Shown in pieces: positions 1-64,000 of a stretch of DNA of 64,000 bases. The DNA lies in the IMG/VR virus record IMGVR_UViG_3300042878_001341, positions 1-64,000 of that record, one strand, 5' to 3'. The first letter of the stretch is position 1, and each line of letters begins with the position of its first letter. This stretch comes from a virus. The notes beneath the pieces were generated by a model. That model ran no database searches and had not been told where the DNA came from. It saw only the letters and a list, made by a program, of their open reading frames with translations. A program made the translations under genes and the position numbers.

Positions 1-1080
1 CTTATTTAAATTCTCAGCAATTAACGCCTCACGTTCCATTACCTTTTCAGGTTTCAATCTTGTTAGACGACCTTCAGCTCCAATTAACTCATCAATTAAT
101 TTTGTTTTTTCATCTTTGGCTTCAGTTGCCAAAGCGGCATAATCCATAGTCAAATCACCATCAGGTGATTTAAGGTTACCACTGAATTTACCTCTTACTC
201 TTGCCAATGTTTCTTTACAATATGCGATGAACCATCTTCTTACCCAAACTTGAGCCGGATTATTAAGATCCAACCAACTAATTTTATCGTAAGGTACATC
301 AGAAGGTAATTTAATAATATCAGGATTGTTTTTTAAACATGCGTCTCTATCTTCAGGACCAACATCGTAATACCAATACCAAACTCTACCTTTCATCATT
401 GTAGAATTACCAAAGTCAAATTTACCTCCAGGTGTATTCATTAAGTGAACTGCCTTTTTACCCCCCGGTAATGCGGTTACTCTATATGTTAAATCACCTG
501 AAATAATTCTTTTTTGAATATTGATCTCTTGCATTCTTAATAACATATCAAATGCTGGCATCATAAAATAACTTCCTGCCATATTACCCATTTGTGCGAA
601 TCCACCGGCTCCACCAATACCACCACCAAATTCACCAAAACCAAATCCCGCACCAAACATTGAACTGTTTAAAGTTGCCGGTGTGAACCATAATAATTCG
701 TTAAGTTCTCTGTTTTCAGGGATTTCATAAATCTGTTGGTTGGGAACTAATTGTATAAAATCTTTTTTAAGTACTGAATCGCCACCCGCTTGTAAACCTA
801 CGATCTTAGAATATGCGTAAGTGTATCGTGTTTCGTAATCTAAACTTCTTGTTGTGAACGCCTTTGATAATGATTGGGTGTCCATATTTAAATTATACAA
901 ATTAGTCCACTGAGATTCAGTTAACCAATCTTGTACGTATTGTGAATATTCGTCAATAGAAAATTCAAGAAGAGTGTCCATTTGTTCCTCTTCCAATTCT
1001 ATACTTCTAAGTGGTGCACCTAAAACGTGTTTAACTTTTTTGTATAGTTCACTTCTTTGTGGTTCGCTTATTATTGACAT
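1..1080 (-). CDS. Neck / head-tail adaptor protein, T4 gp13-like (3' end runs off the window)
   Basis: Not in the ORF track. Translated by hand from ATG at 1080: MSIISEPQRSELYKKVKHVLGAPLRSIELEEEQMD...WVRRWFIAYCKETLARVRGKFSG...DGDLTMDY, open to position 1. The N-terminal LGAP-x-IEL and C-terminal (R)GKFSG..G pattern is typical of gp13-like neck proteins. Confidence 0.75.
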   Translation of the reverse strand, partial: MSIISEPQRSELYKKVKHVLGAPLRSIELEEEQMDTLLEFSIDEYSQYVQDWLTESQWTNLYNLNMDTQSLSKAFTTRSLDYETRYTYAYSKIVGLQAGGDSVLKKDFIQLVPNQQIYEIPENRELNELLWFTPATLNSSMFGAGFGFGEFGGGIGGAGGFAQMGNMAGSYFMMPAFDMLLRMQEINIQKRIISGDLTYRVTALPGGKKAVHLMNTPGGKFDFGNSTMMKGRVWYWYYDVGPEDRDACLKNNPDIIKLPSDVPYDKISWLDLNNPAQVWVRRWFIAYCKETLARVRGKFSGNLKSPDGDLTMDYAALATEAKDEKTKLIDELIGAEGRLTRLKPEKVMEREALIAENLNK

Positions 1081-1105
1081 ATGACTTTTATTAATAAATA
1101 TCTTA

Positions 1106-2194
1106 TTATTTTGTTCTTAACAAATATAACTCATTAACAAATTCCCAATTTACATGGTTCCAAAAGTTATTGATGTATTCGTCACGTTTGTTACGATATT
1201 TTAAATAGTATGCGTGTTCCCACACATCAAGACCTAATAACGGGTATCCACCGTCCTTAACGACATTCATTAAAGGGTTATCTTGGTTAGGTGTGGATAT
1301 AATCTTCAATCTATTGTTTTTAGTTAAAATTAACCAAGCCCATCCAGATCCAAATCTATCTTTTGCTACCTGATTAAATTCGTCCTTTAATTTTTTAATA
1401 TTTCCGTATTGTTTTGTAATTTTTTCAAACACTTCACCACTTGGTTTCTGTTTAGTTGGACTTAACATTTTCCAAAATAATGCGTGATTAAAAGCTCCAC
1501 CAGCATTATTTCTAACTTTAGTGTCGTACTTACTAATGGTTTTAATTATGTCCTCTAATTCAACATCACCTTTCTTATTAGCAAGTGCATCGTTTAATTT
1601 TTTCACATAACCTTTATAATGTTTGTTGTAATGAACATCCATAGTTTCAGGATCAACAAATTGTTTCATTGATGAATATGAATATGGTAATTTTTCAATA
1701 CCAATTTTTTTCATCTCCATTATAAAATCTTTTTTAATGTTTTGTTTTTCAGAAATTAAAATTTGTTCGTTGATTAGATTAATTTTATTTTCTATACCTG
1801 TAAGTCCCTCAAAAACAAGTTCGTTAAATTGTGGGTATTCTTCTTCAAACATTTTAACTAATCTACCAGCATAAGCGTTTGCTTCATCTTCGTTTTGACC
1901 ACCAATGTTAGGACCTTGTTCTCTGTTAAGAACGTTTCTTTGGTAAGCATGAACCCATTCGTGAGCCAATGTTCTCATTATATCACGATTCAATCTACCA
2001 TCAGTTAAAACTTTAATACCATCTTCAGGGTGTTGACTACCTGTAGACATCCCCCCTATTTTTTGACCTACTAAATGAATAGTGATATCATTCTTTAATT
2101 GATAATTTCTTTGCAAAAATTTAATAAAGGTGTGAATTAACTCGTTATACTTAGAGTTAAGTCCTGAATTTGTACGTTTGATGCTTACTTTCAT
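1106..2194 (-). CDS. sodA: Fe/Mn superoxide dismutase (Mn-type signatures) fused to an N-terminal HExxH metallopeptidase-like domain
   Basis: C-terminal 200 aa contain LPYSY, HYNKH, NNAGGAFNHALFW, FGSGWAWL, NQDNP and DVWEHAYY, with all four metal ligands present. The N-terminus carries LAHEWVHAYQ...EDEANAYA. Confidence 0.9.
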   Translation of the reverse strand: MKVSIKRTNSGLNSKYNELIHTFIKFLQRNYQLKNDITIHLVGQKIGGMSTGSQHPEDGIKVLTDGRLNRDIMRTLAHEWVHAYQRNVLNREQGPNIGGQNEDEANAYAGRLVKMFEEEYPQFNELVFEGLTGIENKINLINEQILISEKQNIKKDFIMEMKKIGIEKLPYSYSSMKQFVDPETMDVHYNKHYKGYVKKLNDALANKKGDVELEDIIKTISKYDTKVRNNAGGAFNHALFWKMLSPTKQKPSGEVFEKITKQYGNIKKLKDEFNQVAKDRFGSGWAWLILTKNNRLKIISTPNQDNPLMNVVKDGGYPLLGLDVWEHAYYLKYRNKRDEYINNFWNHVNWEFVNELYLLRTK

Positions 2195-2225
2195 TATTGA
2201 TAAATATTATCAATAACATAAATAT

Positions 2226-3989
2226 TTACCTTCTCTTATTAATTAAGGTAAGGATTTCTTCCACAACATCACCAACGTTTTCAGGTTGTTGATCCCCCAT
2301 TACTGTTCTAATGATTTCCTTTTTACGATTTAGGATATCATATACCGCACCTTCTATTGTATTTTCATACAATGGGTAGTATACAAGTACGTTTGATTTT
2401 TGACCATAACGATATGCTCTATCTTCAGCCTGAGCGTGTTCTGCGGGAACAAATGATAGGTCATTCATAATAACAACCTCAGCTGCAGTTAAAGTTAAAC
2501 CTACACCTGCAGCTTTTAAGTTTCCAACAAATACTTTAATTTTATCGTTCTCTTGAAACTCATCAACCGCATTTTGACGATGAGGTTTGGAACAACTACC
2601 ATCTAAATAAACCGCCTGTTTACCAAAGTGTTGATAGATAGTTTGTAAAGTATCGGTGAAGTTAGTGAAGATTATAACTTTTTTACCTTGTTCAATGATA
2701 TTCTCAGCAAACTCAATAGTTTGGTTTGTTTTCTCATTTGCGATAACTTTTCTTACCTTCATCAATTTTGAGAACTGAACCGTAAGAGATGATGATTCAT
2801 CTTTTTTATTGTCAAACCAATCATAATATTCTCCCATCAATTCTTCATACTCTTTTGATTTCAAACGAAGATATACTGGTGAAATAATTTTATCAGGAAG
2901 ATCTAAAACATCTTCTTTTAATCTACGAAGAATTTGTTTTGATGTACGATCACGTAATTCTTCTAAGTTGGATGCACCTGTTACGTTCCAAACTTTTCTT
3001 TTACCCGCCATAAATTGGTACCCCTGACAATAACGAATGGCATAAGCCATCCAATTCTGAGCAACAGGTGATTCAATTATGTTTAATAAATTATAATAAT
3101 TCATTGGACGAGATGTCATCGGAGTTCCTGTTAATAACCAAACTCTTTTTATGTTCTTAACGTAATGATTAATAATTTTTGTTCTCTGAGCTTGTGGATT
3201 TGAGATCATATGTGCCTCATCTAAAATAACTAATTCAAATTCAGATTGATTCAATAAAGATTTACCTTTGTCTTTCATATCATGAAAGTTTTTAAGGATA
3301 TCGTAGTTAACGATAACAAAATCAGATTCAGTTGAAAATTTCTTACCTTCTGCAATATATACAGATCTATCCGTATAATTTTCAATTTCACGTTGCCAGT
3401 TAATCTTTAGTGATGCGGGACAAATTATTAATATTTTCTTCGCTCCCGTTTCTAAAGCCGCGATAATTGTTGCGGTTGTTTTACCAAGACCCATATCATC
3501 AGCAAGAATGAATCGTCTTGATCCCGCCAATTTTTCTATTGCTTCTTTTTGATGATCCAATGGTGGTCGGTGATCATATTTGGAATAATCTACTTCAACT
3601 TTTTCAACATTGTGTGTTTTTATTAATGAAGATTTTGGAACCCAAAATTCTGTTAATGGATCCTTTTCAAAAAACTTACCCCAAATATGGTATGATTTTT
3701 CTTTTTCAACTAATAATTTTTCAATGTAAATTTTATCAGGTATTTCCATCAAATATCTTTCTTCTGCAAACTTTTTTGCAAAATAAGTATCAAGGTCAAC
3801 CCACTTACGAGCAACTTTAGGTGCCGTATCATAATAATTTACGATGTAGTCCGCTTGAGTTCTTGTAGGATAAAACTTTTTACTTGTTTCTTTTTTTGTT
3901 TTTAGATACAATATATGATTATTGGCACCCGAATACGAGTCCAATAAGGATAGCGCCTTATGCTCTATTAATGATGGGGTAACTTCCAA
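2226..3989 (-). CDS. SNF2-family (SMARCAL1/HARP-like) helicase/ATPase
   Basis: Motifs ADDMGLGKT, LDEAH, LLTGTP, GVGLTLT and QAEDRAYRYGQ. Start placed at in-frame TTG 3989 because the ORF-track start at 4046 lies in the divergent promoter region. Confidence 0.85.
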   Translation of the reverse strand: MEVTPSLIEHKALSLLDSYSGANNHILYLKTKKETSKKFYPTRTQADYIVNYYDTAPKVARKWVDLDTYFAKKFAEERYLMEIPDKIYIEKLLVEKEKSYHIWGKFFEKDPLTEFWVPKSSLIKTHNVEKVEVDYSKYDHRPPLDHQKEAIEKLAGSRRFILADDMGLGKTTATIIAALETGAKKILIICPASLKINWQREIENYTDRSVYIAEGKKFSTESDFVIVNYDILKNFHDMKDKGKSLLNQSEFELVILDEAHMISNPQAQRTKIINHYVKNIKRVWLLTGTPMTSRPMNYYNLLNIIESPVAQNWMAYAIRYCQGYQFMAGKRKVWNVTGASNLEELRDRTSKQILRRLKEDVLDLPDKIISPVYLRLKSKEYEELMGEYYDWFDNKKDESSSLTVQFSKLMKVRKVIANEKTNQTIEFAENIIEQGKKVIIFTNFTDTLQTIYQHFGKQAVYLDGSCSKPHRQNAVDEFQENDKIKVFVGNLKAAGVGLTLTAAEVVIMNDLSFVPAEHAQAEDRAYRYGQKSNVLVYYPLYENTIEGAVYDILNRKKEIIRTVMGDQQPENVGDVVEEILTLINKRR

Positions 3990-4024
3990 AATTTTGTTTT
4001 TTATAAAAATAACAATAAAAAAGA

Positions 4025-4040
4025 TATTTATCAATAAATA
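4025..4040. promoter_or_regulatory. Inverted pair of TATTTAT motifs (TATTTAT-CA-ATAAATA), putative divergent late promoter
   Basis: Perfect inverted repeat of the motif found upstream of most structural genes. It lies between the divergent starts at 3989 (-) and 4048 (+). Confidence 0.55.
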
Positions 4041-4047
4041 CGACAAA

Positions 4048-4560
4048 ATGGCGAATAGAGTTCCTATAACAAGATTAGGTAAATTTTTTGGAGAAAACGA
4101 TTTTAACCTTGAAGTTGAGATGGGTCAAGAGTGGTTAGTTGGTGATATGAATTACACTTGTGTGCTTTATAGAGTTGATAAAACCAAAACTAAAATTGAC
4201 AACGTATATGGTGAAACAGTTAAAGATGGGATTAAATTTTTACCCCCTGTTGAGTTTAACGCATATGTTGCGATTGCCGCACCTGAGAATAAATTTTTAG
4301 GTTCTACTAAAATGGATCAGTTTGAACCAGGAAATATTACAATGTCAGTTTATTTAAAAACTTTAGAAGATTTAGAAATTGATATTCAATTTGGTGATTA
4401 TGTTGGTTATTACGATACGGAAAGTTTTGTGAGATACTATACCGTTGTTAATGATGGTCGTGTCACTTCAGATATAAAACATACTTATAAAGGGTATAAA
4501 CCTTTTTATAGAACAATAATGGGATCACCTGTTGGTCCAAATGAATTTAGAGGATTATGA
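4048..4560 (+). CDS. Neck / head-closure protein, T4 gp14-like (putative)
   Basis: Likely start MANRVP at 4048, just after TATTTAT. VLYRVD..T..DNVYGE and GDYVGY patterns plus position among neck genes. Confidence 0.55.
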   Translation: MANRVPITRLGKFFGENDFNLEVEMGQEWLVGDMNYTCVLYRVDKTKTKIDNVYGETVKDGIKFLPPVEFNAYVAIAAPENKFLGSTKMDQFEPGNITMSVYLKTLEDLEIDIQFGDYVGYYDTESFVRYYTVVNDGRVTSDIKHTYKGYKPFYRTIMGSPVGPNEFRGL

Positions 4561-4985
4561 GAATAATAATTACTGAAGAACAGGAAGAGTTGTTAAAAAA
4601 TAATATTAACGATTTAATCGGCAAAAAAGTTATGTGTTATTATGACTTACACAGACATACTTTTTCTGTCACATATAAAGGACTTGTTATGTTAAAGGCT
4701 GACTATTTAAGATTAAGTGATGTTGAATTTAGAGTAAGAAAGGGTGGTAAACAAAAAGTTAGAGATGAACAAAGAAAAAATGTACACGCATTTGTAATTG
4801 GTCATTTAGATGATTATTGTGAGTTCCCTTGTGAAGATATTCCCCAACCTGAGTCAAATGAAGTAGTAACATATAATCCTTACAAATACGATTCCTTCGT
4901 AATCAAAAGTACTGAAGAACCAATTTATAAGGCAAATGAAATTGAAATGATTAACATTAAAGATAAAATATTTTTAATAAACTAA
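4557..4985 (+). CDS. Conserved hypothetical phage protein (RKNVHAFV motif)
   Basis: ORF coupled to the upstream gene by an ATGA overlap. YYDLH..TFSV, RKNVHAFVIG and YNPYK motifs recur in phage proteins of unknown function. N-terminal MRIIITEEQ leader. Confidence 0.6.
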   Translation: MRIIITEEQEELLKNNINDLIGKKVMCYYDLHRHTFSVTYKGLVMLKADYLRLSDVEFRVRKGGKQKVRDEQRKNVHAFVIGHLDDYCEFPCEDIPQPESNEVVTYNPYKYDSFVIKSTEEPIYKANEIEMINIKDKIFLIN

Positions 4986-4986
4986 C

Positions 4987-6024
4987 ATGGGGTTACCTAA
5001 AAAAATTAAGAAAGACATATCGTTAATACCTAAGAAGACACTTCTTCCTAGAAGACACGAGATTGCTGATATGATTTCAGAAGATGGAACTTATTTACCC
5101 AAAAGTTTATTACACGCAGATTTAGATAGAGGGTTTTTAGATTTTGTTAAAGACGGATTAAAAACTGTTGTTGAGGGAAAAACCGTACCTATGGTTGATG
5201 TTTTAGTCACAACACAGAATTGGGCTCAGTTTGTTGAGACATGGGACTTTGAAAATATTGATAAGAATGTTGAACCACCATTTATCACGGTGATCAGAAC
5301 ACCTGAAGTGAAATATGGTAATAACCCTGCGGTTATGTACAATATTCCAAACAGAAGATTGTATTACTACGCTAAGGTACCAACATTTGATGGACAACGT
5401 CATGGTATGGATATTTACAAGATACCACAACCTGTACCTGTAGATATAAAATATACGGTCGCAATTGTTTGTAATAGAATGAGAGAATTAAATAAATTCA
5501 ACCAAATTGTATTAGAAAAATTTGCTTCAAGACAATCCTATCAAACAATAAAAGGTCACTACATTCCAATTATTAATGATGACATTTCCGATGAATCAAT
5601 TTTGGATTTGGAAAAGAGAAAAGTATACATTCAAAAATATAGTTTCACAATGATGGGATTCTTAATAGATGAAGATGAGTTTGAGGTACAACCTGCAGTT
5701 ACAAGAATATTTCAAATGTACGAAACTGAAAGTAAAATCAAAAAAAGAAAACCTAAAAAGGAAGTACCTAACTTACCCCCAACCGCAACATTTAATTATT
5801 CGGATATTGAAATAGAAAGGGAAGAAACGTTTCGTTATACCGTAAACATGAGATTCATGGATAGTGATAATGTTGAAACCTATTCTGTATTCATTAATGA
5901 TGATTATTATGGTGATGATATAAATGAAATACAAGTTAATAATGGGGACGTTATTAAAATTATAATTGATAAAAAAATCGGTGGACAACCATCGTCAATA
6001 GTATTTAACGAAGAGTTACTTTAA
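4987..6024 (+). CDS. Tail terminator / tail completion protein, T4 gp15-like (putative)
   Basis: PVPVDIKYTVAIVCNRMRELNKFNQIVLEKF resembles the gp15-like PVP...I...Q motif. Located directly upstream of the sheath gene. Confidence 0.6.
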   Translation: MGLPKKIKKDISLIPKKTLLPRRHEIADMISEDGTYLPKSLLHADLDRGFLDFVKDGLKTVVEGKTVPMVDVLVTTQNWAQFVETWDFENIDKNVEPPFITVIRTPEVKYGNNPAVMYNIPNRRLYYYAKVPTFDGQRHGMDIYKIPQPVPVDIKYTVAIVCNRMRELNKFNQIVLEKFASRQSYQTIKGHYIPIINDDISDESILDLEKRKVYIQKYSFTMMGFLIDEDEFEVQPAVTRIFQMYETESKIKKRKPKKEVPNLPPTATFNYSDIEIEREETFRYTVNMRFMDSDNVETYSVFINDDYYGDDINEIQVNNGDVIKIIIDKKIGGQPSSIVFNEELL

Positions 6025-6185
6025 TCTTCCCCGTATATATCTTTTTTCTCCTTACATTTCTCAAAAATAAGGTTTTCCAAAAACCGATACATTTTAATAC
6101 CACGTTTATCACAATACTTCTTTAAAGCATCATGTGATTCAACTGAAATCTTCAAGTTTTTTATCTTCTTAGTATCTTTATCCAT
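6021..6185 (-). CDS. Small ribbon-helix-helix-like DNA-binding protein (54 aa)
   Basis: Not in the ORF track. MDKDTKKIKNLKISVESHDALKKYCDKRGIKMYRFLENLIFEKCKEKKDIYGED* shows a strand-helix-G-helix pattern like CopG/Arc. It has its own TATTTAT motif (- strand) at 6222-6228. Confidence 0.65.
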   Translation of the reverse strand: MDKDTKKIKNLKISVESHDALKKYCDKRGIKMYRFLENLIFEKCKEKKDIYGED

Positions 6186-6264
6186 AGGTAGAAAAAAGGC
6201 AGAATAAAATCATACCAAAATATAAATAGTTTAGAATAAGTAAAGTTTTTCCCCGAATTATCAA

Positions 6265-6271
6265 TATTTAT
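6265..6271 (+). promoter_or_regulatory. TATTTAT putative late promoter element upstream of tail sheath
   Basis: Same motif precedes most structural genes in the window. Confidence 0.55.
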
Positions 6272-6308
6272 ATAATAAATAAAATTAAAAACAAAAATAA
6301 ACTAAATT

Positions 6309-9300
6309 ATGGCAACTAACGGTAAAGTATTCGTATCACCTGGTGTTTATACTTCTGAAGTGGATTTAAGTTTTGTAGCACAAAGTGTGGGGGTTACCAC
6401 ATTAGGTATTGCAGGTGAAACTTTAAAGGGTCCGGCTTTTGAACCGATATTCATCAAAAATTATGAGGAATTTCAAACGTATTTCGGTGGTACATCCGCT
6501 GAAAAATTTGTGAACACACAAATCCCTAAGTATGAGGCGGCTTACATCGCTAAATCATATTTACAACAATCTAATCAATTATTCGTAACAAGAATCTTAG
6601 GTCTTTCAGGTTATGATGCGGGACCATCATGGTCTATTATAACACAAGCAAATGTTGATCCTAATACGATTGACTTTTATTGTGAAGATCCACAAATCGT
6701 AGATTGTTTACCTTATTGTGATCCGGCAGATTATAAAACATTAAACTATACTGTAGAATTTACGGGATGTTCAAACTCACAAGCGTCAATTAGTTATGTA
6801 ACTAATTTCCCTGATGAAATTGAAAATCTTTTAACTGTTCCTTTTGAGCAATTCAATGGTAACACATCAACATTAGAAACCCAAATCAATAATTTGATTT
6901 CTGATGTATTAACAGATGCTAATCCATTAACCGCACAAACTAACACAATTGAATATTTTGGTTCTATATACGGTCCTGACTACGATACATTGTCAACAGT
7001 TTTCACAAATGAAACTAATGTTTATGGTGTACCTTCAGTATCAAGTACTTTGACTGATTATACGTCACCATTCAACGATCCTTGGTATTATTCATTGTTT
7101 TCTAACAATGGTAACAATAGTTATTCAGGATTCTCATTCTTTGCATATGTTGATGATTTGACTTTAATACCGGTAACTACAACAACAACAGTCGCAACAA
7201 CTCCAACTCCTACACCATCAGCGGTTAATCCATGTGCTACGGCAACACCAATGCCGTCACCAACACCTACACCAACTGCGGTTAATAACAATTGTTATAC
7301 AGGTACTATTAATGGAACAATTTATTATTACACAGGTACATCTTACACTGAGTACGATAATTTAGTTGTTGGTACATTAAGATCAAGAGGTATTGCGACA
7401 TATGAGGACTCTACAAACCCAGTATTTGAAGTAACAGACATTAATCATGTTACTATAGATATGAGTGGTCAGTATTCAGGTGTTACTAAAAACCCTTACT
7501 TACCATTTTTAATCAATGTTACAAATGATGAAGGTACTTCATTTACGTTTGAAACTTCATTCGCAACTTCAGATTCTCAATATATTTCTAAAGTATTCGG
7601 AGCAACTAACTTCCAAAAACCAAGAAAAAATGTTCCTTTATTCTTAGAGGAAAGATTCCAAGCGTTATTAAACTACGGATGGAACAAAGGATACATTAGA
7701 GGTTTGAGTTCAGAATTAATAGCGTTAGATTCAGCACAAAGTGGACAACAAGATAGTATTGGATGGTACTTAGATAGATACCAATCACCAAGTACTCCTT
7801 GGATTGTTTCTGAGTTAAGAGGTACAAAAGTATTTAACTTATTCAAGTTCTACTCAATTTCTGATGGTAATTCAGCAAACTCTGAAATTAAAGTTTCACT
7901 TTTCAATATGTCATTCTCCAATGGAACGTTTGATGTAATTGTAAGAGATTACTATGATTCAGATGCTAACCCAACAGTTTTAGAGAAATTTACAAGTTGT
8001 AGTATGGACCCAAGTCAAAATAATTTCATCGGTAAAAAAATCGGATCTTTAGACGGAGAATACGCATTGAACTCTAAATTTGTAATGGTTGAGATGAATG
8101 AAGATGCACCTGTTGATTCATTACCTTGTGGTTTTGACGGATACACATTCAGAGAGTACGATGGTGTTACACCTCCATTCCCTGTTTACAAAACTAAATA
8201 TGATTTCCCAGGTGAAGTTGTATATAACCCACCGTTCGGATTTACAAACGGTAACGATGATTCCATCAGATCAAATGGTGATAACGTTAGAAGAACTTAT
8301 TTAGGTTTCTCTAACAACATTGGATTTGATACTGACTTCTTCCAATACAAAGGAAAACGTGCTCCAATTGACTTATGTAATGTTGATGGAGTTGAATGGG
8401 GTTATCAAACAAGAGGATTCCACATGGATAAAGACGCTAGTGTTATTGAAATAGGACCGGCATTTGCAACAAGTGGAACACCTAAATACTATGTTGGTGA
8501 TGCTACATTCCAACAAGAACCTACAAGTGAAACAAGTCCATATTACAGAATTTACTCAAGAAAATTCACAACAATGTTCTATGGTGGTTTTGATGGATGG
8601 GATATCTATAGAGAATACAGAACAAACGGAGACAGATATGTTTTAGGTAGAACTGGATTCTTGAATGGAGCTTGTCCTTCACCAAGATACCCAACCGCAA
8701 CAGGATGGGGATCATTTAAACAGATCTCAATCGGTGATGGAACACAAAGTTTTGCAAATACTGACTACTACGCTTACTTATTAGGAATCCAAACATTCTC
8801 TAATCCTGAGGCGGTTAACATCAATGTATTTGTATCTCCAGGTATTGACTATGTAAACAATAGTGACTTAGTTGAATCAACAATTGATATGATTGAAAAC
8901 AACAGAGCTGACTCATTGTATATCACAACAACACCTGACTACAACTTGTTCTTACCAACAACTACAGGTGGTGATGGATTAATTTACCCACAAGAAGCGG
9001 TTGACAACTTAGAACAAACAGGAATTGACTCTAACTACACGGCAACTTACTACCCATGGGTATTAACTCGTGATAGTGTGAACAATACGCAAATCTACAT
9101 CCCAGCAACGGCTGAGGTGACAAGAAACTTGGCATTGACCGATAACATTGCATTCCCATGGTTCGCAGCAGCAGGTTACACAAGAGGTATTGTAAACTCA
9201 ATCAAAGCTCGTAAGAAGTTGACTCAAGAAGATAGAGATACTCTTTACCAAGGAAGAATCAACCCAATCGCAACCTTCTCTGATGTTGGTACGGTAATTT

Positions 9301-9650
9301 GGGGTAATAAGACTCTTCAAGTTAGAGAATCTGCACTTGATAGAATCAACGTAAGAAGATTATTATTACAAGCTCGTAAATTGATTTCAGCAGTTTCTGT
9401 GAGATTGTTGTTTGATCAAAACGACGAACAAGTAAGACAAGACTTCTTAAATGCGGTTAATCCGATCTTAGATGCTATCAGAAGAGACAGAGGTTTATAC
9501 GACTTTAGAGTTACGGTTTCAAGTGACACTGAAGACTTAGATAGAAATCAATTAGTAGGTAAAATCTATATCAAACCAACTCGTTCTTTAGAGTTCATAG
9601 ATATAACATTCTACATCACTCCAACAGGAGCATCGTTTGATAATATCTAA
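6309..9650 (+). CDS. Contractile tail sheath protein (T4 gp18-like) with large insertion
   Basis: N-terminal VSPGVYTSEVDLS and KGPAFEP. C-terminal YYPWV, PWFAAAGYTRG, LYQGRINPI, WGNKTLQ, LDRINVRRLL and IKPTRSLEFI. Confidence 0.95.
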   Translation: MATNGKVFVSPGVYTSEVDLSFVAQSVGVTTLGIAGETLKGPAFEPIFIKNYEEFQTYFGGTSAEKFVNTQIPKYEAAYIAKSYLQQSNQLFVTRILGLSGYDAGPSWSIITQANVDPNTIDFYCEDPQIVDCLPYCDPADYKTLNYTVEFTGCSNSQASISYVTNFPDEIENLLTVPFEQFNGNTSTLETQINNLISDVLTDANPLTAQTNTIEYFGSIYGPDYDTLSTVFTNETNVYGVPSVSSTLTDYTSPFNDPWYYSLFSNNGNNSYSGFSFFAYVDDLTLIPVTTTTTVATTPTPTPSAVNPCATATPMPSPTPTPTAVNNNCYTGTINGTIYYYTGTSYTEYDNLVVGTLRSRGIATYEDSTNPVFEVTDINHVTIDMSGQYSGVTKNPYLPFLINVTNDEGTSFTFETSFATSDSQYISKVFGATNFQKPRKNVPLFLEERFQALLNYGWNKGYIRGLSSELIALDSAQSGQQDSIGWYLDRYQSPSTPWIVSELRGTKVFNLFKFYSISDGNSANSEIKVSLFNMSFSNGTFDVIVRDYYDSDANPTVLEKFTSCSMDPSQNNFIGKKIGSLDGEYALNSKFVMVEMNEDAPVDSLPCGFDGYTFREYDGVTPPFPVYKTKYDFPGEVVYNPPFGFTNGNDDSIRSNGDNVRRTYLGFSNNIGFDTDFFQYKGKRAPIDLCNVDGVEWGYQTRGFHMDKDASVIEIGPAFATSGTPKYYVGDATFQQEPTSETSPYYRIYSRKFTTMFYGGFDGWDIYREYRTNGDRYVLGRTGFLNGACPSPRYPTATGWGSFKQISIGDGTQSFANTDYYAYLLGIQTFSNPEAVNINVFVSPGIDYVNNSDLVESTIDMIENNRADSLYITTTPDYNLFLPTTTGGDGLIYPQEAVDNLEQTGIDSNYTATYYPWVLTRDSVNNTQIYIPATAEVTRNLALTDNIAFPWFAAAGYTRGIVNSIKARKKLTQEDRDTLYQGRINPIATFSDVGTVIWGNKTLQVRESALDRINVRRLLLQARKLISAVSVRLLFDQNDEQVRQDFLNAVNPILDAIRRDRGLYDFRVTVSSDTEDLDRNQLVGKIYIKPTRSLEFIDITFYITPTGASFDNI

Positions 9651-9670
9651 TCAGATAATTAAATTTAATG

Positions 9671-9697
9671 AAAAGGGGAATTCGTTCCCCTTTTTTT
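9671..9697 (+). terminator. Rho-independent terminator after sheath gene
   Basis: AAAAGGGGAA-TTCG-TTCCCCTTTT hairpin followed by a T run. Confidence 0.85.
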
Positions 9698-9720
9698 ATT
9701 TTCCTAATATTTATTAATGT

Positions 9721-10560
9721 ATGAAAAATTATCATAAAGTTATTGTCAAACAAATTATTAACGAAATTATACAGGATAATCAAACACCTGTAATGAAATA
9801 TTATGCGTTTGACTGGGATGATAATCTTATGTTTATGCCAACAAAGATATACCTTAAAGATGATAAGGGTAAAAGTGTTGGAATGTCAACTGAAGATTTT
9901 GCGGAATATAGAACTGAAATTGGTAAAGAACCTTTTGAATATGAAGGACATACCATAGTATCCTTTGATAAGGAACCTTTCAGGGATTTTGGTGTGTTGG
10001 GTGACAAACAATTTTTAAAGGACTCAATGACCGCTCCAACAGGACCGGCATGGGATGATTTTGTGGAGGCTATTAATAATGGATCAATATTTGCAATTGT
10101 AACTGCTAGAGGTCATACTCCTTCTATGTTAAAAGAAGCGGTTTACAAATTAATTAAACAGAACAAACATGGGTTGGATTCAAACCAGTTAGCAAAAAAC
10201 CTTTTAAAGTATAGAGATTTAGCTGACGAAGAAAAATTATCTAAAGATCAACTTATACGATCTTACTTAGATATGTGTCGTTTTCATCCTGTGTCTTTCG
10301 GAGAAGGTTCGGCAACTAATCCTGAACAAGGAAAAATAAATGCAATGGAAGAATTTGTTAGTTATGTGAAAAATTTATCACATTCATTACAAGAAAAGGC
10401 ATTTATGAAAAACAAGATTAGTAACTACTTTACACCATTTATTGGTTTTTCAGATGATGATGTAAGAAATATAGAAAGTATGAAGAAGCATTTTGATAAA
10501 AAAGAAGATAATATATTAAAGACTTATTTAACTGCAGGAGGACAAAAGAAATTATATTAA
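9721..10560 (+). CDS. HAD-superfamily phosphatase-like protein
   Basis: Motif I YAFDWDDN, motif II IVTARG, a Lys in PEQGK and motif IV GFSDDD. Confidence 0.7.
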   Translation: MKNYHKVIVKQIINEIIQDNQTPVMKYYAFDWDDNLMFMPTKIYLKDDKGKSVGMSTEDFAEYRTEIGKEPFEYEGHTIVSFDKEPFRDFGVLGDKQFLKDSMTAPTGPAWDDFVEAINNGSIFAIVTARGHTPSMLKEAVYKLIKQNKHGLDSNQLAKNLLKYRDLADEEKLSKDQLIRSYLDMCRFHPVSFGEGSATNPEQGKINAMEEFVSYVKNLSHSLQEKAFMKNKISNYFTPFIGFSDDDVRNIESMKKHFDKKEDNILKTYLTAGGQKKLY

Positions 10561-10633
10561 CTAGTTTAACTGGTCTAGTAGAAGAATATGTCCAAAAAAA
10601 ATGTAAGTAAATAGAAAAATTTTATTATCGTGA

Positions 10634-10640
10634 TATTTAT
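10634..10640 (+). promoter_or_regulatory. TATTTAT putative late promoter element upstream of tail tube
   Basis: Recurrent intergenic motif. Confidence 0.55.
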
Positions 10641-10680
10641 AATAAAAACTAAAATAAACTAAAAATTAAAAAAAATAATT

Positions 10681-11169
10681 ATGGCTGATTTGTTAATGAA
10701 AATGCCAATTCCTTACGAACCTAAACGTGAAAACCGTTGGATTTTAAGATTCCCTTCATCACTTGGAATTAATGAGTGGTATGTGGAAAGTACTTCAAGA
10801 CCTAAGTTAAAGATTAACTCAGTTGCGATTCCTTTCTTAAACACTGAAACGTATGTTGCGGGTAGATTCAACTGGGAAGAAATTTCAGTTAAGTTTAGAG
10901 ATCCAATTGGACCTTCTGCTTCTCAAGCGGTTATGGAATGGATTCGTCTATGTGCGGAGTCTGTAACAGGTCGTATGGGTTATGCTGCGGGATACAAGAA
11001 AAATGTAGACTTGGAGATGTTAGACCCAACGGGAGTTGTTGTTGAGAAATGGATTTTAGAAGGAGCTTTCTTAACAGGATATGATGGTGGTTCATTATCA
11101 TATGACTCTGATAAGATCGCAGGAATCTCTTCAAATATTCGTATGGATCGTTGTATATTAGTATACTAA
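10681..11169 (+). CDS. Tail tube protein (T4 gp19-like)
   Basis: 162 aa with EPKRENRW, YVAGRFNWEEISVKFRD, YKKNVDLEMLDPTG and VEKWILEGAF. Lies downstream of the sheath gene. Confidence 0.9.
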   Translation: MADLLMKMPIPYEPKRENRWILRFPSSLGINEWYVESTSRPKLKINSVAIPFLNTETYVAGRFNWEEISVKFRDPIGPSASQAVMEWIRLCAESVTGRMGYAAGYKKNVDLEMLDPTGVVVEKWILEGAFLTGYDGGSLSYDSDKIAGISSNIRMDRCILVY

Positions 11170-11189
11170 AAAAATTTACTTTTAATATT

Positions 11190-11222
11190 AACCGTGTACA
11201 TTTATAGTGTATACGGTTTTTT
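11190..11222 (+). terminator. Rho-independent terminator after tube gene
   Basis: AACCGTGTACAT...GTGTATACGGTT stem (with G-U pairs) followed by a T run. Confidence 0.7.
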
Positions 11223-11255
11223 GTGCGATAATAAATTAAAAAAAAATATAAAAAA

Positions 11256-12020
11256 ATGGATCAAGATGCGGCTGCATATGGGCAAATGGATTTTAACTTA
11301 CCACATGATGTGGTAACACTACCTTCAGGTGGTATATTCTACAAATCAAAAAAGAAAAGTGTTAAGGTTGGTTACTTAACTGCTAGTGATGAAAATATTT
11401 TAGTAAATATTGATTCTCGTAGATCAATTAATGAAAGTGTTGTATTACCTTTATTAAGAAATAAACTTTATGAAAGAGACATTAGACCTGAAGAATTGTT
11501 GGAAAGTGATATTGAGGCAATCCTTTTGTTTTTACGTAATACATCTTTCGGTCCTGAATATAGAATTGCAACAGTTGACCCTACTAACGGACAATCATTT
11601 GAGACATCTATAATGTTAGATGAGTTAAATCTTACAAAACCTAAAGTCCAACCTGATGAAGATGGAACATTTACGGTTAAACTACCACAATCAAAACAAG
11701 ATGTTAAACTTAAAATGTTGAGTTTATATGACACGATTGAAATTGCTAAAATAATTGACTCATACCCTGCAGGTTATACTGTTCCTACAATAACAACAAG
11801 ATTAAATAAAACTGTTTTAGAGGTAAACGGTAATCCTGATAGAAATGAAATAAGCGTATTTTGTCAAAATATGCCAATTGGTGATTCTAAGTTCATAAGA
11901 AATTTCCTTAAAGAAAACGAACCGAGATTGGATTTAAGGAAAACAGTTTACGCCCCATCAGGAGAAAAAGTCGATGTTGTCATCAACTTTGGGGTGGAGT
12001 TTTTTCGGCCTTTCTTCTAA
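11256..12020 (+). CDS. Tail/baseplate assembly chaperone (T4 gp26-like)
   Basis: VTLPSGGIFY, LTASDENIL, FLRNTSFGPEY and KLPQS motifs. Canonical position between tube and tape measure. Confidence 0.75.
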   Translation: MDQDAAAYGQMDFNLPHDVVTLPSGGIFYKSKKKSVKVGYLTASDENILVNIDSRRSINESVVLPLLRNKLYERDIRPEELLESDIEAILLFLRNTSFGPEYRIATVDPTNGQSFETSIMLDELNLTKPKVQPDEDGTFTVKLPQSKQDVKLKMLSLYDTIEIAKIIDSYPAGYTVPTITTRLNKTVLEVNGNPDRNEISVFCQNMPIGDSKFIRNFLKENEPRLDLRKTVYAPSGEKVDVVINFGVEFFRPFF

Positions 12021-12162
12021 TCATTCAAAATTTTTATTAGACGAATTTTATTACTTGGCTAAATTTTTAAGGACATCATATAATGAGTTCTTAAAACTCC
12101 CAACTTATATAAGGAAATATCTTTTAGATAAGATAATAGAGGAAAATACGCCCAAAACTTAA
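11974..12162 (+). CDS. Second chaperone segment (gpT-like / gp51-like), probably expressed as a frameshift extension of the upstream gene
   Basis: Overlaps the end of 11256-12020 in the +1 frame. EFYYLAK...SYNEFLKLPTYIRKYLL resembles chaperone extension segments. Directly precedes the tape measure gene. Confidence 0.6.
   Translation: MLSSTLGWSFFGLSSNHSKFLLDEFYYLAKFLRTSYNEFLKLPTYIRKYLLDKIIEENTPKT
12000..12008 (+). other. Putative +1 programmed frameshift site TTT_TTT_CGG
   Basis: In-frame UUU_CGG near the end of the chaperone gene. A +1 slip (UUU to UUC) enters the 11974-12162 frame. Confidence 0.55.
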
Positions 12163-12190
12163 TACTTAATATTTATATTAAAAACTATTA

Positions 12191-14143
12191 ATGGCAAAAA
12201 TTGATTTTAAAACCGCATCTAATGAAGAGATAGAAAAGTATATAACTGAACAATCTCAAAATGCTTTTGATAAAGGTAAATCTGAAGGAAGTAAATCAAG
12301 TAAGTCTGATTATAAATCTTCTCTTTCGGAGGGAAGTTTAAGTACTAATAAAGAATATATAAGTAATTTTAATGCCGATTTAAGTGAAACGGGAATCGCA
12401 TTAACGGGAATACTAACGGATTTTAAAGATGCTGCCGACCCGACTAATTTTTCTGGAGCTGATTTTTTAAGAGAGTCAGCACAAAAAATGGCTAATGAAT
12501 TTGGACTTGGTCAAGCAAGAATGTCCGAATTAAAAACTACCATTGCGGATACTTTACCTGAAATGTTAAAATTGGGTATAAGTGAAAGTGAATCATTAAA
12601 CTTAATGACAAATATACCTAAAGAATTAGGTGTTAATACAACTTTAGGGAAAGAGGCTCTTGTTGAAATGGCGGCTGCGGCTAAAGTGGCTGGTGTTGAA
12701 GGTGGTAAATTAGCAAATGACTTTAAAAATGTTGGTGTATCATTATATGATGTTGGAAATAGAATGGCAGAAGTTGCAAATTACGCAAAAAGTGTTGGTG
12801 TCAATGTTCAGGCGGTATCAGGGTTAGTTGTTGGTAATTTAAAACAATTAAATTTATTCAATTTTGATAGTGGAGTTAAAGGTTTAGCTAAGATGGCATC
12901 ACAGGCATCTATGTTAGGTTTTGACATGAGAAATACATTTAGAATAGCTGAAGATTTATTGTCACCTGAAAAGGCAATTGATTTAGCGGCATCACTACAA
13001 CGTTTAGGTGTTTCAAGTAGTGCATTATTAGATCCATTGAAAGCGATGGATTTAGCTCAAAATGATCCTGAGGCATTACAAAAAGAAATGATTAATGTTT
13101 CTAAAGAATTCACTAAGTTAAAGGCAGATGGTTCAGGTTTTGAAATTTTACCAGGAGCTAAACGTAGATTAAGAGAAGTTGCCCAAGCTTTAGGTATGGA
13201 TGCTGATGAATTAGCAAATTTGTCTATTAAAACCGCTGATTTGGATATGAAAATGTCTAAAATTAAATTCCCAAGTTTGGCAGCATCTGAGGAAGATAAG
13301 ATGTTAATTGCCAATATGTCACAAATGAAAGGTGGTGAAGCCGTTGTTCAAATTAAAAACGAGTTGACGGGTAAAATGGATGAGGTTAACGTTAAAGATT
13401 TAAGTGCGGAACAAATTGAAAAATTAAAAGAACAACAGGCAAATCAAGATAAAAAGATTGAAGATATCGCTTTAGATCAATTAGATGTGTTAGAAAGAAT
13501 TAATACATCTTTAAATGCGGGTAAAACGGCAGTAAGTCTTGGTAAAGCGACAACACCTACTATGGATAGGTTTTATAATGTGATAAGTAAAACTGCAGCA
13601 ATAACTACAACAAATTTAACAAAGGATATTACAACCGAAAATGTAAGAGGTGCAGCAACAGGAGTTGTTGGTCCATTAGAACAAGAAATGGTTAGGTTCC
13701 TTCAAGGTAAGAGTACTTGGGAAACAGTTGAATCATCGTTAACTTCGGTTAAAGATAGTCTTGTAATACTTGCTGGTGATTTTGTTAAAGGTGCCGGAAA
13801 CGCAGGATTAAAAATAGGAGCAGATGTAACAAATATGTTCACTAATGAATATAAGGCTCTTGGTGTGCAACCAACTCAAATAGTATTGGATCCAAATTCA
13901 CCATTGATAAAACAGTTAGAATCGTTTTTAACACAAGCAAAAACAGGTAGTCCTACCGAAACAAAAACACAAGTTAGTGGTGAGGTTAACCATACTCTTA
14001 CTATTAAGGGAGACGGGGGAGCATTACTTAGTAATAGTGAATTTGGTAAACAAATGGTAGAATCAATGGCAGACCCAAATATTAAATCACAATTTACTAA
14101 AACATTTATGACTCCAAACGTAGGGCTTGGAGGAAAACAATAG
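12191..14143 (+). CDS. Tail tape measure protein (putative)
   Basis: 650 aa, Ala/Leu/Lys-rich and apparently helical. Follows tube and chaperone genes. Preceded by TATTTAT at 12170-12176. Confidence 0.7.
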   Translation: MAKIDFKTASNEEIEKYITEQSQNAFDKGKSEGSKSSKSDYKSSLSEGSLSTNKEYISNFNADLSETGIALTGILTDFKDAADPTNFSGADFLRESAQKMANEFGLGQARMSELKTTIADTLPEMLKLGISESESLNLMTNIPKELGVNTTLGKEALVEMAAAAKVAGVEGGKLANDFKNVGVSLYDVGNRMAEVANYAKSVGVNVQAVSGLVVGNLKQLNLFNFDSGVKGLAKMASQASMLGFDMRNTFRIAEDLLSPEKAIDLAASLQRLGVSSSALLDPLKAMDLAQNDPEALQKEMINVSKEFTKLKADGSGFEILPGAKRRLREVAQALGMDADELANLSIKTADLDMKMSKIKFPSLAASEEDKMLIANMSQMKGGEAVVQIKNELTGKMDEVNVKDLSAEQIEKLKEQQANQDKKIEDIALDQLDVLERINTSLNAGKTAVSLGKATTPTMDRFYNVISKTAAITTTNLTKDITTENVRGAATGVVGPLEQEMVRFLQGKSTWETVESSLTSVKDSLVILAGDFVKGAGNAGLKIGADVTNMFTNEYKALGVQPTQIVLDPNSPLIKQLESFLTQAKTGSPTETKTQVSGEVNHTLTIKGDGGALLSNSEFGKQMVESMADPNIKSQFTKTFMTPNVGLGGKQ

Positions 14144-14204
14144 AAAATTCTTAAAATTATGTTTTCTATAAAAAAATTCTCAAGGTATTTATTAATAAAA
14201 AAGT

Positions 14205-17200
14205 ATGTCGGATAGTACATTATCATTTGCATCTTCTTCTAATTTTAGGGATATATTATTAGCCCGTAATTTACAACCATATTCGGTACCAGGATCTTAT
14301 TCACCTAGTAGTAATAGTGTTAATTACGAAACTAATTTATCTGTGAATAGTGTAATTGACTCTCCTGACTCTTTAATTTCAACAAACCAACTTGCAAATA
14401 GTTTATATTCTCTCAATGAATATGGACCTGAAGGTGGTTATGATGGAAAATACTCAGTACCTGGAGCACCATTACCTGTGGACTCAAACTCAGGACCATA
14501 CGCACCTACCGACACAGTATTAGATTTAGTTAATGAATTTTATATTGATGCAGCATATGTTCAAAACATATATGGACCTGAGGGTGGTTATAAGGATTTA
14601 GTTATTATAACTGACGTTGTTGGTAATGCAAAATTTTATTCACCATATTGGGATCCTTCAACATTTGTAACCTCATCGTATACTCCATATGAAATAATAT
14701 TTGCGGACAATCCAAATGGAACAAATGGTCCATTATCTCAAGATACTTATTTAGCAAGAATTGGAGCTGCTCAACTTAAAGGTTTATTTGAGGAAAGAAT
14801 TGCGGCTGAATTATTACAATCAACTCTTGGTCGTGTTAATTTAGATTCATTGCAAGATCCGTTTAGTGCAAGTATGATTGCGACGGGTCAACAACCCTTT
14901 TTTACAAAAAATTGGAAAATTACCGTACCTGAGAATCCTATCAGTGCGTCTGTAAGTTTAGCTAATAGATTAACGGGAACTTACTTCCCTGTATCTTTTA
15001 TTCCTGGTGATTATTTTGATGAATCGTTTATTGATAACCCACAAACTGAAGCGGCATTAAATGTTGCAAATACCCTAACGGGTGGATTCTTAGGTCCAAT
15101 ATTAAATAAGTTTAAAAATCCTTCAGAGATATTTGTTGCAAATACAGGGTTTGGTCAAAGATCGGTATTGTTCTCAAGTTTAGATTATAACAAATATAGA
15201 CCTGCTTACAATAGAGGTATTATACAAGGAGCCACAAGTGCAATTGACAGATTGTTTGATAAAGATAAGTCACAAACGGGTGGTTATTATGTTGGTAGTT
15301 CTAATTCGGAACCTTCGCAAATTGACTCTCCTGCAAATCAAGTTCCTATTGGAAAAAATGGTAGACAAGTACAAACCATTGTATATGGTCCGCAAGAACT
15401 TGGTATTTTATATGAAGGTAATGACGCTCAATTACAGTTTGGTTTAAAAGGTAAATCATATAGTGATGGTGGTGGTATTAGTGGCCAATTTGTTTGGACA
15501 TCACCAAAATATAAAGATAATGCAGGATTTAAAGTCGGACCTGGTGGGGTACCAACAAGGTTGGACAACGAGTTTGAAGCAATTAAAAGTGATTATGGTA
15601 GATACCAATCTACTGATATTGATTTCAAAGGAGACTCAATATTAGATAAGACACAAAGACTTATTGAATCTGCCGATCAAGTACAAGGTCAAGCAAGGTT
15701 AAAACACGTAGGTAATGCAATTAACCAAGTATCTAAGGTATTCAATGATGGATACAAAGAGATGACAAAGGGTTCTATGGTATTATCATATACGGATCAG
15801 ACCGATGGGTCTCAAGCGGGTATTGAGTATTGTAGAGTGTTCCAAAAGGATACTCCTTACTTTACGTATGCTGACTTACAAAAGAGTGATGGTATTACAA
15901 CTGAAGGTAGGAAATTCTCGTATTCAGTTTTGGATAAGACATATAATCTTAACATTGCTCCACTTAAGAATCCGGGATCAACAAACATTGTAGACAACAA
16001 AGTTAAAAAATATATGTTCTCTATTGAGAATTTAGCGTGGAGAACTTCAGACAGACCTGGGTTTACTTACGATGATTTACCTGTTTGTGAAAAAGGACCA
16101 AACGGTGGTAGAGTCATGTGGTTTCCGCCTTATGACATTTCATTTAGTGATGATAGCACACCTGATTTTTCGTCTACCAATTTCTTGGGTAGACCTGAAC
16201 CAATTTACACATATAAAAATACTTCAAGAAAAGGTAGTATAAGTTGGAAGATTGTTGTTGACCACCCTGCAATTATGAATACGATTATTCAGAAACAATT
16301 AGCGGGGGTTGCAAAACAAAGAGTTGATTCAATTGTTGATTCATTCTTTGCGGGATGTACAAAATATGATATGTATGAATTGGGTATTAAATTTAATACG
16401 ATACCAACAAGAGACTTATTCACATACCAACAGATTTTAAATAATCCAAGGTTAACCAACGAAGAATTGGGGCAAGTGGCGTTTGAGATACCTGCAGACG
16501 CTGGCGTAGTTACCAAAGGTAATACTGAGGGCGCTGATGGATCAAAAGATAGTGTGGGAGCAACTAGTACTACAAAAGATGGAACAACAACATTAGAAGA
16601 TTCTGATATTTTAAAAGAATTTTTAAATTATGGATTTTATTTTGAAAATGATTGTCCTGAATGTTATGGTACATATGCAACAACTTCATCAAAACCATTT
16701 GATAGTTGGTATGATTCATATATCCCTAAACAAAGTACAACATATGTAACAAAAGCACCTGCAAAAGTATATGTTGGGGATAAAGAATTTACAAAAGAAG
16801 GTGTACAAACATTTTTTAATAATGTTATTAAGGATAATTTTAATAAATTAAAAACTGATTTTTTAGCAAAGTTAAAAGAAGTGATAATAGATAAAGGTGG
16901 TACTGTTGAATTAACATTAAGAGGTTCCGCATCGGCACCTGCAACAGTAGGATATAACTTGAATTTATCTAAAAGAAGAGTTGACACTGTACAAAAATGG
17001 TTTAAAAATCAAAAACTTGGGGATAAACTTATAAGTGAATTACCTTCAGACAAATTTAAAATTACAGTTCAAACACAAGGAGAAACTGAAGTTGTAACTG
17101 TTGGTACCGCTAATGGTGGTAATGGAGAACCAATTAATTGTACTACAAATATAACTTTAACATCGGGATCCCCAATTACAAGTGGTAGTACTGCCGGAAC

Positions 17201-19208
17201 ATCAGCTAATAGTGCGGCACAATGGTGGTCAGTTCCTGCCATGGCTTGTAGAAGAGTTGCGTTATCAGAAATTAAAGTTAAAGTTCCACCTGAACCAAAA
17301 CCTGTGGATACACCACCTACTGAAATAGTAACACCACCAAATGAGAATCCTACTAACACATATATACCTGGAAATCCATCTAGTACAATCAAACCTACGC
17401 CTAATTTAAGAATTGAACAAAAAATTAAAGAAGGTATATCTAAAAAAATATTAAGATTCTTATTCTCAGAATGTGATTACTTTGAGGTTATTAAGGAAAC
17501 TGATCCTATGGTATATGATAGCATCAAACAAAAGATTAAGTACTTCAACCCTGCGTTCCACTCAACAACACCTGAGGGATTAAATGCGAGATTAACATTC
17601 TTAAATCAATGTATGAGACCGGGACAAACAATTCCTGTGATTGGACCTGATGGTAGACCAAAATATAATGATGCGTTAAACACATCATTTGGGGCACCAC
17701 CAATCTTAATTTTAAGAATGGGTGACTTTTATAATAGTAAGATTGTACCAACGTCATTAAGTATCACATATGATCCTATTACATTTGACTTAAATCCTGA
17801 AGGTATTGGTGTACAACCAATGATTGCTAAAGTAACAATGGCATTTAACTTTATTGGTGGTCATGGACTTAAAGAACCTGTTGAAGAATTACAAAACGCA
17901 TTATCGTTTAACTATTATGCGAATACTGAGATTTACGACGAAAGAGCAACGGCAACAGAAAGTACTGAGGCAAGAGACAAATACATGGTTGAGAAGATAT
18001 TATCTAACCAACCAAAGGTAACGACTGCTGATGTTGTTAATCAACAACCAAAAAGAGGTGGAGAAGCAATTGGAACAATATCAGGAGAATCGGATATAGA
18101 TTATACTAAATTTGTTAATGATTATTGGAATAGTACTAAAGAATATTTTGACGCTTATATCAATACAAATGCGGCAATTGGTAAAAATTATAACATAGGT
18201 ATTCTTGATTTATTATATACTGATAGAGATTATTCTAAAGGTACTGCCGAATTTACTCCTGAAATAGAAGTGCCAATTTATGGTAAACCAAGTAATGTTG
18301 AAGACAAGTTAGAAAAATTATTTGATAAAGTTAATGGGGATATTTCAGGTAGAAACGATCCATTTATGCAAATAGTAGTATCTAATGATCAGTCTATAAA
18401 CAATAGTGACAAAAGAGAAATTGAAAATAAATTAAAGGAATATGTAACAGGACTTAAACCCGACTTTATTACTAACGTGAGTAATAGTGTTAAGGATTTA
18501 GTTTTATTACAACAGGACTATATTCAATATATACGAAAGGCTAATTTGGTATTATCAAAAACGGATGGTATAATGAATTCAAATAATGAACCTCAGGTAT
18601 ATGATATTTCGGGGGATACTTTTACTCAATTAGAAGATTATTTGAAAAAAATAACAGACAAACATATTGAATTTAACGACGCTAAGGGTGTTGTAAAGTT
18701 TGATGAATGTTTATATTTAAACGAAGATAATTATAAAAAGTCATCTTCTACGTTTATAGATGGTAATACGTCTACCGCCGATTTGATAACGTCAAGAAAT
18801 CAGAGTGGTTTAATGGCTAATGAACCGGCTAATAGATTTTATCAAGTTATGGCAAATGTATTAAATGATGAAAATAGTAAAAATGAGTTAAAAACTTTTA
18901 TTCTTAATAGTCAAAATTATAGTAATATACAATTTGTGACTGAAGTAGTTGATAAAGCCACTACTGGTTGTTCGGATAGATTTAAATCTTATACTGAAAT
19001 AAATAAAAAGAGATATGATGGTATTAAAACTAACGAAAGATATTTAACATTAATAAAAAGTCCGATTGAGGATAATGTTAAATTTGGGTTAAAGTACGCA
19101 AAAGTTAGTGGGACATCACAACAAAAAAAGGAAATAAAAGATTTATATTCAAATGTGAATGTGAATAATAAAGAAAAAACCTTTGATGGTAAAATTAAAT
19201 TTAATTAA
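14205..19208 (+). CDS. Large baseplate / tube-initiator-like protein with inserted OmpA-like peptidoglycan-binding domain
   Basis: Tube-fold motifs FLGRPEPIYTYKNTSR and APPILILRMGD...PMIAKV flank an OmpA-like segment FYFEND...LRGSAS...YNLNLSKRR...QGE...CRRV. Confidence 0.6.
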   Translation: MSDSTLSFASSSNFRDILLARNLQPYSVPGSYSPSSNSVNYETNLSVNSVIDSPDSLISTNQLANSLYSLNEYGPEGGYDGKYSVPGAPLPVDSNSGPYAPTDTVLDLVNEFYIDAAYVQNIYGPEGGYKDLVIITDVVGNAKFYSPYWDPSTFVTSSYTPYEIIFADNPNGTNGPLSQDTYLARIGAAQLKGLFEERIAAELLQSTLGRVNLDSLQDPFSASMIATGQQPFFTKNWKITVPENPISASVSLANRLTGTYFPVSFIPGDYFDESFIDNPQTEAALNVANTLTGGFLGPILNKFKNPSEIFVANTGFGQRSVLFSSLDYNKYRPAYNRGIIQGATSAIDRLFDKDKSQTGGYYVGSSNSEPSQIDSPANQVPIGKNGRQVQTIVYGPQELGILYEGNDAQLQFGLKGKSYSDGGGISGQFVWTSPKYKDNAGFKVGPGGVPTRLDNEFEAIKSDYGRYQSTDIDFKGDSILDKTQRLIESADQVQGQARLKHVGNAINQVSKVFNDGYKEMTKGSMVLSYTDQTDGSQAGIEYCRVFQKDTPYFTYADLQKSDGITTEGRKFSYSVLDKTYNLNIAPLKNPGSTNIVDNKVKKYMFSIENLAWRTSDRPGFTYDDLPVCEKGPNGGRVMWFPPYDISFSDDSTPDFSSTNFLGRPEPIYTYKNTSRKGSISWKIVVDHPAIMNTIIQKQLAGVAKQRVDSIVDSFFAGCTKYDMYELGIKFNTIPTRDLFTYQQILNNPRLTNEELGQVAFEIPADAGVVTKGNTEGADGSKDSVGATSTTKDGTTTLEDSDILKEFLNYGFYFENDCPECYGTYATTSSKPFDSWYDSYIPKQSTTYVTKAPAKVYVGDKEFTKEGVQTFFNNVIKDNFNKLKTDFLAKLKEVIIDKGGTVELTLRGSASAPATVGYNLNLSKRRVDTVQKWFKNQKLGDKLISELPSDKFKITVQTQGETEVVTVGTANGGNGEPINCTTNITLTSGSPITSGSTAGTSANSAAQWWSVPAMACRRVALSEIKVKVPPEPKPVDTPPTEIVTPPNENPTNTYIPGNPSSTIKPTPNLRIEQKIKEGISKKILRFLFSECDYFEVIKETDPMVYDSIKQKIKYFNPAFHSTTPEGLNARLTFLNQCMRPGQTIPVIGPDGRPKYNDALNTSFGAPPILILRMGDFYNSKIVPTSLSITYDPITFDLNPEGIGVQPMIAKVTMAFNFIGGHGLKEPVEELQNALSFNYYANTEIYDERATATESTEARDKYMVEKILSNQPKVTTADVVNQQPKRGGEAIGTISGESDIDYTKFVNDYWNSTKEYFDAYINTNAAIGKNYNIGILDLLYTDRDYSKGTAEFTPEIEVPIYGKPSNVEDKLEKLFDKVNGDISGRNDPFMQIVVSNDQSINNSDKREIENKLKEYVTGLKPDFITNVSNSVKDLVLLQQDYIQYIRKANLVLSKTDGIMNSNNEPQVYDISGDTFTQLEDYLKKITDKHIEFNDAKGVVKFDECLYLNEDNYKKSSSTFIDGNTSTADLITSRNQSGLMANEPANRFYQVMANVLNDENSKNELKTFILNSQNYSNIQFVTEVVDKATTGCSDRFKSYTEINKKRYDGIKTNERYLTLIKSPIEDNVKFGLKYAKVSGTSQQKKEIKDLYSNVNVNNKEKTFDGKIKFN

Positions 19209-19210
19209 AA

Positions 19211-19534
19211 ATGAATTTACAATATTATAACAGATATAATGAGTTTTTAATAAATGGACAACAAACCGTTACTCCATATATAAATTTACCTGCAAAAACA
19301 ACTGATAAGAATTTTATTTATAAAGTTGGACAATCAAGGTTGGATAAGATATCATTTCAATTCTATAACACACCTTATTTTGGGTGGTTAGTACAAATGG
19401 CAAACCCACAGTATAGTGGATTGGAATCAAACATACCCGATGGGGCAATTTTAACAATACCATTCCCCCTTGTTAAATCATTACAGGATTATAAAAACGA
19501 ATTAGATAATTATTTCTTCTATTATGGTAGATAA
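19211..19534 (+). CDS. LysM-like / T4 gp53-like baseplate wedge protein
   Basis: YKVGQSRLDKISFQFYNTPYFGWLVQMANP...IPDGAILTIP is a gp53 / tail-X-like pattern. Confidence 0.7.
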   Translation: MNLQYYNRYNEFLINGQQTVTPYINLPAKTTDKNFIYKVGQSRLDKISFQFYNTPYFGWLVQMANPQYSGLESNIPDGAILTIPFPLVKSLQDYKNELDNYFFYYGR

Positions 19535-22500
19535 AGGTGAAAACATATTAGTGGAATTTGATTATGACAACATTACCTTAATAGATCCAAACAAAATTGT
19601 AGACAATGAAGGTAAAGTTAGTGATAGATTAGTTAAACATGAGAACCTTGTGTTCTATGCAAATCTTGAGTGTAACGTATTACCAAGAACTAAATTGGCG
19701 TTAGGGTCGGCATTAAACGATTCTATTAGAACAGTTTCCGTTGGTAAGATCAATTTCTTAAATCCGGGTAATAAAACCTTTTTAGATAATAGATATACCG
19801 ATGAGATTACGGGTAAAGGATCCGTACAGGGTAAAGGTGTAAACCAACCTAAATTAAATGCGGTTCAAAACCCAAACAAATCTGATGATTTTTATCTTAC
19901 ACAGAGTACATATTCAAACGGAACTCCTGGTGCGGTTGATAATGGTTTATTAGGTATAACCGATATACAGGTTGCAATTGACACAAGTTTCTTACCTACG
20001 GTGACAGTTAACTTAACCGATGTTAAGGGTAGAGCGTTGTTTGAAGGTGGTAATAATTCACCATATTCTGCGTTTTTCCAATTACCATACCCAATGTTTT
20101 ATTTAACATTAAAGGGGTATTATGGTAAGGCGGTTAGATTGCCATTAATGTTACAATCGTTTACATCAAACTTTGACAATACGACTGGTAACTTTAAGAT
20201 TGTATTGAAATTTTTTGGATACAAATATACGGTAATGTCATATGTTAATTGGGGGGCAATGATGGCGGTCCCACATATGTACAATAATTTTGTGTCAACC
20301 GTACAATCAATTACAAATACTCCGGCAGCAACAAACCTTGAGGTAGTAACTGCAAAACCTGTGAGTAGAGGATTTCAAAAAATGAAAGAATTATATTCTG
20401 AATATAAAGCCAAAGGTTTGGTTGATGATGATTTCCCTGAGATTACAATCACACAATTAAAGGCTCGTTTAGATAGATTTATAAAAAACATATTAGAAAA
20501 ATTCACTAAAGAAAATTTGGGAGTTTTAACTGAGTTGGATAATTTCCAAACACAATTAACCGAGTTTCAAAAAAAGGTATTCTTTTATGGAGATTCATGG
20601 TTTGAAACATATATGGATAAAACCAATTCATATAGTTTAAAGGATACTAAGGAGGTTGTTTACACTTTCAAAAAAGAATATTCTGATCCTAATAAACAAG
20701 CTGAGGCTCAAACCAAATTAAGTGGGATATTCACTGAATATCAAAAACTTTTTGAAAGTAATAGTGTTGCGGGTAAAAATGGTAGTTATACCGTTGGTGG
20801 TAAAACAACAAAAAGTGAGGTACCTGTAAATGCAACCGTGGAAAAATGTGAAGCAAAAATTAATCCACTTACGGATATTGATTACGCAAAAACATATGAA
20901 GAAAGAAATGGTAAACCCGCAAAAACACAAATAGAATTAGATACATTCATTGCATCTAATGGGGTTCCACCTAATACTAAATTTTTTGTATTTGAGGGTG
21001 TGGATCACTTTATTGACATTACTGAAAAATCTGCAAAAGACTCATCAACTCTTAGAAGACAAATTGAAGAAAAAATATCTGAAAATCTTAACGAACAATT
21101 AAGTAATAAAGAAACGGGTGTTGGATTTAAACCTTCAATTAGAAATATATTGGCAGTTTTCTTTGCTCAAGGAGAGGCGTTCATCCGATTAATGGATGAT
21201 GTACACTCAAAGGCTTGGGATATAAGGGAAAATAAATATAGACAACAAGCAATATTTGGAAGTAACAGTAGTGCTCAAAGTGTTGATGTTAAATCTTCCA
21301 CTCAAAATAATGAACCAATATATCCATGGCCTCAAGTCATAAGAGAAACATTAGGTGATGACAAACAAGAAAAGTTTGAAATTGTTTACCCTGGTGATAA
21401 ATCAATTGCTACTATGACAAAGGCTTATATACCTGAGATATGGCCTGAGGTTGAATTTGTGGAAGAGTTTATTAAAGGTTATGTGGATAGAGAGCCTAAA
21501 AATCCTGACTACGGTGATGAATCAAATGTATTAACAAAACCTAGTAGGTTAAGTTTAAATGCTCTTGATTTTCCTGTAACAAACGAAATATTCCAAAACA
21601 AAGAAGAGATTAAATTCTTTTATGAAATATATGAAAGAGTTATGGTTAATACCTATTACTCTAAATTAAATAGACAATCAGGGTATGATGCTAGTATATT
21701 CATGGTTGAGGCTGAGGACGAAAAAATCAATATATTAAAAAGTTTGGGTAATGATAATCCATTTTTAACTCAAAAATTAAAACAATATTTAATTGATCAA
21801 AATAATTTCTTAACATTCTTAAGACATATTTCAAATCAAGGTGAGGGTGAAAGTTGGCAAAAATTCATAAGAGGTGAGTTTACAATTAATTATATTAAGA
21901 ACAAAACCAATACACCATTTGAGTTATTTAATCAGGAAATTCTAACAAATGAAAGATCACAACCTGATGTTTCATTAACCGATGAATCTAAAATAATTGA
22001 TTATATTGGGAACCAAACATCAAGTAATGAATTTGATTTTTCCGATATGTACCCGATTACTAATTTTGATTGGTGTAAAAATTATCTTGCGGATGGAAAA
22101 GCATTACAAAATGTAAATTTGGCTTACAACACTAAAGATGTATTATCTTACAATACGACTCATAAGACTATATGTAATTTTAAAAACGACGACACTAACG
22201 ATAAGAAAAGACCTATAACTAATTTTAATTATAAAGCGGATGTGTTTAGTCAAAATATTGATACATCTAATTTCAAAACATTCTATAATAATAGAAAAAT
22301 TGAAGAACAATTTACAACTGAAGGTAATTTAAATTACTCTAACTATGATGGTTTTGTAACGGATACTCAAACGACCTCAATATTGAATACTCCTTATTTT
22401 ATAAACGCAATACAAAGTGGTGTATATAATTTTAGATATAAATCTGATGATTTAGCATCGTATAAACAGGCGGCATATCTATTCTTGAATAGTTTACCAT

Positions 22501-25500
22501 TAGCGAGTCTTAGAGAAAAATATAGGTCATACAATGAACCTAATGATTTAAGTTATATACTATCAACAATTAAGAAATTCGGGGCGGTACATAAATTACC
22601 ATACGCTTGGATTGTTAAATACGGATCAATTTGGCATAGATACAAAACTTGGAATGAAAAAGGTATTGATATGTTGGATGAGGTTTGGACTGATTTTAAT
22701 TATTTAGGTAATTATGATCCTGTTACTTCAGCGTCTACAAAGGTATATAGTTTAAACATTGAAGGATTCCAAAATAATATTGTCTTGGAAGACACGGTAA
22801 CTGCAACACCAAATTTGGTCACATATAATTCAACAACAATGAACACAGGGTTCTACCCTAAGTTGTATGATGATATGAATGTATTTCTACAAGGATTACA
22901 ACTATTTTCAGGTGTCACACAATTAAATGGTACTTGTACTATTACAGGTACAACAATGGATGTTTTAACTATTAACGATAATAATTTGGCACCTGGTTTA
23001 GTATTAGCGGGACCAAACATTGAAGTTGGAACAACAATAGTGTCACAAGTTACCGGTAATACAGGAGGTATTGGACAATATATTGTTGATATATCACAAG
23101 ATTCCCTAAGTAATGTGTTTTATGTTACCAACTCGGCAACAGGTGGGTATTCACAAACTGAAATACAAGGGTTAATTAATGATGGTAAGTTAGTGATGAC
23201 CACAAATTCATTGGGTAAGATTATTGAAATAAGTGGTTTTGATCCTAACGATAATGATAGGTCGTTAAAAATAACCCCTTGGTCAACAATTGTTAAAACA
23301 ACTGAAGGTGATAAATATTTTGTAATGCCGTCTTTTGGTTATACAAAAAATCAAACAAGAGATGAGTGTTTTAAGAATAACAAATTAAAAGTTGAGGTTT
23401 CAAGTAACCCTGCGGTGTTTAACGGATCGGTTAGATTATTTTGGGGAGCACCTAATTACGGGTATTTTGATAATACAAAAATTTCAAAACCAAATCCTGA
23501 TTCATACTTAAAAGAAATATTGTCAGATAAGAAAATACAACAGAACTTTTCATTAAATGGGGATAACACAAAATACAATAAGATATCTGAAATGTTCACA
23601 ACATTTGATACGGAAGTATTAGATTACTTTGAACAAGAGTTCTTGAATTTTAGTAGATCAATTTACGATTATAATACATTAGTTCCAAGTGATAAAGATG
23701 TTGAAACAGAATCTGAAAGATCATATAAGAACTTCCAATTGTTAATGAGAGAATTATTGGTTGTTGAAAAACCGTCAACTCTTAATTCTGAGGGGATGAT
23801 TAATTCGGTAATTGAAAAACAAAAATCAACTTTCCAAGGAATATTAACTAATTTCTTAGAGTATAATGTTGTATTAAAGATGGGTAATCCTTCTATGTTT
23901 GATAGAAGAACATTCTTAACCTTCTCAACTAAATTCTTAATTGATCCTGTATCATACCAAGGATATAATCAAGGGACAACAGGTGGTTTACCGTCAAATG
24001 GTGGGACAATTACATTGGCCCAATCAAAAAGTGAAAACCCTGAAACATGGAAAGCGTTAGAGAAATATGTAGGGTTTTCTGAAATACCAGAATTAGTGTA
24101 TTCAGACAATGGATCATATATTACTGACTTCTTTATTGATTTGAATGTTCAGTTTACTGAGAAAAATGTTAAAGATTTTGCTCCGTTGATTATGTTATAT
24201 GCAACACAAAAACTTAATAATTTTGAAATCCCAACAAATAATGTTGTTATTCCAAACCCTGTTCCGACACCTGCACCAAGTCCTCAAACACCTGGTGATT
24301 TATTAACGGTTGTAACACTTAAAGATACTAAAACAATTTCGGTATATAAATTTGGGACACAAAAATATGGTGTTTATAAAGACGCAACAGGAACAATTAT
24401 TTATACTGGGCCGACACAAAATGCGTTTCAATATCCTTTAAATAGTACAATAGTTGATCAAATTATTATAATTCAATATGATGCTTTAGCAACAACTCCT
24501 AATGATAATCAATTTATTATTAGTACTGTTAATATAACACCTTCACAAGTTACAACAACCACAACTACCCTTCCTATTGTTCAAAATTTAGGTAATAGTG
24601 TTGATGGTGTTAAGTTTTATGGTCTTATGGATCAATACCTTGATAAATCTGAAACTTATCTTAAAAATGTTATTTCTAATTTAATGACAGGTGTGAGAGC
24701 CGGATTACCAAGTATTACAATTGAAGGAGATAAAGGTAATAGAGCTCAACTTGAGGGAGAACAAACACGAGTTGAAATATGGGAAACATTTAAAGCATTC
24801 AATGACACATGGGTTGCAGGCGGAGACTTTAAATCAAAAACATTATTTGAAGATGTTCTATTATTTGATAGAGCAAGTAGAGATGTTGGTCAAAAAGTAT
24901 ATGTAGATATCTTTAAGGTTAAGGATTTAATTGAGGGATCTCTAACAAAGAATAATATGTTAGACATTATCTCAACAATACTTACGGAAAATAATTTTAC
25001 TTACTTCCCATTACCCGCTTACGCTAATTTTTATAACGCACAAGATGCCGAAAAGAATCCTGTACCAAGAAGTGAAGGGTCAACTGAGTTCGCAAATTCA
25101 TTTTGGGGAACGTTCTTAAATGTGGATTACAGAAACACATCACCTAAGTTCTTATGTTACTACGCAAACAAACCTAGTCAGTATGTGGACATGAAAGATA
25201 ATGTTGATTATAGATTTAGAGATGACGCTTTTGATCTTAGGAGAGCAAGTGACAATCCATTAGTTGAAAACCAATCAAATAAAAAGAATTGGGATAAATC
25301 AAATAAAGTGGTTGGTTTTAATATTGATATTAGTAATCAAAATCAGCAAATATTTAAAAACTTTAGTGTTGGTCAAGATGTTGGTAAACCTACTGCGGAA
25401 TCTTTGGAAATGTTAAATCAAATGGCTAACCAAAGTAGAAATAGAAGTACAGGTTCTCAAAACGTATCGTTATATAACCTTTATAGAAATAGAAGTTACG

Positions 25501-26432
25501 AATGTTCTGTTGATATGTTAGGTAATGCTTTAATACAACCAATGATGTATTTTAATGTGAGAAACATACCTATGTTCTCAGGACCATATATGATTACATC
25601 TGTAACACATCAAATTAGTGACGGAGATTTCAGTACAACATTTAAAGGTACAAGACAACCTTTTTATAGTTTACCTAAAATTGATAATTTTATTCAATCA
25701 TTAAGTTTAAATATTATTTCTAAATTACAAGAACAAATTAAATCAAATGAAGAAAAGACAAAATTATCAAGTGATAATGTGATATTCCAAAAAAACAATG
25801 TAATTTCAAATGTAACTGGTACTGATACAATAACTAAGAATCAAGATTGTTCAGATAAAATTAATAGTGGTTATGTTGGATATACACCTTTAGATAATCC
25901 GGCAATAACACAACTTTCATATAAAGATTTTAAAAAATTACTTGAGGATAGGATTGTTGCTAGTGGTATACCAAAAGAAACTACAAGTAATGGCGTAACA
26001 ACCATAAGTGATACTTTCTTAAAATTATCGGGATTTTTATTCTCGTTTATATATTTAGATTCGGCATCATCAAGTGGTTTAAAAGCGTATGAGAATAATT
26101 ATAGTACAATAAATTTAACTGAAACTTATGGGGCAATACTATCAACTACTGCTAATAAAAAATTCTATTGTGTATCAAGAGGTACTAATTTGAATATACC
26201 TGTGGTGTCATTTATATCTGCAGAAAAATTTGTGGATTTTGCTATTGCTAAATTTAAAGATAAACTATCTTTAATAAAAACGGCTAGCGATGAAGAGATT
26301 GTCCAATTATATGTTACTAAGTATCCTAACACCCAACCTGATAATGTTTATACTGAAATGACAGAACAAGATAAAAATACATTAAAAAATAAAGTAAAAC
26401 AGTCGGTAGATATATATAACTCATTAAATTAA
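19524..26432 (+). CDS. Very large baseplate hub protein (gp27/late-control-D-like termini)
   Basis: N-terminal LGITDIQV...VTVNLTDVKG. C-terminal RSYECSVDMLGNALIQPMMYF...FSGPYMITSVTHQIS...TTFKGTR, typical of hub proteins. Confidence 0.6.
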   Translation: MVDKGENILVEFDYDNITLIDPNKIVDNEGKVSDRLVKHENLVFYANLECNVLPRTKLALGSALNDSIRTVSVGKINFLNPGNKTFLDNRYTDEITGKGSVQGKGVNQPKLNAVQNPNKSDDFYLTQSTYSNGTPGAVDNGLLGITDIQVAIDTSFLPTVTVNLTDVKGRALFEGGNNSPYSAFFQLPYPMFYLTLKGYYGKAVRLPLMLQSFTSNFDNTTGNFKIVLKFFGYKYTVMSYVNWGAMMAVPHMYNNFVSTVQSITNTPAATNLEVVTAKPVSRGFQKMKELYSEYKAKGLVDDDFPEITITQLKARLDRFIKNILEKFTKENLGVLTELDNFQTQLTEFQKKVFFYGDSWFETYMDKTNSYSLKDTKEVVYTFKKEYSDPNKQAEAQTKLSGIFTEYQKLFESNSVAGKNGSYTVGGKTTKSEVPVNATVEKCEAKINPLTDIDYAKTYEERNGKPAKTQIELDTFIASNGVPPNTKFFVFEGVDHFIDITEKSAKDSSTLRRQIEEKISENLNEQLSNKETGVGFKPSIRNILAVFFAQGEAFIRLMDDVHSKAWDIRENKYRQQAIFGSNSSAQSVDVKSSTQNNEPIYPWPQVIRETLGDDKQEKFEIVYPGDKSIATMTKAYIPEIWPEVEFVEEFIKGYVDREPKNPDYGDESNVLTKPSRLSLNALDFPVTNEIFQNKEEIKFFYEIYERVMVNTYYSKLNRQSGYDASIFMVEAEDEKINILKSLGNDNPFLTQKLKQYLIDQNNFLTFLRHISNQGEGESWQKFIRGEFTINYIKNKTNTPFELFNQEILTNERSQPDVSLTDESKIIDYIGNQTSSNEFDFSDMYPITNFDWCKNYLADGKALQNVNLAYNTKDVLSYNTTHKTICNFKNDDTNDKKRPITNFNYKADVFSQNIDTSNFKTFYNNRKIEEQFTTEGNLNYSNYDGFVTDTQTTSILNTPYFINAIQSGVYNFRYKSDDLASYKQAAYLFLNSLPLASLREKYRSYNEPNDLSYILSTIKKFGAVHKLPYAWIVKYGSIWHRYKTWNEKGIDMLDEVWTDFNYLGNYDPVTSASTKVYSLNIEGFQNNIVLEDTVTATPNLVTYNSTTMNTGFYPKLYDDMNVFLQGLQLFSGVTQLNGTCTITGTTMDVLTINDNNLAPGLVLAGPNIEVGTTIVSQVTGNTGGIGQYIVDISQDSLSNVFYVTNSATGGYSQTEIQGLINDGKLVMTTNSLGKIIEISGFDPNDNDRSLKITPWSTIVKTTEGDKYFVMPSFGYTKNQTRDECFKNNKLKVEVSSNPAVFNGSVRLFWGAPNYGYFDNTKISKPNPDSYLKEILSDKKIQQNFSLNGDNTKYNKISEMFTTFDTEVLDYFEQEFLNFSRSIYDYNTLVPSDKDVETESERSYKNFQLLMRELLVVEKPSTLNSEGMINSVIEKQKSTFQGILTNFLEYNVVLKMGNPSMFDRRTFLTFSTKFLIDPVSYQGYNQGTTGGLPSNGGTITLAQSKSENPETWKALEKYVGFSEIPELVYSDNGSYITDFFIDLNVQFTEKNVKDFAPLIMLYATQKLNNFEIPTNNVVIPNPVPTPAPSPQTPGDLLTVVTLKDTKTISVYKFGTQKYGVYKDATGTIIYTGPTQNAFQYPLNSTIVDQIIIIQYDALATTPNDNQFIISTVNITPSQVTTTTTTLPIVQNLGNSVDGVKFYGLMDQYLDKSETYLKNVISNLMTGVRAGLPSITIEGDKGNRAQLEGEQTRVEIWETFKAFNDTWVAGGDFKSKTLFEDVLLFDRASRDVGQKVYVDIFKVKDLIEGSLTKNNMLDIISTILTENNFTYFPLPAYANFYNAQDAEKNPVPRSEGSTEFANSFWGTFLNVDYRNTSPKFLCYYANKPSQYVDMKDNVDYRFRDDAFDLRRASDNPLVENQSNKKNWDKSNKVVGFNIDISNQNQQIFKNFSVGQDVGKPTAESLEMLNQMANQSRNRSTGSQNVSLYNLYRNRSYECSVDMLGNALIQPMMYFNVRNIPMFSGPYMITSVTHQISDGDFSTTFKGTRQPFYSLPKIDNFIQSLSLNIISKLQEQIKSNEEKTKLSSDNVIFQKNNVISNVTGTDTITKNQDCSDKINSGYVGYTPLDNPAITQLSYKDFKKLLEDRIVASGIPKETTSNGVTTISDTFLKLSGFLFSFIYLDSASSSGLKAYENNYSTINLTETYGAILSTTANKKFYCVSRGTNLNIPVVSFISAEKFVDFAIAKFKDKLSLIKTASDEEIVQLYVTKYPNTQPDNVYTEMTEQDKNTLKNKVKQSVDIYNSLN

Positions 26433-26470
26433 TTTTATTGAATAACCAGATATTTATAAATAAAACTATT

Positions 26471-26695
26471 ATGAACACAAAATTAATATTAGACAACTAC
26501 TTGGGTAAAAACACAAGAGTGTCAGAAAAAGATAAAGGTAATGGTTACAAAGAAGTTTGTGACTTAGATACTGGAGATTGTTATACACTAAGAATAAAAG
26601 ACGGATTAATTGAAAGAGTTGATAACACTATGAACACATTCAAAAAAATCCAAGTTGAGACTAAATCAGGAATTAAACAATTATTAAACGGATAA
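26471..26695 (+). CDS. Hypothetical protein
   Basis: Likely start ATG 26471, 13 nt after TATTTAT (26451-26457). Contains VCDLDTGDCY. Confidence 0.6.
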   Translation: MNTKLILDNYLGKNTRVSEKDKGNGYKEVCDLDTGDCYTLRIKDGLIERVDNTMNTFKKIQVETKSGIKQLLNG

Positions 26696-26697
26696 CC

Positions 26698-27369
26698 ATG
26701 GCTATAGATCAAAAAATTTTAAATGAAATAAGTAGATTTAATTCTATTAACAAATACATAATGGAACAAGGTGATCCAGCTTTGGACCCTACAATTGCGC
26801 CACCTGTTGACCCCGCTGCGGCACCACCTGTTGACCCTGCTGCGGCACCTGTTGATCCTGCTGCGGCACCCGCAGACCCTAATGCAGTTGCACCGATTCC
26901 ACCAGCAGCACCTATTGATATCTCAAACGATCCTGAGGTTGAAGAACTTGGTGATGAAGGTGAGGAAGAAGGAAACAAAGAGGAATTAGATGTTACTGAT
27001 TTGGTTGCAAGTCAAAAAAACATGGAACAAAAACAAGAAGAATATTTTGATAACTTGTTTAGTCAATTAAAAACTCTTGAGGAAAAATTAGGTGAGATGG
27101 ATAATTTAGTTACTACTATTAACAACTTAGAGGCTAAGTTTGATAAATTTAGACCAAAAACCCCACAAGAAAAATTAGAATTGAGAAGTTTGGACTCAGG
27201 GCCATTTAATCAAAAACTATCTGATTTCTTTGAAGATAAAGAACCTGATATGGAAAAATCAGGTAAAAATGAATATGTTTTAACAACTGATGATGCTACT
27301 AATTACTCTACAAATGATATTGAAACATCATTTAACAACTACGACGACGAGAACACAAATATGATGTAA
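26698..27369 (+). CDS. Acidic Pro/Ala-rich coiled-coil protein (possible internal head / scaffold-like protein)
   Basis: KILNEISR leader, PPVDPAAA repeats, acidic tract and a heptad-like region. Confidence 0.55.
   Translation: MAIDQKILNEISRFNSINKYIMEQGDPALDPTIAPPVDPAAAPPVDPAAAPVDPAAAPADPNAVAPIPPAAPIDISNDPEVEELGDEGEEEGNKEELDVTDLVASQKNMEQKQEEYFDNLFSQLKTLEEKLGEMDNLVTTINNLEAKFDKFRPKTPQEKLELRSLDSGPFNQKLSDFFEDKEPDMEKSGKNEYVLTTDDATNYSTNDIETSFNNYDDENTNMM
26798..26880 (+). repeat. Short coding tandem repeat (P)PVDPAAA, about 21-24 bp units
   Basis: CCTGTTGA(C/T)CC(C/T)GCTGCGGCA is repeated three times. Confidence 0.8.
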
Positions 27370-27375
27370 TACTAT

Positions 27376-27409
27376 GAGGGGGACATCTTTGTCCCTCTCT
27401 ACTTTTTTT
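27376..27409 (+). terminator. Rho-independent terminator
   Basis: GAGGGGGACA-TCTT-TGTCCCTCTC stem followed by a T run. Confidence 0.7.
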
Positions 27410-27419
27410 AAAAACCTTA

Positions 27420-27448
27420 TTGACTACACTACTTTTTATAACTATATT
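27420..27448 (+). promoter_or_regulatory. Sigma70-like promoter upstream of SSB
   Basis: TTGACT (27420-27425), 17-nt spacer, TATATT (27443-27448). Confidence 0.65.
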
Positions 27449-27480
27449 TTCTACGTAAACCTTTAATAAATATATATACA

Positions 27481-28344
27481 ATGGCGACAAACAATGTTTT
27501 AGATGCGGTTTTGGCTCAGTATGAGAGTTCAAAACAAAGTGGTTCTTCTTCCACTTCAAAATTCACACAAGAAGAAAGAATGAAAAAGTATTTCGCAGCA
27601 ATTCTTAAAGATAGCGAAAAACAAGGACAAAGAAAAATCCGTATTTTACCAACCACTGATGGATCATCTCCTTTTAAGGAAGTTTGGTTCCACGAAATCA
27701 ATGTTGATGGTAAATGGCAGAAGTTCTATGATCCAGGAAAAAATGACAACGAACGTTCACCTTTAAATGAGGTATACGATGAGTTAATGTCAACAGGTCG
27801 TGAATCTGACAAACAATTGGCGACACAATATAAAGCTCGTAAGTTTTATATCGTAAAAGTAATTGACCGTGACCATGAAGAAGACGGAGTTAAGTTTTGG
27901 AGATTCAAACACAATTATAAACAAGAAGGAATCCTTGATAAAGTTATTCCAATTTGGAAGGCAAAAGGTGATGTGACTGACTCTGATAAAGGTCGTGACT
28001 TGATCCTTGAACTTACAAAGGCAAAGACACCAAAAGGTGCAACATATACGGTTATTCAAACTGTTATGTATGACGATCCAACACCTACACATGAAGACGC
28101 TGAACAGGCATCTACTTGGATCAACGATGAGTTGACTTGGGAGGACGTGTATTCTAAAAAACCTGTTGAATATCTTGAAGCGATTGCAAGAGGTGAAACT
28201 CCACGTTGGGACACTGACGCAGGAAAATACATTTACTCAAATAACCAAGAAGAAGAGATTTCTATGGGTGGAAGTGTAAAGTCTGAAAGTAAAAAATCTG
28301 ATCCTCAATCTAACGATGAGGTGGACGAAGATTTACCATTCTAA
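27481..28344 (+). CDS. Single-stranded DNA-binding protein (T4 gp32-like)
   Basis: IRILP...PFKEVWFH, VKVIDRD..EDGVKFWRF, GRDLIL and an acidic C-terminal tail ending DEDLPF. Confidence 0.85.
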   Translation: MATNNVLDAVLAQYESSKQSGSSSTSKFTQEERMKKYFAAILKDSEKQGQRKIRILPTTDGSSPFKEVWFHEINVDGKWQKFYDPGKNDNERSPLNEVYDELMSTGRESDKQLATQYKARKFYIVKVIDRDHEEDGVKFWRFKHNYKQEGILDKVIPIWKAKGDVTDSDKGRDLILELTKAKTPKGATYTVIQTVMYDDPTPTHEDAEQASTWINDELTWEDVYSKKPVEYLEAIARGETPRWDTDAGKYIYSNNQEEEISMGGSVKSESKKSDPQSNDEVDEDLPF

Positions 28345-28353
28345 TTAAACTTT

Positions 28354-28392
28354 AACATAGGCACTTGGTATGACTGAGTGTCTATGTTTTTT
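28354..28392 (+). terminator. Hairpin / probable terminator after SSB
   Basis: AACATAGGCACTTGGT...ACTGAGTGTCTATGTT stem followed by a T run. Confidence 0.65.
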
Positions 28393-28405
28393 AAAATCAA
28401 AACAA

Positions 28406-28636
28406 ATGAGTAAAATTGCAGAAAAAATGTATGAGGCATTGTCCTTAAAATATCGCAGTGAAATTGCGGAATCCGAAGCAACATTGTTAATTTATTTAAC
28501 TACACCTGTTGGTATTGGTGAACACCCACAACATCTTGAAGAGATGGATAAATTAGTAGAAAAATTCGCAAATGCTCAAGATAAACTTGAGTCATTGGAA
28601 AAAATTCGTAAGTATAATTCAACAATAACACAATAA
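28406..28636 (+). CDS. Conserved small hypothetical protein (GIGEHP motif)
   Basis: Likely start MSKIAEK at 28406, since the ORF-track start lies inside the terminator hairpin. PVGIGEHPQHLEEMDK motif. Confidence 0.65.
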   Translation: MSKIAEKMYEALSLKYRSEIAESEATLLIYLTTPVGIGEHPQHLEEMDKLVEKFANAQDKLESLEKIRKYNSTITQ

Positions 28637-28637
28637 T

Positions 28638-29645
28638 ATGGCACTTAAAAAGAATGACTTTAGTTCAGTAAAGAAGAAATTCTCAACTTCAGCAAAGTAC
28701 AAACCACAGAGATTTTTTGATTTAGGTGAACCATTCTTAGATGCCGTTGGTCTACCTGGTCCTGCAATGGGACACATTAATATGTTCTTGGGTCACTCAG
28801 ATACGGGAAAAACAACTGCATTGGTAAAGACTGCGGTTGATGCTCAGAAAAAAGGTATTTTACCTGTGTTTATTATCACAGAACAAAAATGGTCTTTTGA
28901 TCACGCAAAACTAATGGGGTTTGAATGTGATGAGGTAGTTGATACGGAAACAGGAGAATTGGAATGGGATGGTTTTTATATCTTTAACAATAACTTTGAC
29001 TACATTGAACAAATAACTGACTATATTAATAGTTTATTAGATGCACAAGAAAAAGGTGAATTAGATTATTCATTATGTATCATGTGGGATTCAGTTGGTT
29101 CTGTTCCTTGTAAGATGACTTATGAAGGTAAAGGTGGTAAACAACACAACGCATCCGTATTGGCGGATAAAATTGGAATGGGAATAAATCAACGTATTTC
29201 AGGATCTCGTAAATCAGATTCAAAATTTGAAAATACGTTAATCATTGTTAATCAACCTTGGGTTGAGTTACCTGACAATCCATTCGGACAACCTAAGATT
29301 AAAGCAAAAGGTGGTGAGGCAATTTGGTTAAACTCTTCATTGGTATTCTTATTTGGAAACCAAAAGGGAGCGGGAACAACTAAGATCACTGCAACCAAAG
29401 ATAAGAGAACGGTTAAGTTCGCATCAAGAACAAAAGTATCCGTTATGAAAAATCACATTAATGGACTTGGGTTTGAAGATGGTAAGATTATCGTAACTCC
29501 ACATGGATTTTTACCAGGTAAAGACACAACTGAAGAGAAGGCATCTATTGAACAATACAAAAAAGAATATGCTGAGTATTGGAAAGATGTGATTGGAGTT
29601 GATGGTGAGTTTGATTTAAGAGCGGAAAGAGAAGAAGCAGAGTAA
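28638..29645 (+). CDS. uvsX: RecA/UvsX-like recombinase
   Basis: Walker A GHSDTGKT, Walker B-like IMWDSVG, IVNQ, KAKGGEA and KNHING. Confidence 0.85.
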   Translation: MALKKNDFSSVKKKFSTSAKYKPQRFFDLGEPFLDAVGLPGPAMGHINMFLGHSDTGKTTALVKTAVDAQKKGILPVFIITEQKWSFDHAKLMGFECDEVVDTETGELEWDGFYIFNNNFDYIEQITDYINSLLDAQEKGELDYSLCIMWDSVGSVPCKMTYEGKGGKQHNASVLADKIGMGINQRISGSRKSDSKFENTLIIVNQPWVELPDNPFGQPKIKAKGGEAIWLNSSLVFLFGNQKGAGTTKITATKDKRTVKFASRTKVSVMKNHINGLGFEDGKIIVTPHGFLPGKDTTEEKASIEQYKKEYAEYWKDVIGVDGEFDLRAEREEAE

Positions 29646-29666
29646 GAACCTTTGGTAAAAAATATA

Positions 29667-30674
29667 ATGACCAAAACACTTTTAGTTGACGGTAACAACT
29701 TATTAAAAATCGGATTTCACGGAGTTAAGGACTTCTACAATAAAGGAGAACACGTAGGTGGTATTTGGCACTTTCTAAATACCCTACGTCGTTTTTTAGA
29801 GGATTCTAACTATAATAAAGTAGTTGTATTTTGGGATAGTAAAACTAGTTCATCTGAACGAAGATTATTATACCCAAAATATAAACTAAATCGTAAACCT
29901 TCGGCAACCGAACAAAAGGAAGAATCTTTCTCAACTCAAAAACAAAGGGTTAAACAATACCTTGAGGAGATGTTTGTAAGACAATTAGAGCTAGATCAGG
30001 CGGAAGCTGATGATCTTATTGCCTACTATTGTCAAATATCATTAGATGAAGAGAAAACGATATTTTCAGGTGACAGAGACCTTACACAATTAATATCTGA
30101 TAAAGTAACAATTTATTCCCCAAACACAAAACAATACTATAAGTTAGGTGATAAGATTAAGATAGATAATATTGAAATCCCACACTATAATATTAAAACT
30201 TATAAGATATTAGCCGGTGATGGTGGGGATAACATTGATGGTATCTATTATTTAGGGGAGAAGACATTTGTAAAATTATTTCCTGAAATACTTGATTCAG
30301 AGGTTTCTTTTACCGATATTTTAACAAAGGGTGAGGAATTACTAAAAGAACAAAAAGAGAATGTTGTTTTAAAAAATTTACTCAGTGGAAAGACCAAAGA
30401 AGGTATTTTCGGTGATGAATTTTTTGTGATCAATAAAAAACTCGTAGATCTATCAGAACCTTTGATTAACGAAGAAGGTAAAGAGACGGTTAGATTATAC
30501 TACTCAGAGTCAATGGACCCTGATGGTAGAGGACATAGGAATCTAATTAGGATGATGATGGACGACGGGTTTTTCAAGTATCTACCAAAAGGGGACGAAG
30601 CTTGGGTCAATTTTTTAAAACCATTCTTAAAATTATCAAGAAAAGAAAAAACAAAGTTTAGAAACAAAAAGTAA
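29667..30674 (+). CDS. 5'-3' exonuclease / flap endonuclease (T4 RNase H / PolI N-terminal-like)
   Basis: LLVDGNN, VVFWD, YPKYKLNR, EADDLIA, SGDRDLTQL and GDGGDNIDG. Likely ATG start at 29667. Confidence 0.9.
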   Translation: MTKTLLVDGNNLLKIGFHGVKDFYNKGEHVGGIWHFLNTLRRFLEDSNYNKVVVFWDSKTSSSERRLLYPKYKLNRKPSATEQKEESFSTQKQRVKQYLEEMFVRQLELDQAEADDLIAYYCQISLDEEKTIFSGDRDLTQLISDKVTIYSPNTKQYYKLGDKIKIDNIEIPHYNIKTYKILAGDGGDNIDGIYYLGEKTFVKLFPEILDSEVSFTDILTKGEELLKEQKENVVLKNLLSGKTKEGIFGDEFFVINKKLVDLSEPLINEEGKETVRLYYSESMDPDGRGHRNLIRMMMDDGFFKYLPKGDEAWVNFLKPFLKLSRKEKTKFRNKK

Positions 30675-30687
30675 AAACAAAAACAAG

Positions 30688-31137
30688 ATGAGAGATCAAG
30701 ATGTAACGAAAGTTGAATTTCTATTAATGTGTAACGATAACATTGTAGTACAACGTTTTTTTAATGTTAAGGGATTCAACAAAAACGCCCATAAATCTGA
30801 AGAGTTTTACGACCATATGAATAGTCTATGTCGTGAATTTCAATATGATTTGAAAATGCGTTCAGTAGTCTATATGTTAGACAACAAATACGAAATTTCT
30901 GAGAATCCAGAGATTTTAAACACGTCAATTACTGACGGGGAAGAGAATTTTAACATTTTTATTAAGCTTGGGGACATGACAATTTGTCATAGAAGGTTTG
31001 ATGCTAAGGTGTACCCACCAAAGGTAAGATACACCGTAGACCTACGTCCGAAGTTAAAAGGTATCCTAAACGGCCTGACTGACATTTTTTCAGGTAAAAA
31101 TTTTAATTATTTCCGTCCCGAATTTATCCAAAACTAA
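30688..31137 (+). CDS. Hypothetical protein
   Basis: 149-aa ORF in the replication cluster with no recognised motif. Confidence 0.6.
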   Translation: MRDQDVTKVEFLLMCNDNIVVQRFFNVKGFNKNAHKSEEFYDHMNSLCREFQYDLKMRSVVYMLDNKYEISENPEILNTSITDGEENFNIFIKLGDMTICHRRFDAKVYPPKVRYTVDLRPKLKGILNGLTDIFSGKNFNYFRPEFIQN

Positions 31138-31169
31138 TAGTATTTATCTTTACTAACAGAAGGAAAATT

Positions 31170-32561
31170 ATGGCGACAAACAAAAATTTTGAGTATCTAG
31201 GAAACACATTCCAATTACAATTACTTAATCAAATTATATTAGATAAAGAATTTTCACATTCAATTATTGATGTGATTGAGAACAATTATTTTGAAAACAA
31301 ATACTTCAAAATAATAATTCAAATGATAAGAGAGTATTATACAAAATACGATCACACACCATCATTTGAGACATTAGAACAGATCACTAAATCTGAACTA
31401 CAACAAGAGATTGCATCCAAAATAGTGTTGGATACAATTAAGAAAATTAAAGACGCACCTGTTGATGGCGTAGGTTTCGTACAGGAAAAAGCGTTAAAGT
31501 TCTGTAAACAACAAGAACTACAAAAGGTTATGGGTAAGGCTCAAAAAATCATTGATGGAGGTGAATTTGAGAACTATGACGCTCTTGAAGAGATGGTTAG
31601 AGGAGCATTACAAGTCGGAGCAAAAGATACAAGTGCGATGGATGTATTCTCTAACATGGATCAAGTCCTTGACGATGATTACAGACACCCTATTCCAATG
31701 GGAATACCTGGTATTGATAAACTACTAAAGGGTGGTTTGGCTAAAGGTGAAATTGGTGTTATATTAGCACCAACGGGGGTTGGTAAGTCTACAATCTTAA
31801 CTAAAATTGCTAACCACGCATTCAACTTAGGAAATAACGTACTTCAGATCTTTTTTGAGGACAATCCTAAGGTAATTCAAAGAAAACACTACACACTTTG
31901 GACTAAGATTCATCCTGACGAATTGTCAGAAAAAAGAGAAGAAGTTATTCAAAAAGTTAGGGAAATTGAGGATTCAATGCCTAACAAGTTAATTATGAAT
32001 AAATTACCGTCTGATACTGTAACCATGTCACAAATTAAGAATCAAATTAGAAAGATGGTTGCTGATGGTAATAAGATTGATATGGTATTACTTGATTACA
32101 TTGACTGTGTGGTTCCTGACAAGAATTTAGGTGATGAATGGAAGAGTGAGGGGTCTGTAATGAGAGCATTTGAGGCTATGTGTCACGAAATGGATTTAGT
32201 TGGGTGGACTGCAACACAGGGTAATAGAAACTCTATTTCTTCTGAGGTTGTAACAACTGATCAAATGGGAGGATCTATTAAAAAGGCTCAAGTTGGTCAC
32301 GTTATCATTACGGTAGCGAAAACACTACAACAAAAAGAGATGAAATTGGCGACAATCGCAATCACAAAATCAAGGGTCGGTGATGACGGAGTTGTATTTG
32401 AGAATTGTAAATTTGATAATGCAATGTTGGACATTGACACCGAGAGTTCTATGACTTTCTTAGGTATTGAAGAACAAAAAGAAGAAAGACAACGACTAAG
32501 AGTCAAAGAGTTGTTACAGAAAAGACAAGAAAGACAAAAAGAAGAAACAAACAATAATTAA
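31170..32561 (+). CDS. Replicative DNA helicase (DnaB / T4 gp41-like)
   Basis: Walker [23 protein letters not shown] and KSRVG. Confidence 0.9.
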
Positions 32562-32574
32562 TTTAAAAAGAAAG

Positions 32575-33522
32575 ATGGAAAAGATATTAAAGGAAAACCC
32601 TAATAGGTTTGTTATCTTCCCGATAGAGCACAACGACATTTGGGAATATTATAAAATGCATCAGGCGGCGTTTTGGACGGCTGAAGAAGTAGATTTAACT
32701 AATGACATTCGTGATTGGGAAAAATTAACAGATAATGAAAAGTTCTTTGTTAAGAACGTATTATCATTTTTTGCCGCTTCTGATGGAATTGTAAATGAAA
32801 ATTTAGCGGAAAACTTCTATCGTGAAGTACAATATCCTGAGGCTAAGTTTTTCTACGGATTTCAGTTAGCAATGGAGAATATCCACTCATTGATGTATTC
32901 GTTATTGATAGATACGTATATCAGTAATCCTAAAGAGAAAGATGAGTGTTTTAACGCTATTGAAAACTTACCAGCCGTTAAGAAAAAGGCTACTTGGGCT
33001 CTTAATTGGATTGAGAACGCATCTTTCCAAGAAAGATTAATTGCATTCGCAGCGGTTGAAGGTATATTCTTTTCAGGGTCATTCTGTTCAATCTTTTGGA
33101 TGAAATCAAGAGGTATTATGCAAGGATTATGTAACGCAAATTCATTGATCTTTAAAGATGAAAACTTACATTGTGATTTTGCAATTCACTTATTGAATAA
33201 CCATTGTCAAGAAAAACCATCTGAAAAAAGAATTAAAGAGATTTTGTTATCAGCTTTAGAGATTGAAAAAGAATTCATTACTGAGTCATTACCGGTATCA
33301 TTGATTGGAATGAACTCAAACTTGATGAAACAATATTTGGAGTTTGTTGTTGATGGTCTTTTAGTTAAATTTGGATGTAGTAAAGAATTTAACGTTGAAC
33401 AACCATTTAAATTCATGGAACAAATAGCGGTTGAAACAAAAGGTAATTTCTTTGAGTCAAGAACAATGGAATACCAAAAAGCAAAATTGAATGAAACGAT
33501 TACGTTTGAAGAAGATTTTTAA
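32575..33522 (+). CDS. nrdB: Ribonucleotide reductase class Ia, beta subunit
   Basis: [40 protein letters not shown] and DENLH. Confidence 0.95.
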
Positions 33523-33535
33523 ATATTAAAAAAAT

Positions 33536-35965
33536 ATGATGTCACTTAAAATATTAAAAAGAGATGGGGATAATGTAACGTTTAACCCACAAAAAATTTA
33601 CAATCGTGTTAAACGATCGGCAAAAGGTTTGAATGTTAATTCAGACGAGATCTTTATAAAGGTTATTACTTCAGTACCAACTGAGGGTGAAATAACGACA
33701 AAAGAATTAGATAAACTTATTTATGAAATTGCAGCATCTTATACCGGTAGTCACCACGATTACTCAAGATTAGCGTCTTCAGTAGCAATTTCTTCTTACC
33801 ATAAAGAAACTAATCCAAGTTTTTCTGAGACAATGGTGGATTTACATTCATACGGAATTATAAATGACGGGTTAATGGAAACAATTCAAAAGTATGGCGA
33901 GGATTTAATTGATGAGGTAATTAACCATGATAATGACTACAATTTTGATTACTTCGCTTGGAGATCTTTACAGGAAATGTACTTGTTAAAAAGACCTGAT
34001 GGTGTTGTTGTTGAAAGACCACAACATATGTATATGAGAGTTGCATTATGGGTTACGGATAACTTTAAAGATGCCGTTGAGTACTACAAATCACTATCAA
34101 ATCAACTTATTTCTAAGGCAACACCAATTATGATTAATGCGGGTACAAAGGTACCTCAATTGGCTTCATGTGTGTTACATTATAATAATTCAGATTCAAG
34201 AAATGGTTTATTAAATACATTAACTGATATATCAACCTATTCTTCAGACGCTGCAGGGATTGGATTATCAATGTCTAACATTAGAAGTAAGGAAAGTAGA
34301 ATTTCAAGTTCAGGTGGTTATGCAGGTGGTTTATTGAAGTATCTTAAAATCGTTAACGAATCTTTACGTTTCTTTAACCAACAAGGACGTAGACCTGGAT
34401 CTGCAGCAATTTATCTTGAACCTTGGCATAAAGATATATTTGATTTATTGGACATTAAAAAGAATACAGGAGCTGAGGAATTACGAGCACGTGATTTATT
34501 CACCGCACTTTGGATTCCTGATAATTTCATGAGAGCGGTAAAAAACAATACTGAATGGTATTTGTTCTGTCCTAATGATATTATCACTGCAGGTATTAAA
34601 CCATTACAGGAATCTTTTGGTGATGAGTATGAGGAGAATTACAATAAGGCGGTTTCTTTAGGTTTGGGTAAAAAAGTTAAAGCTCAAGACATTTGGTCAA
34701 AAATTATTGAATCACAAATTGAAACGGGGATTCCTTATTTATGTTCTAAGGATAGTGCAAACAAAAAAACAAATCACCAAAACATTGGTGTAATTAAACA
34801 ATCTAACCTTTGTAATGAGATTTATCAGTACACAGATGAAGAAACTACTGCTATATGTACGTTATCATCAATTGTTCTTAAAAACTTCATCAATGGAGGT
34901 AAGTTTGATTTTGAGTTGTTGTATAACGAAGTAAGAAAAGTTGTTAGAACTTTAAATAAAGTTGTAAACATCAATAATTACTCTACTGAAAAAGGACGTA
35001 AGGGTGGATTATATCAAAGAGCAATTGCAATTGGAACACAAGGACTAGCTGACGTATTCTATTTGATGGATTATATTTTCACGTCGGAAGAAGCTTGTAA
35101 CTTAAACAAAGAAATCTTTGAAACAATTTACTTCGCGGCGATCACCGAAAGTAATAAATTGTGTGAGGGTGGTAAGTATGAACCATATGCTTACTTTAAA
35201 GGGTCACCAATGTCACAAGGAATATTCCAGTTTGATATGTGGGGATTGAAAGAAGATGATTTATCGGGAAGATGGGATTGGAGAACACTAAAAGAAAATG
35301 TTAGTAAGTATGGAGTTTGTAACTCTTTATTCACGGCTCAAATGCCTGTAGCGTCTTCTGCAAAGATTACAGGTTCATATGAAATGACTGAACCTGCTCA
35401 CTCAGCAATCTTTAACAGACGTGTTGTAGGTGGAGAAATTATGATTGTTAACAAGTATTTGATTAGTGATTTTGAAAAGATTGGAATTTGGTCTGAAGAT
35501 TTAAAAAATGAAATTATTATGAATGACGGATCAATCCAAAATATTAATTTTAATAATTACTTAGATCCTGAAGACAAACATTATAATAAGAAAGTTAAAA
35601 GAATTGAGCATTTGATTCCTAAATACAAAACAATTTGGGAGATATCACAAAAAGAACTCATCAACATGGCGGCAGACAGAGCACCGTTTATTGACCAATC
35701 ACAATCAATGAACATTTATATGTCAAATCCATCATTATCTAAGATTACCTCGTCACACTTCCACTCTTGGGAGAAAGGATTGAAAACACTTTGTTATTAT
35801 GTAAGAACTAAAGCGATTTCAACAGGGGCAAAACACTTGGCGTTGGACATGACAAAAAAAGAACCTGTTAAAAAAGTTGAAACTCCAAAAGTAGATTTTT
35901 CTAATATGAATTTACCTTCAAAACCTGATAGTTCAGAGTTTGAATGTTTCGGATGTTCATCTTAG
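33536..35965 (+). CDS. nrdA: Ribonucleotide reductase class Ia, alpha subunit
   Basis: N-terminal ATP-cone, ERPQHMYMR, QLASC, SNLCNEI, CTLSS, AQMPVASS, DQSQSMN, KTLCYY and C-terminal CFGCSS. Confidence 0.95.
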   Translation: MMSLKILKRDGDNVTFNPQKIYNRVKRSAKGLNVNSDEIFIKVITSVPTEGEITTKELDKLIYEIAASYTGSHHDYSRLASSVAISSYHKETNPSFSETMVDLHSYGIINDGLMETIQKYGEDLIDEVINHDNDYNFDYFAWRSLQEMYLLKRPDGVVVERPQHMYMRVALWVTDNFKDAVEYYKSLSNQLISKATPIMINAGTKVPQLASCVLHYNNSDSRNGLLNTLTDISTYSSDAAGIGLSMSNIRSKESRISSSGGYAGGLLKYLKIVNESLRFFNQQGRRPGSAAIYLEPWHKDIFDLLDIKKNTGAEELRARDLFTALWIPDNFMRAVKNNTEWYLFCPNDIITAGIKPLQESFGDEYEENYNKAVSLGLGKKVKAQDIWSKIIESQIETGIPYLCSKDSANKKTNHQNIGVIKQSNLCNEIYQYTDEETTAICTLSSIVLKNFINGGKFDFELLYNEVRKVVRTLNKVVNINNYSTEKGRKGGLYQRAIAIGTQGLADVFYLMDYIFTSEEACNLNKEIFETIYFAAITESNKLCEGGKYEPYAYFKGSPMSQGIFQFDMWGLKEDDLSGRWDWRTLKENVSKYGVCNSLFTAQMPVASSAKITGSYEMTEPAHSAIFNRRVVGGEIMIVNKYLISDFEKIGIWSEDLKNEIIMNDGSIQNINFNNYLDPEDKHYNKKVKRIEHLIPKYKTIWEISQKELINMAADRAPFIDQSQSMNIYMSNPSLSKITSSHFHSWEKGLKTLCYYVRTKAISTGAKHLALDMTKKEPVKKVETPKVDFSNMNLPSKPDSSEFECFGCSS

Positions 35966-35988
35966 GATGAATCGTGTATCATGATGGG

Positions 35989-36016
35989 AAATCACGGCTT
36001 AGGTCGTGATTTTTTA
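35989..36016 (+). terminator. Rho-independent terminator after nrdA
   Basis: AAATCACGGC-TTAG-GTCGTGATTT followed by a T run. Confidence 0.75.
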
Positions 36017-36063
36017 TTTTATATGTATTTATTCAAAACACATAGATACTATATTTATTAGAT

Positions 36064-36522
36064 ATGGCAAATGGAATAACATATGGGATAAATTTTCCTT
36101 TTAGAGAATCTTACATTGGTAAATATTTAGATGTTTCTGATAGTACTGATGAAGAAGTTAGAAGTAATTTAATTCATTTATTGTTAACTAGAAAAGGGTA
36201 TAGATATTATCTTCCTGATTTTGGAACAAGATTGTATGAGTATATTTTTGAACCTCTTGATGGTCCTACATTTAGTGAAATTGAGGGTGAAATTAGAGAC
36301 TCAGTTGAGAAATATATGCCGGGGGTACAAATAACTAATATATCAATTACCGACGCTTCTTTAGGTGAAGAAGATAAGGGTACTTTTATTAATCCTGATG
36401 GGGAAAGAGAATTTAAAGTACAAGGTATAAGTGAAAAAGAACATACCGCAAAAATTAAAATAGATTATAAGGTAACAAATCAAGCCTTTGAAAGTAGTGA
36501 TTTTGTAATTATCAATATTTAA
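36064..36522 (+). CDS. Baseplate wedge protein, T4 gp25-like
   Basis: NLIHLLLTRKGYRYYLPDFGTRLYEYIFEP is a gp25/GPW signature. Confidence 0.9.
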   Translation: MANGITYGINFPFRESYIGKYLDVSDSTDEEVRSNLIHLLLTRKGYRYYLPDFGTRLYEYIFEPLDGPTFSEIEGEIRDSVEKYMPGVQITNISITDASLGEEDKGTFINPDGEREFKVQGISEKEHTAKIKIDYKVTNQAFESSDFVIINI

Positions 36523-36528
36523 TAGTAT

Positions 36529-38367
36529 ATGGCTGAGAAAAAAATATCCTACACAACCAGAGATTTTCAGGGAATAAGAACTGAGTTAATAAACTTTACA
36601 CGAACTTATTATCCTGATTTGGTACAAAACTTTAACGACGCTGGGGTTTTCTCAGTAATGTTAGATCTAAATGCTGCCGTTACAGATAACCTACAATTCA
36701 ATATTGACAGAAGTATCCAAGAAACGGTATTACAATACGCTCAACAAAAATCTTCAGTATATAATATCGCTAAGACTTACGGGTTAAAAATACCGGGTCA
36801 AAGACCTTCAGTGGCATTAGTTGATTTTTCAATAACGGTACCTGCATTTGGTGATAGAGAAGATTTAAGATATTGTGGAATCCTAAGAAGAGGATCTCAA
36901 GTAAATGGTGCAGGACAACCATTTGAAACGGTTTACGACATTGATTTTGCATCTGCAATTAATGCGGAGGGAACTTTAAATAGATTAAAAACTCCTAACT
37001 TTGATGCTAATGGTAAATTATTAAACTATACTATTACAAAAAGGGAAGTTGTTGTTAATGGATTTACAAAAGTATTCAAAAGAGTTATAACTCCAAATGA
37101 TGTTAAACCATTCTTTGAATTATTTTTACCTGAAAAAAATGTTTTAGGAATTACAAGTGTTATTTTAAAAGATGGTACACAATATAACACAATACCAAAC
37201 CCACAAGAATTTTTAGGTTTAGAAAATAGATGGTATGAAGTTAAGGCACTTGCTGAAGACAGAGTATTCATTGAGGACCCAACTAAAGTTTCTGACCAAC
37301 CTGGTACAAAGGTTGGTAAATATATTTTAACCAATACTAAATTCACATCTGAATACACACCTGAAGGTTATTTGAAAATGACATTTGGTGGTGGTAATGT
37401 TTCTGCGGAAGAACAACTTAGAGATTTTGCAAGAACAGGAAAAGGATTTGATTTAAACAAATATTCAAATAACTTAGCATTAGGGGCGGCATTGAAATCA
37501 AACTCAACATTGTTCATTCAATATAGAGTTGGTGGTGGTCAAGCAACTAACTTAGGTATTAATGTTATCAATCAAATTGGAACGGTTTCATTCTTTGTTA
37601 ATGGTCCTTCAGAAAGTATTAACAGATCTGTAATCAATACGTTAAAATGTAATAATGTTACTGCGGCAATTGGAGGGGCAAACGCACCGACACTTGAAGA
37701 GGTTAGAAACTTAGTTTCATATAACTTCTCGGCACAAAACAGAGCGGTAACTATAAATGACTACGAATCTATCATTAGAACAATGCCATCTCAGTTCGGG
37801 GCACCTGCAAAAGTTGCGATTACGGAAGAGAATAATATGATTAAGATAAAAATGTTATCTTACGATACAAGTGGTAATTTAACCGACACTGTTTCTAATA
37901 CATTAAAAACTAATGTCGCAAATTACCTTTCTAACTATAGAATGATTAATGATTATATTTCAATTGAAAGTGCAAACCCAATTGACTTGGCAGTTAACGT
38001 TGATGTTGTGTTGGATGCTAGTCAAAACCAAGGCGCGATTGTATCTAAAATAATTGATATTATAACGACATACTTTAGTCCTACAACAAGACAATTAGGT
38101 CAAAATGTTGTGGTATCTGAATTAAGAAGACTAATCCAAGCTGAAAATGGGGTTGTAAGTATTTCTGATATGGAATTCTTTAATAAGGTTGGAGGTCAGT
38201 ATTCTTCAAATCAAACATCTCAAAAATATTCAGATCCGGCAACTAAACAAATCCAATTAATTGCCGATACAATTTTTGCTGAACCTACTCAAATTTATCA
38301 AATTAGATACCCAAACAAAGACATTAATGTAAGGGTTATCAATTTAAGTACGGTTAATTTCTCCTGA
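36529..38367 (+). CDS. Baseplate wedge protein, T4 gp6 / baseplate J-like
   Basis: YTTRDFQGIRTEL, FGGG, YRVGGG, GGANA and AQNRAVTINDY. Confidence 0.88.
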   Translation: MAEKKISYTTRDFQGIRTELINFTRTYYPDLVQNFNDAGVFSVMLDLNAAVTDNLQFNIDRSIQETVLQYAQQKSSVYNIAKTYGLKIPGQRPSVALVDFSITVPAFGDREDLRYCGILRRGSQVNGAGQPFETVYDIDFASAINAEGTLNRLKTPNFDANGKLLNYTITKREVVVNGFTKVFKRVITPNDVKPFFELFLPEKNVLGITSVILKDGTQYNTIPNPQEFLGLENRWYEVKALAEDRVFIEDPTKVSDQPGTKVGKYILTNTKFTSEYTPEGYLKMTFGGGNVSAEEQLRDFARTGKGFDLNKYSNNLALGAALKSNSTLFIQYRVGGGQATNLGINVINQIGTVSFFVNGPSESINRSVINTLKCNNVTAAIGGANAPTLEEVRNLVSYNFSAQNRAVTINDYESIIRTMPSQFGAPAKVAITEENNMIKIKMLSYDTSGNLTDTVSNTLKTNVANYLSNYRMINDYISIESANPIDLAVNVDVVLDASQNQGAIVSKIIDIITTYFSPTTRQLGQNVVVSELRRLIQAENGVVSISDMEFFNKVGGQYSSNQTSQKYSDPATKQIQLIADTIFAEPTQIYQIRYPNKDINVRVINLSTVNFS

Positions 38368-38439
38368 TAATTTATTTTTTTTTAATTAGAACTACTTTTT
38401 GAAAATAGGAACTAAACTATTTATCAAAAAAAGACTTTA

Positions 38440-41400
38440 ATGCCAAAATCATATAGAATAAGGACACAAGTAGGTGTTGACAAATATATCAACGTAAAGT
38501 TAGATCAAGATTTTGATTTCTTAGAAATACTATCTTTAAAAATTAATCAATCAGACCTTTATACAAAGGTGTGTTCTGACTATGGAGTTGTGGTTGGTAG
38601 AGTTGTAGTTAATGGTGGATTTGGTCTACCTAATGCAAAAGTTTCAATATTCATACCTCTAACACCTGAGGATGAATTAAATCCTACTATTTCTGAGTTA
38701 TATCCTTATAAAACATTATCAGATAATAATGAGGCGGGTTATAGATATAACCTTTTACCACATGACCCGTCATATAGTGTTCATTCAGCAACAGGTACTT
38801 TCCCAAATAGAGAAGAAGTTTTAATAGATCAGACATATATTGAGGTTTACGACAAGTATTATAAGTACACGGTTAAAACCAATGATAGTGGAGATTACAT
38901 GATTTTTGGTGTTCCAATCGGAACTCAAAATGTTTTTATGGATGTTGATTTATCTGATATTGGATGTTTTTCTTTAACACCACAAGATTTGATTAATGCG
39001 GGACAAGCAACAGAAACTCAAGTTAATGGGTCAACATTTAAAAAATCAACAAATCTAAGTGAATTACCACAGATTAAGACATTAAATAAGAATGTTGATA
39101 TTTCACCACTTTGGGGTCAAGAAGACATTTGTCAAATAGGTATAACGAGAGTTGATTTTGACTTAACTAATGAAGCGAATGTGACCATTAGACCTAACGC
39201 TATATTGATGGGGTCTATAATATCCACAACAAATGAGGATGCACTTAAAACAAGTTGTAAACCAAAAAATAATACAGGTAATTTATGTGAGTTAATTGCG
39301 GGACCTGGCCAAATATTATCTATTAGACAAACAATTTATCCTGATAAAAATAATTTCCCTGTTCTTGAAGAACATAAGTTTGAACAAGATGGAAAGATTA
39401 TAGATGGGGATGGTTCATTTTTGGCGAATGTACCAATGAATTTGGATTACATAATTACTAATGAATTTGGTGAACAAGTTATATCAAATGACCCAACAAA
39501 AGGAATACCAACAAAAGGTAGATATCGTTTTAAATTCAAATGGAATAATGAAGGTGGGTTACAGAATGAGTTTCAAAGAGCAAATTTCTTAGTACCTAAT
39601 ATTAAAGAACACGGATGGGTATCAAGTTCAACGGATCCTTTTGATCCAAACTCAACTACACCGTTTTCTATTATAATGCTATCAACATTTCCCGTTAATC
39701 CACCACAATACACTGGATCAACAACGGCAGCGTCAAATGGGGGTCTTTTATTTGAGGACTCTGTTAATAGTAAAAACTTTACAATTTATATTGATGATGG
39801 TAGTGGTCCACAACCATATTATGGTGATATAAGTGTGATACCTGTAAATGCGGGTGATATTGTTTTAGCGGTTTCAGAACCAATAGATAACACTCAACAA
39901 CAAGAAGTTAATTTTACTTTTTATCCTCAGAATTATTTTGACTTATTAAGATCGTATAGTTTTAGTTTAGATTGGGATGATTATGTGGATCCTCTATCTG
40001 CAATCAATTGTGAAGATACGTTCTATGAAATGAACTACAATAAAGTTTATACGACGGCAATGTTCCTTGATAGATACAAAAATGGTGTGTCAAGGGCAAG
40101 ACATTTGGGTATTAAAGAAATTGATAACAGAACTTGTAAGTCAACGGTAAATACGTTTCCATCTAATGATATTATTAGAAATTTTGATATCATATTTTTT
40201 ATATTTAACATACTAATTAACGTTTTAACGTTTCCTTTATTAGTATTACTATTTGTTGCTCACTTCATAGCGTGGGCATGGCCTGTTTTAAAGTACTTAT
40301 TAATCGTTTTAGGGATATATTTCGCGTATGACGCAATAAGGGATATGATCGATTGGATTAACTCCTTAATTGAGGTATTTGCATTTGCACCATTAGGTGG
40401 TCCTGTAATTAATTTTGGTTTGATTTTAAGAATAGCGGCACAAGCACTATCTTTCATATTTAGATTAGCCTTATCAATCGCGTTCATTATATTTACGGTT
40501 AAATTCTTACTTAAAATTAAGAATTTTCCAAGGATAGGATTACCAATGATATCTTATCCTGAGTGTACAAGTTGTGATTGTGATTGTGGTCCTGCAACTT
40601 TAGAGGATGATATTGATGCTAATTCAGTAAATGATCAAATAGCGGCTCAACAATCAAATGATGGTGTTAATGTTTATCTTGGACAAGCGAATGGGTTTTT
40701 GGCTCCTGTTAATGTTCCTGGTTCATATGATGTTATTCATCCTAATAATCAAAATAATCCAATTGAGGATCAAGAAGATTTAAAGAAAGGTCCATTTTGG
40801 AATGGAGCTTGTCTTGATGGAGTAACCGATTCTTGTGACGGTGATTGTAAAGTACCATCATTAATTACCGCAGCAATGAATCAAGATATAACTCCTGAAG
40901 TTGCGGCAAGAGGTATAATAGACTATCAAAGGATGTTTTCAGGTTACGATATTATACAATCATCGGGAACGGTAGGTGATGATATTATTTATGGTGATGA
41001 ATTTGCGTTGTATCACGCTCCACAACCATTCCTATTTGCCGCTTGGGATGATGGGGGAAGAGACCCAAGAGACTGGGGGTTCCCAACAAAAGAGACTTTT
41101 CCTCAAAAATTAAATGAATTTAATGTAAGAAAAAAATATTTTGATGGAGTTAATAAAATTAAAACTTATGTTAACGAATCTTTAGGTAGTGAACCTTTTG
41201 AGGATCAAATTGTGGTTGTTTTAGCCAACCCAGGAACAAAAGATCAAATGCAAGTTGGAAAACCTATAAGTTTTAACAATCCTTTAACGTCAAATGGTTA
41301 TGTTAATATCACGGGTGGAACATTAAATGAATTTGGTAATAATGCAATTACAGGTACAACAACAACAGGAACAACATCAATAGTTGTTGAATGGGCTGAC

Positions 41401-43914
41401 CCATCAAACATCAATAACCCAAATCCTAACCAATCAAATGTTATTATTACTCAACCTGTGATTTCAAATGTTCCATCATCAACCGCTGGTGATGAAGTTG
41501 GATACTTACAATACCCCACAGATGTGGAATATTATCAAATGATAACGGGTATGACCGTAATCAATTTCTTGGCGTTATGTGGGTCTAGCTCAGGTACTTT
41601 CCCAACGAGTGCATTTTTAAGACATAGAATAGAATTTGTATATTGTTGTGACGGTAGTTATAATACTTATGATGCTGGACAAGCTTTAGGACAAATGACA
41701 AACTATGAAAATTTTGAAATTATTATTTTAAACAGAGGGGTTGACGTTCATACTGCACCACAAAAAATAAAATACGATTTATCAAGAATATTTGGTAAAT
41801 CATATGGTAATGTTATTACTGATGAGGGTGATTTTTATTTAAATGTACCTATACAACCAACAGGATTAAAACCTGCAACTCATAACACATCTACAAACTC
41901 GGCAACTAATCTTTATTTTCCATCATATAACTTTAACATAGGACCTGCGGATGGTTCTAACCCTAATTACACTGCTTTTACTTCGGATTATCCTTATTAT
42001 TATTTATCTACAGATGATCTTAGTGTAGTTGCCGATTACCAACCCTATACTTCATGGCAATTTATTGGGTCTTCTTCATTAACTAGTACTCCAAGAACAA
42101 TATTATCAAATAATGATTACACATTACCAAGACAACAAAGTGATTATATTGGTGGTGGGACATTTATAGCCTCTATAAGTAACGGTTCATATCCAAATTG
42201 TGATAATGATAGTCATAATGGAGTTACTCCTAATGATGGAGATGCCGCTAAAGGAGAAATAGGAGTGCCTCCACCTCAATTAAATGCGTTGTATTCTCCT
42301 GCATATTATAGATATGGTTTACCTGGAGTTAATTTTAATGATAAAACTAAGATGGTTATGAGAAGTGACCGTTTACCAACATCTACAAAAACTGAAGATG
42401 GCCCTGGATCTTATAAAACTGGTTATGCGTTACACCAAAATAATAATTTCACATTCTATACTGCTGATGGAACTGCCTCAACATCTGGAACAAATTTAGA
42501 GTCTGATTTGGCTTCAGGTAACCAACTTGATTTACCTGATAATATTGGATCAATTACATCTACGTTAACTTGTGATAATATGGTTTCGTTACAATGTTAT
42601 CAAGGTTCGGGTAATGACGTGACAGTTATACCTCCTGATCAGTGTATTGTACCTGAAAATAGAGTTAAAAAAGGATGTTATTGTTTATTAAATAAAAAGT
42701 ACCTTACAGAATATGATGAAGACGTAAAACTATTCTTAGAGTGGAAAACAAGGTTTACAATTACCTTTGCTGCTTGTCGTGGAGTGTTTGCTCAGGTCTT
42801 CCAAAACAATTGGATAAACGGAGTTTTATATATGTATGCGTTCAATAAAACATCAACATATACAATACAAGATCCTAATACTCCTACTTATAATTATTGT
42901 GATGATGTAATCATTTTTAATGAATTAAATAATGGGTTTTATTATAGATCGTCACCATGGAAAGAAAGTTCACAACAATTTATTGGTAAAAATAAACCTT
43001 TGATTAATCCAAATTGGCCATCATCAATAGTTAATGGATATCCAGGGTTAGGTTATAATGAAAAACAAATTCAATTCCCAACAACAATTGCGGATTTAGG
43101 ACCAAGAGATCAATTCATTACTGAAATATGTAATAACTCAAATTTTAATGGTTATTTGGTTGATCAAGTCAAATCAACCTCATATCAAGATACGTCTGAT
43201 TTAATACAGGTTGGATTTTTATCAAGATTACTAAATGATACGTTTAGACAGGCTATATTACCTATATCAAGTGGTGGGGGTAATACGGAAGGAAAAGGTA
43301 TAATCCAATTCTTTAATAGTGGTAGAAAAGGAGATAGAATTGATGGTGATTTTGCTCAAGCTCTATCAATAAATTCTGAATGGAAAATGAATCCGTTTAT
43401 ATTTGAAAATTACCCTAACCCAGATTCAATTTATTTTGGAAATGACAATCAGTCTCCTGCAAGACCTGTTTTTGGAATTTTATTTGAAACTCCAACCGAG
43501 GAGTATAAATATAGAAGAAGGTTTACTCCTGGTGTTGAAACATATAGTCAATCACCATTAATACAAGATTATTATGGGTATCCAAAAACTCAAGATGTAC
43601 CACATTATCAATGGATAATAGATTCATCACCAAATATATTTGGTTCTGAAAATAATAATTGGTATACGGGTGGTCCTCAATTTTTCCATAAGGGATATCA
43701 AAATTTGGATTTCAATGTTGATCCATATTTCCAATCTTCAACAACTAAATTGGGTATGATAACTAATTTTGATGTTAGTGGACAACCATTACCAACACCA
43801 CAAGTATCGTCACAAGTTATAGTTGGGGCACCATTCCATTTTTATTTTGGATTAAATAATGGTAAAACCGCAATTGATAAATTTGTTAAATTATATGTAA
43901 ATAACGAGGGATAA
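38440..43914 (+). CDS. Large baseplate-region structural protein with N-terminal beta-sandwich (carboxypeptidase-regulatory-like) and internal hydrophobic helices
   Basis: GVVVGRV...LPNAKVSIF...TNDSGDYMIFGVP at the N-terminus. Hydrophobic stretch at about 40183-40521. Cys-rich segments. Confidence 0.55.
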   Translation: MPKSYRIRTQVGVDKYINVKLDQDFDFLEILSLKINQSDLYTKVCSDYGVVVGRVVVNGGFGLPNAKVSIFIPLTPEDELNPTISELYPYKTLSDNNEAGYRYNLLPHDPSYSVHSATGTFPNREEVLIDQTYIEVYDKYYKYTVKTNDSGDYMIFGVPIGTQNVFMDVDLSDIGCFSLTPQDLINAGQATETQVNGSTFKKSTNLSELPQIKTLNKNVDISPLWGQEDICQIGITRVDFDLTNEANVTIRPNAILMGSIISTTNEDALKTSCKPKNNTGNLCELIAGPGQILSIRQTIYPDKNNFPVLEEHKFEQDGKIIDGDGSFLANVPMNLDYIITNEFGEQVISNDPTKGIPTKGRYRFKFKWNNEGGLQNEFQRANFLVPNIKEHGWVSSSTDPFDPNSTTPFSIIMLSTFPVNPPQYTGSTTAASNGGLLFEDSVNSKNFTIYIDDGSGPQPYYGDISVIPVNAGDIVLAVSEPIDNTQQQEVNFTFYPQNYFDLLRSYSFSLDWDDYVDPLSAINCEDTFYEMNYNKVYTTAMFLDRYKNGVSRARHLGIKEIDNRTCKSTVNTFPSNDIIRNFDIIFFIFNILINVLTFPLLVLLFVAHFIAWAWPVLKYLLIVLGIYFAYDAIRDMIDWINSLIEVFAFAPLGGPVINFGLILRIAAQALSFIFRLALSIAFIIFTVKFLLKIKNFPRIGLPMISYPECTSCDCDCGPATLEDDIDANSVNDQIAAQQSNDGVNVYLGQANGFLAPVNVPGSYDVIHPNNQNNPIEDQEDLKKGPFWNGACLDGVTDSCDGDCKVPSLITAAMNQDITPEVAARGIIDYQRMFSGYDIIQSSGTVGDDIIYGDEFALYHAPQPFLFAAWDDGGRDPRDWGFPTKETFPQKLNEFNVRKKYFDGVNKIKTYVNESLGSEPFEDQIVVVLANPGTKDQMQVGKPISFNNPLTSNGYVNITGGTLNEFGNNAITGTTTTGTTSIVVEWADPSNINNPNPNQSNVIITQPVISNVPSSTAGDEVGYLQYPTDVEYYQMITGMTVINFLALCGSSSGTFPTSAFLRHRIEFVYCCDGSYNTYDAGQALGQMTNYENFEIIILNRGVDVHTAPQKIKYDLSRIFGKSYGNVITDEGDFYLNVPIQPTGLKPATHNTSTNSATNLYFPSYNFNIGPADGSNPNYTAFTSDYPYYYLSTDDLSVVADYQPYTSWQFIGSSSLTSTPRTILSNNDYTLPRQQSDYIGGGTFIASISNGSYPNCDNDSHNGVTPNDGDAAKGEIGVPPPQLNALYSPAYYRYGLPGVNFNDKTKMVMRSDRLPTSTKTEDGPGSYKTGYALHQNNNFTFYTADGTASTSGTNLESDLASGNQLDLPDNIGSITSTLTCDNMVSLQCYQGSGNDVTVIPPDQCIVPENRVKKGCYCLLNKKYLTEYDEDVKLFLEWKTRFTITFAACRGVFAQVFQNNWINGVLYMYAFNKTSTYTIQDPNTPTYNYCDDVIIFNELNNGFYYRSSPWKESSQQFIGKNKPLINPNWPSSIVNGYPGLGYNEKQIQFPTTIADLGPRDQFITEICNNSNFNGYLVDQVKSTSYQDTSDLIQVGFLSRLLNDTFRQAILPISSGGGNTEGKGIIQFFNSGRKGDRIDGDFAQALSINSEWKMNPFIFENYPNPDSIYFGNDNQSPARPVFGILFETPTEEYKYRRRFTPGVETYSQSPLIQDYYGYPKTQDVPHYQWIIDSSPNIFGSENNNWYTGGPQFFHKGYQNLDFNVDPYFQSSTTKLGMITNFDVSGQPLPTPQVSSQVIVGAPFHFYFGLNNGKTAIDKFVKLYVNNEG

Positions 43915-43915
43915 G

Positions 43916-45649
43916 ATGATAGATAACTCAACAAATATTGTATTAGGAAGTTTAAGGTATAAGGGATCAAGTGATACTAATCTTTTTATCAACGTCCCAT
44001 TGGAACAAACGGAAAAAGAAATTGTTGAATTTGACAGAAATGTTGATTTAAGTTTACAAAAAGTTTTTGACGATGAAAGACAATTATCTACAATTTTCAG
44101 ACCTGTCACTAAATACACATTCATATTTAAAAATGAATATACGGGGTCAACAAACTATGTACCATATAGAAATAATTTATATTACACAAATGAGTTAAGT
44201 AATGCAATTTCTTACGCAACAAATCCGAATACATCTTGGGATGGTTATCCTCAGTATTGTGAATTTGATTTTATTAGAGTTGATAATGATGTGGTAGGTT
44301 ATACAAAACCACCAAATAATCATATAACATTTATTAATAAAAGTGCTTCCACATATAATTGGACACATTATATGAGTTATGGTTATAGTAACGATTATAC
44401 TAAACCATTATTTGCGATTGATAGTGAGACTAATGTATCTTGGTTTTGGTCGGCATCAGATGGTATACCATTTACAATAACATCAGGTAGTGATGATAAT
44501 GGTAATTATATTAATTTTAAATGTCCTGTGAAACATGGGTTATTAACGGGAGAGTTTGTTGAATTTCCATTTGATTACAATGGGGAGAACATTTTCCAAG
44601 TTAATGGACTTGGCGATTCAGGGTTCGGTAGTGAGGCATATATCTTTAAAATTTATAATGTTGGATTTACAGGTACCACGTTTCAAAACGGAATCACAAG
44701 TACATTTAGAAGAATAATAAATAAAAGTAATAGTGGGGAGACCAGATCAGAATATTATGTGAGGGTACATAAAATATTAACAAATTCTGATTGTGCTATA
44801 TTAATAAAGTCGGGATTTGAACAAAACATATTTGAGTCAAAATCAAAATTTGAAAAAGATGTTTTAAGTCCTAATAATGTGAATAGAACCTCAATTAAAG
44901 AAGGTAATCAATCATATACTTTATCGTTTAATTGTGATATTGATATTAGACCGTTACGTGATAATCAAAATAGACCTATATCTGAATTATTTTTTACTAC
45001 GATATGGAAAGGTTATTTTGGATGGACTAAAGGTATGAAACAAGGGTGGGGATTTAACCAACCTTTAGATAATGGGTTACCAAATTCATGGTGGGATCAA
45101 GGTAATTTCTTATCAAATACAAGTATTACTCAAGGTCAATATAATTCCAATACTTTACCACCTGTTGGACCATTTTACTATAATAATGATTTAATAACTG
45201 GTGATACAATTGATGGTGATTTTTGTGAATGGAATGATTTTGACCAAAATGAAAGAGTAATATCAAGATATGTTCACAAAATAGTTTATAACGATTTAAA
45301 GTTTAATATAGTAACGGACGCTCAACCAACAAATGAGTTTGGTTACTACTATAACCCACATAACCCAATTGTAATTAGAAGATATTCCGATTATATTGAA
45401 GAGGCGGATAGTAATTTAATTTTAGATATTCCCGATTATTCATTTTACTCTAACCTATCAAATAGTTTTAGATGGAGAGATTTATATACTTATGGTTATA
45501 TAGATAATAATGGTATTGGGGTTAATTATCCATTTATGAATGGGAAACATTACCCATTTGTCAATACGATTTTTAGATTAACTCCTGAAGGTATAGGTGT
45601 ACAAAACATAAACAATATTGCAGAACCTATAATAGATGAGTGTGAATAA
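43916..45649 (+). CDS. Putative structural protein
   Basis: 577-aa ORF tightly coupled within the baseplate operon, rich in aromatic residues, Asn and Thr. Confidence 0.55.
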   Translation: MIDNSTNIVLGSLRYKGSSDTNLFINVPLEQTEKEIVEFDRNVDLSLQKVFDDERQLSTIFRPVTKYTFIFKNEYTGSTNYVPYRNNLYYTNELSNAISYATNPNTSWDGYPQYCEFDFIRVDNDVVGYTKPPNNHITFINKSASTYNWTHYMSYGYSNDYTKPLFAIDSETNVSWFWSASDGIPFTITSGSDDNGNYINFKCPVKHGLLTGEFVEFPFDYNGENIFQVNGLGDSGFGSEAYIFKIYNVGFTGTTFQNGITSTFRRIINKSNSGETRSEYYVRVHKILTNSDCAILIKSGFEQNIFESKSKFEKDVLSPNNVNRTSIKEGNQSYTLSFNCDIDIRPLRDNQNRPISELFFTTIWKGYFGWTKGMKQGWGFNQPLDNGLPNSWWDQGNFLSNTSITQGQYNSNTLPPVGPFYYNNDLITGDTIDGDFCEWNDFDQNERVISRYVHKIVYNDLKFNIVTDAQPTNEFGYYYNPHNPIVIRRYSDYIEEADSNLILDIPDYSFYSNLSNSFRWRDLYTYGYIDNNGIGVNYPFMNGKHYPFVNTIFRLTPEGIGVQNINNIAEPIIDECE

Positions 45650-46445
45650 AATTAAAATATTAAGACCAATTAATGATCAGTATGTAGATATTCCTATTGA
45701 AATGAAATGGGATTTTACGGGTAGAGATGATAGTATTTTGGAATATCAAGATGAGATGGTGAAAGAAATTGTGGGTTCACCAAATGATTTTGAAATAAGT
45801 CGTTTCTCAAATAATTCAGATCAAAATGGTAATACTGACATTAATTATGAATTTTATTTTTATGATAATGTATTACCTATAACTGCAAATACTGTCACTC
45901 AGTCAAATTGGGGTATATCTTATATAAATGAAGGTTTTACTAATGAGGAGGTTTATTATTACACCAAACCTTTTACCAAATCATTCTTTAAGTTGGACTT
46001 TTATGACACGACAGATGAGAAGACTCAACAGATTTATTTTACGATAATTCTACCTGTACAACAAGGTGATTTTATGAGTGTTAGTTTAAATGCTTTATTA
46101 CCAAATGTTGACATTAGAAAACCAAAATTCAAGTTGGACTATATTGGAGATAAAGAAGGGTTTTTTATCTATTGGTTAAGAGAACGAGATTTTTATGATA
46201 TTAGTGAATTTTATATGTCGGGTAAATTCTTTGATGCAAAGTTAGGTGTCTACGCGATAATGACCAATACACCACAACCAATAATCACTCCCAATAAATT
46301 TAATTTTTTACCTGAAGACTATTTTTATTACAAAGTAAACTTAGATTATAATAACAAGACATACGAGGTATCATCCACTTCAACCACATTACGTGTTGGA
46401 AATGTGTTGACACCAATAAAATGGTATGAATATGTAAACCCATAA
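45636..46445 (+). CDS. Putative structural protein
   Basis: Overlaps both neighbours. SFFKLDFYDT motif. Confidence 0.55.
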   Translation: MSVNKIKILRPINDQYVDIPIEMKWDFTGRDDSILEYQDEMVKEIVGSPNDFEISRFSNNSDQNGNTDINYEFYFYDNVLPITANTVTQSNWGISYINEGFTNEEVYYYTKPFTKSFFKLDFYDTTDEKTQQIYFTIILPVQQGDFMSVSLNALLPNVDIRKPKFKLDYIGDKEGFFIYWLRERDFYDISEFYMSGKFFDAKLGVYAIMTNTPQPIITPNKFNFLPEDYFYYKVNLDYNNKTYEVSSTSTTLRVGNVLTPIKWYEYVNP

Positions 46446-47623
46446 TGGAAGAACAAAAATATTACTTTAAAATATCTCCTGAAAATGTTTTCGGGGACCT
46501 TAGATTAGTTCAATATACTGGTGGTACTGATGTGTATGATACTACCGATCCTTGTTGTCCTATATTGACAGGTGAAACAACTGTCACGGGTGTTGATTAT
46601 ATCGGAGTTTATACTGGTATGTCTTATGTGTTATCAGGAGGAACAAATGGGGACTCGTTATTAACGGGATTAACAATACCTATTATGATTACTCAAACCG
46701 CAGTTGATATGGGGTATTATTCTGTATTTGACGGTGCGGTTTTACAAAAAGATGTTATTAATAATTTCTTGTTTTCAGCAACAACAGGTAGTCCATACAC
46801 TTACTATTTCTACAATACATCGGATACTGAATTAATTAAATTTTTGTCGTTGGTAACATATGTTGTGGATTGGGGAGATGGATCACCAACTGTAACATTA
46901 ACAAATACGTCACCAATATCACATAACTACCCAACATCTAATAGTGAGTATCAAATCACTATGACCGCTACATCACCATGGGGTATATCAAAAATAACAA
47001 AAACTATTACGACACCATTTGATGATGTTATAATATCAAACCCTAATGGTATTGCTACATTTACACCTGCGGGTGGTAATTGGAGTGCAACCTCATTCAA
47101 TTATGATTATATCTTTAGTGGGGATTCAAATACGGACATAAATGATTTCTTTAGTTACAATTACACTACCATACCATTCTTAATAACAGGATATACCGAA
47201 TCAACAATAAATGATTTGGCTCAGTATGGTCCAAAAAGTAATCTTTATGGTGGTAAATTTAAAATAGGTGTACAGGTAACAGGTACTACAGGTAGTGTCG
47301 GTACCGTATGGGGACCTGACCCAGATGGGTTGTATATTGCTTACACAGTAAATCAAATTGATTATTTTGATTATGAGGACTTTACTCTTTTTATGGTTTA
47401 TTCATCTGGGTTAACAGAAAATGATATTATAATGACAGGTTTAACTAAAAATGAAGCCTTAATAAATGTTATTGATCAACCTGAAGTGCAGACAGATATT
47501 TTTATTGAAAGAGGTAAAAACTCGGCGTTAGAATATATTGATAGACTTGGTGAAGTTGATAATGTTGGGGATTTGGAAAAATACGGATATGGATTTTTTA
47601 ATGTCAAAAAAGATCTTAGTTAA
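46445..47623 (+). CDS. Putative structural protein with PKD-like domain
   Basis: YVVDWGDGS...SHNY...YQITMTA is a PKD-like pattern. TAATG coupling to the upstream gene. Confidence 0.6.
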   Translation: MEEQKYYFKISPENVFGDLRLVQYTGGTDVYDTTDPCCPILTGETTVTGVDYIGVYTGMSYVLSGGTNGDSLLTGLTIPIMITQTAVDMGYYSVFDGAVLQKDVINNFLFSATTGSPYTYYFYNTSDTELIKFLSLVTYVVDWGDGSPTVTLTNTSPISHNYPTSNSEYQITMTATSPWGISKITKTITTPFDDVIISNPNGIATFTPAGGNWSATSFNYDYIFSGDSNTDINDFFSYNYTTIPFLITGYTESTINDLAQYGPKSNLYGGKFKIGVQVTGTTGSVGTVWGPDPDGLYIAYTVNQIDYFDYEDFTLFMVYSSGLTENDIIMTGLTKNEALINVIDQPEVQTDIFIERGKNSALEYIDRLGEVDNVGDLEKYGYGFFNVKKDLS

Positions 47624-47670
47624 GTATTTATTAGATGAGTAAAAATAAACTAAAAATAAATTAAATTCTT

Positions 47671-48576
47671 GTGGCTACAGGTAATTACGGAACAATAAGA
47701 AGTGCGGACGTTAGTCCTGATGATGTAGAGATCATCTTGAATTATACGCCATCAAGGGATCAAACGGATAATTTTATTTTAACAAAATTAGATGCTAAAT
47801 CTATTTTGCGACCATATTTTCATAATTCGGCAACAGGAGGTAATGCAAATGTTGAGATTTTAGGTGGTTTATATAACCTAAAATTACCGGCAGATCAATT
47901 TAATAAATTAGGTATATACACATTGTATATTAGACCTGCTGAAATTAGAACTAAAATAACAGATTGTGGTGTTTTATCTTCATTACCTAATGTAAAAGGT
48001 ATTGTAATAGATTTGAATAATGTTCCATCACAATATAGAAATAAGTTTGTTAATCAAGGTTTAATTGGTTTTAGAGTTGAATATTTAAATTCAGATGGGA
48101 CTAAAATACCTAACTTTTTTAGAATTGTAACCTCATCATTTTATTGTGAACCAGTTGTTCAGAATTTAACAAATACATCACAAAAGGCGATTAGATATAG
48201 ATATGTTGAAAGTTCATCAAACTTACTTTTTTGTACCCTTTCACCATCTTCTTCACCTACTAACAAGCCAAATGCAACGCCTTTTATCGGTCAACCTGAT
48301 CAAAATGTTGTTATAACAAATACATTCTTTAATCCTATAACAACTGAAGTTGAGATAGTAGAACATGACATATCAACATTGGCAATTGCTCTTTATGGTA
48401 ACCAAACCAAATCTATTGATGATGGAATTTACACAATCTATGATAGTGCTAATAACATTTACAAACAATACAATTTATTTGAAGTACGTGATCAATTTAA
48501 TGAGTTATTATATGAGGTTAGACAAGATAGAAATAATAACATTGATTTTAGCAAAAGTTTTAACAATATAGTATAA
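47671..48576 (+). CDS. Putative structural protein
   Basis: GTG start, preceded by TATTTAT at 47625-47631. Lies in the baseplate cluster. Confidence 0.55.
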   Translation: MATGNYGTIRSADVSPDDVEIILNYTPSRDQTDNFILTKLDAKSILRPYFHNSATGGNANVEILGGLYNLKLPADQFNKLGIYTLYIRPAEIRTKITDCGVLSSLPNVKGIVIDLNNVPSQYRNKFVNQGLIGFRVEYLNSDGTKIPNFFRIVTSSFYCEPVVQNLTNTSQKAIRYRYVESSSNLLFCTLSPSSSPTNKPNATPFIGQPDQNVVITNTFFNPITTEVEIVEHDISTLAIALYGNQTKSIDDGIYTIYDSANNIYKQYNLFEVRDQFNELLYEVRQDRNNNIDFSKSFNNIV

Positions 48577-48578
48577 CG

Positions 48579-51500
48579 ATGGCGGTAACAAAATATACGT
48601 GTCCACCCCAAACCCCAAGCGGTCAGGGAACTTTTTCGGACAACTTAGTTGGTTTACAACTTGTTGACGGGGGAGGTTTTACGCAGGCAAATTTTGAGTT
48701 TACTACATCAATAACCGAAAAACAGGATAGAAATTTTTCAATCGGAGCATTTTCTGAACCAATATCTTTAGATAGTTTAAATATCCAAAGTATTACAGAA
48801 TCAAGATTAATACAGGCTAATAATTTTAAAGTTTACCCTAATTTTGATTTATCCCAAGTAACTAATTTTACGTTATATGGGTCTTTAGTCAAAAGGATAT
48901 CAACATCTATTTCACATATAATTAATTTTTTTCCTGCGGCTTTAGAAATTACATCAACACTACCAAATTATAGTACTACTGAAACGGCATTAAACATTCA
49001 GTACGATCCTGTTGAGGATGAAACGACATTTGATGTTTTGATTAATTCATTAAGAAACCCGTTTGATATAGATTATAGTTCAAATTCAAATAGAAATTTT
49101 GAATTACTTGAAATTGAAGTTTCATCTTTAAGGAATTTCACATTAAATTACCCAAAATATTCATTATTCATTAATGGTGGTGAATATCCTTTTATATTTT
49201 ATAGTCCATCTAACAACACATCTACGACATTAAATTTTGTTGTTAAAGGTAACCCGTTCTCAGGTAATAGTATTTCTTATGATACGGTACTTATTAGACC
49301 TAATGATATGTATGTTAACAAAACATTCAATGAGGCAATGGATGAGGTTGAGCAATTTTTGTTGAACAGATCCATTACCCCGATATACACATCAACGTTT
49401 ACGGTACCAAGAGAGAATGAAGATGGTACGGTTTATTTAACGACTCAAGCGATCACATTCCCTAAGAATGGTCAATGGAATTTAGATATTACATCATTAG
49501 CGTTTGATAATTATCTTACGACTTTGAATGATTTTGCAGCTAACTTAGATTTATATCGTACTAATTTAATATCACGTTTTTTAACAACAGGAGCAATCAA
49601 AGAATTTGATACTCCTGATCAAAAAATTGAAAAAGTTTTACAAATATACGGTAGAAGTTTTGACGAAACTAAAAAGTTTATATCGGCATTATCTAACATG
49701 AATAATGTTAATTATAATGTAAAAAATGACATACCATCTCAGTTATTAAAAAATTTAGCAATGACATTAGGTTGGGATACAAACATATCTCCAATCACAA
49801 ATGACCAATTATTAGATTCTGTATTTAGTACGGGCACTAATGAGTTTAGCGGATTATCGGTGGGTATGACACCTGAAGAACTTAATTATCAATACTATAG
49901 AAACTTAATTTTAAATTCTGCTTATCTTTTTAAATCTAAAGGTACCAGAAAATCTATTGAAATATTATTAAGATTGATTGGGGCTCCTGAGGCGTTAATT
50001 GAATTTAATGAATACATATACATTGCGGATCAGAAAATTAATATTGAGGAGTTTAATGGTCAGTACGCTAATTTATCTGGGGGTACCTATACTCAGCAAT
50101 TACCAATATTAGATACTACCGATATCTACTCAATACAAGGTCAACAATTTACAGGTTTTACCACGACAAGTATTATAAGTGATGTGAATGTTTTTCCCGA
50201 AGACTATCCAATAGATAATTTTGGATATCCGACGATGCCGTCAGTGAGTGATTCATACTTTTTCCAAATTGGAGGAGGGTGGTTTGAATCAACACCACAA
50301 CATAGAATGCCAGAGCAAGTAGATAGTACTAATAGTGTATTTATTGGATCTAATCCTAATTATCAAACTACATTATTACCATTTAATTATGGTGAACAAT
50401 ATTTACAAAGATACAGAACTTTCCCTTATATGACTTTAGGGTATAAACTACGTAGAGTGGTGGATAATAAGAAAAGTTGGACCGATACTGATGATGGTTT
50501 AAGAACTAATTTTGATGGTGGGTTTAATGCGTATTATCCTGTTGGTGATGACAAATTGGTGGTTAATGTTAAGAATGTAGACATATTTATGAATCCGGCT
50601 CAAGGGTTAGTTTATGATGTATGGACAATGTCAAGACAATATAATTACCCAATTCCAAATGAAGGTTTAAATTATATTGAACCAACACGTTGTAACCCAA
50701 CTCCAAACACTCCTTATCCGGAAAGAGGTGGGATTGATTGGACTGAAATAAAACCAAAACCAAAAGAAAAAACATTCTTTGAATTTGCGCAAACTTTTTG
50801 GCATAACACAATTAATGTTAGAAATAGACAATTTATTACCGATGGTAAAACAGGTGGTTACCCAACCCTTCAATCTATATATTGGAAGTATTTGGAATCA
50901 GGTCAAGCAATCAATGTACCTAACGATAACTTTACATATCAAACAATGATTGATTATGTGAATGGTTTGGGAACTTATTGGATAAAATTAATTGAACAAA
51001 TGGTACCTGCAACCACAATATGGAATACGGGAACCAAATTAGAAAATTCAATTTTCCACAGACAAAAGTTTGTATGGAGAAGACAAATGGGTTGTCAACT
51101 TGTTCCAGTACCTTGTGATCCTTGTTATGCAATTGGTCAGTTAGTGCCTTTTGATTGTCCAATACAATCTGTTAATTGTCCTATTTACCCTTGGGGTTCT
51201 GACCCTCTTATTAACTCATTTGGGTCTGTTTTAGGACAAGTTTTAACTACATATTTAGATAATAATGGTTATGATTTGAATAACGATTGTTTGGCGAATA
51301 CTATAACATCTGAATGGTATGTTGACGTGAGATTAAATGGAACTCAAATAGTGGACTACAAATTTTTTGATGGATATGGTTATTCTGTTAGTGGAACAAG
51401 TTTTCCGACTCAAGTAAATTGGTTAAATGCACTTTATGATTCATTACCACAAATGATTAATGAAGGTTTAACATTTAATATTGATGAAACAACCAATATT

Positions 51501-51596
51501 GTGACTATATATAATAATAATTGTGTTTCTCTTAATGATGAAAACAATTTGGAATTAAATGTGGGGATAAATTTTGACATAACTTGTAATCAATAA
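48579..51596 (+). CDS. Baseplate wedge protein (P2 gpI / T4 gp7-like core)
   Basis: IPSQLLKNLAMTLGW...YYRNLILNSAYLFKSKGTRKSIEILLRLIG matches the gpI-like L..LA..LGW...KGT motif. Confidence 0.6.
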   Translation: MAVTKYTCPPQTPSGQGTFSDNLVGLQLVDGGGFTQANFEFTTSITEKQDRNFSIGAFSEPISLDSLNIQSITESRLIQANNFKVYPNFDLSQVTNFTLYGSLVKRISTSISHIINFFPAALEITSTLPNYSTTETALNIQYDPVEDETTFDVLINSLRNPFDIDYSSNSNRNFELLEIEVSSLRNFTLNYPKYSLFINGGEYPFIFYSPSNNTSTTLNFVVKGNPFSGNSISYDTVLIRPNDMYVNKTFNEAMDEVEQFLLNRSITPIYTSTFTVPRENEDGTVYLTTQAITFPKNGQWNLDITSLAFDNYLTTLNDFAANLDLYRTNLISRFLTTGAIKEFDTPDQKIEKVLQIYGRSFDETKKFISALSNMNNVNYNVKNDIPSQLLKNLAMTLGWDTNISPITNDQLLDSVFSTGTNEFSGLSVGMTPEELNYQYYRNLILNSAYLFKSKGTRKSIEILLRLIGAPEALIEFNEYIYIADQKINIEEFNGQYANLSGGTYTQQLPILDTTDIYSIQGQQFTGFTTTSIISDVNVFPEDYPIDNFGYPTMPSVSDSYFFQIGGGWFESTPQHRMPEQVDSTNSVFIGSNPNYQTTLLPFNYGEQYLQRYRTFPYMTLGYKLRRVVDNKKSWTDTDDGLRTNFDGGFNAYYPVGDDKLVVNVKNVDIFMNPAQGLVYDVWTMSRQYNYPIPNEGLNYIEPTRCNPTPNTPYPERGGIDWTEIKPKPKEKTFFEFAQTFWHNTINVRNRQFITDGKTGGYPTLQSIYWKYLESGQAINVPNDNFTYQTMIDYVNGLGTYWIKLIEQMVPATTIWNTGTKLENSIFHRQKFVWRRQMGCQLVPVPCDPCYAIGQLVPFDCPIQSVNCPIYPWGSDPLINSFGSVLGQVLTTYLDNNGYDLNNDCLANTITSEWYVDVRLNGTQIVDYKFFDGYGYSVSGTSFPTQVNWLNALYDSLPQMINEGLTFNIDETTNIVTIYNNNCVSLNDENNLELNVGINFDITCNQ

Positions 51597-54500
51597 TGGG
51601 GTTAATTAATATAAATGGGTTTTCCATAACTGGAGATTGTACAAACGAGGGATTAGGCGAAATTATTTTTTCGGTAACAGGAGATAGTCCTAATTGGTTA
51701 GTTACTGAAACTCCCACCGCAGATGTTAATTTACCAACATCTGCATTAACTGTATTTGATAATGTTTATTATTACTCAGGTTTAAGTGCCGGTAGTTACT
51801 TTTTAAATGTCTATGACTCAACATATACTAATTATATTGTTGTTAATTTCTATATATCTTCGGGTACCTGTGTATCAATTAATACGACAGACACTACTTG
51901 TGGATTTGATAATGGGGGTATAACTGCGACAACACAAACGGTATATGGTAACGGTGGAACCTTTACGTTATATGATATTAATGATAATTTCATCTCAAGT
52001 GGAACTTCAGTAAGTAATGAATATGTTTTCCCACCTGTACCTTCAGGAATTTACTACGTTATTGCCAATGACGGTGGTGGATGTACAGGTTGTAGTGAAT
52101 CATGTGTAGTTAGAGAGTCATTTCCATTTGATTATGGTTATTACGTTGTTAATGACGGAAGTTGTATAGGTAGTGATGGTAGTGGTAAAATATTTTTAAC
52201 GGGTTTATCAGACCCAAGTCTATATACTGTTAATTGGTTAACGAGTGTTAATGGTCAAACAGGGACTACGGTGACAGGTTTGACTGAAGGTTTATACAAC
52301 GTTCAGGTAACTAATCAGGATGGTTGTGTATCAACTAAAACAATAACAGTTACCGGGGTAGATCCGTTAGGAATTGGTGGTTTTATGACATATCCACCAA
52401 CTTGTTTCACTAATGATGGGGAAATAACCATTATTATTACGGGGGGTACTGCGCCATATTATATTGGATGTTCAAACGGTGATAGCGCGATAATTTTTAA
52501 TAATGAATATACATTTACTGATTTATTTTCGGGAACGTATAATTTTAATATTATAGATGCTGGTCTCTGTAAAGTGTCGGGAACAACATCTATTAATACG
52601 TCAAATAGTTTTCAAGTATTAAGTGTTGATACGACAAATTCAATGTGTAATGACAATTCAGGATCAGTTACAATTACGTTAATTGGATCAGGATATTATA
52701 CGTATAGTTTAACGGATTCATTACATGATACAACAAGTTTTGGTCCTACAACTAATATAGTTCAAGTATTTGATACGTTGTCTTCAGGTGATTATGATTT
52801 AGTTATTACCGATGGAGTTTGTGATTATGAAACAACAATTACAATTCATAATACTGAAAAATTTACAATCTCGGCTATAACTGAAGATACTACTTGCGGG
52901 TTAAATAATGGGTCAATACAATTATTAGCAAGTACAGGTGGAACTTTACCTTATCAATATGAAATAACAGGTTTTCCACCATCCTCAACGACTACATTTA
53001 ATAATTTAGCGTCTGGTAATTATGTTGGAACAGTTACAGATAATACGGGTTGTTCTCAAAGTTTAAATATATTTGTTAATAACTCTAATGGTGTCTTTTT
53101 TGATTTAGTTGTTGACCAACCAACAAGTGGGGATAATGGTCAAATTGAAACTATTATATATGACGGAACACCTATATTCACCTATGATTGGAGTCCTAAT
53201 GTTAATGGTCAAACAGGGACTACGGTGACAGGTTTGACTGCGGGTACCTATAGTTTAGAGGTAACAGATTCAAGTGGATGTACATTAACAAAAACTGTGA
53301 CTTTATCAGGTACTGAAAAAAAATTAAGTTATCAAACATATAATATATGTAATGATAATTTCCAAAATACTGGAATACTCGGTAAAAGAGGTATGCAACA
53401 GATGTTAACCGAAGGGTTTAAAGATTTAACATATGATGATACAGGATGTATTTTAAATACTGCAAATTTTATTGCGGATGTAACAGTTGATGGAGAAAAC
53501 ACACAACAATCATTTTATGTATCGTCAGGTTTAACTGATTATCCTTCAGATTATGTGTGGGGTGAAACATTAACTGAACTTTTACAAAGTTATAGCGGAA
53601 TTAGTAAAGTTGAAATTAATTACTCAACTAATGAGATTAAAATTTATAACAAATGTGTGGAAATAGACGGGTGTCAACCTGAAACAATTTATTATTTGTC
53701 TGATGCGAATATTGTAATTAATCTAAAATTAGAATACAATATTTCTTGTCAACAATGTATTACAACCCCAACTCCAACCCCAACTCAAACTTTAACTCAA
53801 ACTCCAACACAAACACAAACGCAAACTCCTACACAAACCCCAACTCAAACTTTGACTCAAACACCAACTCCTACGCAAACACAAACGCCAACACCAACTC
53901 AAACTTTAACTCAAACACCAACTCAAACACAAACACCTACGCTAACCCCAACTCAAACTTTGACTCAAACACCTACACCGACTCAAACAGAAACTCAAAT
54001 ACTTACACCTACACCTACGCCAACACCGACCCAAACTGAGACTCAAACGCCTACGCCAACACCAACTCAAACAGAAACTCAGACTCCTACGCCAACACCA
54101 ACCCAAACAGAAACTCAGACTCCTACGCCAACACCAACCCAAACACCAACACCAACTTATCCTGATACGGAATTTTTACAACTACAAAATATTATTGGTA
54201 CAGATCCAATGATTGTGTCTTTTAAAACCGCACCAGATAGTAGTTTTAATATAAATTGGGGGGATGGGTCATCAGAATTTGTTAATATAACTGATCCACC
54301 GTACAATCCTACTTTTAGTGCGTATACCTATACTCATAATTATGTAGGTAGTTTAAACACTGCGATTTTTGAAGACTTCCGAGTGTCATCATCATTATCA
54401 ACTGACAATATTCGTGAGATTTATTTAGCAAATGTTTCAGATATTATTGAAAATGTTTATACTTTTAGTGCATTTACTGCTTCAACTAAATTAACTTTAA

Positions 54501-55837
54501 CGGCTTGTACTTTAACTGAGTTCAATTCTAGCTTACCTAATACTCTTGTGAGATTTTACATATATAACAATTACGCACCATCAACTCAATACTTTAATTT
54601 TAATCCAACAACAAACTTAGCATTATTACCTAGTTTTGTAGAGTTAATTATTTCAAATACTGATATGTCAGGGTTTACATATGATTTTTCAGGAAGTAGT
54701 TCATTACAAACTCTTCAGTTAACTAGTAATAATAGTTTAACAAACTTGAATATGACAGTTCCGACAGGGTCATCGTTTTTTCAATTTTGGGTATTCGGTA
54801 ATACTTCGTTATCGGCATTAACAGTTAATAATAATTTATCGGATTGTATAAATCTTAATGATATACGAGTATATGGAAATACAGCATTAACAGGTTGGAC
54901 TTATATATTACCAGTGGCTGCAGATAACGTACAATTAAATTCAAATAGAATCCGTAATTTTGACATTGATTTATCGGCAAATACAAATTTAACTGATTTA
55001 AATTTAAATAGTAATCTTGTTTTAAGTTCATTCACAAATAGTATATCTGCATGTACATCATTGACAGATTTAAGATTAGATAATAACAACTTAACGACAT
55101 TACCTCCGATATTCCCAAATAGTATTCAAACATTAAGATTAGAATCAAATGATATAACGGGATACACAAGTAACTTCCCTACTAGTTGTGTTTATTTTGA
55201 TATGAGTGATTCTGTAGCGAGTTTACAGACTGTTCCCCAATGGTCGGTAGATTTAACGGGAGCAACGTCATTACAAACTTTCAATTTAAATAGTGTTGGG
55301 TTATCAGGATGGACAACACAATTCCCATCATCAATTAAAACAATAAGTTTTAGAAATAATCTTTTAACTGATTTTGATTTTAATTATACTACAGGTGCTA
55401 CATCAATAGATTTATATTTCAACCAATTAACTGGAACAACAAATTTATCGGGACACACTTCTTTAACTGGTTTAACAATAGGAAGTAATAACTTTACAGA
55501 TAGTTCTCCAATACTTGGAGGTGACTTCCCACCAACTTTAAGAACATTTGACATTGGGGGGTCACCATTATTAACAGGATGGACGACAACATTCTCAGCA
55601 ATGACCAATATGTTGTCATTAAATTTCCAAGGTACCAAACTTAAAACTGCGGCGGTAGATTACATTTTAGATGATGTTGCAACTATAGCGGTAGCAAATA
55701 ATTTATATAATAAAACACTTAATTTATCCGGTACTCCTCCAAACCAACCAGAATCCCCAACGGGAGGTGTGACTAATGCTGATTATATATTACTTACAAG
55801 TTCACCATATAATTGGACAGTAACTATAACCCCATAA
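51596..55837 (+). CDS. Adhesin/fibre-like protein: SprB-like repeats, Thr-Pro-Gln tract, PKD-like domain and C-terminal leucine-rich repeats
   Basis: Repeated TC...G.I...GGT.PY.Y...GL.AG.Y.V.VTD..GC units, a 132-aa TPTQT tract, NWGDGS, and LRR units such as LTDLRLDNNNLTTLP. Confidence 0.75.
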   Translation: MGLININGFSITGDCTNEGLGEIIFSVTGDSPNWLVTETPTADVNLPTSALTVFDNVYYYSGLSAGSYFLNVYDSTYTNYIVVNFYISSGTCVSINTTDTTCGFDNGGITATTQTVYGNGGTFTLYDINDNFISSGTSVSNEYVFPPVPSGIYYVIANDGGGCTGCSESCVVRESFPFDYGYYVVNDGSCIGSDGSGKIFLTGLSDPSLYTVNWLTSVNGQTGTTVTGLTEGLYNVQVTNQDGCVSTKTITVTGVDPLGIGGFMTYPPTCFTNDGEITIIITGGTAPYYIGCSNGDSAIIFNNEYTFTDLFSGTYNFNIIDAGLCKVSGTTSINTSNSFQVLSVDTTNSMCNDNSGSVTITLIGSGYYTYSLTDSLHDTTSFGPTTNIVQVFDTLSSGDYDLVITDGVCDYETTITIHNTEKFTISAITEDTTCGLNNGSIQLLASTGGTLPYQYEITGFPPSSTTTFNNLASGNYVGTVTDNTGCSQSLNIFVNNSNGVFFDLVVDQPTSGDNGQIETIIYDGTPIFTYDWSPNVNGQTGTTVTGLTAGTYSLEVTDSSGCTLTKTVTLSGTEKKLSYQTYNICNDNFQNTGILGKRGMQQMLTEGFKDLTYDDTGCILNTANFIADVTVDGENTQQSFYVSSGLTDYPSDYVWGETLTELLQSYSGISKVEINYSTNEIKIYNKCVEIDGCQPETIYYLSDANIVINLKLEYNISCQQCITTPTPTPTQTLTQTPTQTQTQTPTQTPTQTLTQTPTPTQTQTPTPTQTLTQTPTQTQTPTLTPTQTLTQTPTPTQTETQILTPTPTPTPTQTETQTPTPTPTQTETQTPTPTPTQTETQTPTPTPTQTPTPTYPDTEFLQLQNIIGTDPMIVSFKTAPDSSFNINWGDGSSEFVNITDPPYNPTFSAYTYTHNYVGSLNTAIFEDFRVSSSLSTDNIREIYLANVSDIIENVYTFSAFTASTKLTLTACTLTEFNSSLPNTLVRFYIYNNYAPSTQYFNFNPTTNLALLPSFVELIISNTDMSGFTYDFSGSSSLQTLQLTSNNSLTNLNMTVPTGSSFFQFWVFGNTSLSALTVNNNLSDCINLNDIRVYGNTALTGWTYILPVAADNVQLNSNRIRNFDIDLSANTNLTDLNLNSNLVLSSFTNSISACTSLTDLRLDNNNLTTLPPIFPNSIQTLRLESNDITGYTSNFPTSCVYFDMSDSVASLQTVPQWSVDLTGATSLQTFNLNSVGLSGWTTQFPSSIKTISFRNNLLTDFDFNYTTGATSIDLYFNQLTGTTNLSGHTSLTGLTIGSNNFTDSSPILGGDFPPTLRTFDIGGSPLLTGWTTTFSAMTNMLSLNFQGTKLKTAAVDYILDDVATIAVANNLYNKTLNLSGTPPNQPESPTGGVTNADYILLTSSPYNWTVTITP
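52246..52286 (+). repeat. 41-bp exact direct repeat, copy 1
   Basis: TGTTAATGGTCAAACAGGGACTACGGTGACAGGTTTGACTG, identical to 53200-53240. Confidence 0.9.
53200..53240 (+). repeat. 41-bp exact direct repeat, copy 2
   Basis: Identical to 52246-52286. Spacing is 954 bp, which is in frame. Confidence 0.9.
53762..54157 (+). repeat. Coding low-complexity tandem repeat (TP/TQ/TE units, 132 codons)
   Basis: ACN-CCN / ACN-CAA repeats encoding TPTPTPTQTLTQTPTQTQT... Confidence 0.95.
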
Positions 55838-55876
55838 TAAATTCACTTTTAGTTATTATCTAATATCTTTTACTTT

Positions 55877-56851
55877 ATGGGAGATATTCTTTTTGTTACT
55901 GCACAACCTGACGTACCTTATTTTCATTGGCAAGTAAAATTGTATACTCATAATTTTATTGAGAAGGGAATTAAACCTTGTCAGATCCATGTTATTTTTG
56001 GATTACAAAAAAAACAACAACCATCACAAGGGGCATTAGAATTATGTGATTACGGATTTAATGTTCATTTTTATGATGATGATCGTGAGAACAAATCATA
56101 CATACCAAGTATAAAACCATATCTAATTTATCAATGGTTAAAAGAATATCCTGAAAACGGTAAATTATTTTTCTTACACGATTCTGATATCATCTTCAAT
56201 AGATTACCAAATTTTGATAAATTACTTAATGATAATGTATCTTATTTATCTGACACGATAGGCTATATTGGTTACGAATACATTAAAGATTGTTGTGATA
56301 GATATGAGAAACAACATCCAACATCAAACAAAGAACAGTTACTCCAAGAGATGTCAGATACAATAGGTATTGATGTTGATCTTATAAAACAAAATCAAGA
56401 AAATTCGGGTGGAGGTCAATACCTTATCAAAAATACGGATCCACTATTATGGGGTAAGATTTATGATGATTGTACACCATTGTATAACCAAATGTTAGAT
56501 TACCAAAGAAGATTCCCCATTAATCCTGGTCAAATACAATTTTGGACTGCCGAAATGTGGTCATTATTATGGAATATGTGGAACTCAGGGTATGAAACAA
56601 AAATCACAAATGAGTTAGATTTTTCATGGGCAACTGATAGTATTGATATTTATAATCAAAAACCAATACTACATATGGCAGGTGTGACTGACCAATTAAG
56701 AACTACGAAATTTTATAAGGGAGATTTCATAAACAGAAATCCGATTGAGGATTTAAGGAATGACATTAATTTCTTTAATTATGTGGACAAAAATAGTTCT
56801 ACGATTAAATATATTGAAGTAATGAGGTCATTTTTGGAAAAAAATAAATAA
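55877..56851 (+). CDS. GT-A glycosyltransferase resembling plant peptidyl-Ser alpha-galactosyltransferase / Hyp O-arabinosyltransferase (GT96/GT95-like)
   Basis: Motifs occur in the family order: YFHWQ, Y....KP.....WL, DxD (LHDSDII), GYIG, GGG.Y, W..EMW and ILH. Assignment is from recalled family motifs, not a search. Confidence 0.7.
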   Translation: MGDILFVTAQPDVPYFHWQVKLYTHNFIEKGIKPCQIHVIFGLQKKQQPSQGALELCDYGFNVHFYDDDRENKSYIPSIKPYLIYQWLKEYPENGKLFFLHDSDIIFNRLPNFDKLLNDNVSYLSDTIGYIGYEYIKDCCDRYEKQHPTSNKEQLLQEMSDTIGIDVDLIKQNQENSGGGQYLIKNTDPLLWGKIYDDCTPLYNQMLDYQRRFPINPGQIQFWTAEMWSLLWNMWNSGYETKITNELDFSWATDSIDIYNQKPILHMAGVTDQLRTTKFYKGDFINRNPIEDLRNDINFFNYVDKNSSTIKYIEVMRSFLEKNK

Positions 56852-56868
56852 CTGATTATTTATTAGTA

Positions 56869-58197
56869 ATGGGAACTCAACCGATATCAGTAAAACCAAT
56901 AAATGAATGTGCGATAGTTACGTTATTTCCAATGACGGCTATATGTGATAGTGTTAATCCAAGTACTCCACAATCCTATGATGGATCAGTAAGTGTTATG
57001 GTTAGTGGTGGTACTCCACCATATAATATTACTTGGGAAGAAGGTGGATTAGGACCAACAAAATCTAATCTTGGTGTTGGAGATTACCGAGCAACCATTG
57101 TTGATTTTTATGGTGATTTTACGGCAAATACAATATGTAGTTTAACCGCAGAAACAAGTACAACCACAACCTCCACATCAACAACTACATTACCTGTTTA
57201 CGAGGATTTATGTATGTACTTTACGGACAACAATGGTCCAAATTCAGAAACACATCAGTTTTTATTTAATGGATATTTAAATGGAAAACCTACTTGGATA
57301 TCTGATGATGACTTATATAATATATATTGGAGTACAGGTACTACAAATCAATGGTTAGTTGACGGGTGGAGTAATGGTATCATTTACAATTCAAATACAT
57401 CCGTACCACCATTAACGGGGTGGCAATTCTTAGGTGGTAGTTATTCAGGGACATTTACTATTACCGTTTCTGAGGGAACTTGTGTGGATAATCCTATGGT
57501 TAATATATTAATAAGTTACCAATCTCCAACCTGTGGTAGTAATGGTAGTATTATTGTGACGGCAAATGGAGGAACACCATCGTACCAATACTCAATTAAT
57601 GGAGGAACAACATACCAATCAAGTCCTGTATTTAGTAATTTATCAAGTGGTATATATAGTGTTAAGGTTAAGGATACAAATGATGTAGCAACAACACAAA
57701 GTGTTACTTTATCAGGGCCACCACCTAATCAAACTTATCAAATAGCATTACTTTTAACGGGTCCTAACTCTTTTAACATAAATGTAACTCCTACATTACC
57801 AAGTGGGGTATATATCACTTTTGATTTAAAACATAATAGTGTATTTAAATTAGCACCTTCACCAACCGTGGCGGTATATAATAATGTTGTCACGGTTAAT
57901 GTTAATGGAAATCCGATTGCGACTCCATCACCTATGTTAAGTACAACCGCAACATTTAACCCTTGTGATTCGGGGTCTATATATACTAAAACAAATATCA
58001 CTACATGGACTACGTTAACGTTTAATCCAACAAGTACCATGAGCGGTACTTTTACAAATAATATAAGTCCGATAACACCTTTAGTTAATTGTTATTCGGT
58101 TAGTGGGTCAAGTGAATTAGTTATTACAAATGCAAAATTATATAACTGTGATTGTTGTAATATAACAATAAAAAACTCTAACCCTATTAGGATTTAA
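56869..58197 (+). CDS. SprB-repeat-containing structural/adhesin-like protein with Thr/Ser tract
   Basis: DGSVSV.VSGGTPPY..TW, PTCGSNGSIIVTANGGTPSYQYSINGG..YQSS.VFSNLSSG.Y.V.VKD and TSTTTTSTSTTT. Confidence 0.65.
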   Translation: MGTQPISVKPINECAIVTLFPMTAICDSVNPSTPQSYDGSVSVMVSGGTPPYNITWEEGGLGPTKSNLGVGDYRATIVDFYGDFTANTICSLTAETSTTTTSTSTTTLPVYEDLCMYFTDNNGPNSETHQFLFNGYLNGKPTWISDDDLYNIYWSTGTTNQWLVDGWSNGIIYNSNTSVPPLTGWQFLGGSYSGTFTITVSEGTCVDNPMVNILISYQSPTCGSNGSIIVTANGGTPSYQYSINGGTTYQSSPVFSNLSSGIYSVKVKDTNDVATTQSVTLSGPPPNQTYQIALLLTGPNSFNINVTPTLPSGVYITFDLKHNSVFKLAPSPTVAVYNNVVTVNVNGNPIATPSPMLSTTATFNPCDSGSIYTKTNITTWTTLTFNPTSTMSGTFTNNISPITPLVNCYSVSGSSELVITNAKLYNCDCCNITIKNSNPIRI

Positions 58198-58249
58198 AGT
58201 ATTGAAGTTAGAGGATAAAAAAATTATAAATAAACTATTTATTGATTAG

Positions 58250-60763
58250 ATGAGCTATATATTAAAAAATACATCAGGGTTAGTTAACACTAGAATAACT
58301 GACACAGGAAGATTAAAGTTATCACAAGGTAATTTTAACATTTCATATTTCCAAATTGGGGATAGTGAAGTGTCGTATAATGAATTACCAAACACTTACA
58401 ATCAATTTAATAGTGTAGTTTTAGAACCAAGTTTTAATAGTCAAAATAGTGCCGGATCTCCTGAATCAAACAAACAAAATATTAAATATCCATATTATGT
58501 GGATGATAATAATAGTAATACATATGGAATTCCATTTATGGATTCTGTTATTGAACCTGTTTATAATAGAGCTCCATTAAGAGGATTTTTCACAGGTAAT
58601 ACAACCGCAAGTACGGTTAATTATAGTGCGTTTACAGGATCAAAGTATGTTGTAACGTCCAATTACATTGTTGATATGTCAACATTAAATGGATCAAATC
58701 AAATAACAATAATCCAAGATATATGTGACCCAACAAACACTAATAAACCAAGTGTTGGAGATTTCATTACAATTTATTATGATGGTTTAGCGAAATATGA
58801 TTGTTCTTGTATTAATTTACCTACACCAACACCAACGGCAACAATAGGTACAACTCCTACATTAACTAATACTCCCACTGCGTCAAATACTAATTCTGAC
58901 CCATGTGCGTCTCCAACACCAACACCAACTCCATCGGCAACACCTTGTTTGACACCATCAAACAAACCTGTTTGTCCTATACCACCTGATCCGTCATGTG
59001 TTAAACCTGTTCATTCATGTTTTCCTATATTGACATATAGGATCGTTGATATTTGTGAGAATAATGTGACTTTGGATAGACCAACGCCTAATTATGTTGG
59101 ATTAAGTTCTAATTGTTTTGGTAGAGTATTGGTATACCCACCAAATATGACTACACTATATGATAGTATCACACCTCGTCCACATTGGGCGGATGATGTT
59201 ATCAATTTTGAATCTATTTGTGATATTGATCAATTTGATGTTAAAGTATGGAATATGAATATTCCTTGGACTGAGAGTCCTGCGGGATTAAGATCTACTG
59301 AGTATGAAGATTATACTTATTTTGGTTCCATTGATTATATTGGTAGTAAAGAATACTTTGGTTATAACTCAACCTCAGGTCAGACAGATACAAGTTATAC
59401 GTATTATTACAATTCATTTGATGAAATTGTTCAAGTTAAACCTGAAGAACAAAAGGCAATTGCTATAATTCATTATACAAACCAAACTATAGATTTCTTT
59501 TATGGTGAGAAATTTGCGTTAGAACCATATAACAATTCAAATCCTGATGATACGACAGGACAAGCAAGAAACTTTAAATTACATATGCCAACATTAATGT
59601 GGCATAAAAATCCTGAGTGTTGTTATGGTCAAACATTTTGGGTTGATCCTCCGGGATTTGATGGGAAAGATTTATTCCAAGTTGAATATATTAAGTCAAC
59701 TAAGAATACTGATATGAATCAACCTGGTATTCGTTATTATCACTTGTGGGACACTAATGCAAATGCAGATGGGTTACCAAGTAGAGTGGGTAAAGTATTC
59801 CCTGATAGTAAGTTAATTATTATTGATGACGAAGAAATAATCGCAGCATTATCATATAAATCAAATAGAAACTGGACATTAACGGCACCTCAAGTATCGT
59901 TAATTACTCCTAATACTTGTGGTGTAACCACCGCAACAACTGATGGTATTTTAACAGGTAGTAATGAAACAATGTATGTAACTTATATGTTGGGTAACTC
60001 TTATAATTTTACTAATTCATTACATTCTAATTATTATTCTAAAATTACCGGTAATAATAATGATTGTAATCCTGACACATCTAAAAATGTGGCGGTTAGA
60101 TTTGGTGCTGAATTTAAATGTTTAACACAACCTGGTTATAGTCCTTTAACGACAACAACAACTACACATCCATTATTAACAACAACAACTACTTATTTAC
60201 CGTTAACAACAACAACAACACTTTGCCCTACATTTTGTGATACACCTAATGGTTTCTTCGCAACTAAATTCCAAGTGATTGCACAAAAAGTAGTGACAGG
60301 ACAAAGACCTGATCCATCTAAATGGAGAGTTATTGATTATACTAGTTCATTAACCGCAACTACTATAAATGGGTATATTACTGAAGAAGGTTTAACAGGA
60401 ACTACATTTGTTATTACCCCTGATCTTTATAATAACGCACCGTATTACAATTTAAATAATTATATTCCATTAACACCACTTGGTACCACAACACCAAATC
60501 TTAATTTTGGTGACGAGTACTTTTTCTACGGAGCGTTTGAAAGTGATATTCAAGCGACAATATATGAGATGAGGTATAAAGTAAATTTAAGTTTTGCTGA
60601 ATTCCAAACCACAACAAATCCTACGTGGAAAAAAGGTGGTAATTCTTACATTACTGAAATTGCGTTACTTGATAGTAATAAAGATGTTATGGTAATTTCT
60701 AAGATGCAATCACCTGTATTAAGACAAGGTATCCAACAGTTCGTTGTTAAGTTAGATCTATAA
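58250..60763 (+). CDS. Tail-fibre attachment / collar-like structural protein with Pro-Thr and poly-Thr inserts
   Basis: N-terminal ITDTGRLKL...ISYFQIGDSE and C-terminal ITEIALLD...VISKM resemble the two halves of the P2 gpH N-terminal (tail-collar) domain. Confidence 0.5.
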   Translation: MSYILKNTSGLVNTRITDTGRLKLSQGNFNISYFQIGDSEVSYNELPNTYNQFNSVVLEPSFNSQNSAGSPESNKQNIKYPYYVDDNNSNTYGIPFMDSVIEPVYNRAPLRGFFTGNTTASTVNYSAFTGSKYVVTSNYIVDMSTLNGSNQITIIQDICDPTNTNKPSVGDFITIYYDGLAKYDCSCINLPTPTPTATIGTTPTLTNTPTASNTNSDPCASPTPTPTPSATPCLTPSNKPVCPIPPDPSCVKPVHSCFPILTYRIVDICENNVTLDRPTPNYVGLSSNCFGRVLVYPPNMTTLYDSITPRPHWADDVINFESICDIDQFDVKVWNMNIPWTESPAGLRSTEYEDYTYFGSIDYIGSKEYFGYNSTSGQTDTSYTYYYNSFDEIVQVKPEEQKAIAIIHYTNQTIDFFYGEKFALEPYNNSNPDDTTGQARNFKLHMPTLMWHKNPECCYGQTFWVDPPGFDGKDLFQVEYIKSTKNTDMNQPGIRYYHLWDTNANADGLPSRVGKVFPDSKLIIIDDEEIIAALSYKSNRNWTLTAPQVSLITPNTCGVTTATTDGILTGSNETMYVTYMLGNSYNFTNSLHSNYYSKITGNNNDCNPDTSKNVAVRFGAEFKCLTQPGYSPLTTTTTTHPLLTTTTTYLPLTTTTTLCPTFCDTPNGFFATKFQVIAQKVVTGQRPDPSKWRVIDYTSSLTATTINGYITEEGLTGTTFVITPDLYNNAPYYNLNNYIPLTPLGTTTPNLNFGDEYFFYGAFESDIQATIYEMRYKVNLSFAEFQTTTNPTWKKGGNSYITEIALLDSNKDVMVISKMQSPVLRQGIQQFVVKLDL

Positions 60764-60813
60764 AACTTTAGTTTTATCTTCTTGTCATTATATTATAATA
60801 AAACAATCTTTGT

Positions 60814-61422
60814 ATGAGAACACCAATTAAAAATTCGCCCAAAGTTTTGGGTTTAGATATATCAACCAAGACAATAGGGTGGGCACTTTTTGACATTCAA
60901 ACTCAAGAACTATTGGAATTAACTCATGTTTCGCCAAGACCTAAAAATAAAGATACTGAGGAGAATAAAATGTTGGAATTAATCTTAAAATCTGAGGTAT
61001 TCAAAACAAAATTAGAAGATTATAAGAAATTAGGTATTGTTAGTGTTATTATTGAAGAACCATTATTAAATTCTAATAATGTTTATACAATCCAAACATT
61101 GTTAAGATTTAATACTTTAATTTGTAAAACAATTTATGATGTTTTAGGTATTGTACCTGAATTCATATCTACTTATAACTCAAGAAAATTTGCATTTCCT
61201 GAGTTAGTTCAAGAAAACGATAAAAAGAAATACGTTTTATTTGGAGGACTCCCTAAAGACATTGATAAGAAAATGATTATATGGGAATTGGTTGCAAAAA
61301 AAGAACCTCAGATCCAATGGCAATATACAAGAAATAATACTTTGAAGAAAGAAAACTTTGACCAAACAGATGCTTATACTTGTGTTTTAGGTTACATGAG
61401 AAGTAAGGAAATTTGGAAATAA
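60814..61422 (+). CDS. RuvC-like Holliday junction resolvase
   Basis: VLGLDISTKTIGWA, VIIEEP and FDQTDA supply the acidic catalytic residues of the RNase H / RuvC fold. Confidence 0.75.
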   Translation: MRTPIKNSPKVLGLDISTKTIGWALFDIQTQELLELTHVSPRPKNKDTEENKMLELILKSEVFKTKLEDYKKLGIVSVIIEEPLLNSNNVYTIQTLLRFNTLICKTIYDVLGIVPEFISTYNSRKFAFPELVQENDKKKYVLFGGLPKDIDKKMIIWELVAKKEPQIQWQYTRNNTLKKENFDQTDAYTCVLGYMRSKEIWK

Positions 61423-61448
61423 CCTACTTAAAAATACTGTTAATATAG

Positions 61449-61477
61449 ATATCGTCTAAAAAGACGATATTTTTTTT
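61449..61477 (+). terminator. Terminator between convergent genes
   Basis: ATATCGTCT-AAAA-AGACGATAT followed by T7. Confidence 0.7.
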
Positions 61478-61488
61478 ACCTAATAATT

Positions 61489-63654
61489 TTAAAGACAAAG
61501 ACCAATATTGGTGATCACAACAAATTTTGATGTGGATGTTGGTAATATTGATGAACATATTTTTAATGATGAATAACCATTAATATTTACTTCCGTTAGA
61601 GTACCGGTACTACATGGACTATATGTAAATGGTTGAGGACTAATATATGAGTTCTCAATTAAATAGGTGTAACAAGTTGGTGTGGGTTTTGTTGGGGTAG
61701 GTGTTGGAGTACTTGTCATTGTTGGTGTGGGAGTCGGAGTATTTACAAAAACACATTGTGAACACACACCTTCTGATTCAGGTCCTAATATATCTGTTAA
61801 AATTATAGTACTAACACCGGCAACATCACTAACAAACCCATCATAGGTTATACAAGTTGAAATTCCATTAACAAATGATTGATACACATAACCTTCAGAT
61901 GGAGTTTCACCAAAAGGATCTAAAACAACGTCTGTTGTATAATAAAAGAATCCTGTATTACATTCCTTAAAACGTTTACTACCATTACATCTAATATAAT
62001 CATCAAATGTGTTGAATACCACCGATCCGTCAAAATTACAATTATATTGTGGTGATGCGGTTGGCGTTGCAATCATTTTAGCATTTGTTGCGGTAGGTGT
62101 TGGTGTTAAAACATTTGCGGTAACGGATATTCCTTTACCACCACAAATTTCGGTTGACGTTGGTGTTGGTGTGGGGGTTGGTGTTGGAGTTCCTGTAACG
62201 GTTGCCGTTGGGGTTATAGGTAACTCACAATCAAACACCACATCAAAAGATATTGGTTGACAATAATCAGTTGGTGTAGGAGTTGGTGTTGGACAAGGAC
62301 CTCCATTAAAGAAATCTTCACATAAATCAGGGCACTCAGTATAACAAGGAGATGGCCCAAATAAAAGACATTCACCATCTAATGCGTCTGACAAACACCA
62401 ACGATTATCAGTTGATGAAAAATAAATAAATAATCCACTTGTTGAACCGTACCAAAATAATTGACTATTCCATGTTCCACCACTTAGATATGTATCATCA
62501 TAAGTAACATCACCTGTGTTAATACAATAGTATTCAAACGGACATGGGATTGGGGGTGGAGTTGGTGTCTGTGTTAGTGTTGGTGTTGGTGTTGGTGTAT
62601 TTGGTACTATTACAATATCTGCACATTCTGGAGCTTGTGACGCTCCAAATATTGTATTTGGTGCGTTTTGTGTAAATGTTAGGGTGTATGGTGATGATAA
62701 TGAAAAATTATATATGGCCCCATTACTATTACAAACATATAAATCACCTGATGTCATAAACATCCCCCAAGGGTTTGCTATTGTGGGACTAACTAATACA
62801 TCCACCTCAATATTTCCTGTTGTGTAGTCATGTTGGGTTATATATCTATTTGCGCCTGATCCATTATATGAACAAATTAATTTATTAGGTGGTGAATAAG
62901 TGTAAACCATATCGCCAGCAATAACTCTTCCTGATGGCATTGGAAATTTGGTGGTAAATACTGCGGTTGAAGTTGTTATATCTATTTCAATTATATTACC
63001 ACCAAGACTACTACTTACTAATGTTGTATTATCAATTACGCCTAAACCATCACCAATCGGAGACGGTAGAGTTATATTTCTACTAAACGATGCGGAAAAC
63101 GGACATAACGTTATGTCGTACTCCTTAAGTATAGTTCCACTATACATCCATAATTTTGTGGTTGTATGGGCAATATCACTAGAATTTAGAGTTGGTGTAA
63201 AATAAGATGTGATATTTCTAGTTGTATTTGTTGAAAATACATATCCATATATTAAGGTACCGGCATTAAAAATAATATCACAAGTGTCCAAACAATATGG
63301 TGATGTAGGTGTTGGTGTACTTGTTAACGTTTGTGTAGGTGTAGGTGTACTTGTTAGAGTTTGTGTAGGTGTTAAAGTTGGTGTTGGAGTTAACGTTTGT
63401 GTGAGTGTCGGTGTCGGTGTCGGTGTTGTACAAGGTGTAATAGTTAGTATTTTGTTGTTAATAAGATAAGTGTTAATACCATTAGAAAAATATAAATTAC
63501 TTACCGACAGTAGAGTTGTGCAAGATGGGTCCGTAAATATTCCTTGACCAAGATTTAAACTATCACCATATACATTAATTGTGAATGGTCCCGAACATAA
63601 CCCTGCCGGACTTGCATTCCCAGCTGTAAAAACTCCTAAAAAATTACACGCCAT
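61489..63654 (-). CDS. Modular Cys-rich protein with beta-propeller-like domain and multiple Pro-Thr linkers (putative virion decoration/fibre)
   Basis: Six PT tracts separate small Cys-rich modules. Blade-like repeats SSDIAH, GDGLGV, AGDMVY and PWGMF..GDLYV. Confidence 0.6.
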   Translation of the reverse strand: MACNFLGVFTAGNASPAGLCSGPFTINVYGDSLNLGQGIFTDPSCTTLLSVSNLYFSNGINTYLINNKILTITPCTTPTPTPTLTQTLTPTPTLTPTQTLTSTPTPTQTLTSTPTPTSPYCLDTCDIIFNAGTLIYGYVFSTNTTRNITSYFTPTLNSSDIAHTTTKLWMYSGTILKEYDITLCPFSASFSRNITLPSPIGDGLGVIDNTTLVSSSLGGNIIEIDITTSTAVFTTKFPMPSGRVIAGDMVYTYSPPNKLICSYNGSGANRYITQHDYTTGNIEVDVLVSPTIANPWGMFMTSGDLYVCNSNGAIYNFSLSSPYTLTFTQNAPNTIFGASQAPECADIVIVPNTPTPTPTLTQTPTPPPIPCPFEYYCINTGDVTYDDTYLSGGTWNSQLFWYGSTSGLFIYFSSTDNRWCLSDALDGECLLFGPSPCYTECPDLCEDFFNGGPCPTPTPTPTDYCQPISFDVVFDCELPITPTATVTGTPTPTPTPTPTSTEICGGKGISVTANVLTPTPTATNAKMIATPTASPQYNCNFDGSVVFNTFDDYIRCNGSKRFKECNTGFFYYTTDVVLDPFGETPSEGYVYQSFVNGISTCITYDGFVSDVAGVSTIILTDILGPESEGVCSQCVFVNTPTPTPTMTSTPTPTPTKPTPTCYTYLIENSYISPQPFTYSPCSTGTLTEVNINGYSSLKICSSILPTSTSKFVVITNIGLCL

Positions 63655-63875
63655 TATATATTAATATTTTCTGTTATCACACAATCATTATCATCAATCA
63701 CTTTAACCACAAAATCTGTAAATGAGGAAAAAATTGATGGAATCATAAAAGAATATGGTAAATCACCACTATTAATAGTTGACACATAAACACAAGTTGT
63801 GTATCCTGTGTCACACACGTAAACATCATAAGGTGATATTCCGGTAATAGAAGTGATTGTAATGTTTGTATCCAT
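63654..63875 (-). CDS. Small beta-rich hypothetical protein
   Basis: 73 aa. TAATG overlap with the downstream gene. TATTTAT (- strand) at 63894-63900. Confidence 0.6.
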   Translation of the reverse strand: MDTNITITSITGISPYDVYVCDTGYTTCVYVSTINSGDLPYSFMIPSIFSSFTDFVVKVIDDNDCVITENINI

Positions 63876-63925
63876 ATATTTTTATTCTATTGTATAAATA
63901 TAGTAGGAATGAAAAACTTGTGTAG

Positions 63926-63954
63926 TTGATTAAACGAAATAATTTATCTATACT
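63926..63954 (+). promoter_or_regulatory. Sigma70-like promoter
   Basis: TTGATT (63926-63931), 17-nt spacer, TATACT (63949-63954). ATG follows 7 nt later. Confidence 0.6.
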
Positions 63955-63961
63955 TTAAAGG

Positions 63962-64000
63962 ATGGAAGAAAATGACGCGATTGTAGAATTATTAGAGGAT
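63962..64000 (+). CDS. 5' end of a gene cut by the window edge (MEENDAIVELLED...), function not determinable here
   Basis: ATG directly after a sigma70-like promoter. Only 13 codons are visible. Confidence 0.4.
   Translation, partial: MEENDAIVELLED

Follow-up and report, generated by a model that had tools for sequence, protein, structure and literature searches.

A phage family of GT-A glycosyltransferases that co-occurs with threonine-rich tracts in virion proteins and probably O-glycosylates them

Introduction

To our knowledge, virion glycosylation in phages so far rests on a few mycobacteriophages. The locus considered here belongs to a giant (jumbo) myovirus of lake water, of which a stretch of 64,000 nucleotides was analysed (hereafter the window), and it raises the question of what a glycosyltransferase gene lying among tail-fibre genes might modify. 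A preliminary description of the DNA proposed that a plant-type peptidyl glycosyltransferase O-glycosylates threonine and serine in Thr/Pro-rich stretches of the phage's own tail proteins. We assess this idea from the fold of the enzyme, from its distribution and from the company that its gene keeps.

The enzyme and its family

The gene at the centre of the proposal is the following.

55877..56851, + strand: glycosyltransferase ORF of 324 aa, predicted to be a soluble, GT8-like enzyme of GT-A fold; member of phrog_4417

Its translation contains the motif series originally listed, and in the same order: YFHWQ..THNF, YIPSIKPYLIYQWL, LHDSDII, GYIG, GGGQY, FWTAEMW and PILH. The phrog_4417 HMM matches the protein over its full length (E 3.9e-71, residues 6-317 aligned to positions 3-289 of 293 in the profile), placing it in a large, unnamed and mostly phage-borne family. 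Sequence searches of Pfam (E <= 1), NCBIfam and the PDB gave no match, a profile search of the PDB with the enzyme family returned noise and a weak match to GNPTAB near the DxD motif, and no Glyco_transf_8 (PF01501) match was seen among 49 relatives at E <= 0.01. No further glycosyltransferase was found in the record beyond the window. A scan of 51-64 kb for promoters and terminators was uninformative, yielding fewer sites than shuffled sequence, and metatranscriptome contigs (90-95% alike and a small share) do not demonstrate transcription of the phage's own gene.

Predicted structure and conserved residues

The AlphaFold model of the enzyme (pLDDT 97.4) is a single Rossmann-like alpha/beta/alpha domain with a DxD motif after a central strand, as in GT-A enzymes. 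Searched against the PDB, it produced more than 370 matches at E <= 1e-3 and, among the matches listed, almost all are GT-A. The top solved structures are glycogenin, LgtC, WbbM, the Skp1 alpha-galactosyltransferase, UGGT, GlyE and LARGE1, with XXYLT1 also among them. Assignment to the GT8-like retaining clan (GT8/GT24) follows from these nearest structures and from a metal-binding His downstream, followed by Gly and Lys. Residues D102 and D104 of the DxD motif, H266 and G269 (H266-x-x-G269) and K281 are invariant across 49 diverse family members. The model thus bears out the glycosyltransferase identity first proposed, and we have high confidence in the prediction of a GT-A enzyme whose nearest kin are retaining enzymes of GT8/GT24 type. 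Given the GT8-like fold, the enzyme is probably retaining and probably uses a UDP-sugar donor. Many enzymes of this type have proteins as acceptors.

It had been suggested that top structural matches to DNA- or LPS-modifying enzymes would speak against the proposal. The top hits are GT8/GT24 enzymes that act on proteins or glycoproteins, with the LPS enzymes LgtC and WbbM also present and no DNA glycosyltransferase among them. Phage glycosyltransferases often modify hydroxymethylated bases of phage DNA, which evades restriction, and the window does contain nucleotide-metabolism genes (RNR at 32575-35965). Such a role is nonetheless extremely unlikely here: no DNA glycosyltransferase appears among the top structural matches, the family is found in virion modules of small temperate phages with no base-hypermodification gene annotated in the stretches read, and a link to poly-Thr (see below) would be left unexplained.

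Relationship to plant enzymes

The label 'plant-type GT95/GT96' derived from a motif likeness to plant enzymes, which we take as an assumption. Profile searches for HPAT did not support it. With HMMER, the Pfam HPAT profile (PF23452) gave no match in this genome at E <= 10, none in either 49 or 89 family members at E <= 0.01, and in 117 further members two matches at E 0.023 or worse, which is noise level and below the profile's cut-off of 23.9 bits. Searching for HPAT/DUF7164 in these 49, 89 and 117 relatives and in this genome therefore provided no usable link. Members of PF23452 were found in 0/401 Myxococcota genomes and 0/5 other bacterial genomes, and when homologues were searched for relatives labelled HPAT, none of the 120 listed carried a Pfam label. 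Only a language-model search places HPAT nearest among named families: of the 30 closest named clusters in the ESM Atlas, 18 have HPAT on 10-58% of members. The structural neighbours described above come from the PDB, where no GT95 structure stood among those searched.

The chain starts MGDILFVTAQPD and lacks an N-terminal hydrophobic helix. Since it opens directly with the first beta-strand (residues 5-11) there is no N-terminal membrane anchor, and the type II Golgi anchor characteristic of HPAT (GT95) is missing from the phage enzyme.

Threonine-rich tracts in the window

Tracts were delimited by a window criterion for Thr/Pro content. The proteins bearing them are these.

51596..55837, + strand: fibre- or adhesin-like protein of 1413 aa, in which SprB repeats are followed by a Thr/Pro/Gln tract of 138 aa and next by a leucine-rich-repeat region
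53756..54169, + strand: longest candidate acceptor tract, (TPTQ/TPTP)n, aa 721-858 of the 1413-aa ORF
56869..58197, + strand: SprB-repeat protein of 442 aa, with tract SLTAETSTTTTSTSTTTLPVY at aa 91-111 (nt 57139-57201)
58250..60763, + strand: conserved 837-aa protein, no fold assigned, with Pro-Thr tract(s) at aa 191-237 (nt 58820-58960) and (P/L)TTTTT repeats at aa 628-657 (nt 60131-60220)
61489..63654, - strand: 721-aa protein in which five Pro-Thr tracts link small domains that contain Cys, from its translation and the tract criterion
63289-63447, 62545-62607, 62263-62304, 62143-62214 and 61666-61746, - strand: the Pro-Thr tracts of the 721-aa protein
6309..9650, + strand: tail sheath (phrog_23, E 3.6e-55) with an insertion bearing a Thr/Pro tract at aa 288-325 (nt 7170-7283)
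19524..26432, + strand: tail-associated protein of 2302 aa, with short tract ITPSQVTTTTTTLP at aa 1671-1684 (nt 24534-24575) and a weak phrog_52 'tail protein' match (E 4e-4)

All four genes around the enzyme therefore carry tracts, as the preliminary description had it, although the six counted there for the 721-aa protein come to five by the criterion used here. The tract in the sheath was likewise confirmed; that in a 'hub' exists, but the label does not hold, as the 2302-aa ORF has only the weak match listed and the baseplate-hub match falls on 11256-12020 instead. In the 1413-aa protein, Pfam detects SprB (E 2.9e-11) while its LRR matches are weak. The 837-aa neighbour has no fold assignment because its AlphaFold model is poor (pLDDT 51), and its tracts are disordered in that poor model.

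The clustering of tracts near the enzyme gene in the window may merely reflect the location of the fibre genes. At the DNA level the longest tract is a diverged tandem repeat at which metagenome contigs end, with a depth there of 1355-5534 compared with about 15 elsewhere; PT-coding repeats are very plentiful in lake DNA.

Relatives of this phage offer a wider view. At least one tract-bearing ORF lies within 10 kb of the enzyme gene in 78 of 80 related contigs. An orthologue of the 837-aa protein is present in 68 of the 80 loci. Its tracts occupy fixed sites between conserved Cys residues, varying in length and composition, and Pro-Thr and poly-Thr swap for one another at identical positions. 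Their retention in 78/80 contigs and these fixed positions mean that the tracts beside the enzyme gene are more than chance.

Isolated phages gain and lose enzyme and tags together

The enzyme gene also occurs inside the virion modules of unrelated phages. In phiFL1A, SA2 and phiCTP1 it comes after the tail-tube gene, and in iLp84, bIL285 and R3.3 after the capsid gene. Cultured carriers also include Enterococcus phage VPE25 and Chryseobacterium phage MA9V-3. Poly-Thr tracts are present in virion proteins of all eight isolated-phage lineages examined that have the enzyme, mostly in adjoining genes, and in the small Bacillota phages among them they form the C-terminal ends of the major capsid protein and of the tail-tube protein.

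Three near-isogenic pairs, in which presence or absence of the enzyme was scored across entire records, are particularly informative. Enzyme and tails are found in iLp84 and neither in CL2 and JNU_P10, whose capsid is 98% identical; both are found in R3.3 and neither in Bassarid, of the same genus; and both are found in phiFL1A and neither in Javan47. Capsid and tail-tube poly-Thr tails are thus seen solely in the enzyme-bearing phage. Relatives that keep the tracts without the enzyme, which had been named as potential counter-evidence, were not what these pairs revealed.

An alternative is that the tracts are unmodified flexible linkers and that the enzyme has another target. This could be a polymer of the host envelope (teichoic acid, LPS or capsule), glycosylated so as to mask receptors or exclude superinfecting phages, or else a protein that is not part of the virion. 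Bacteroidota proteins commonly have Pro-Thr linkers as spacers, often without modification, and both the wide occurrence of such linkers and the abundance of the corresponding repeats in lake DNA suit this explanation, as do LgtC and WbbM among the best structural matches. Against it, the tags on capsid and tail tube vanish with the enzyme in three independent pairs, and the gene sits in late virion operons, not at lysogenic-conversion sites, with strictly lytic phages among its carriers too. Taken with the genomic counts given next, this leaves the alternative a small but real chance.

Bacterial genomes and a reverse test

In bacterial genomes, poly-Thr ORFs lie no more than 8 kb away and in the same orientation for 41 of 47 stand-alone enzyme copies, compared with 1 of 33 copies fused to other domains (Fisher p 4e-15, a value that overstates independence since the loci include many related prophages). 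Unmodified linkers would leave this difference unexplained. The ORFs beside stand-alone copies mostly bear C-terminal tails, on proteins of about 400, 105 and 210 aa that end 0-14 nt before the enzyme gene.

In the reverse direction, 5 of 45 viral contigs chosen solely by a T8-coding ORF hold the enzyme, four of them directly beside the poly-Thr ORF. The base rate in the database is 77 in 50,697 phage records (binomial p 9e-9); only this comparison is significant, the difference from non-T8 contigs (5/45 vs 0/20, p 0.31) not being so alone. No copy was seen in the other 40 contigs, most of which are small fragments. The tag evidently does not require the enzyme, which is a further point in favour of unmodified linkers. 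Equally, fused family members in Chitinophaga and relatives have no poly-Thr neighbours, so that the family has other acceptors too.

One such acceptor might be a small ribosomal (RiPP-like) peptide. The fused homologue of Chitinophaga niastensis lies beside radical-SAM, LanC-like, GT1 and S41-peptidase genes, and radical-SAM and SPASM domains form part of one fused family member. For the phage enzyme this acceptor, in place of virion proteins, is very unlikely: the context belongs to the fused chromosomal branch, whereas the stand-alone phage branch lies between structural genes without such neighbours, and no small precursor-peptide gene was seen near phage copies.

Partners in the fused forms include GT7C, GT6, GT2, the Skp1-type GlcNAc transferase PF11397, a protein O-fucosyltransferase, a methyltransferase and a sulfotransferase. 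Such fusions fit an initiating enzyme whose product is then extended. It is conceivable instead that the tracts are glycosylated but that the jumbo-phage enzyme extends a glycan begun by another phage or host glycosyltransferase. UGGT, XXYLT1, GlyE, LARGE1 and the Skp1 alpha-galactosyltransferase, all top structural matches, extend existing glycans, and in this lineage it could in fact be the 4-7 GT2 genes of the complete relatives that start the glycan. We regard this as distinctly unlikely: the enzyme domain is usually N-terminal to the second glycosyltransferase in the fusions, and in the structural modules read its gene is the sole one annotated or recognised as a glycosyltransferase. If it is the only such enzyme of the 36-40 kb temperate phages, it must start the glycan there.

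A model for virion glycosylation

The proposal that the phage O-glycosylates Thr-rich tracts of its own virion proteins is strongly backed by the comparative evidence (8/8 lineages, three pairs, 41/47 against 1/33). Judged on these sequence comparisons, cytoplasmic O-glycosylation of the tracts by the enzyme is the likely explanation. The soluble, cytoplasmic and metal-dependent GT-A enzyme would move a sugar, probably from a UDP-sugar, onto the hydroxyl of Thr, perhaps also of Ser, in Thr-rich low-complexity tracts, before or during virion assembly. Candidate acceptors in the jumbo myovirus are the Pro-Thr and poly-Thr linkers of the four flanking fibre-like proteins and the sheath insertion; in the small Bacillota phages they would be the C-terminal poly-Thr tails of major capsid and tail-tube proteins. 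The particle surface may thereby gain a hydrophilic coat of glycans, or linkers that are stiffer and resist proteases, in keeping with the rigid stalks or glycan shield suggested earlier. Since enzyme and tags come and go together in many unrelated phages, their particles are probably sugar-coated.

A broader reading seems to us evenly poised between right and wrong. Tract and enzyme would form a portable two-part 'glyco-tag' module that has reached tailed phages as different in size as 36-kb temperate siphoviruses and 300-kb jumbo myoviruses, with hosts in two or more bacterial phyla. Through it, any surface-exposed virion protein could be O-glycosylated in the cytoplasm. Prokaryotic viruses would then have a counterpart of mucin- or extensin-type glycosylation. 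The enzyme may be distantly akin to plant HPAT/SGT1, and a sister branch may serve Bacteroidota for ribosomal-peptide glycosylation.

If the glycosylation is real, sugar-coated particles would be common among phages of Enterococcus, Staphylococcus, Lactobacillus, Lactococcus, Clostridium and Listeria, and also among Bacteroidota phages that abound in fresh water. The consequences would bear on antibody recognition and clearance of therapeutic phages, on particle stability and stickiness, on identification of virion proteins by mass spectrometry and on the reading of cryo-EM density, and glyco-engineering would gain a tag that is short, genetically encoded and served by one soluble enzyme. The natural plus/minus pairs of cultured phages make the claim directly testable. 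No relevant publication turned up on phage capsid or tail proteins that contain poly-threonine or are rich in threonine, or on HPAT in phages; nor did we find, in the literature searched, a report of a glycan on any carrier phage or an earlier description of the pairing of enzyme and Thr tract.

Comparison with known systems

The putative activity would resemble that of HPAT (plant and algal hydroxyproline O-arabinosyltransferases) and SGT1 (peptidyl-serine alpha-galactosyltransferase) in being peptide O-glycosylation of extended tracts rich in Pro and hydroxy-amino acids. The phage acceptor would be Thr rather than Hyp or Ser, and the phage enzyme has no significant HMMER match to HPAT (GT95) and no N-terminal membrane anchor. 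From the GT8/GT24 enzymes (glycogenin, LgtC, Skp1 alpha-galactosyltransferase, the UGGT catalytic domain and GlyE, from the pathway of the pneumococcal serine-rich-repeat protein) it differs in a helical insertion at around residues 128-172, with identities of 7-12%, TM-scores of only 0.4-0.5 and no match to Glyco_transf_8 at E <= 1. Capsid glycosylation in chlorovirus PBCV-1 concerns a eukaryotic virus whose glycans are N-linked at atypical sites, and the structural match of the phage enzyme to A64R is much weaker than to GT8 enzymes.

The closest parallel is the virion O-glycosylation of mycobacteriophages Che8, Corndog and Myrna by phage-encoded glycosyltransferases (Freeman et al. 2023, as cited in PMC12363180 and PMC12619734). 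According to these secondary accounts the glycans lie at the C-terminal ends of the capsid and tail-tube subunits, the positions at which genes of the Bacillota carriers encode poly-Thr tails. The enzymes belong to different families, a tblastn search with the phage enzyme finding no Mycobacterium phage even at E <= 10, and the hosts here are Bacillota and Bacteroidota. The acceptor tag here is also distinct in being a recognisable poly-Thr or Pro-Thr tract which, in the jumbo phage, takes the form of internal linkers of fibre proteins and sheath as opposed to C-terminal tails.

A predicted GT-A glycosyltransferase family

The ORF at 55877-56851 (+ strand, 324 aa) and its motifs are as given in the preliminary description. 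Searches of Pfam, NCBIfam and PDB sequences return no match for it, and it falls in the PHROGs family phrog_4417 (E 4e-71), annotated as of 'unknown function'. The family is large: clustering at 50% identity leaves 831 representatives, and at 90% there are >2,500 clusters. All its matches that carry a source name are labelled 'hypothetical protein'. Across 49 diverse members (alignment A1), W18, Y75, D102, D104, Y130, G179, W223, M227, F249, H266, G269, F279, K281 and Y312 are invariant. The AlphaFold model built on this alignment has a pLDDT of 97.4 and a pTM of 0.94. Foldseek matches it in the PDB to the UGGT catalytic domain, WbbM, XXYLT1, glycogenin, LARGE1 and LgtC (E ~1e-7, TM 0.4-0.5), while among predicted viral structures viral GT8 proteins rank next after the family's own members. 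The model and these two sets of structural neighbours identify the enzyme as a GT8-like GT-A glycosyltransferase, probably retaining, that carries a DxD motif; the histidine downstream of the latter is presumably of the kind that binds metal in GT8 enzymes. With the first strand at its very start, the chain has neither signal peptide nor membrane anchor, so that the enzyme should act in the cytoplasm.

Long members of the family carry additional domains. Among 89 of them the fusion partners are GT7C-like (six), GT6 (three), GT2 (three) and Skp1-type GlcNAc transferase (PF11397, three) domains, with protein O-fucosyltransferase, GT25, GT61, methyltransferase, sulfotransferase and radical-SAM plus SPASM domains in a single member each.

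The phage and its host

The IMG/VR record containing the window is 78,962 bp long and is estimated by CheckV to be 27% complete. Its relatives measure 274-318 kb when complete, and the window phage is therefore a jumbo phage; by its gene content it is a myovirus. The genes recognised include:

6309-9650, + strand: tail sheath (matched family)
10681-11169: tail tube
11256-12020: baseplate-hub-like gene
28-36 kb: UvsX-like recombinase, exonuclease, DnaB-like helicase and ribonucleotide reductase (replication and nucleotide metabolism)
36529-38367: baseplate J
60814-61422: RuvC-like resolvase, closing a co-oriented run of large ORFs downstream of the baseplate gene

SprB repeats in two large ORFs of this run, the absence of Shine-Dalgarno sequences and a GC content of 32% fit a Bacteroidota host. 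Exact contigs of the stretch recur in lake-water metagenomes from 2018 to 2024; those covering 51596-61500 come from runs of 2018, 2023 and 2024, so the genotype persists across years. A freshwater-sediment metatranscriptome has contigs that are 90-95% similar across the enzyme gene and its neighbours, which is not proof of transcription. A candidate late-promoter motif, TATTTAT (56858-56864), lies 5 nt ahead of the start of the 442-aa gene downstream of the enzyme. No motif of this type is seen in the 39-nt gap ahead of the glycosyltransferase gene, which may thus be co-transcribed with the preceding 1413-aa gene.

Threonine-rich tracts around the enzyme gene

The Thr/Pro tracts claimed in the preliminary description are real, and lie in four ORFs flanking the enzyme gene:

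51596-55837, + strand: 1413-aa ORF
56869-58197, + strand: 442-aa ORF
58250-60763, + strand: 837-aa ORF
61489-63654, - strand: 721-aa ORF

Additional tracts occur in a sheath insertion and in a tail-associated ORF of 2302 aa (19524-26432, + strand). The longest (nt 53756-54169, 138 aa) is at the DNA level a diverged tandem repeat. At 53913-54243, summed contig depth over the Pro-Thr-coding repeat in three lake-water metagenomes reaches 1355-5534, against ~15 elsewhere, and contigs break inside the repeat, at 53923-54116. Evidently lake DNA is very rich in such repeats, and they fragment assemblies.

The window phage has >590 relatives in IMG/VR, the best 80 of which share 56-95% identity with its enzyme. 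Among these 80, tract-bearing ORFs lie within 10 kb of the enzyme gene in 78, and in the two exceptions the contig ends just past it. Orthologues of the 837-aa neighbour occur at 68 of the 80 loci. Both tracts of this protein lie between conserved cysteines and range from 8 to >100 residues in length; at one and the same site, Pro-Thr repeats and pure poly-Thr stand in for each other. This exchange links the window's Pro-Thr tracts to poly-Thr tags elsewhere, with threonine as their common denominator. The 837-aa protein is conserved in the lineage: the orthologues aligned show 52-94% identity, and many Cys, Trp and Tyr residues are invariant. It matches no known family and its AlphaFold model is poor and mostly beta (pLDDT 51).

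Complete relatives hold one copy of the enzyme plus 4-7 GT2 genes elsewhere, on account of which the proposed glycan may be an extended one. The GT2 genes are partly clustered and distant from the fibre genes (at 218992-220652 and 271701-280704 in G066:C1, a complete relative of 291 kb); they could extend the glycan or have another purpose.

Isolated phages and natural pairs

A tblastn search of 50,697 phage records detects the family in 77, with full-length identities of 24-38%, in phages of Enterococcus, Lactobacillus, Lacticaseibacillus, Staphylococcus, Lactococcus, Clostridium, Arcanobacterium and Chryseobacterium. The enzyme gene of the small phages sits within the virion module, immediately 3' of the tail-tube gene (phiFL1A, SA2, phiCTP1) or of the capsid gene (iLp84, bIL285, R3.3). 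All eight isolated-phage lineages examined have poly-Thr tracts in virion proteins.

Poly-Thr tracts in isolated phages carrying the enzyme
phiFL1A: C-terminal tails of capsid and tail tube
iLp84: C-terminal tails of capsid and tail tube; also a 125-aa protein with a 60-aa tract
VPE25: C-terminal tail of tail tube
bIL285: C-terminal tail of orf50, probably the tail tube
SA2: tail of tail tube, an ORF annotated 'assembly protease' and a 90-aa ORF
phiCTP1: tails of portal and tail tube
Bacchae: three small poly-Thr ORFs surrounding the enzyme gene
Chryseobacterium MA9V-3: tracts of 72 and 32 aa in two genes directly upstream of the enzyme

Three natural pairs, in which presence or absence of the enzyme was confirmed by a family-profile search of whole records, allow closer comparison. 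The capsid proteins of iLp84, which has the enzyme, and of CL2 and JNU_P10, which lack it, are 98% identical, yet the former ends ...VLVPTTTTTTTSK and the latter ...VLIPKP; the tail tubes end ...GETTTTTTTSK in iLp84 but ...GGSGTGA in CL2. Within the genus Coetzeevirus (70% and 73% identity), R3.3, which has the enzyme, shows the ends ...TSATTTTTTKAPTTTTTSSHA and ...SVTTTTTTSHA, compared with ...TASPKA and ...DAPGSGAA in Bassarid, which lacks it. Similarly, the capsid end reads ...EATISGETTTTTKPTTTTT... in phiFL1A and ...EATIEADKEVPGAVPGG in the enzyme-lacking Streptococcus phage Javan47.

In carriers the slot after the capsid gene is taken by the glycosyltransferase, with a poly-Thr ORF as well in iLp84. 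In the enzyme-lacking CL2 (locus L085:7107-7286) and Bassarid (L292:3306-3631) it codes for a short Ig-like-looking (Big_2-type) peptide (...TITAVAVGSTTITATSG...), and the two may therefore be alternative surface decorations. Among the Enterococcus phages the enzyme is whole in phiFL1A and phiFL2B, while in the near-identical phiFL1C (GQ478083.1 25873-26728, annotated gp60 and gp61) and phiFL2A (GQ478084.1 23421-24276) the match is in two pieces, through either a frameshift or a sequencing error.

Bacterial genomes and the reverse test

A scan of one bacterial genome per species found 123 loci, the best 80 of which were read. Bacillota prophages hold most of the stand-alone copies (ORFs under 1300 nt); others occur in Flavobacteriales, Cytophagales and Pedobacter, and in one Saccharimonadales genome. 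Among the best 80 loci, 41 of 47 such copies have a same-strand poly-Thr ORF within 8 kb. Typically, proteins of ~400, ~105 and ~210 aa each bear a terminal poly-Thr tail, the last of their genes stopping 0-14 nt ahead of the enzyme gene; Bacteroidota loci have, like the window, large proteins with internal tracts directly upstream. Two-domain fused copies (Chitinophaga, Pedobacter, Sphingobacterium, Mucilaginibacter) have a poly-Thr neighbour in only 1 of 33 cases and so serve as an internal background. The difference gives a Fisher p of 4e-15, a significance inflated by related prophages; the case is better made by the three phage pairs and by the spread over different phyla. In the Chitinophaga niastensis chromosome (L211:4556-12098) a fused homologue with a GT7C-like domain is clustered with radical-SAM, LanC-like, GT1, S41 peptidase and outer-membrane barrel genes, in what looks like a glycosylated ribosomal peptide gene cluster.

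In a reverse test, viral contigs were chosen solely for a DNA pattern coding eight threonines. The enzyme is present on 5 of the 45 searchable contigs that have a T8 ORF (p 9e-9 against a base rate of 0.15%), directly adjacent to the poly-Thr ORF in four of the five, and on none of 20 where it is not read as threonine. Most poly-Thr proteins, at least on the fragments tested, have no accompanying enzyme.

Proposed mechanism and comparison with known systems

We propose that a soluble, Mn/Mg-dependent GT8-like transferase, made late in infection alongside the fibre genes, would recognise extended Thr-rich tracts and O-glycosylate them using a UDP-sugar. Once the particle is assembled, linkers and tails bearing the sugar would be exposed on its capsid, tail tube, sheath or fibres. 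Benefits might include protease resistance and linker stiffening, less aggregation, epitope shielding or weak adhesion to polysaccharide matrices.

The suggestion that the enzyme belongs with the plant-type GT95/GT96 peptidyl glycosyltransferases gains no support from Pfam: neither the family of hydroxyproline O-arabinosyltransferase (HPAT, PF23452) nor DUF7164 matches the window phage genome, and HPAT has no significant match among the relatives of the enzyme scanned. In the ESM Atlas, 18 of the 30 nearest named clusters have HPAT on 10-58% of their members (scores 0.96-0.97), followed by DUF7164, a language-model lead rather than an alignment. Since HPAT is described as GT8-like, a distant common origin with the phage family is plausible. 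In function the analogy with the plant enzymes stands, as both would O-glycosylate extended peptide tracts rich in hydroxy amino acids.

Capsid glycosylation is known in chloroviruses. Our literature search found no paper that deals with the enzyme family, with phage poly-Thr tags or with HPAT-like phage enzymes. In mycobacteriophages, glycosylation of the virion by phage-encoded enzymes is known, as two papers cite (PMC12363180, PMC12619734). Relative to such known virion glycosylation, what is new here is the enzyme family, the recognisable acceptor tag and the host phyla.
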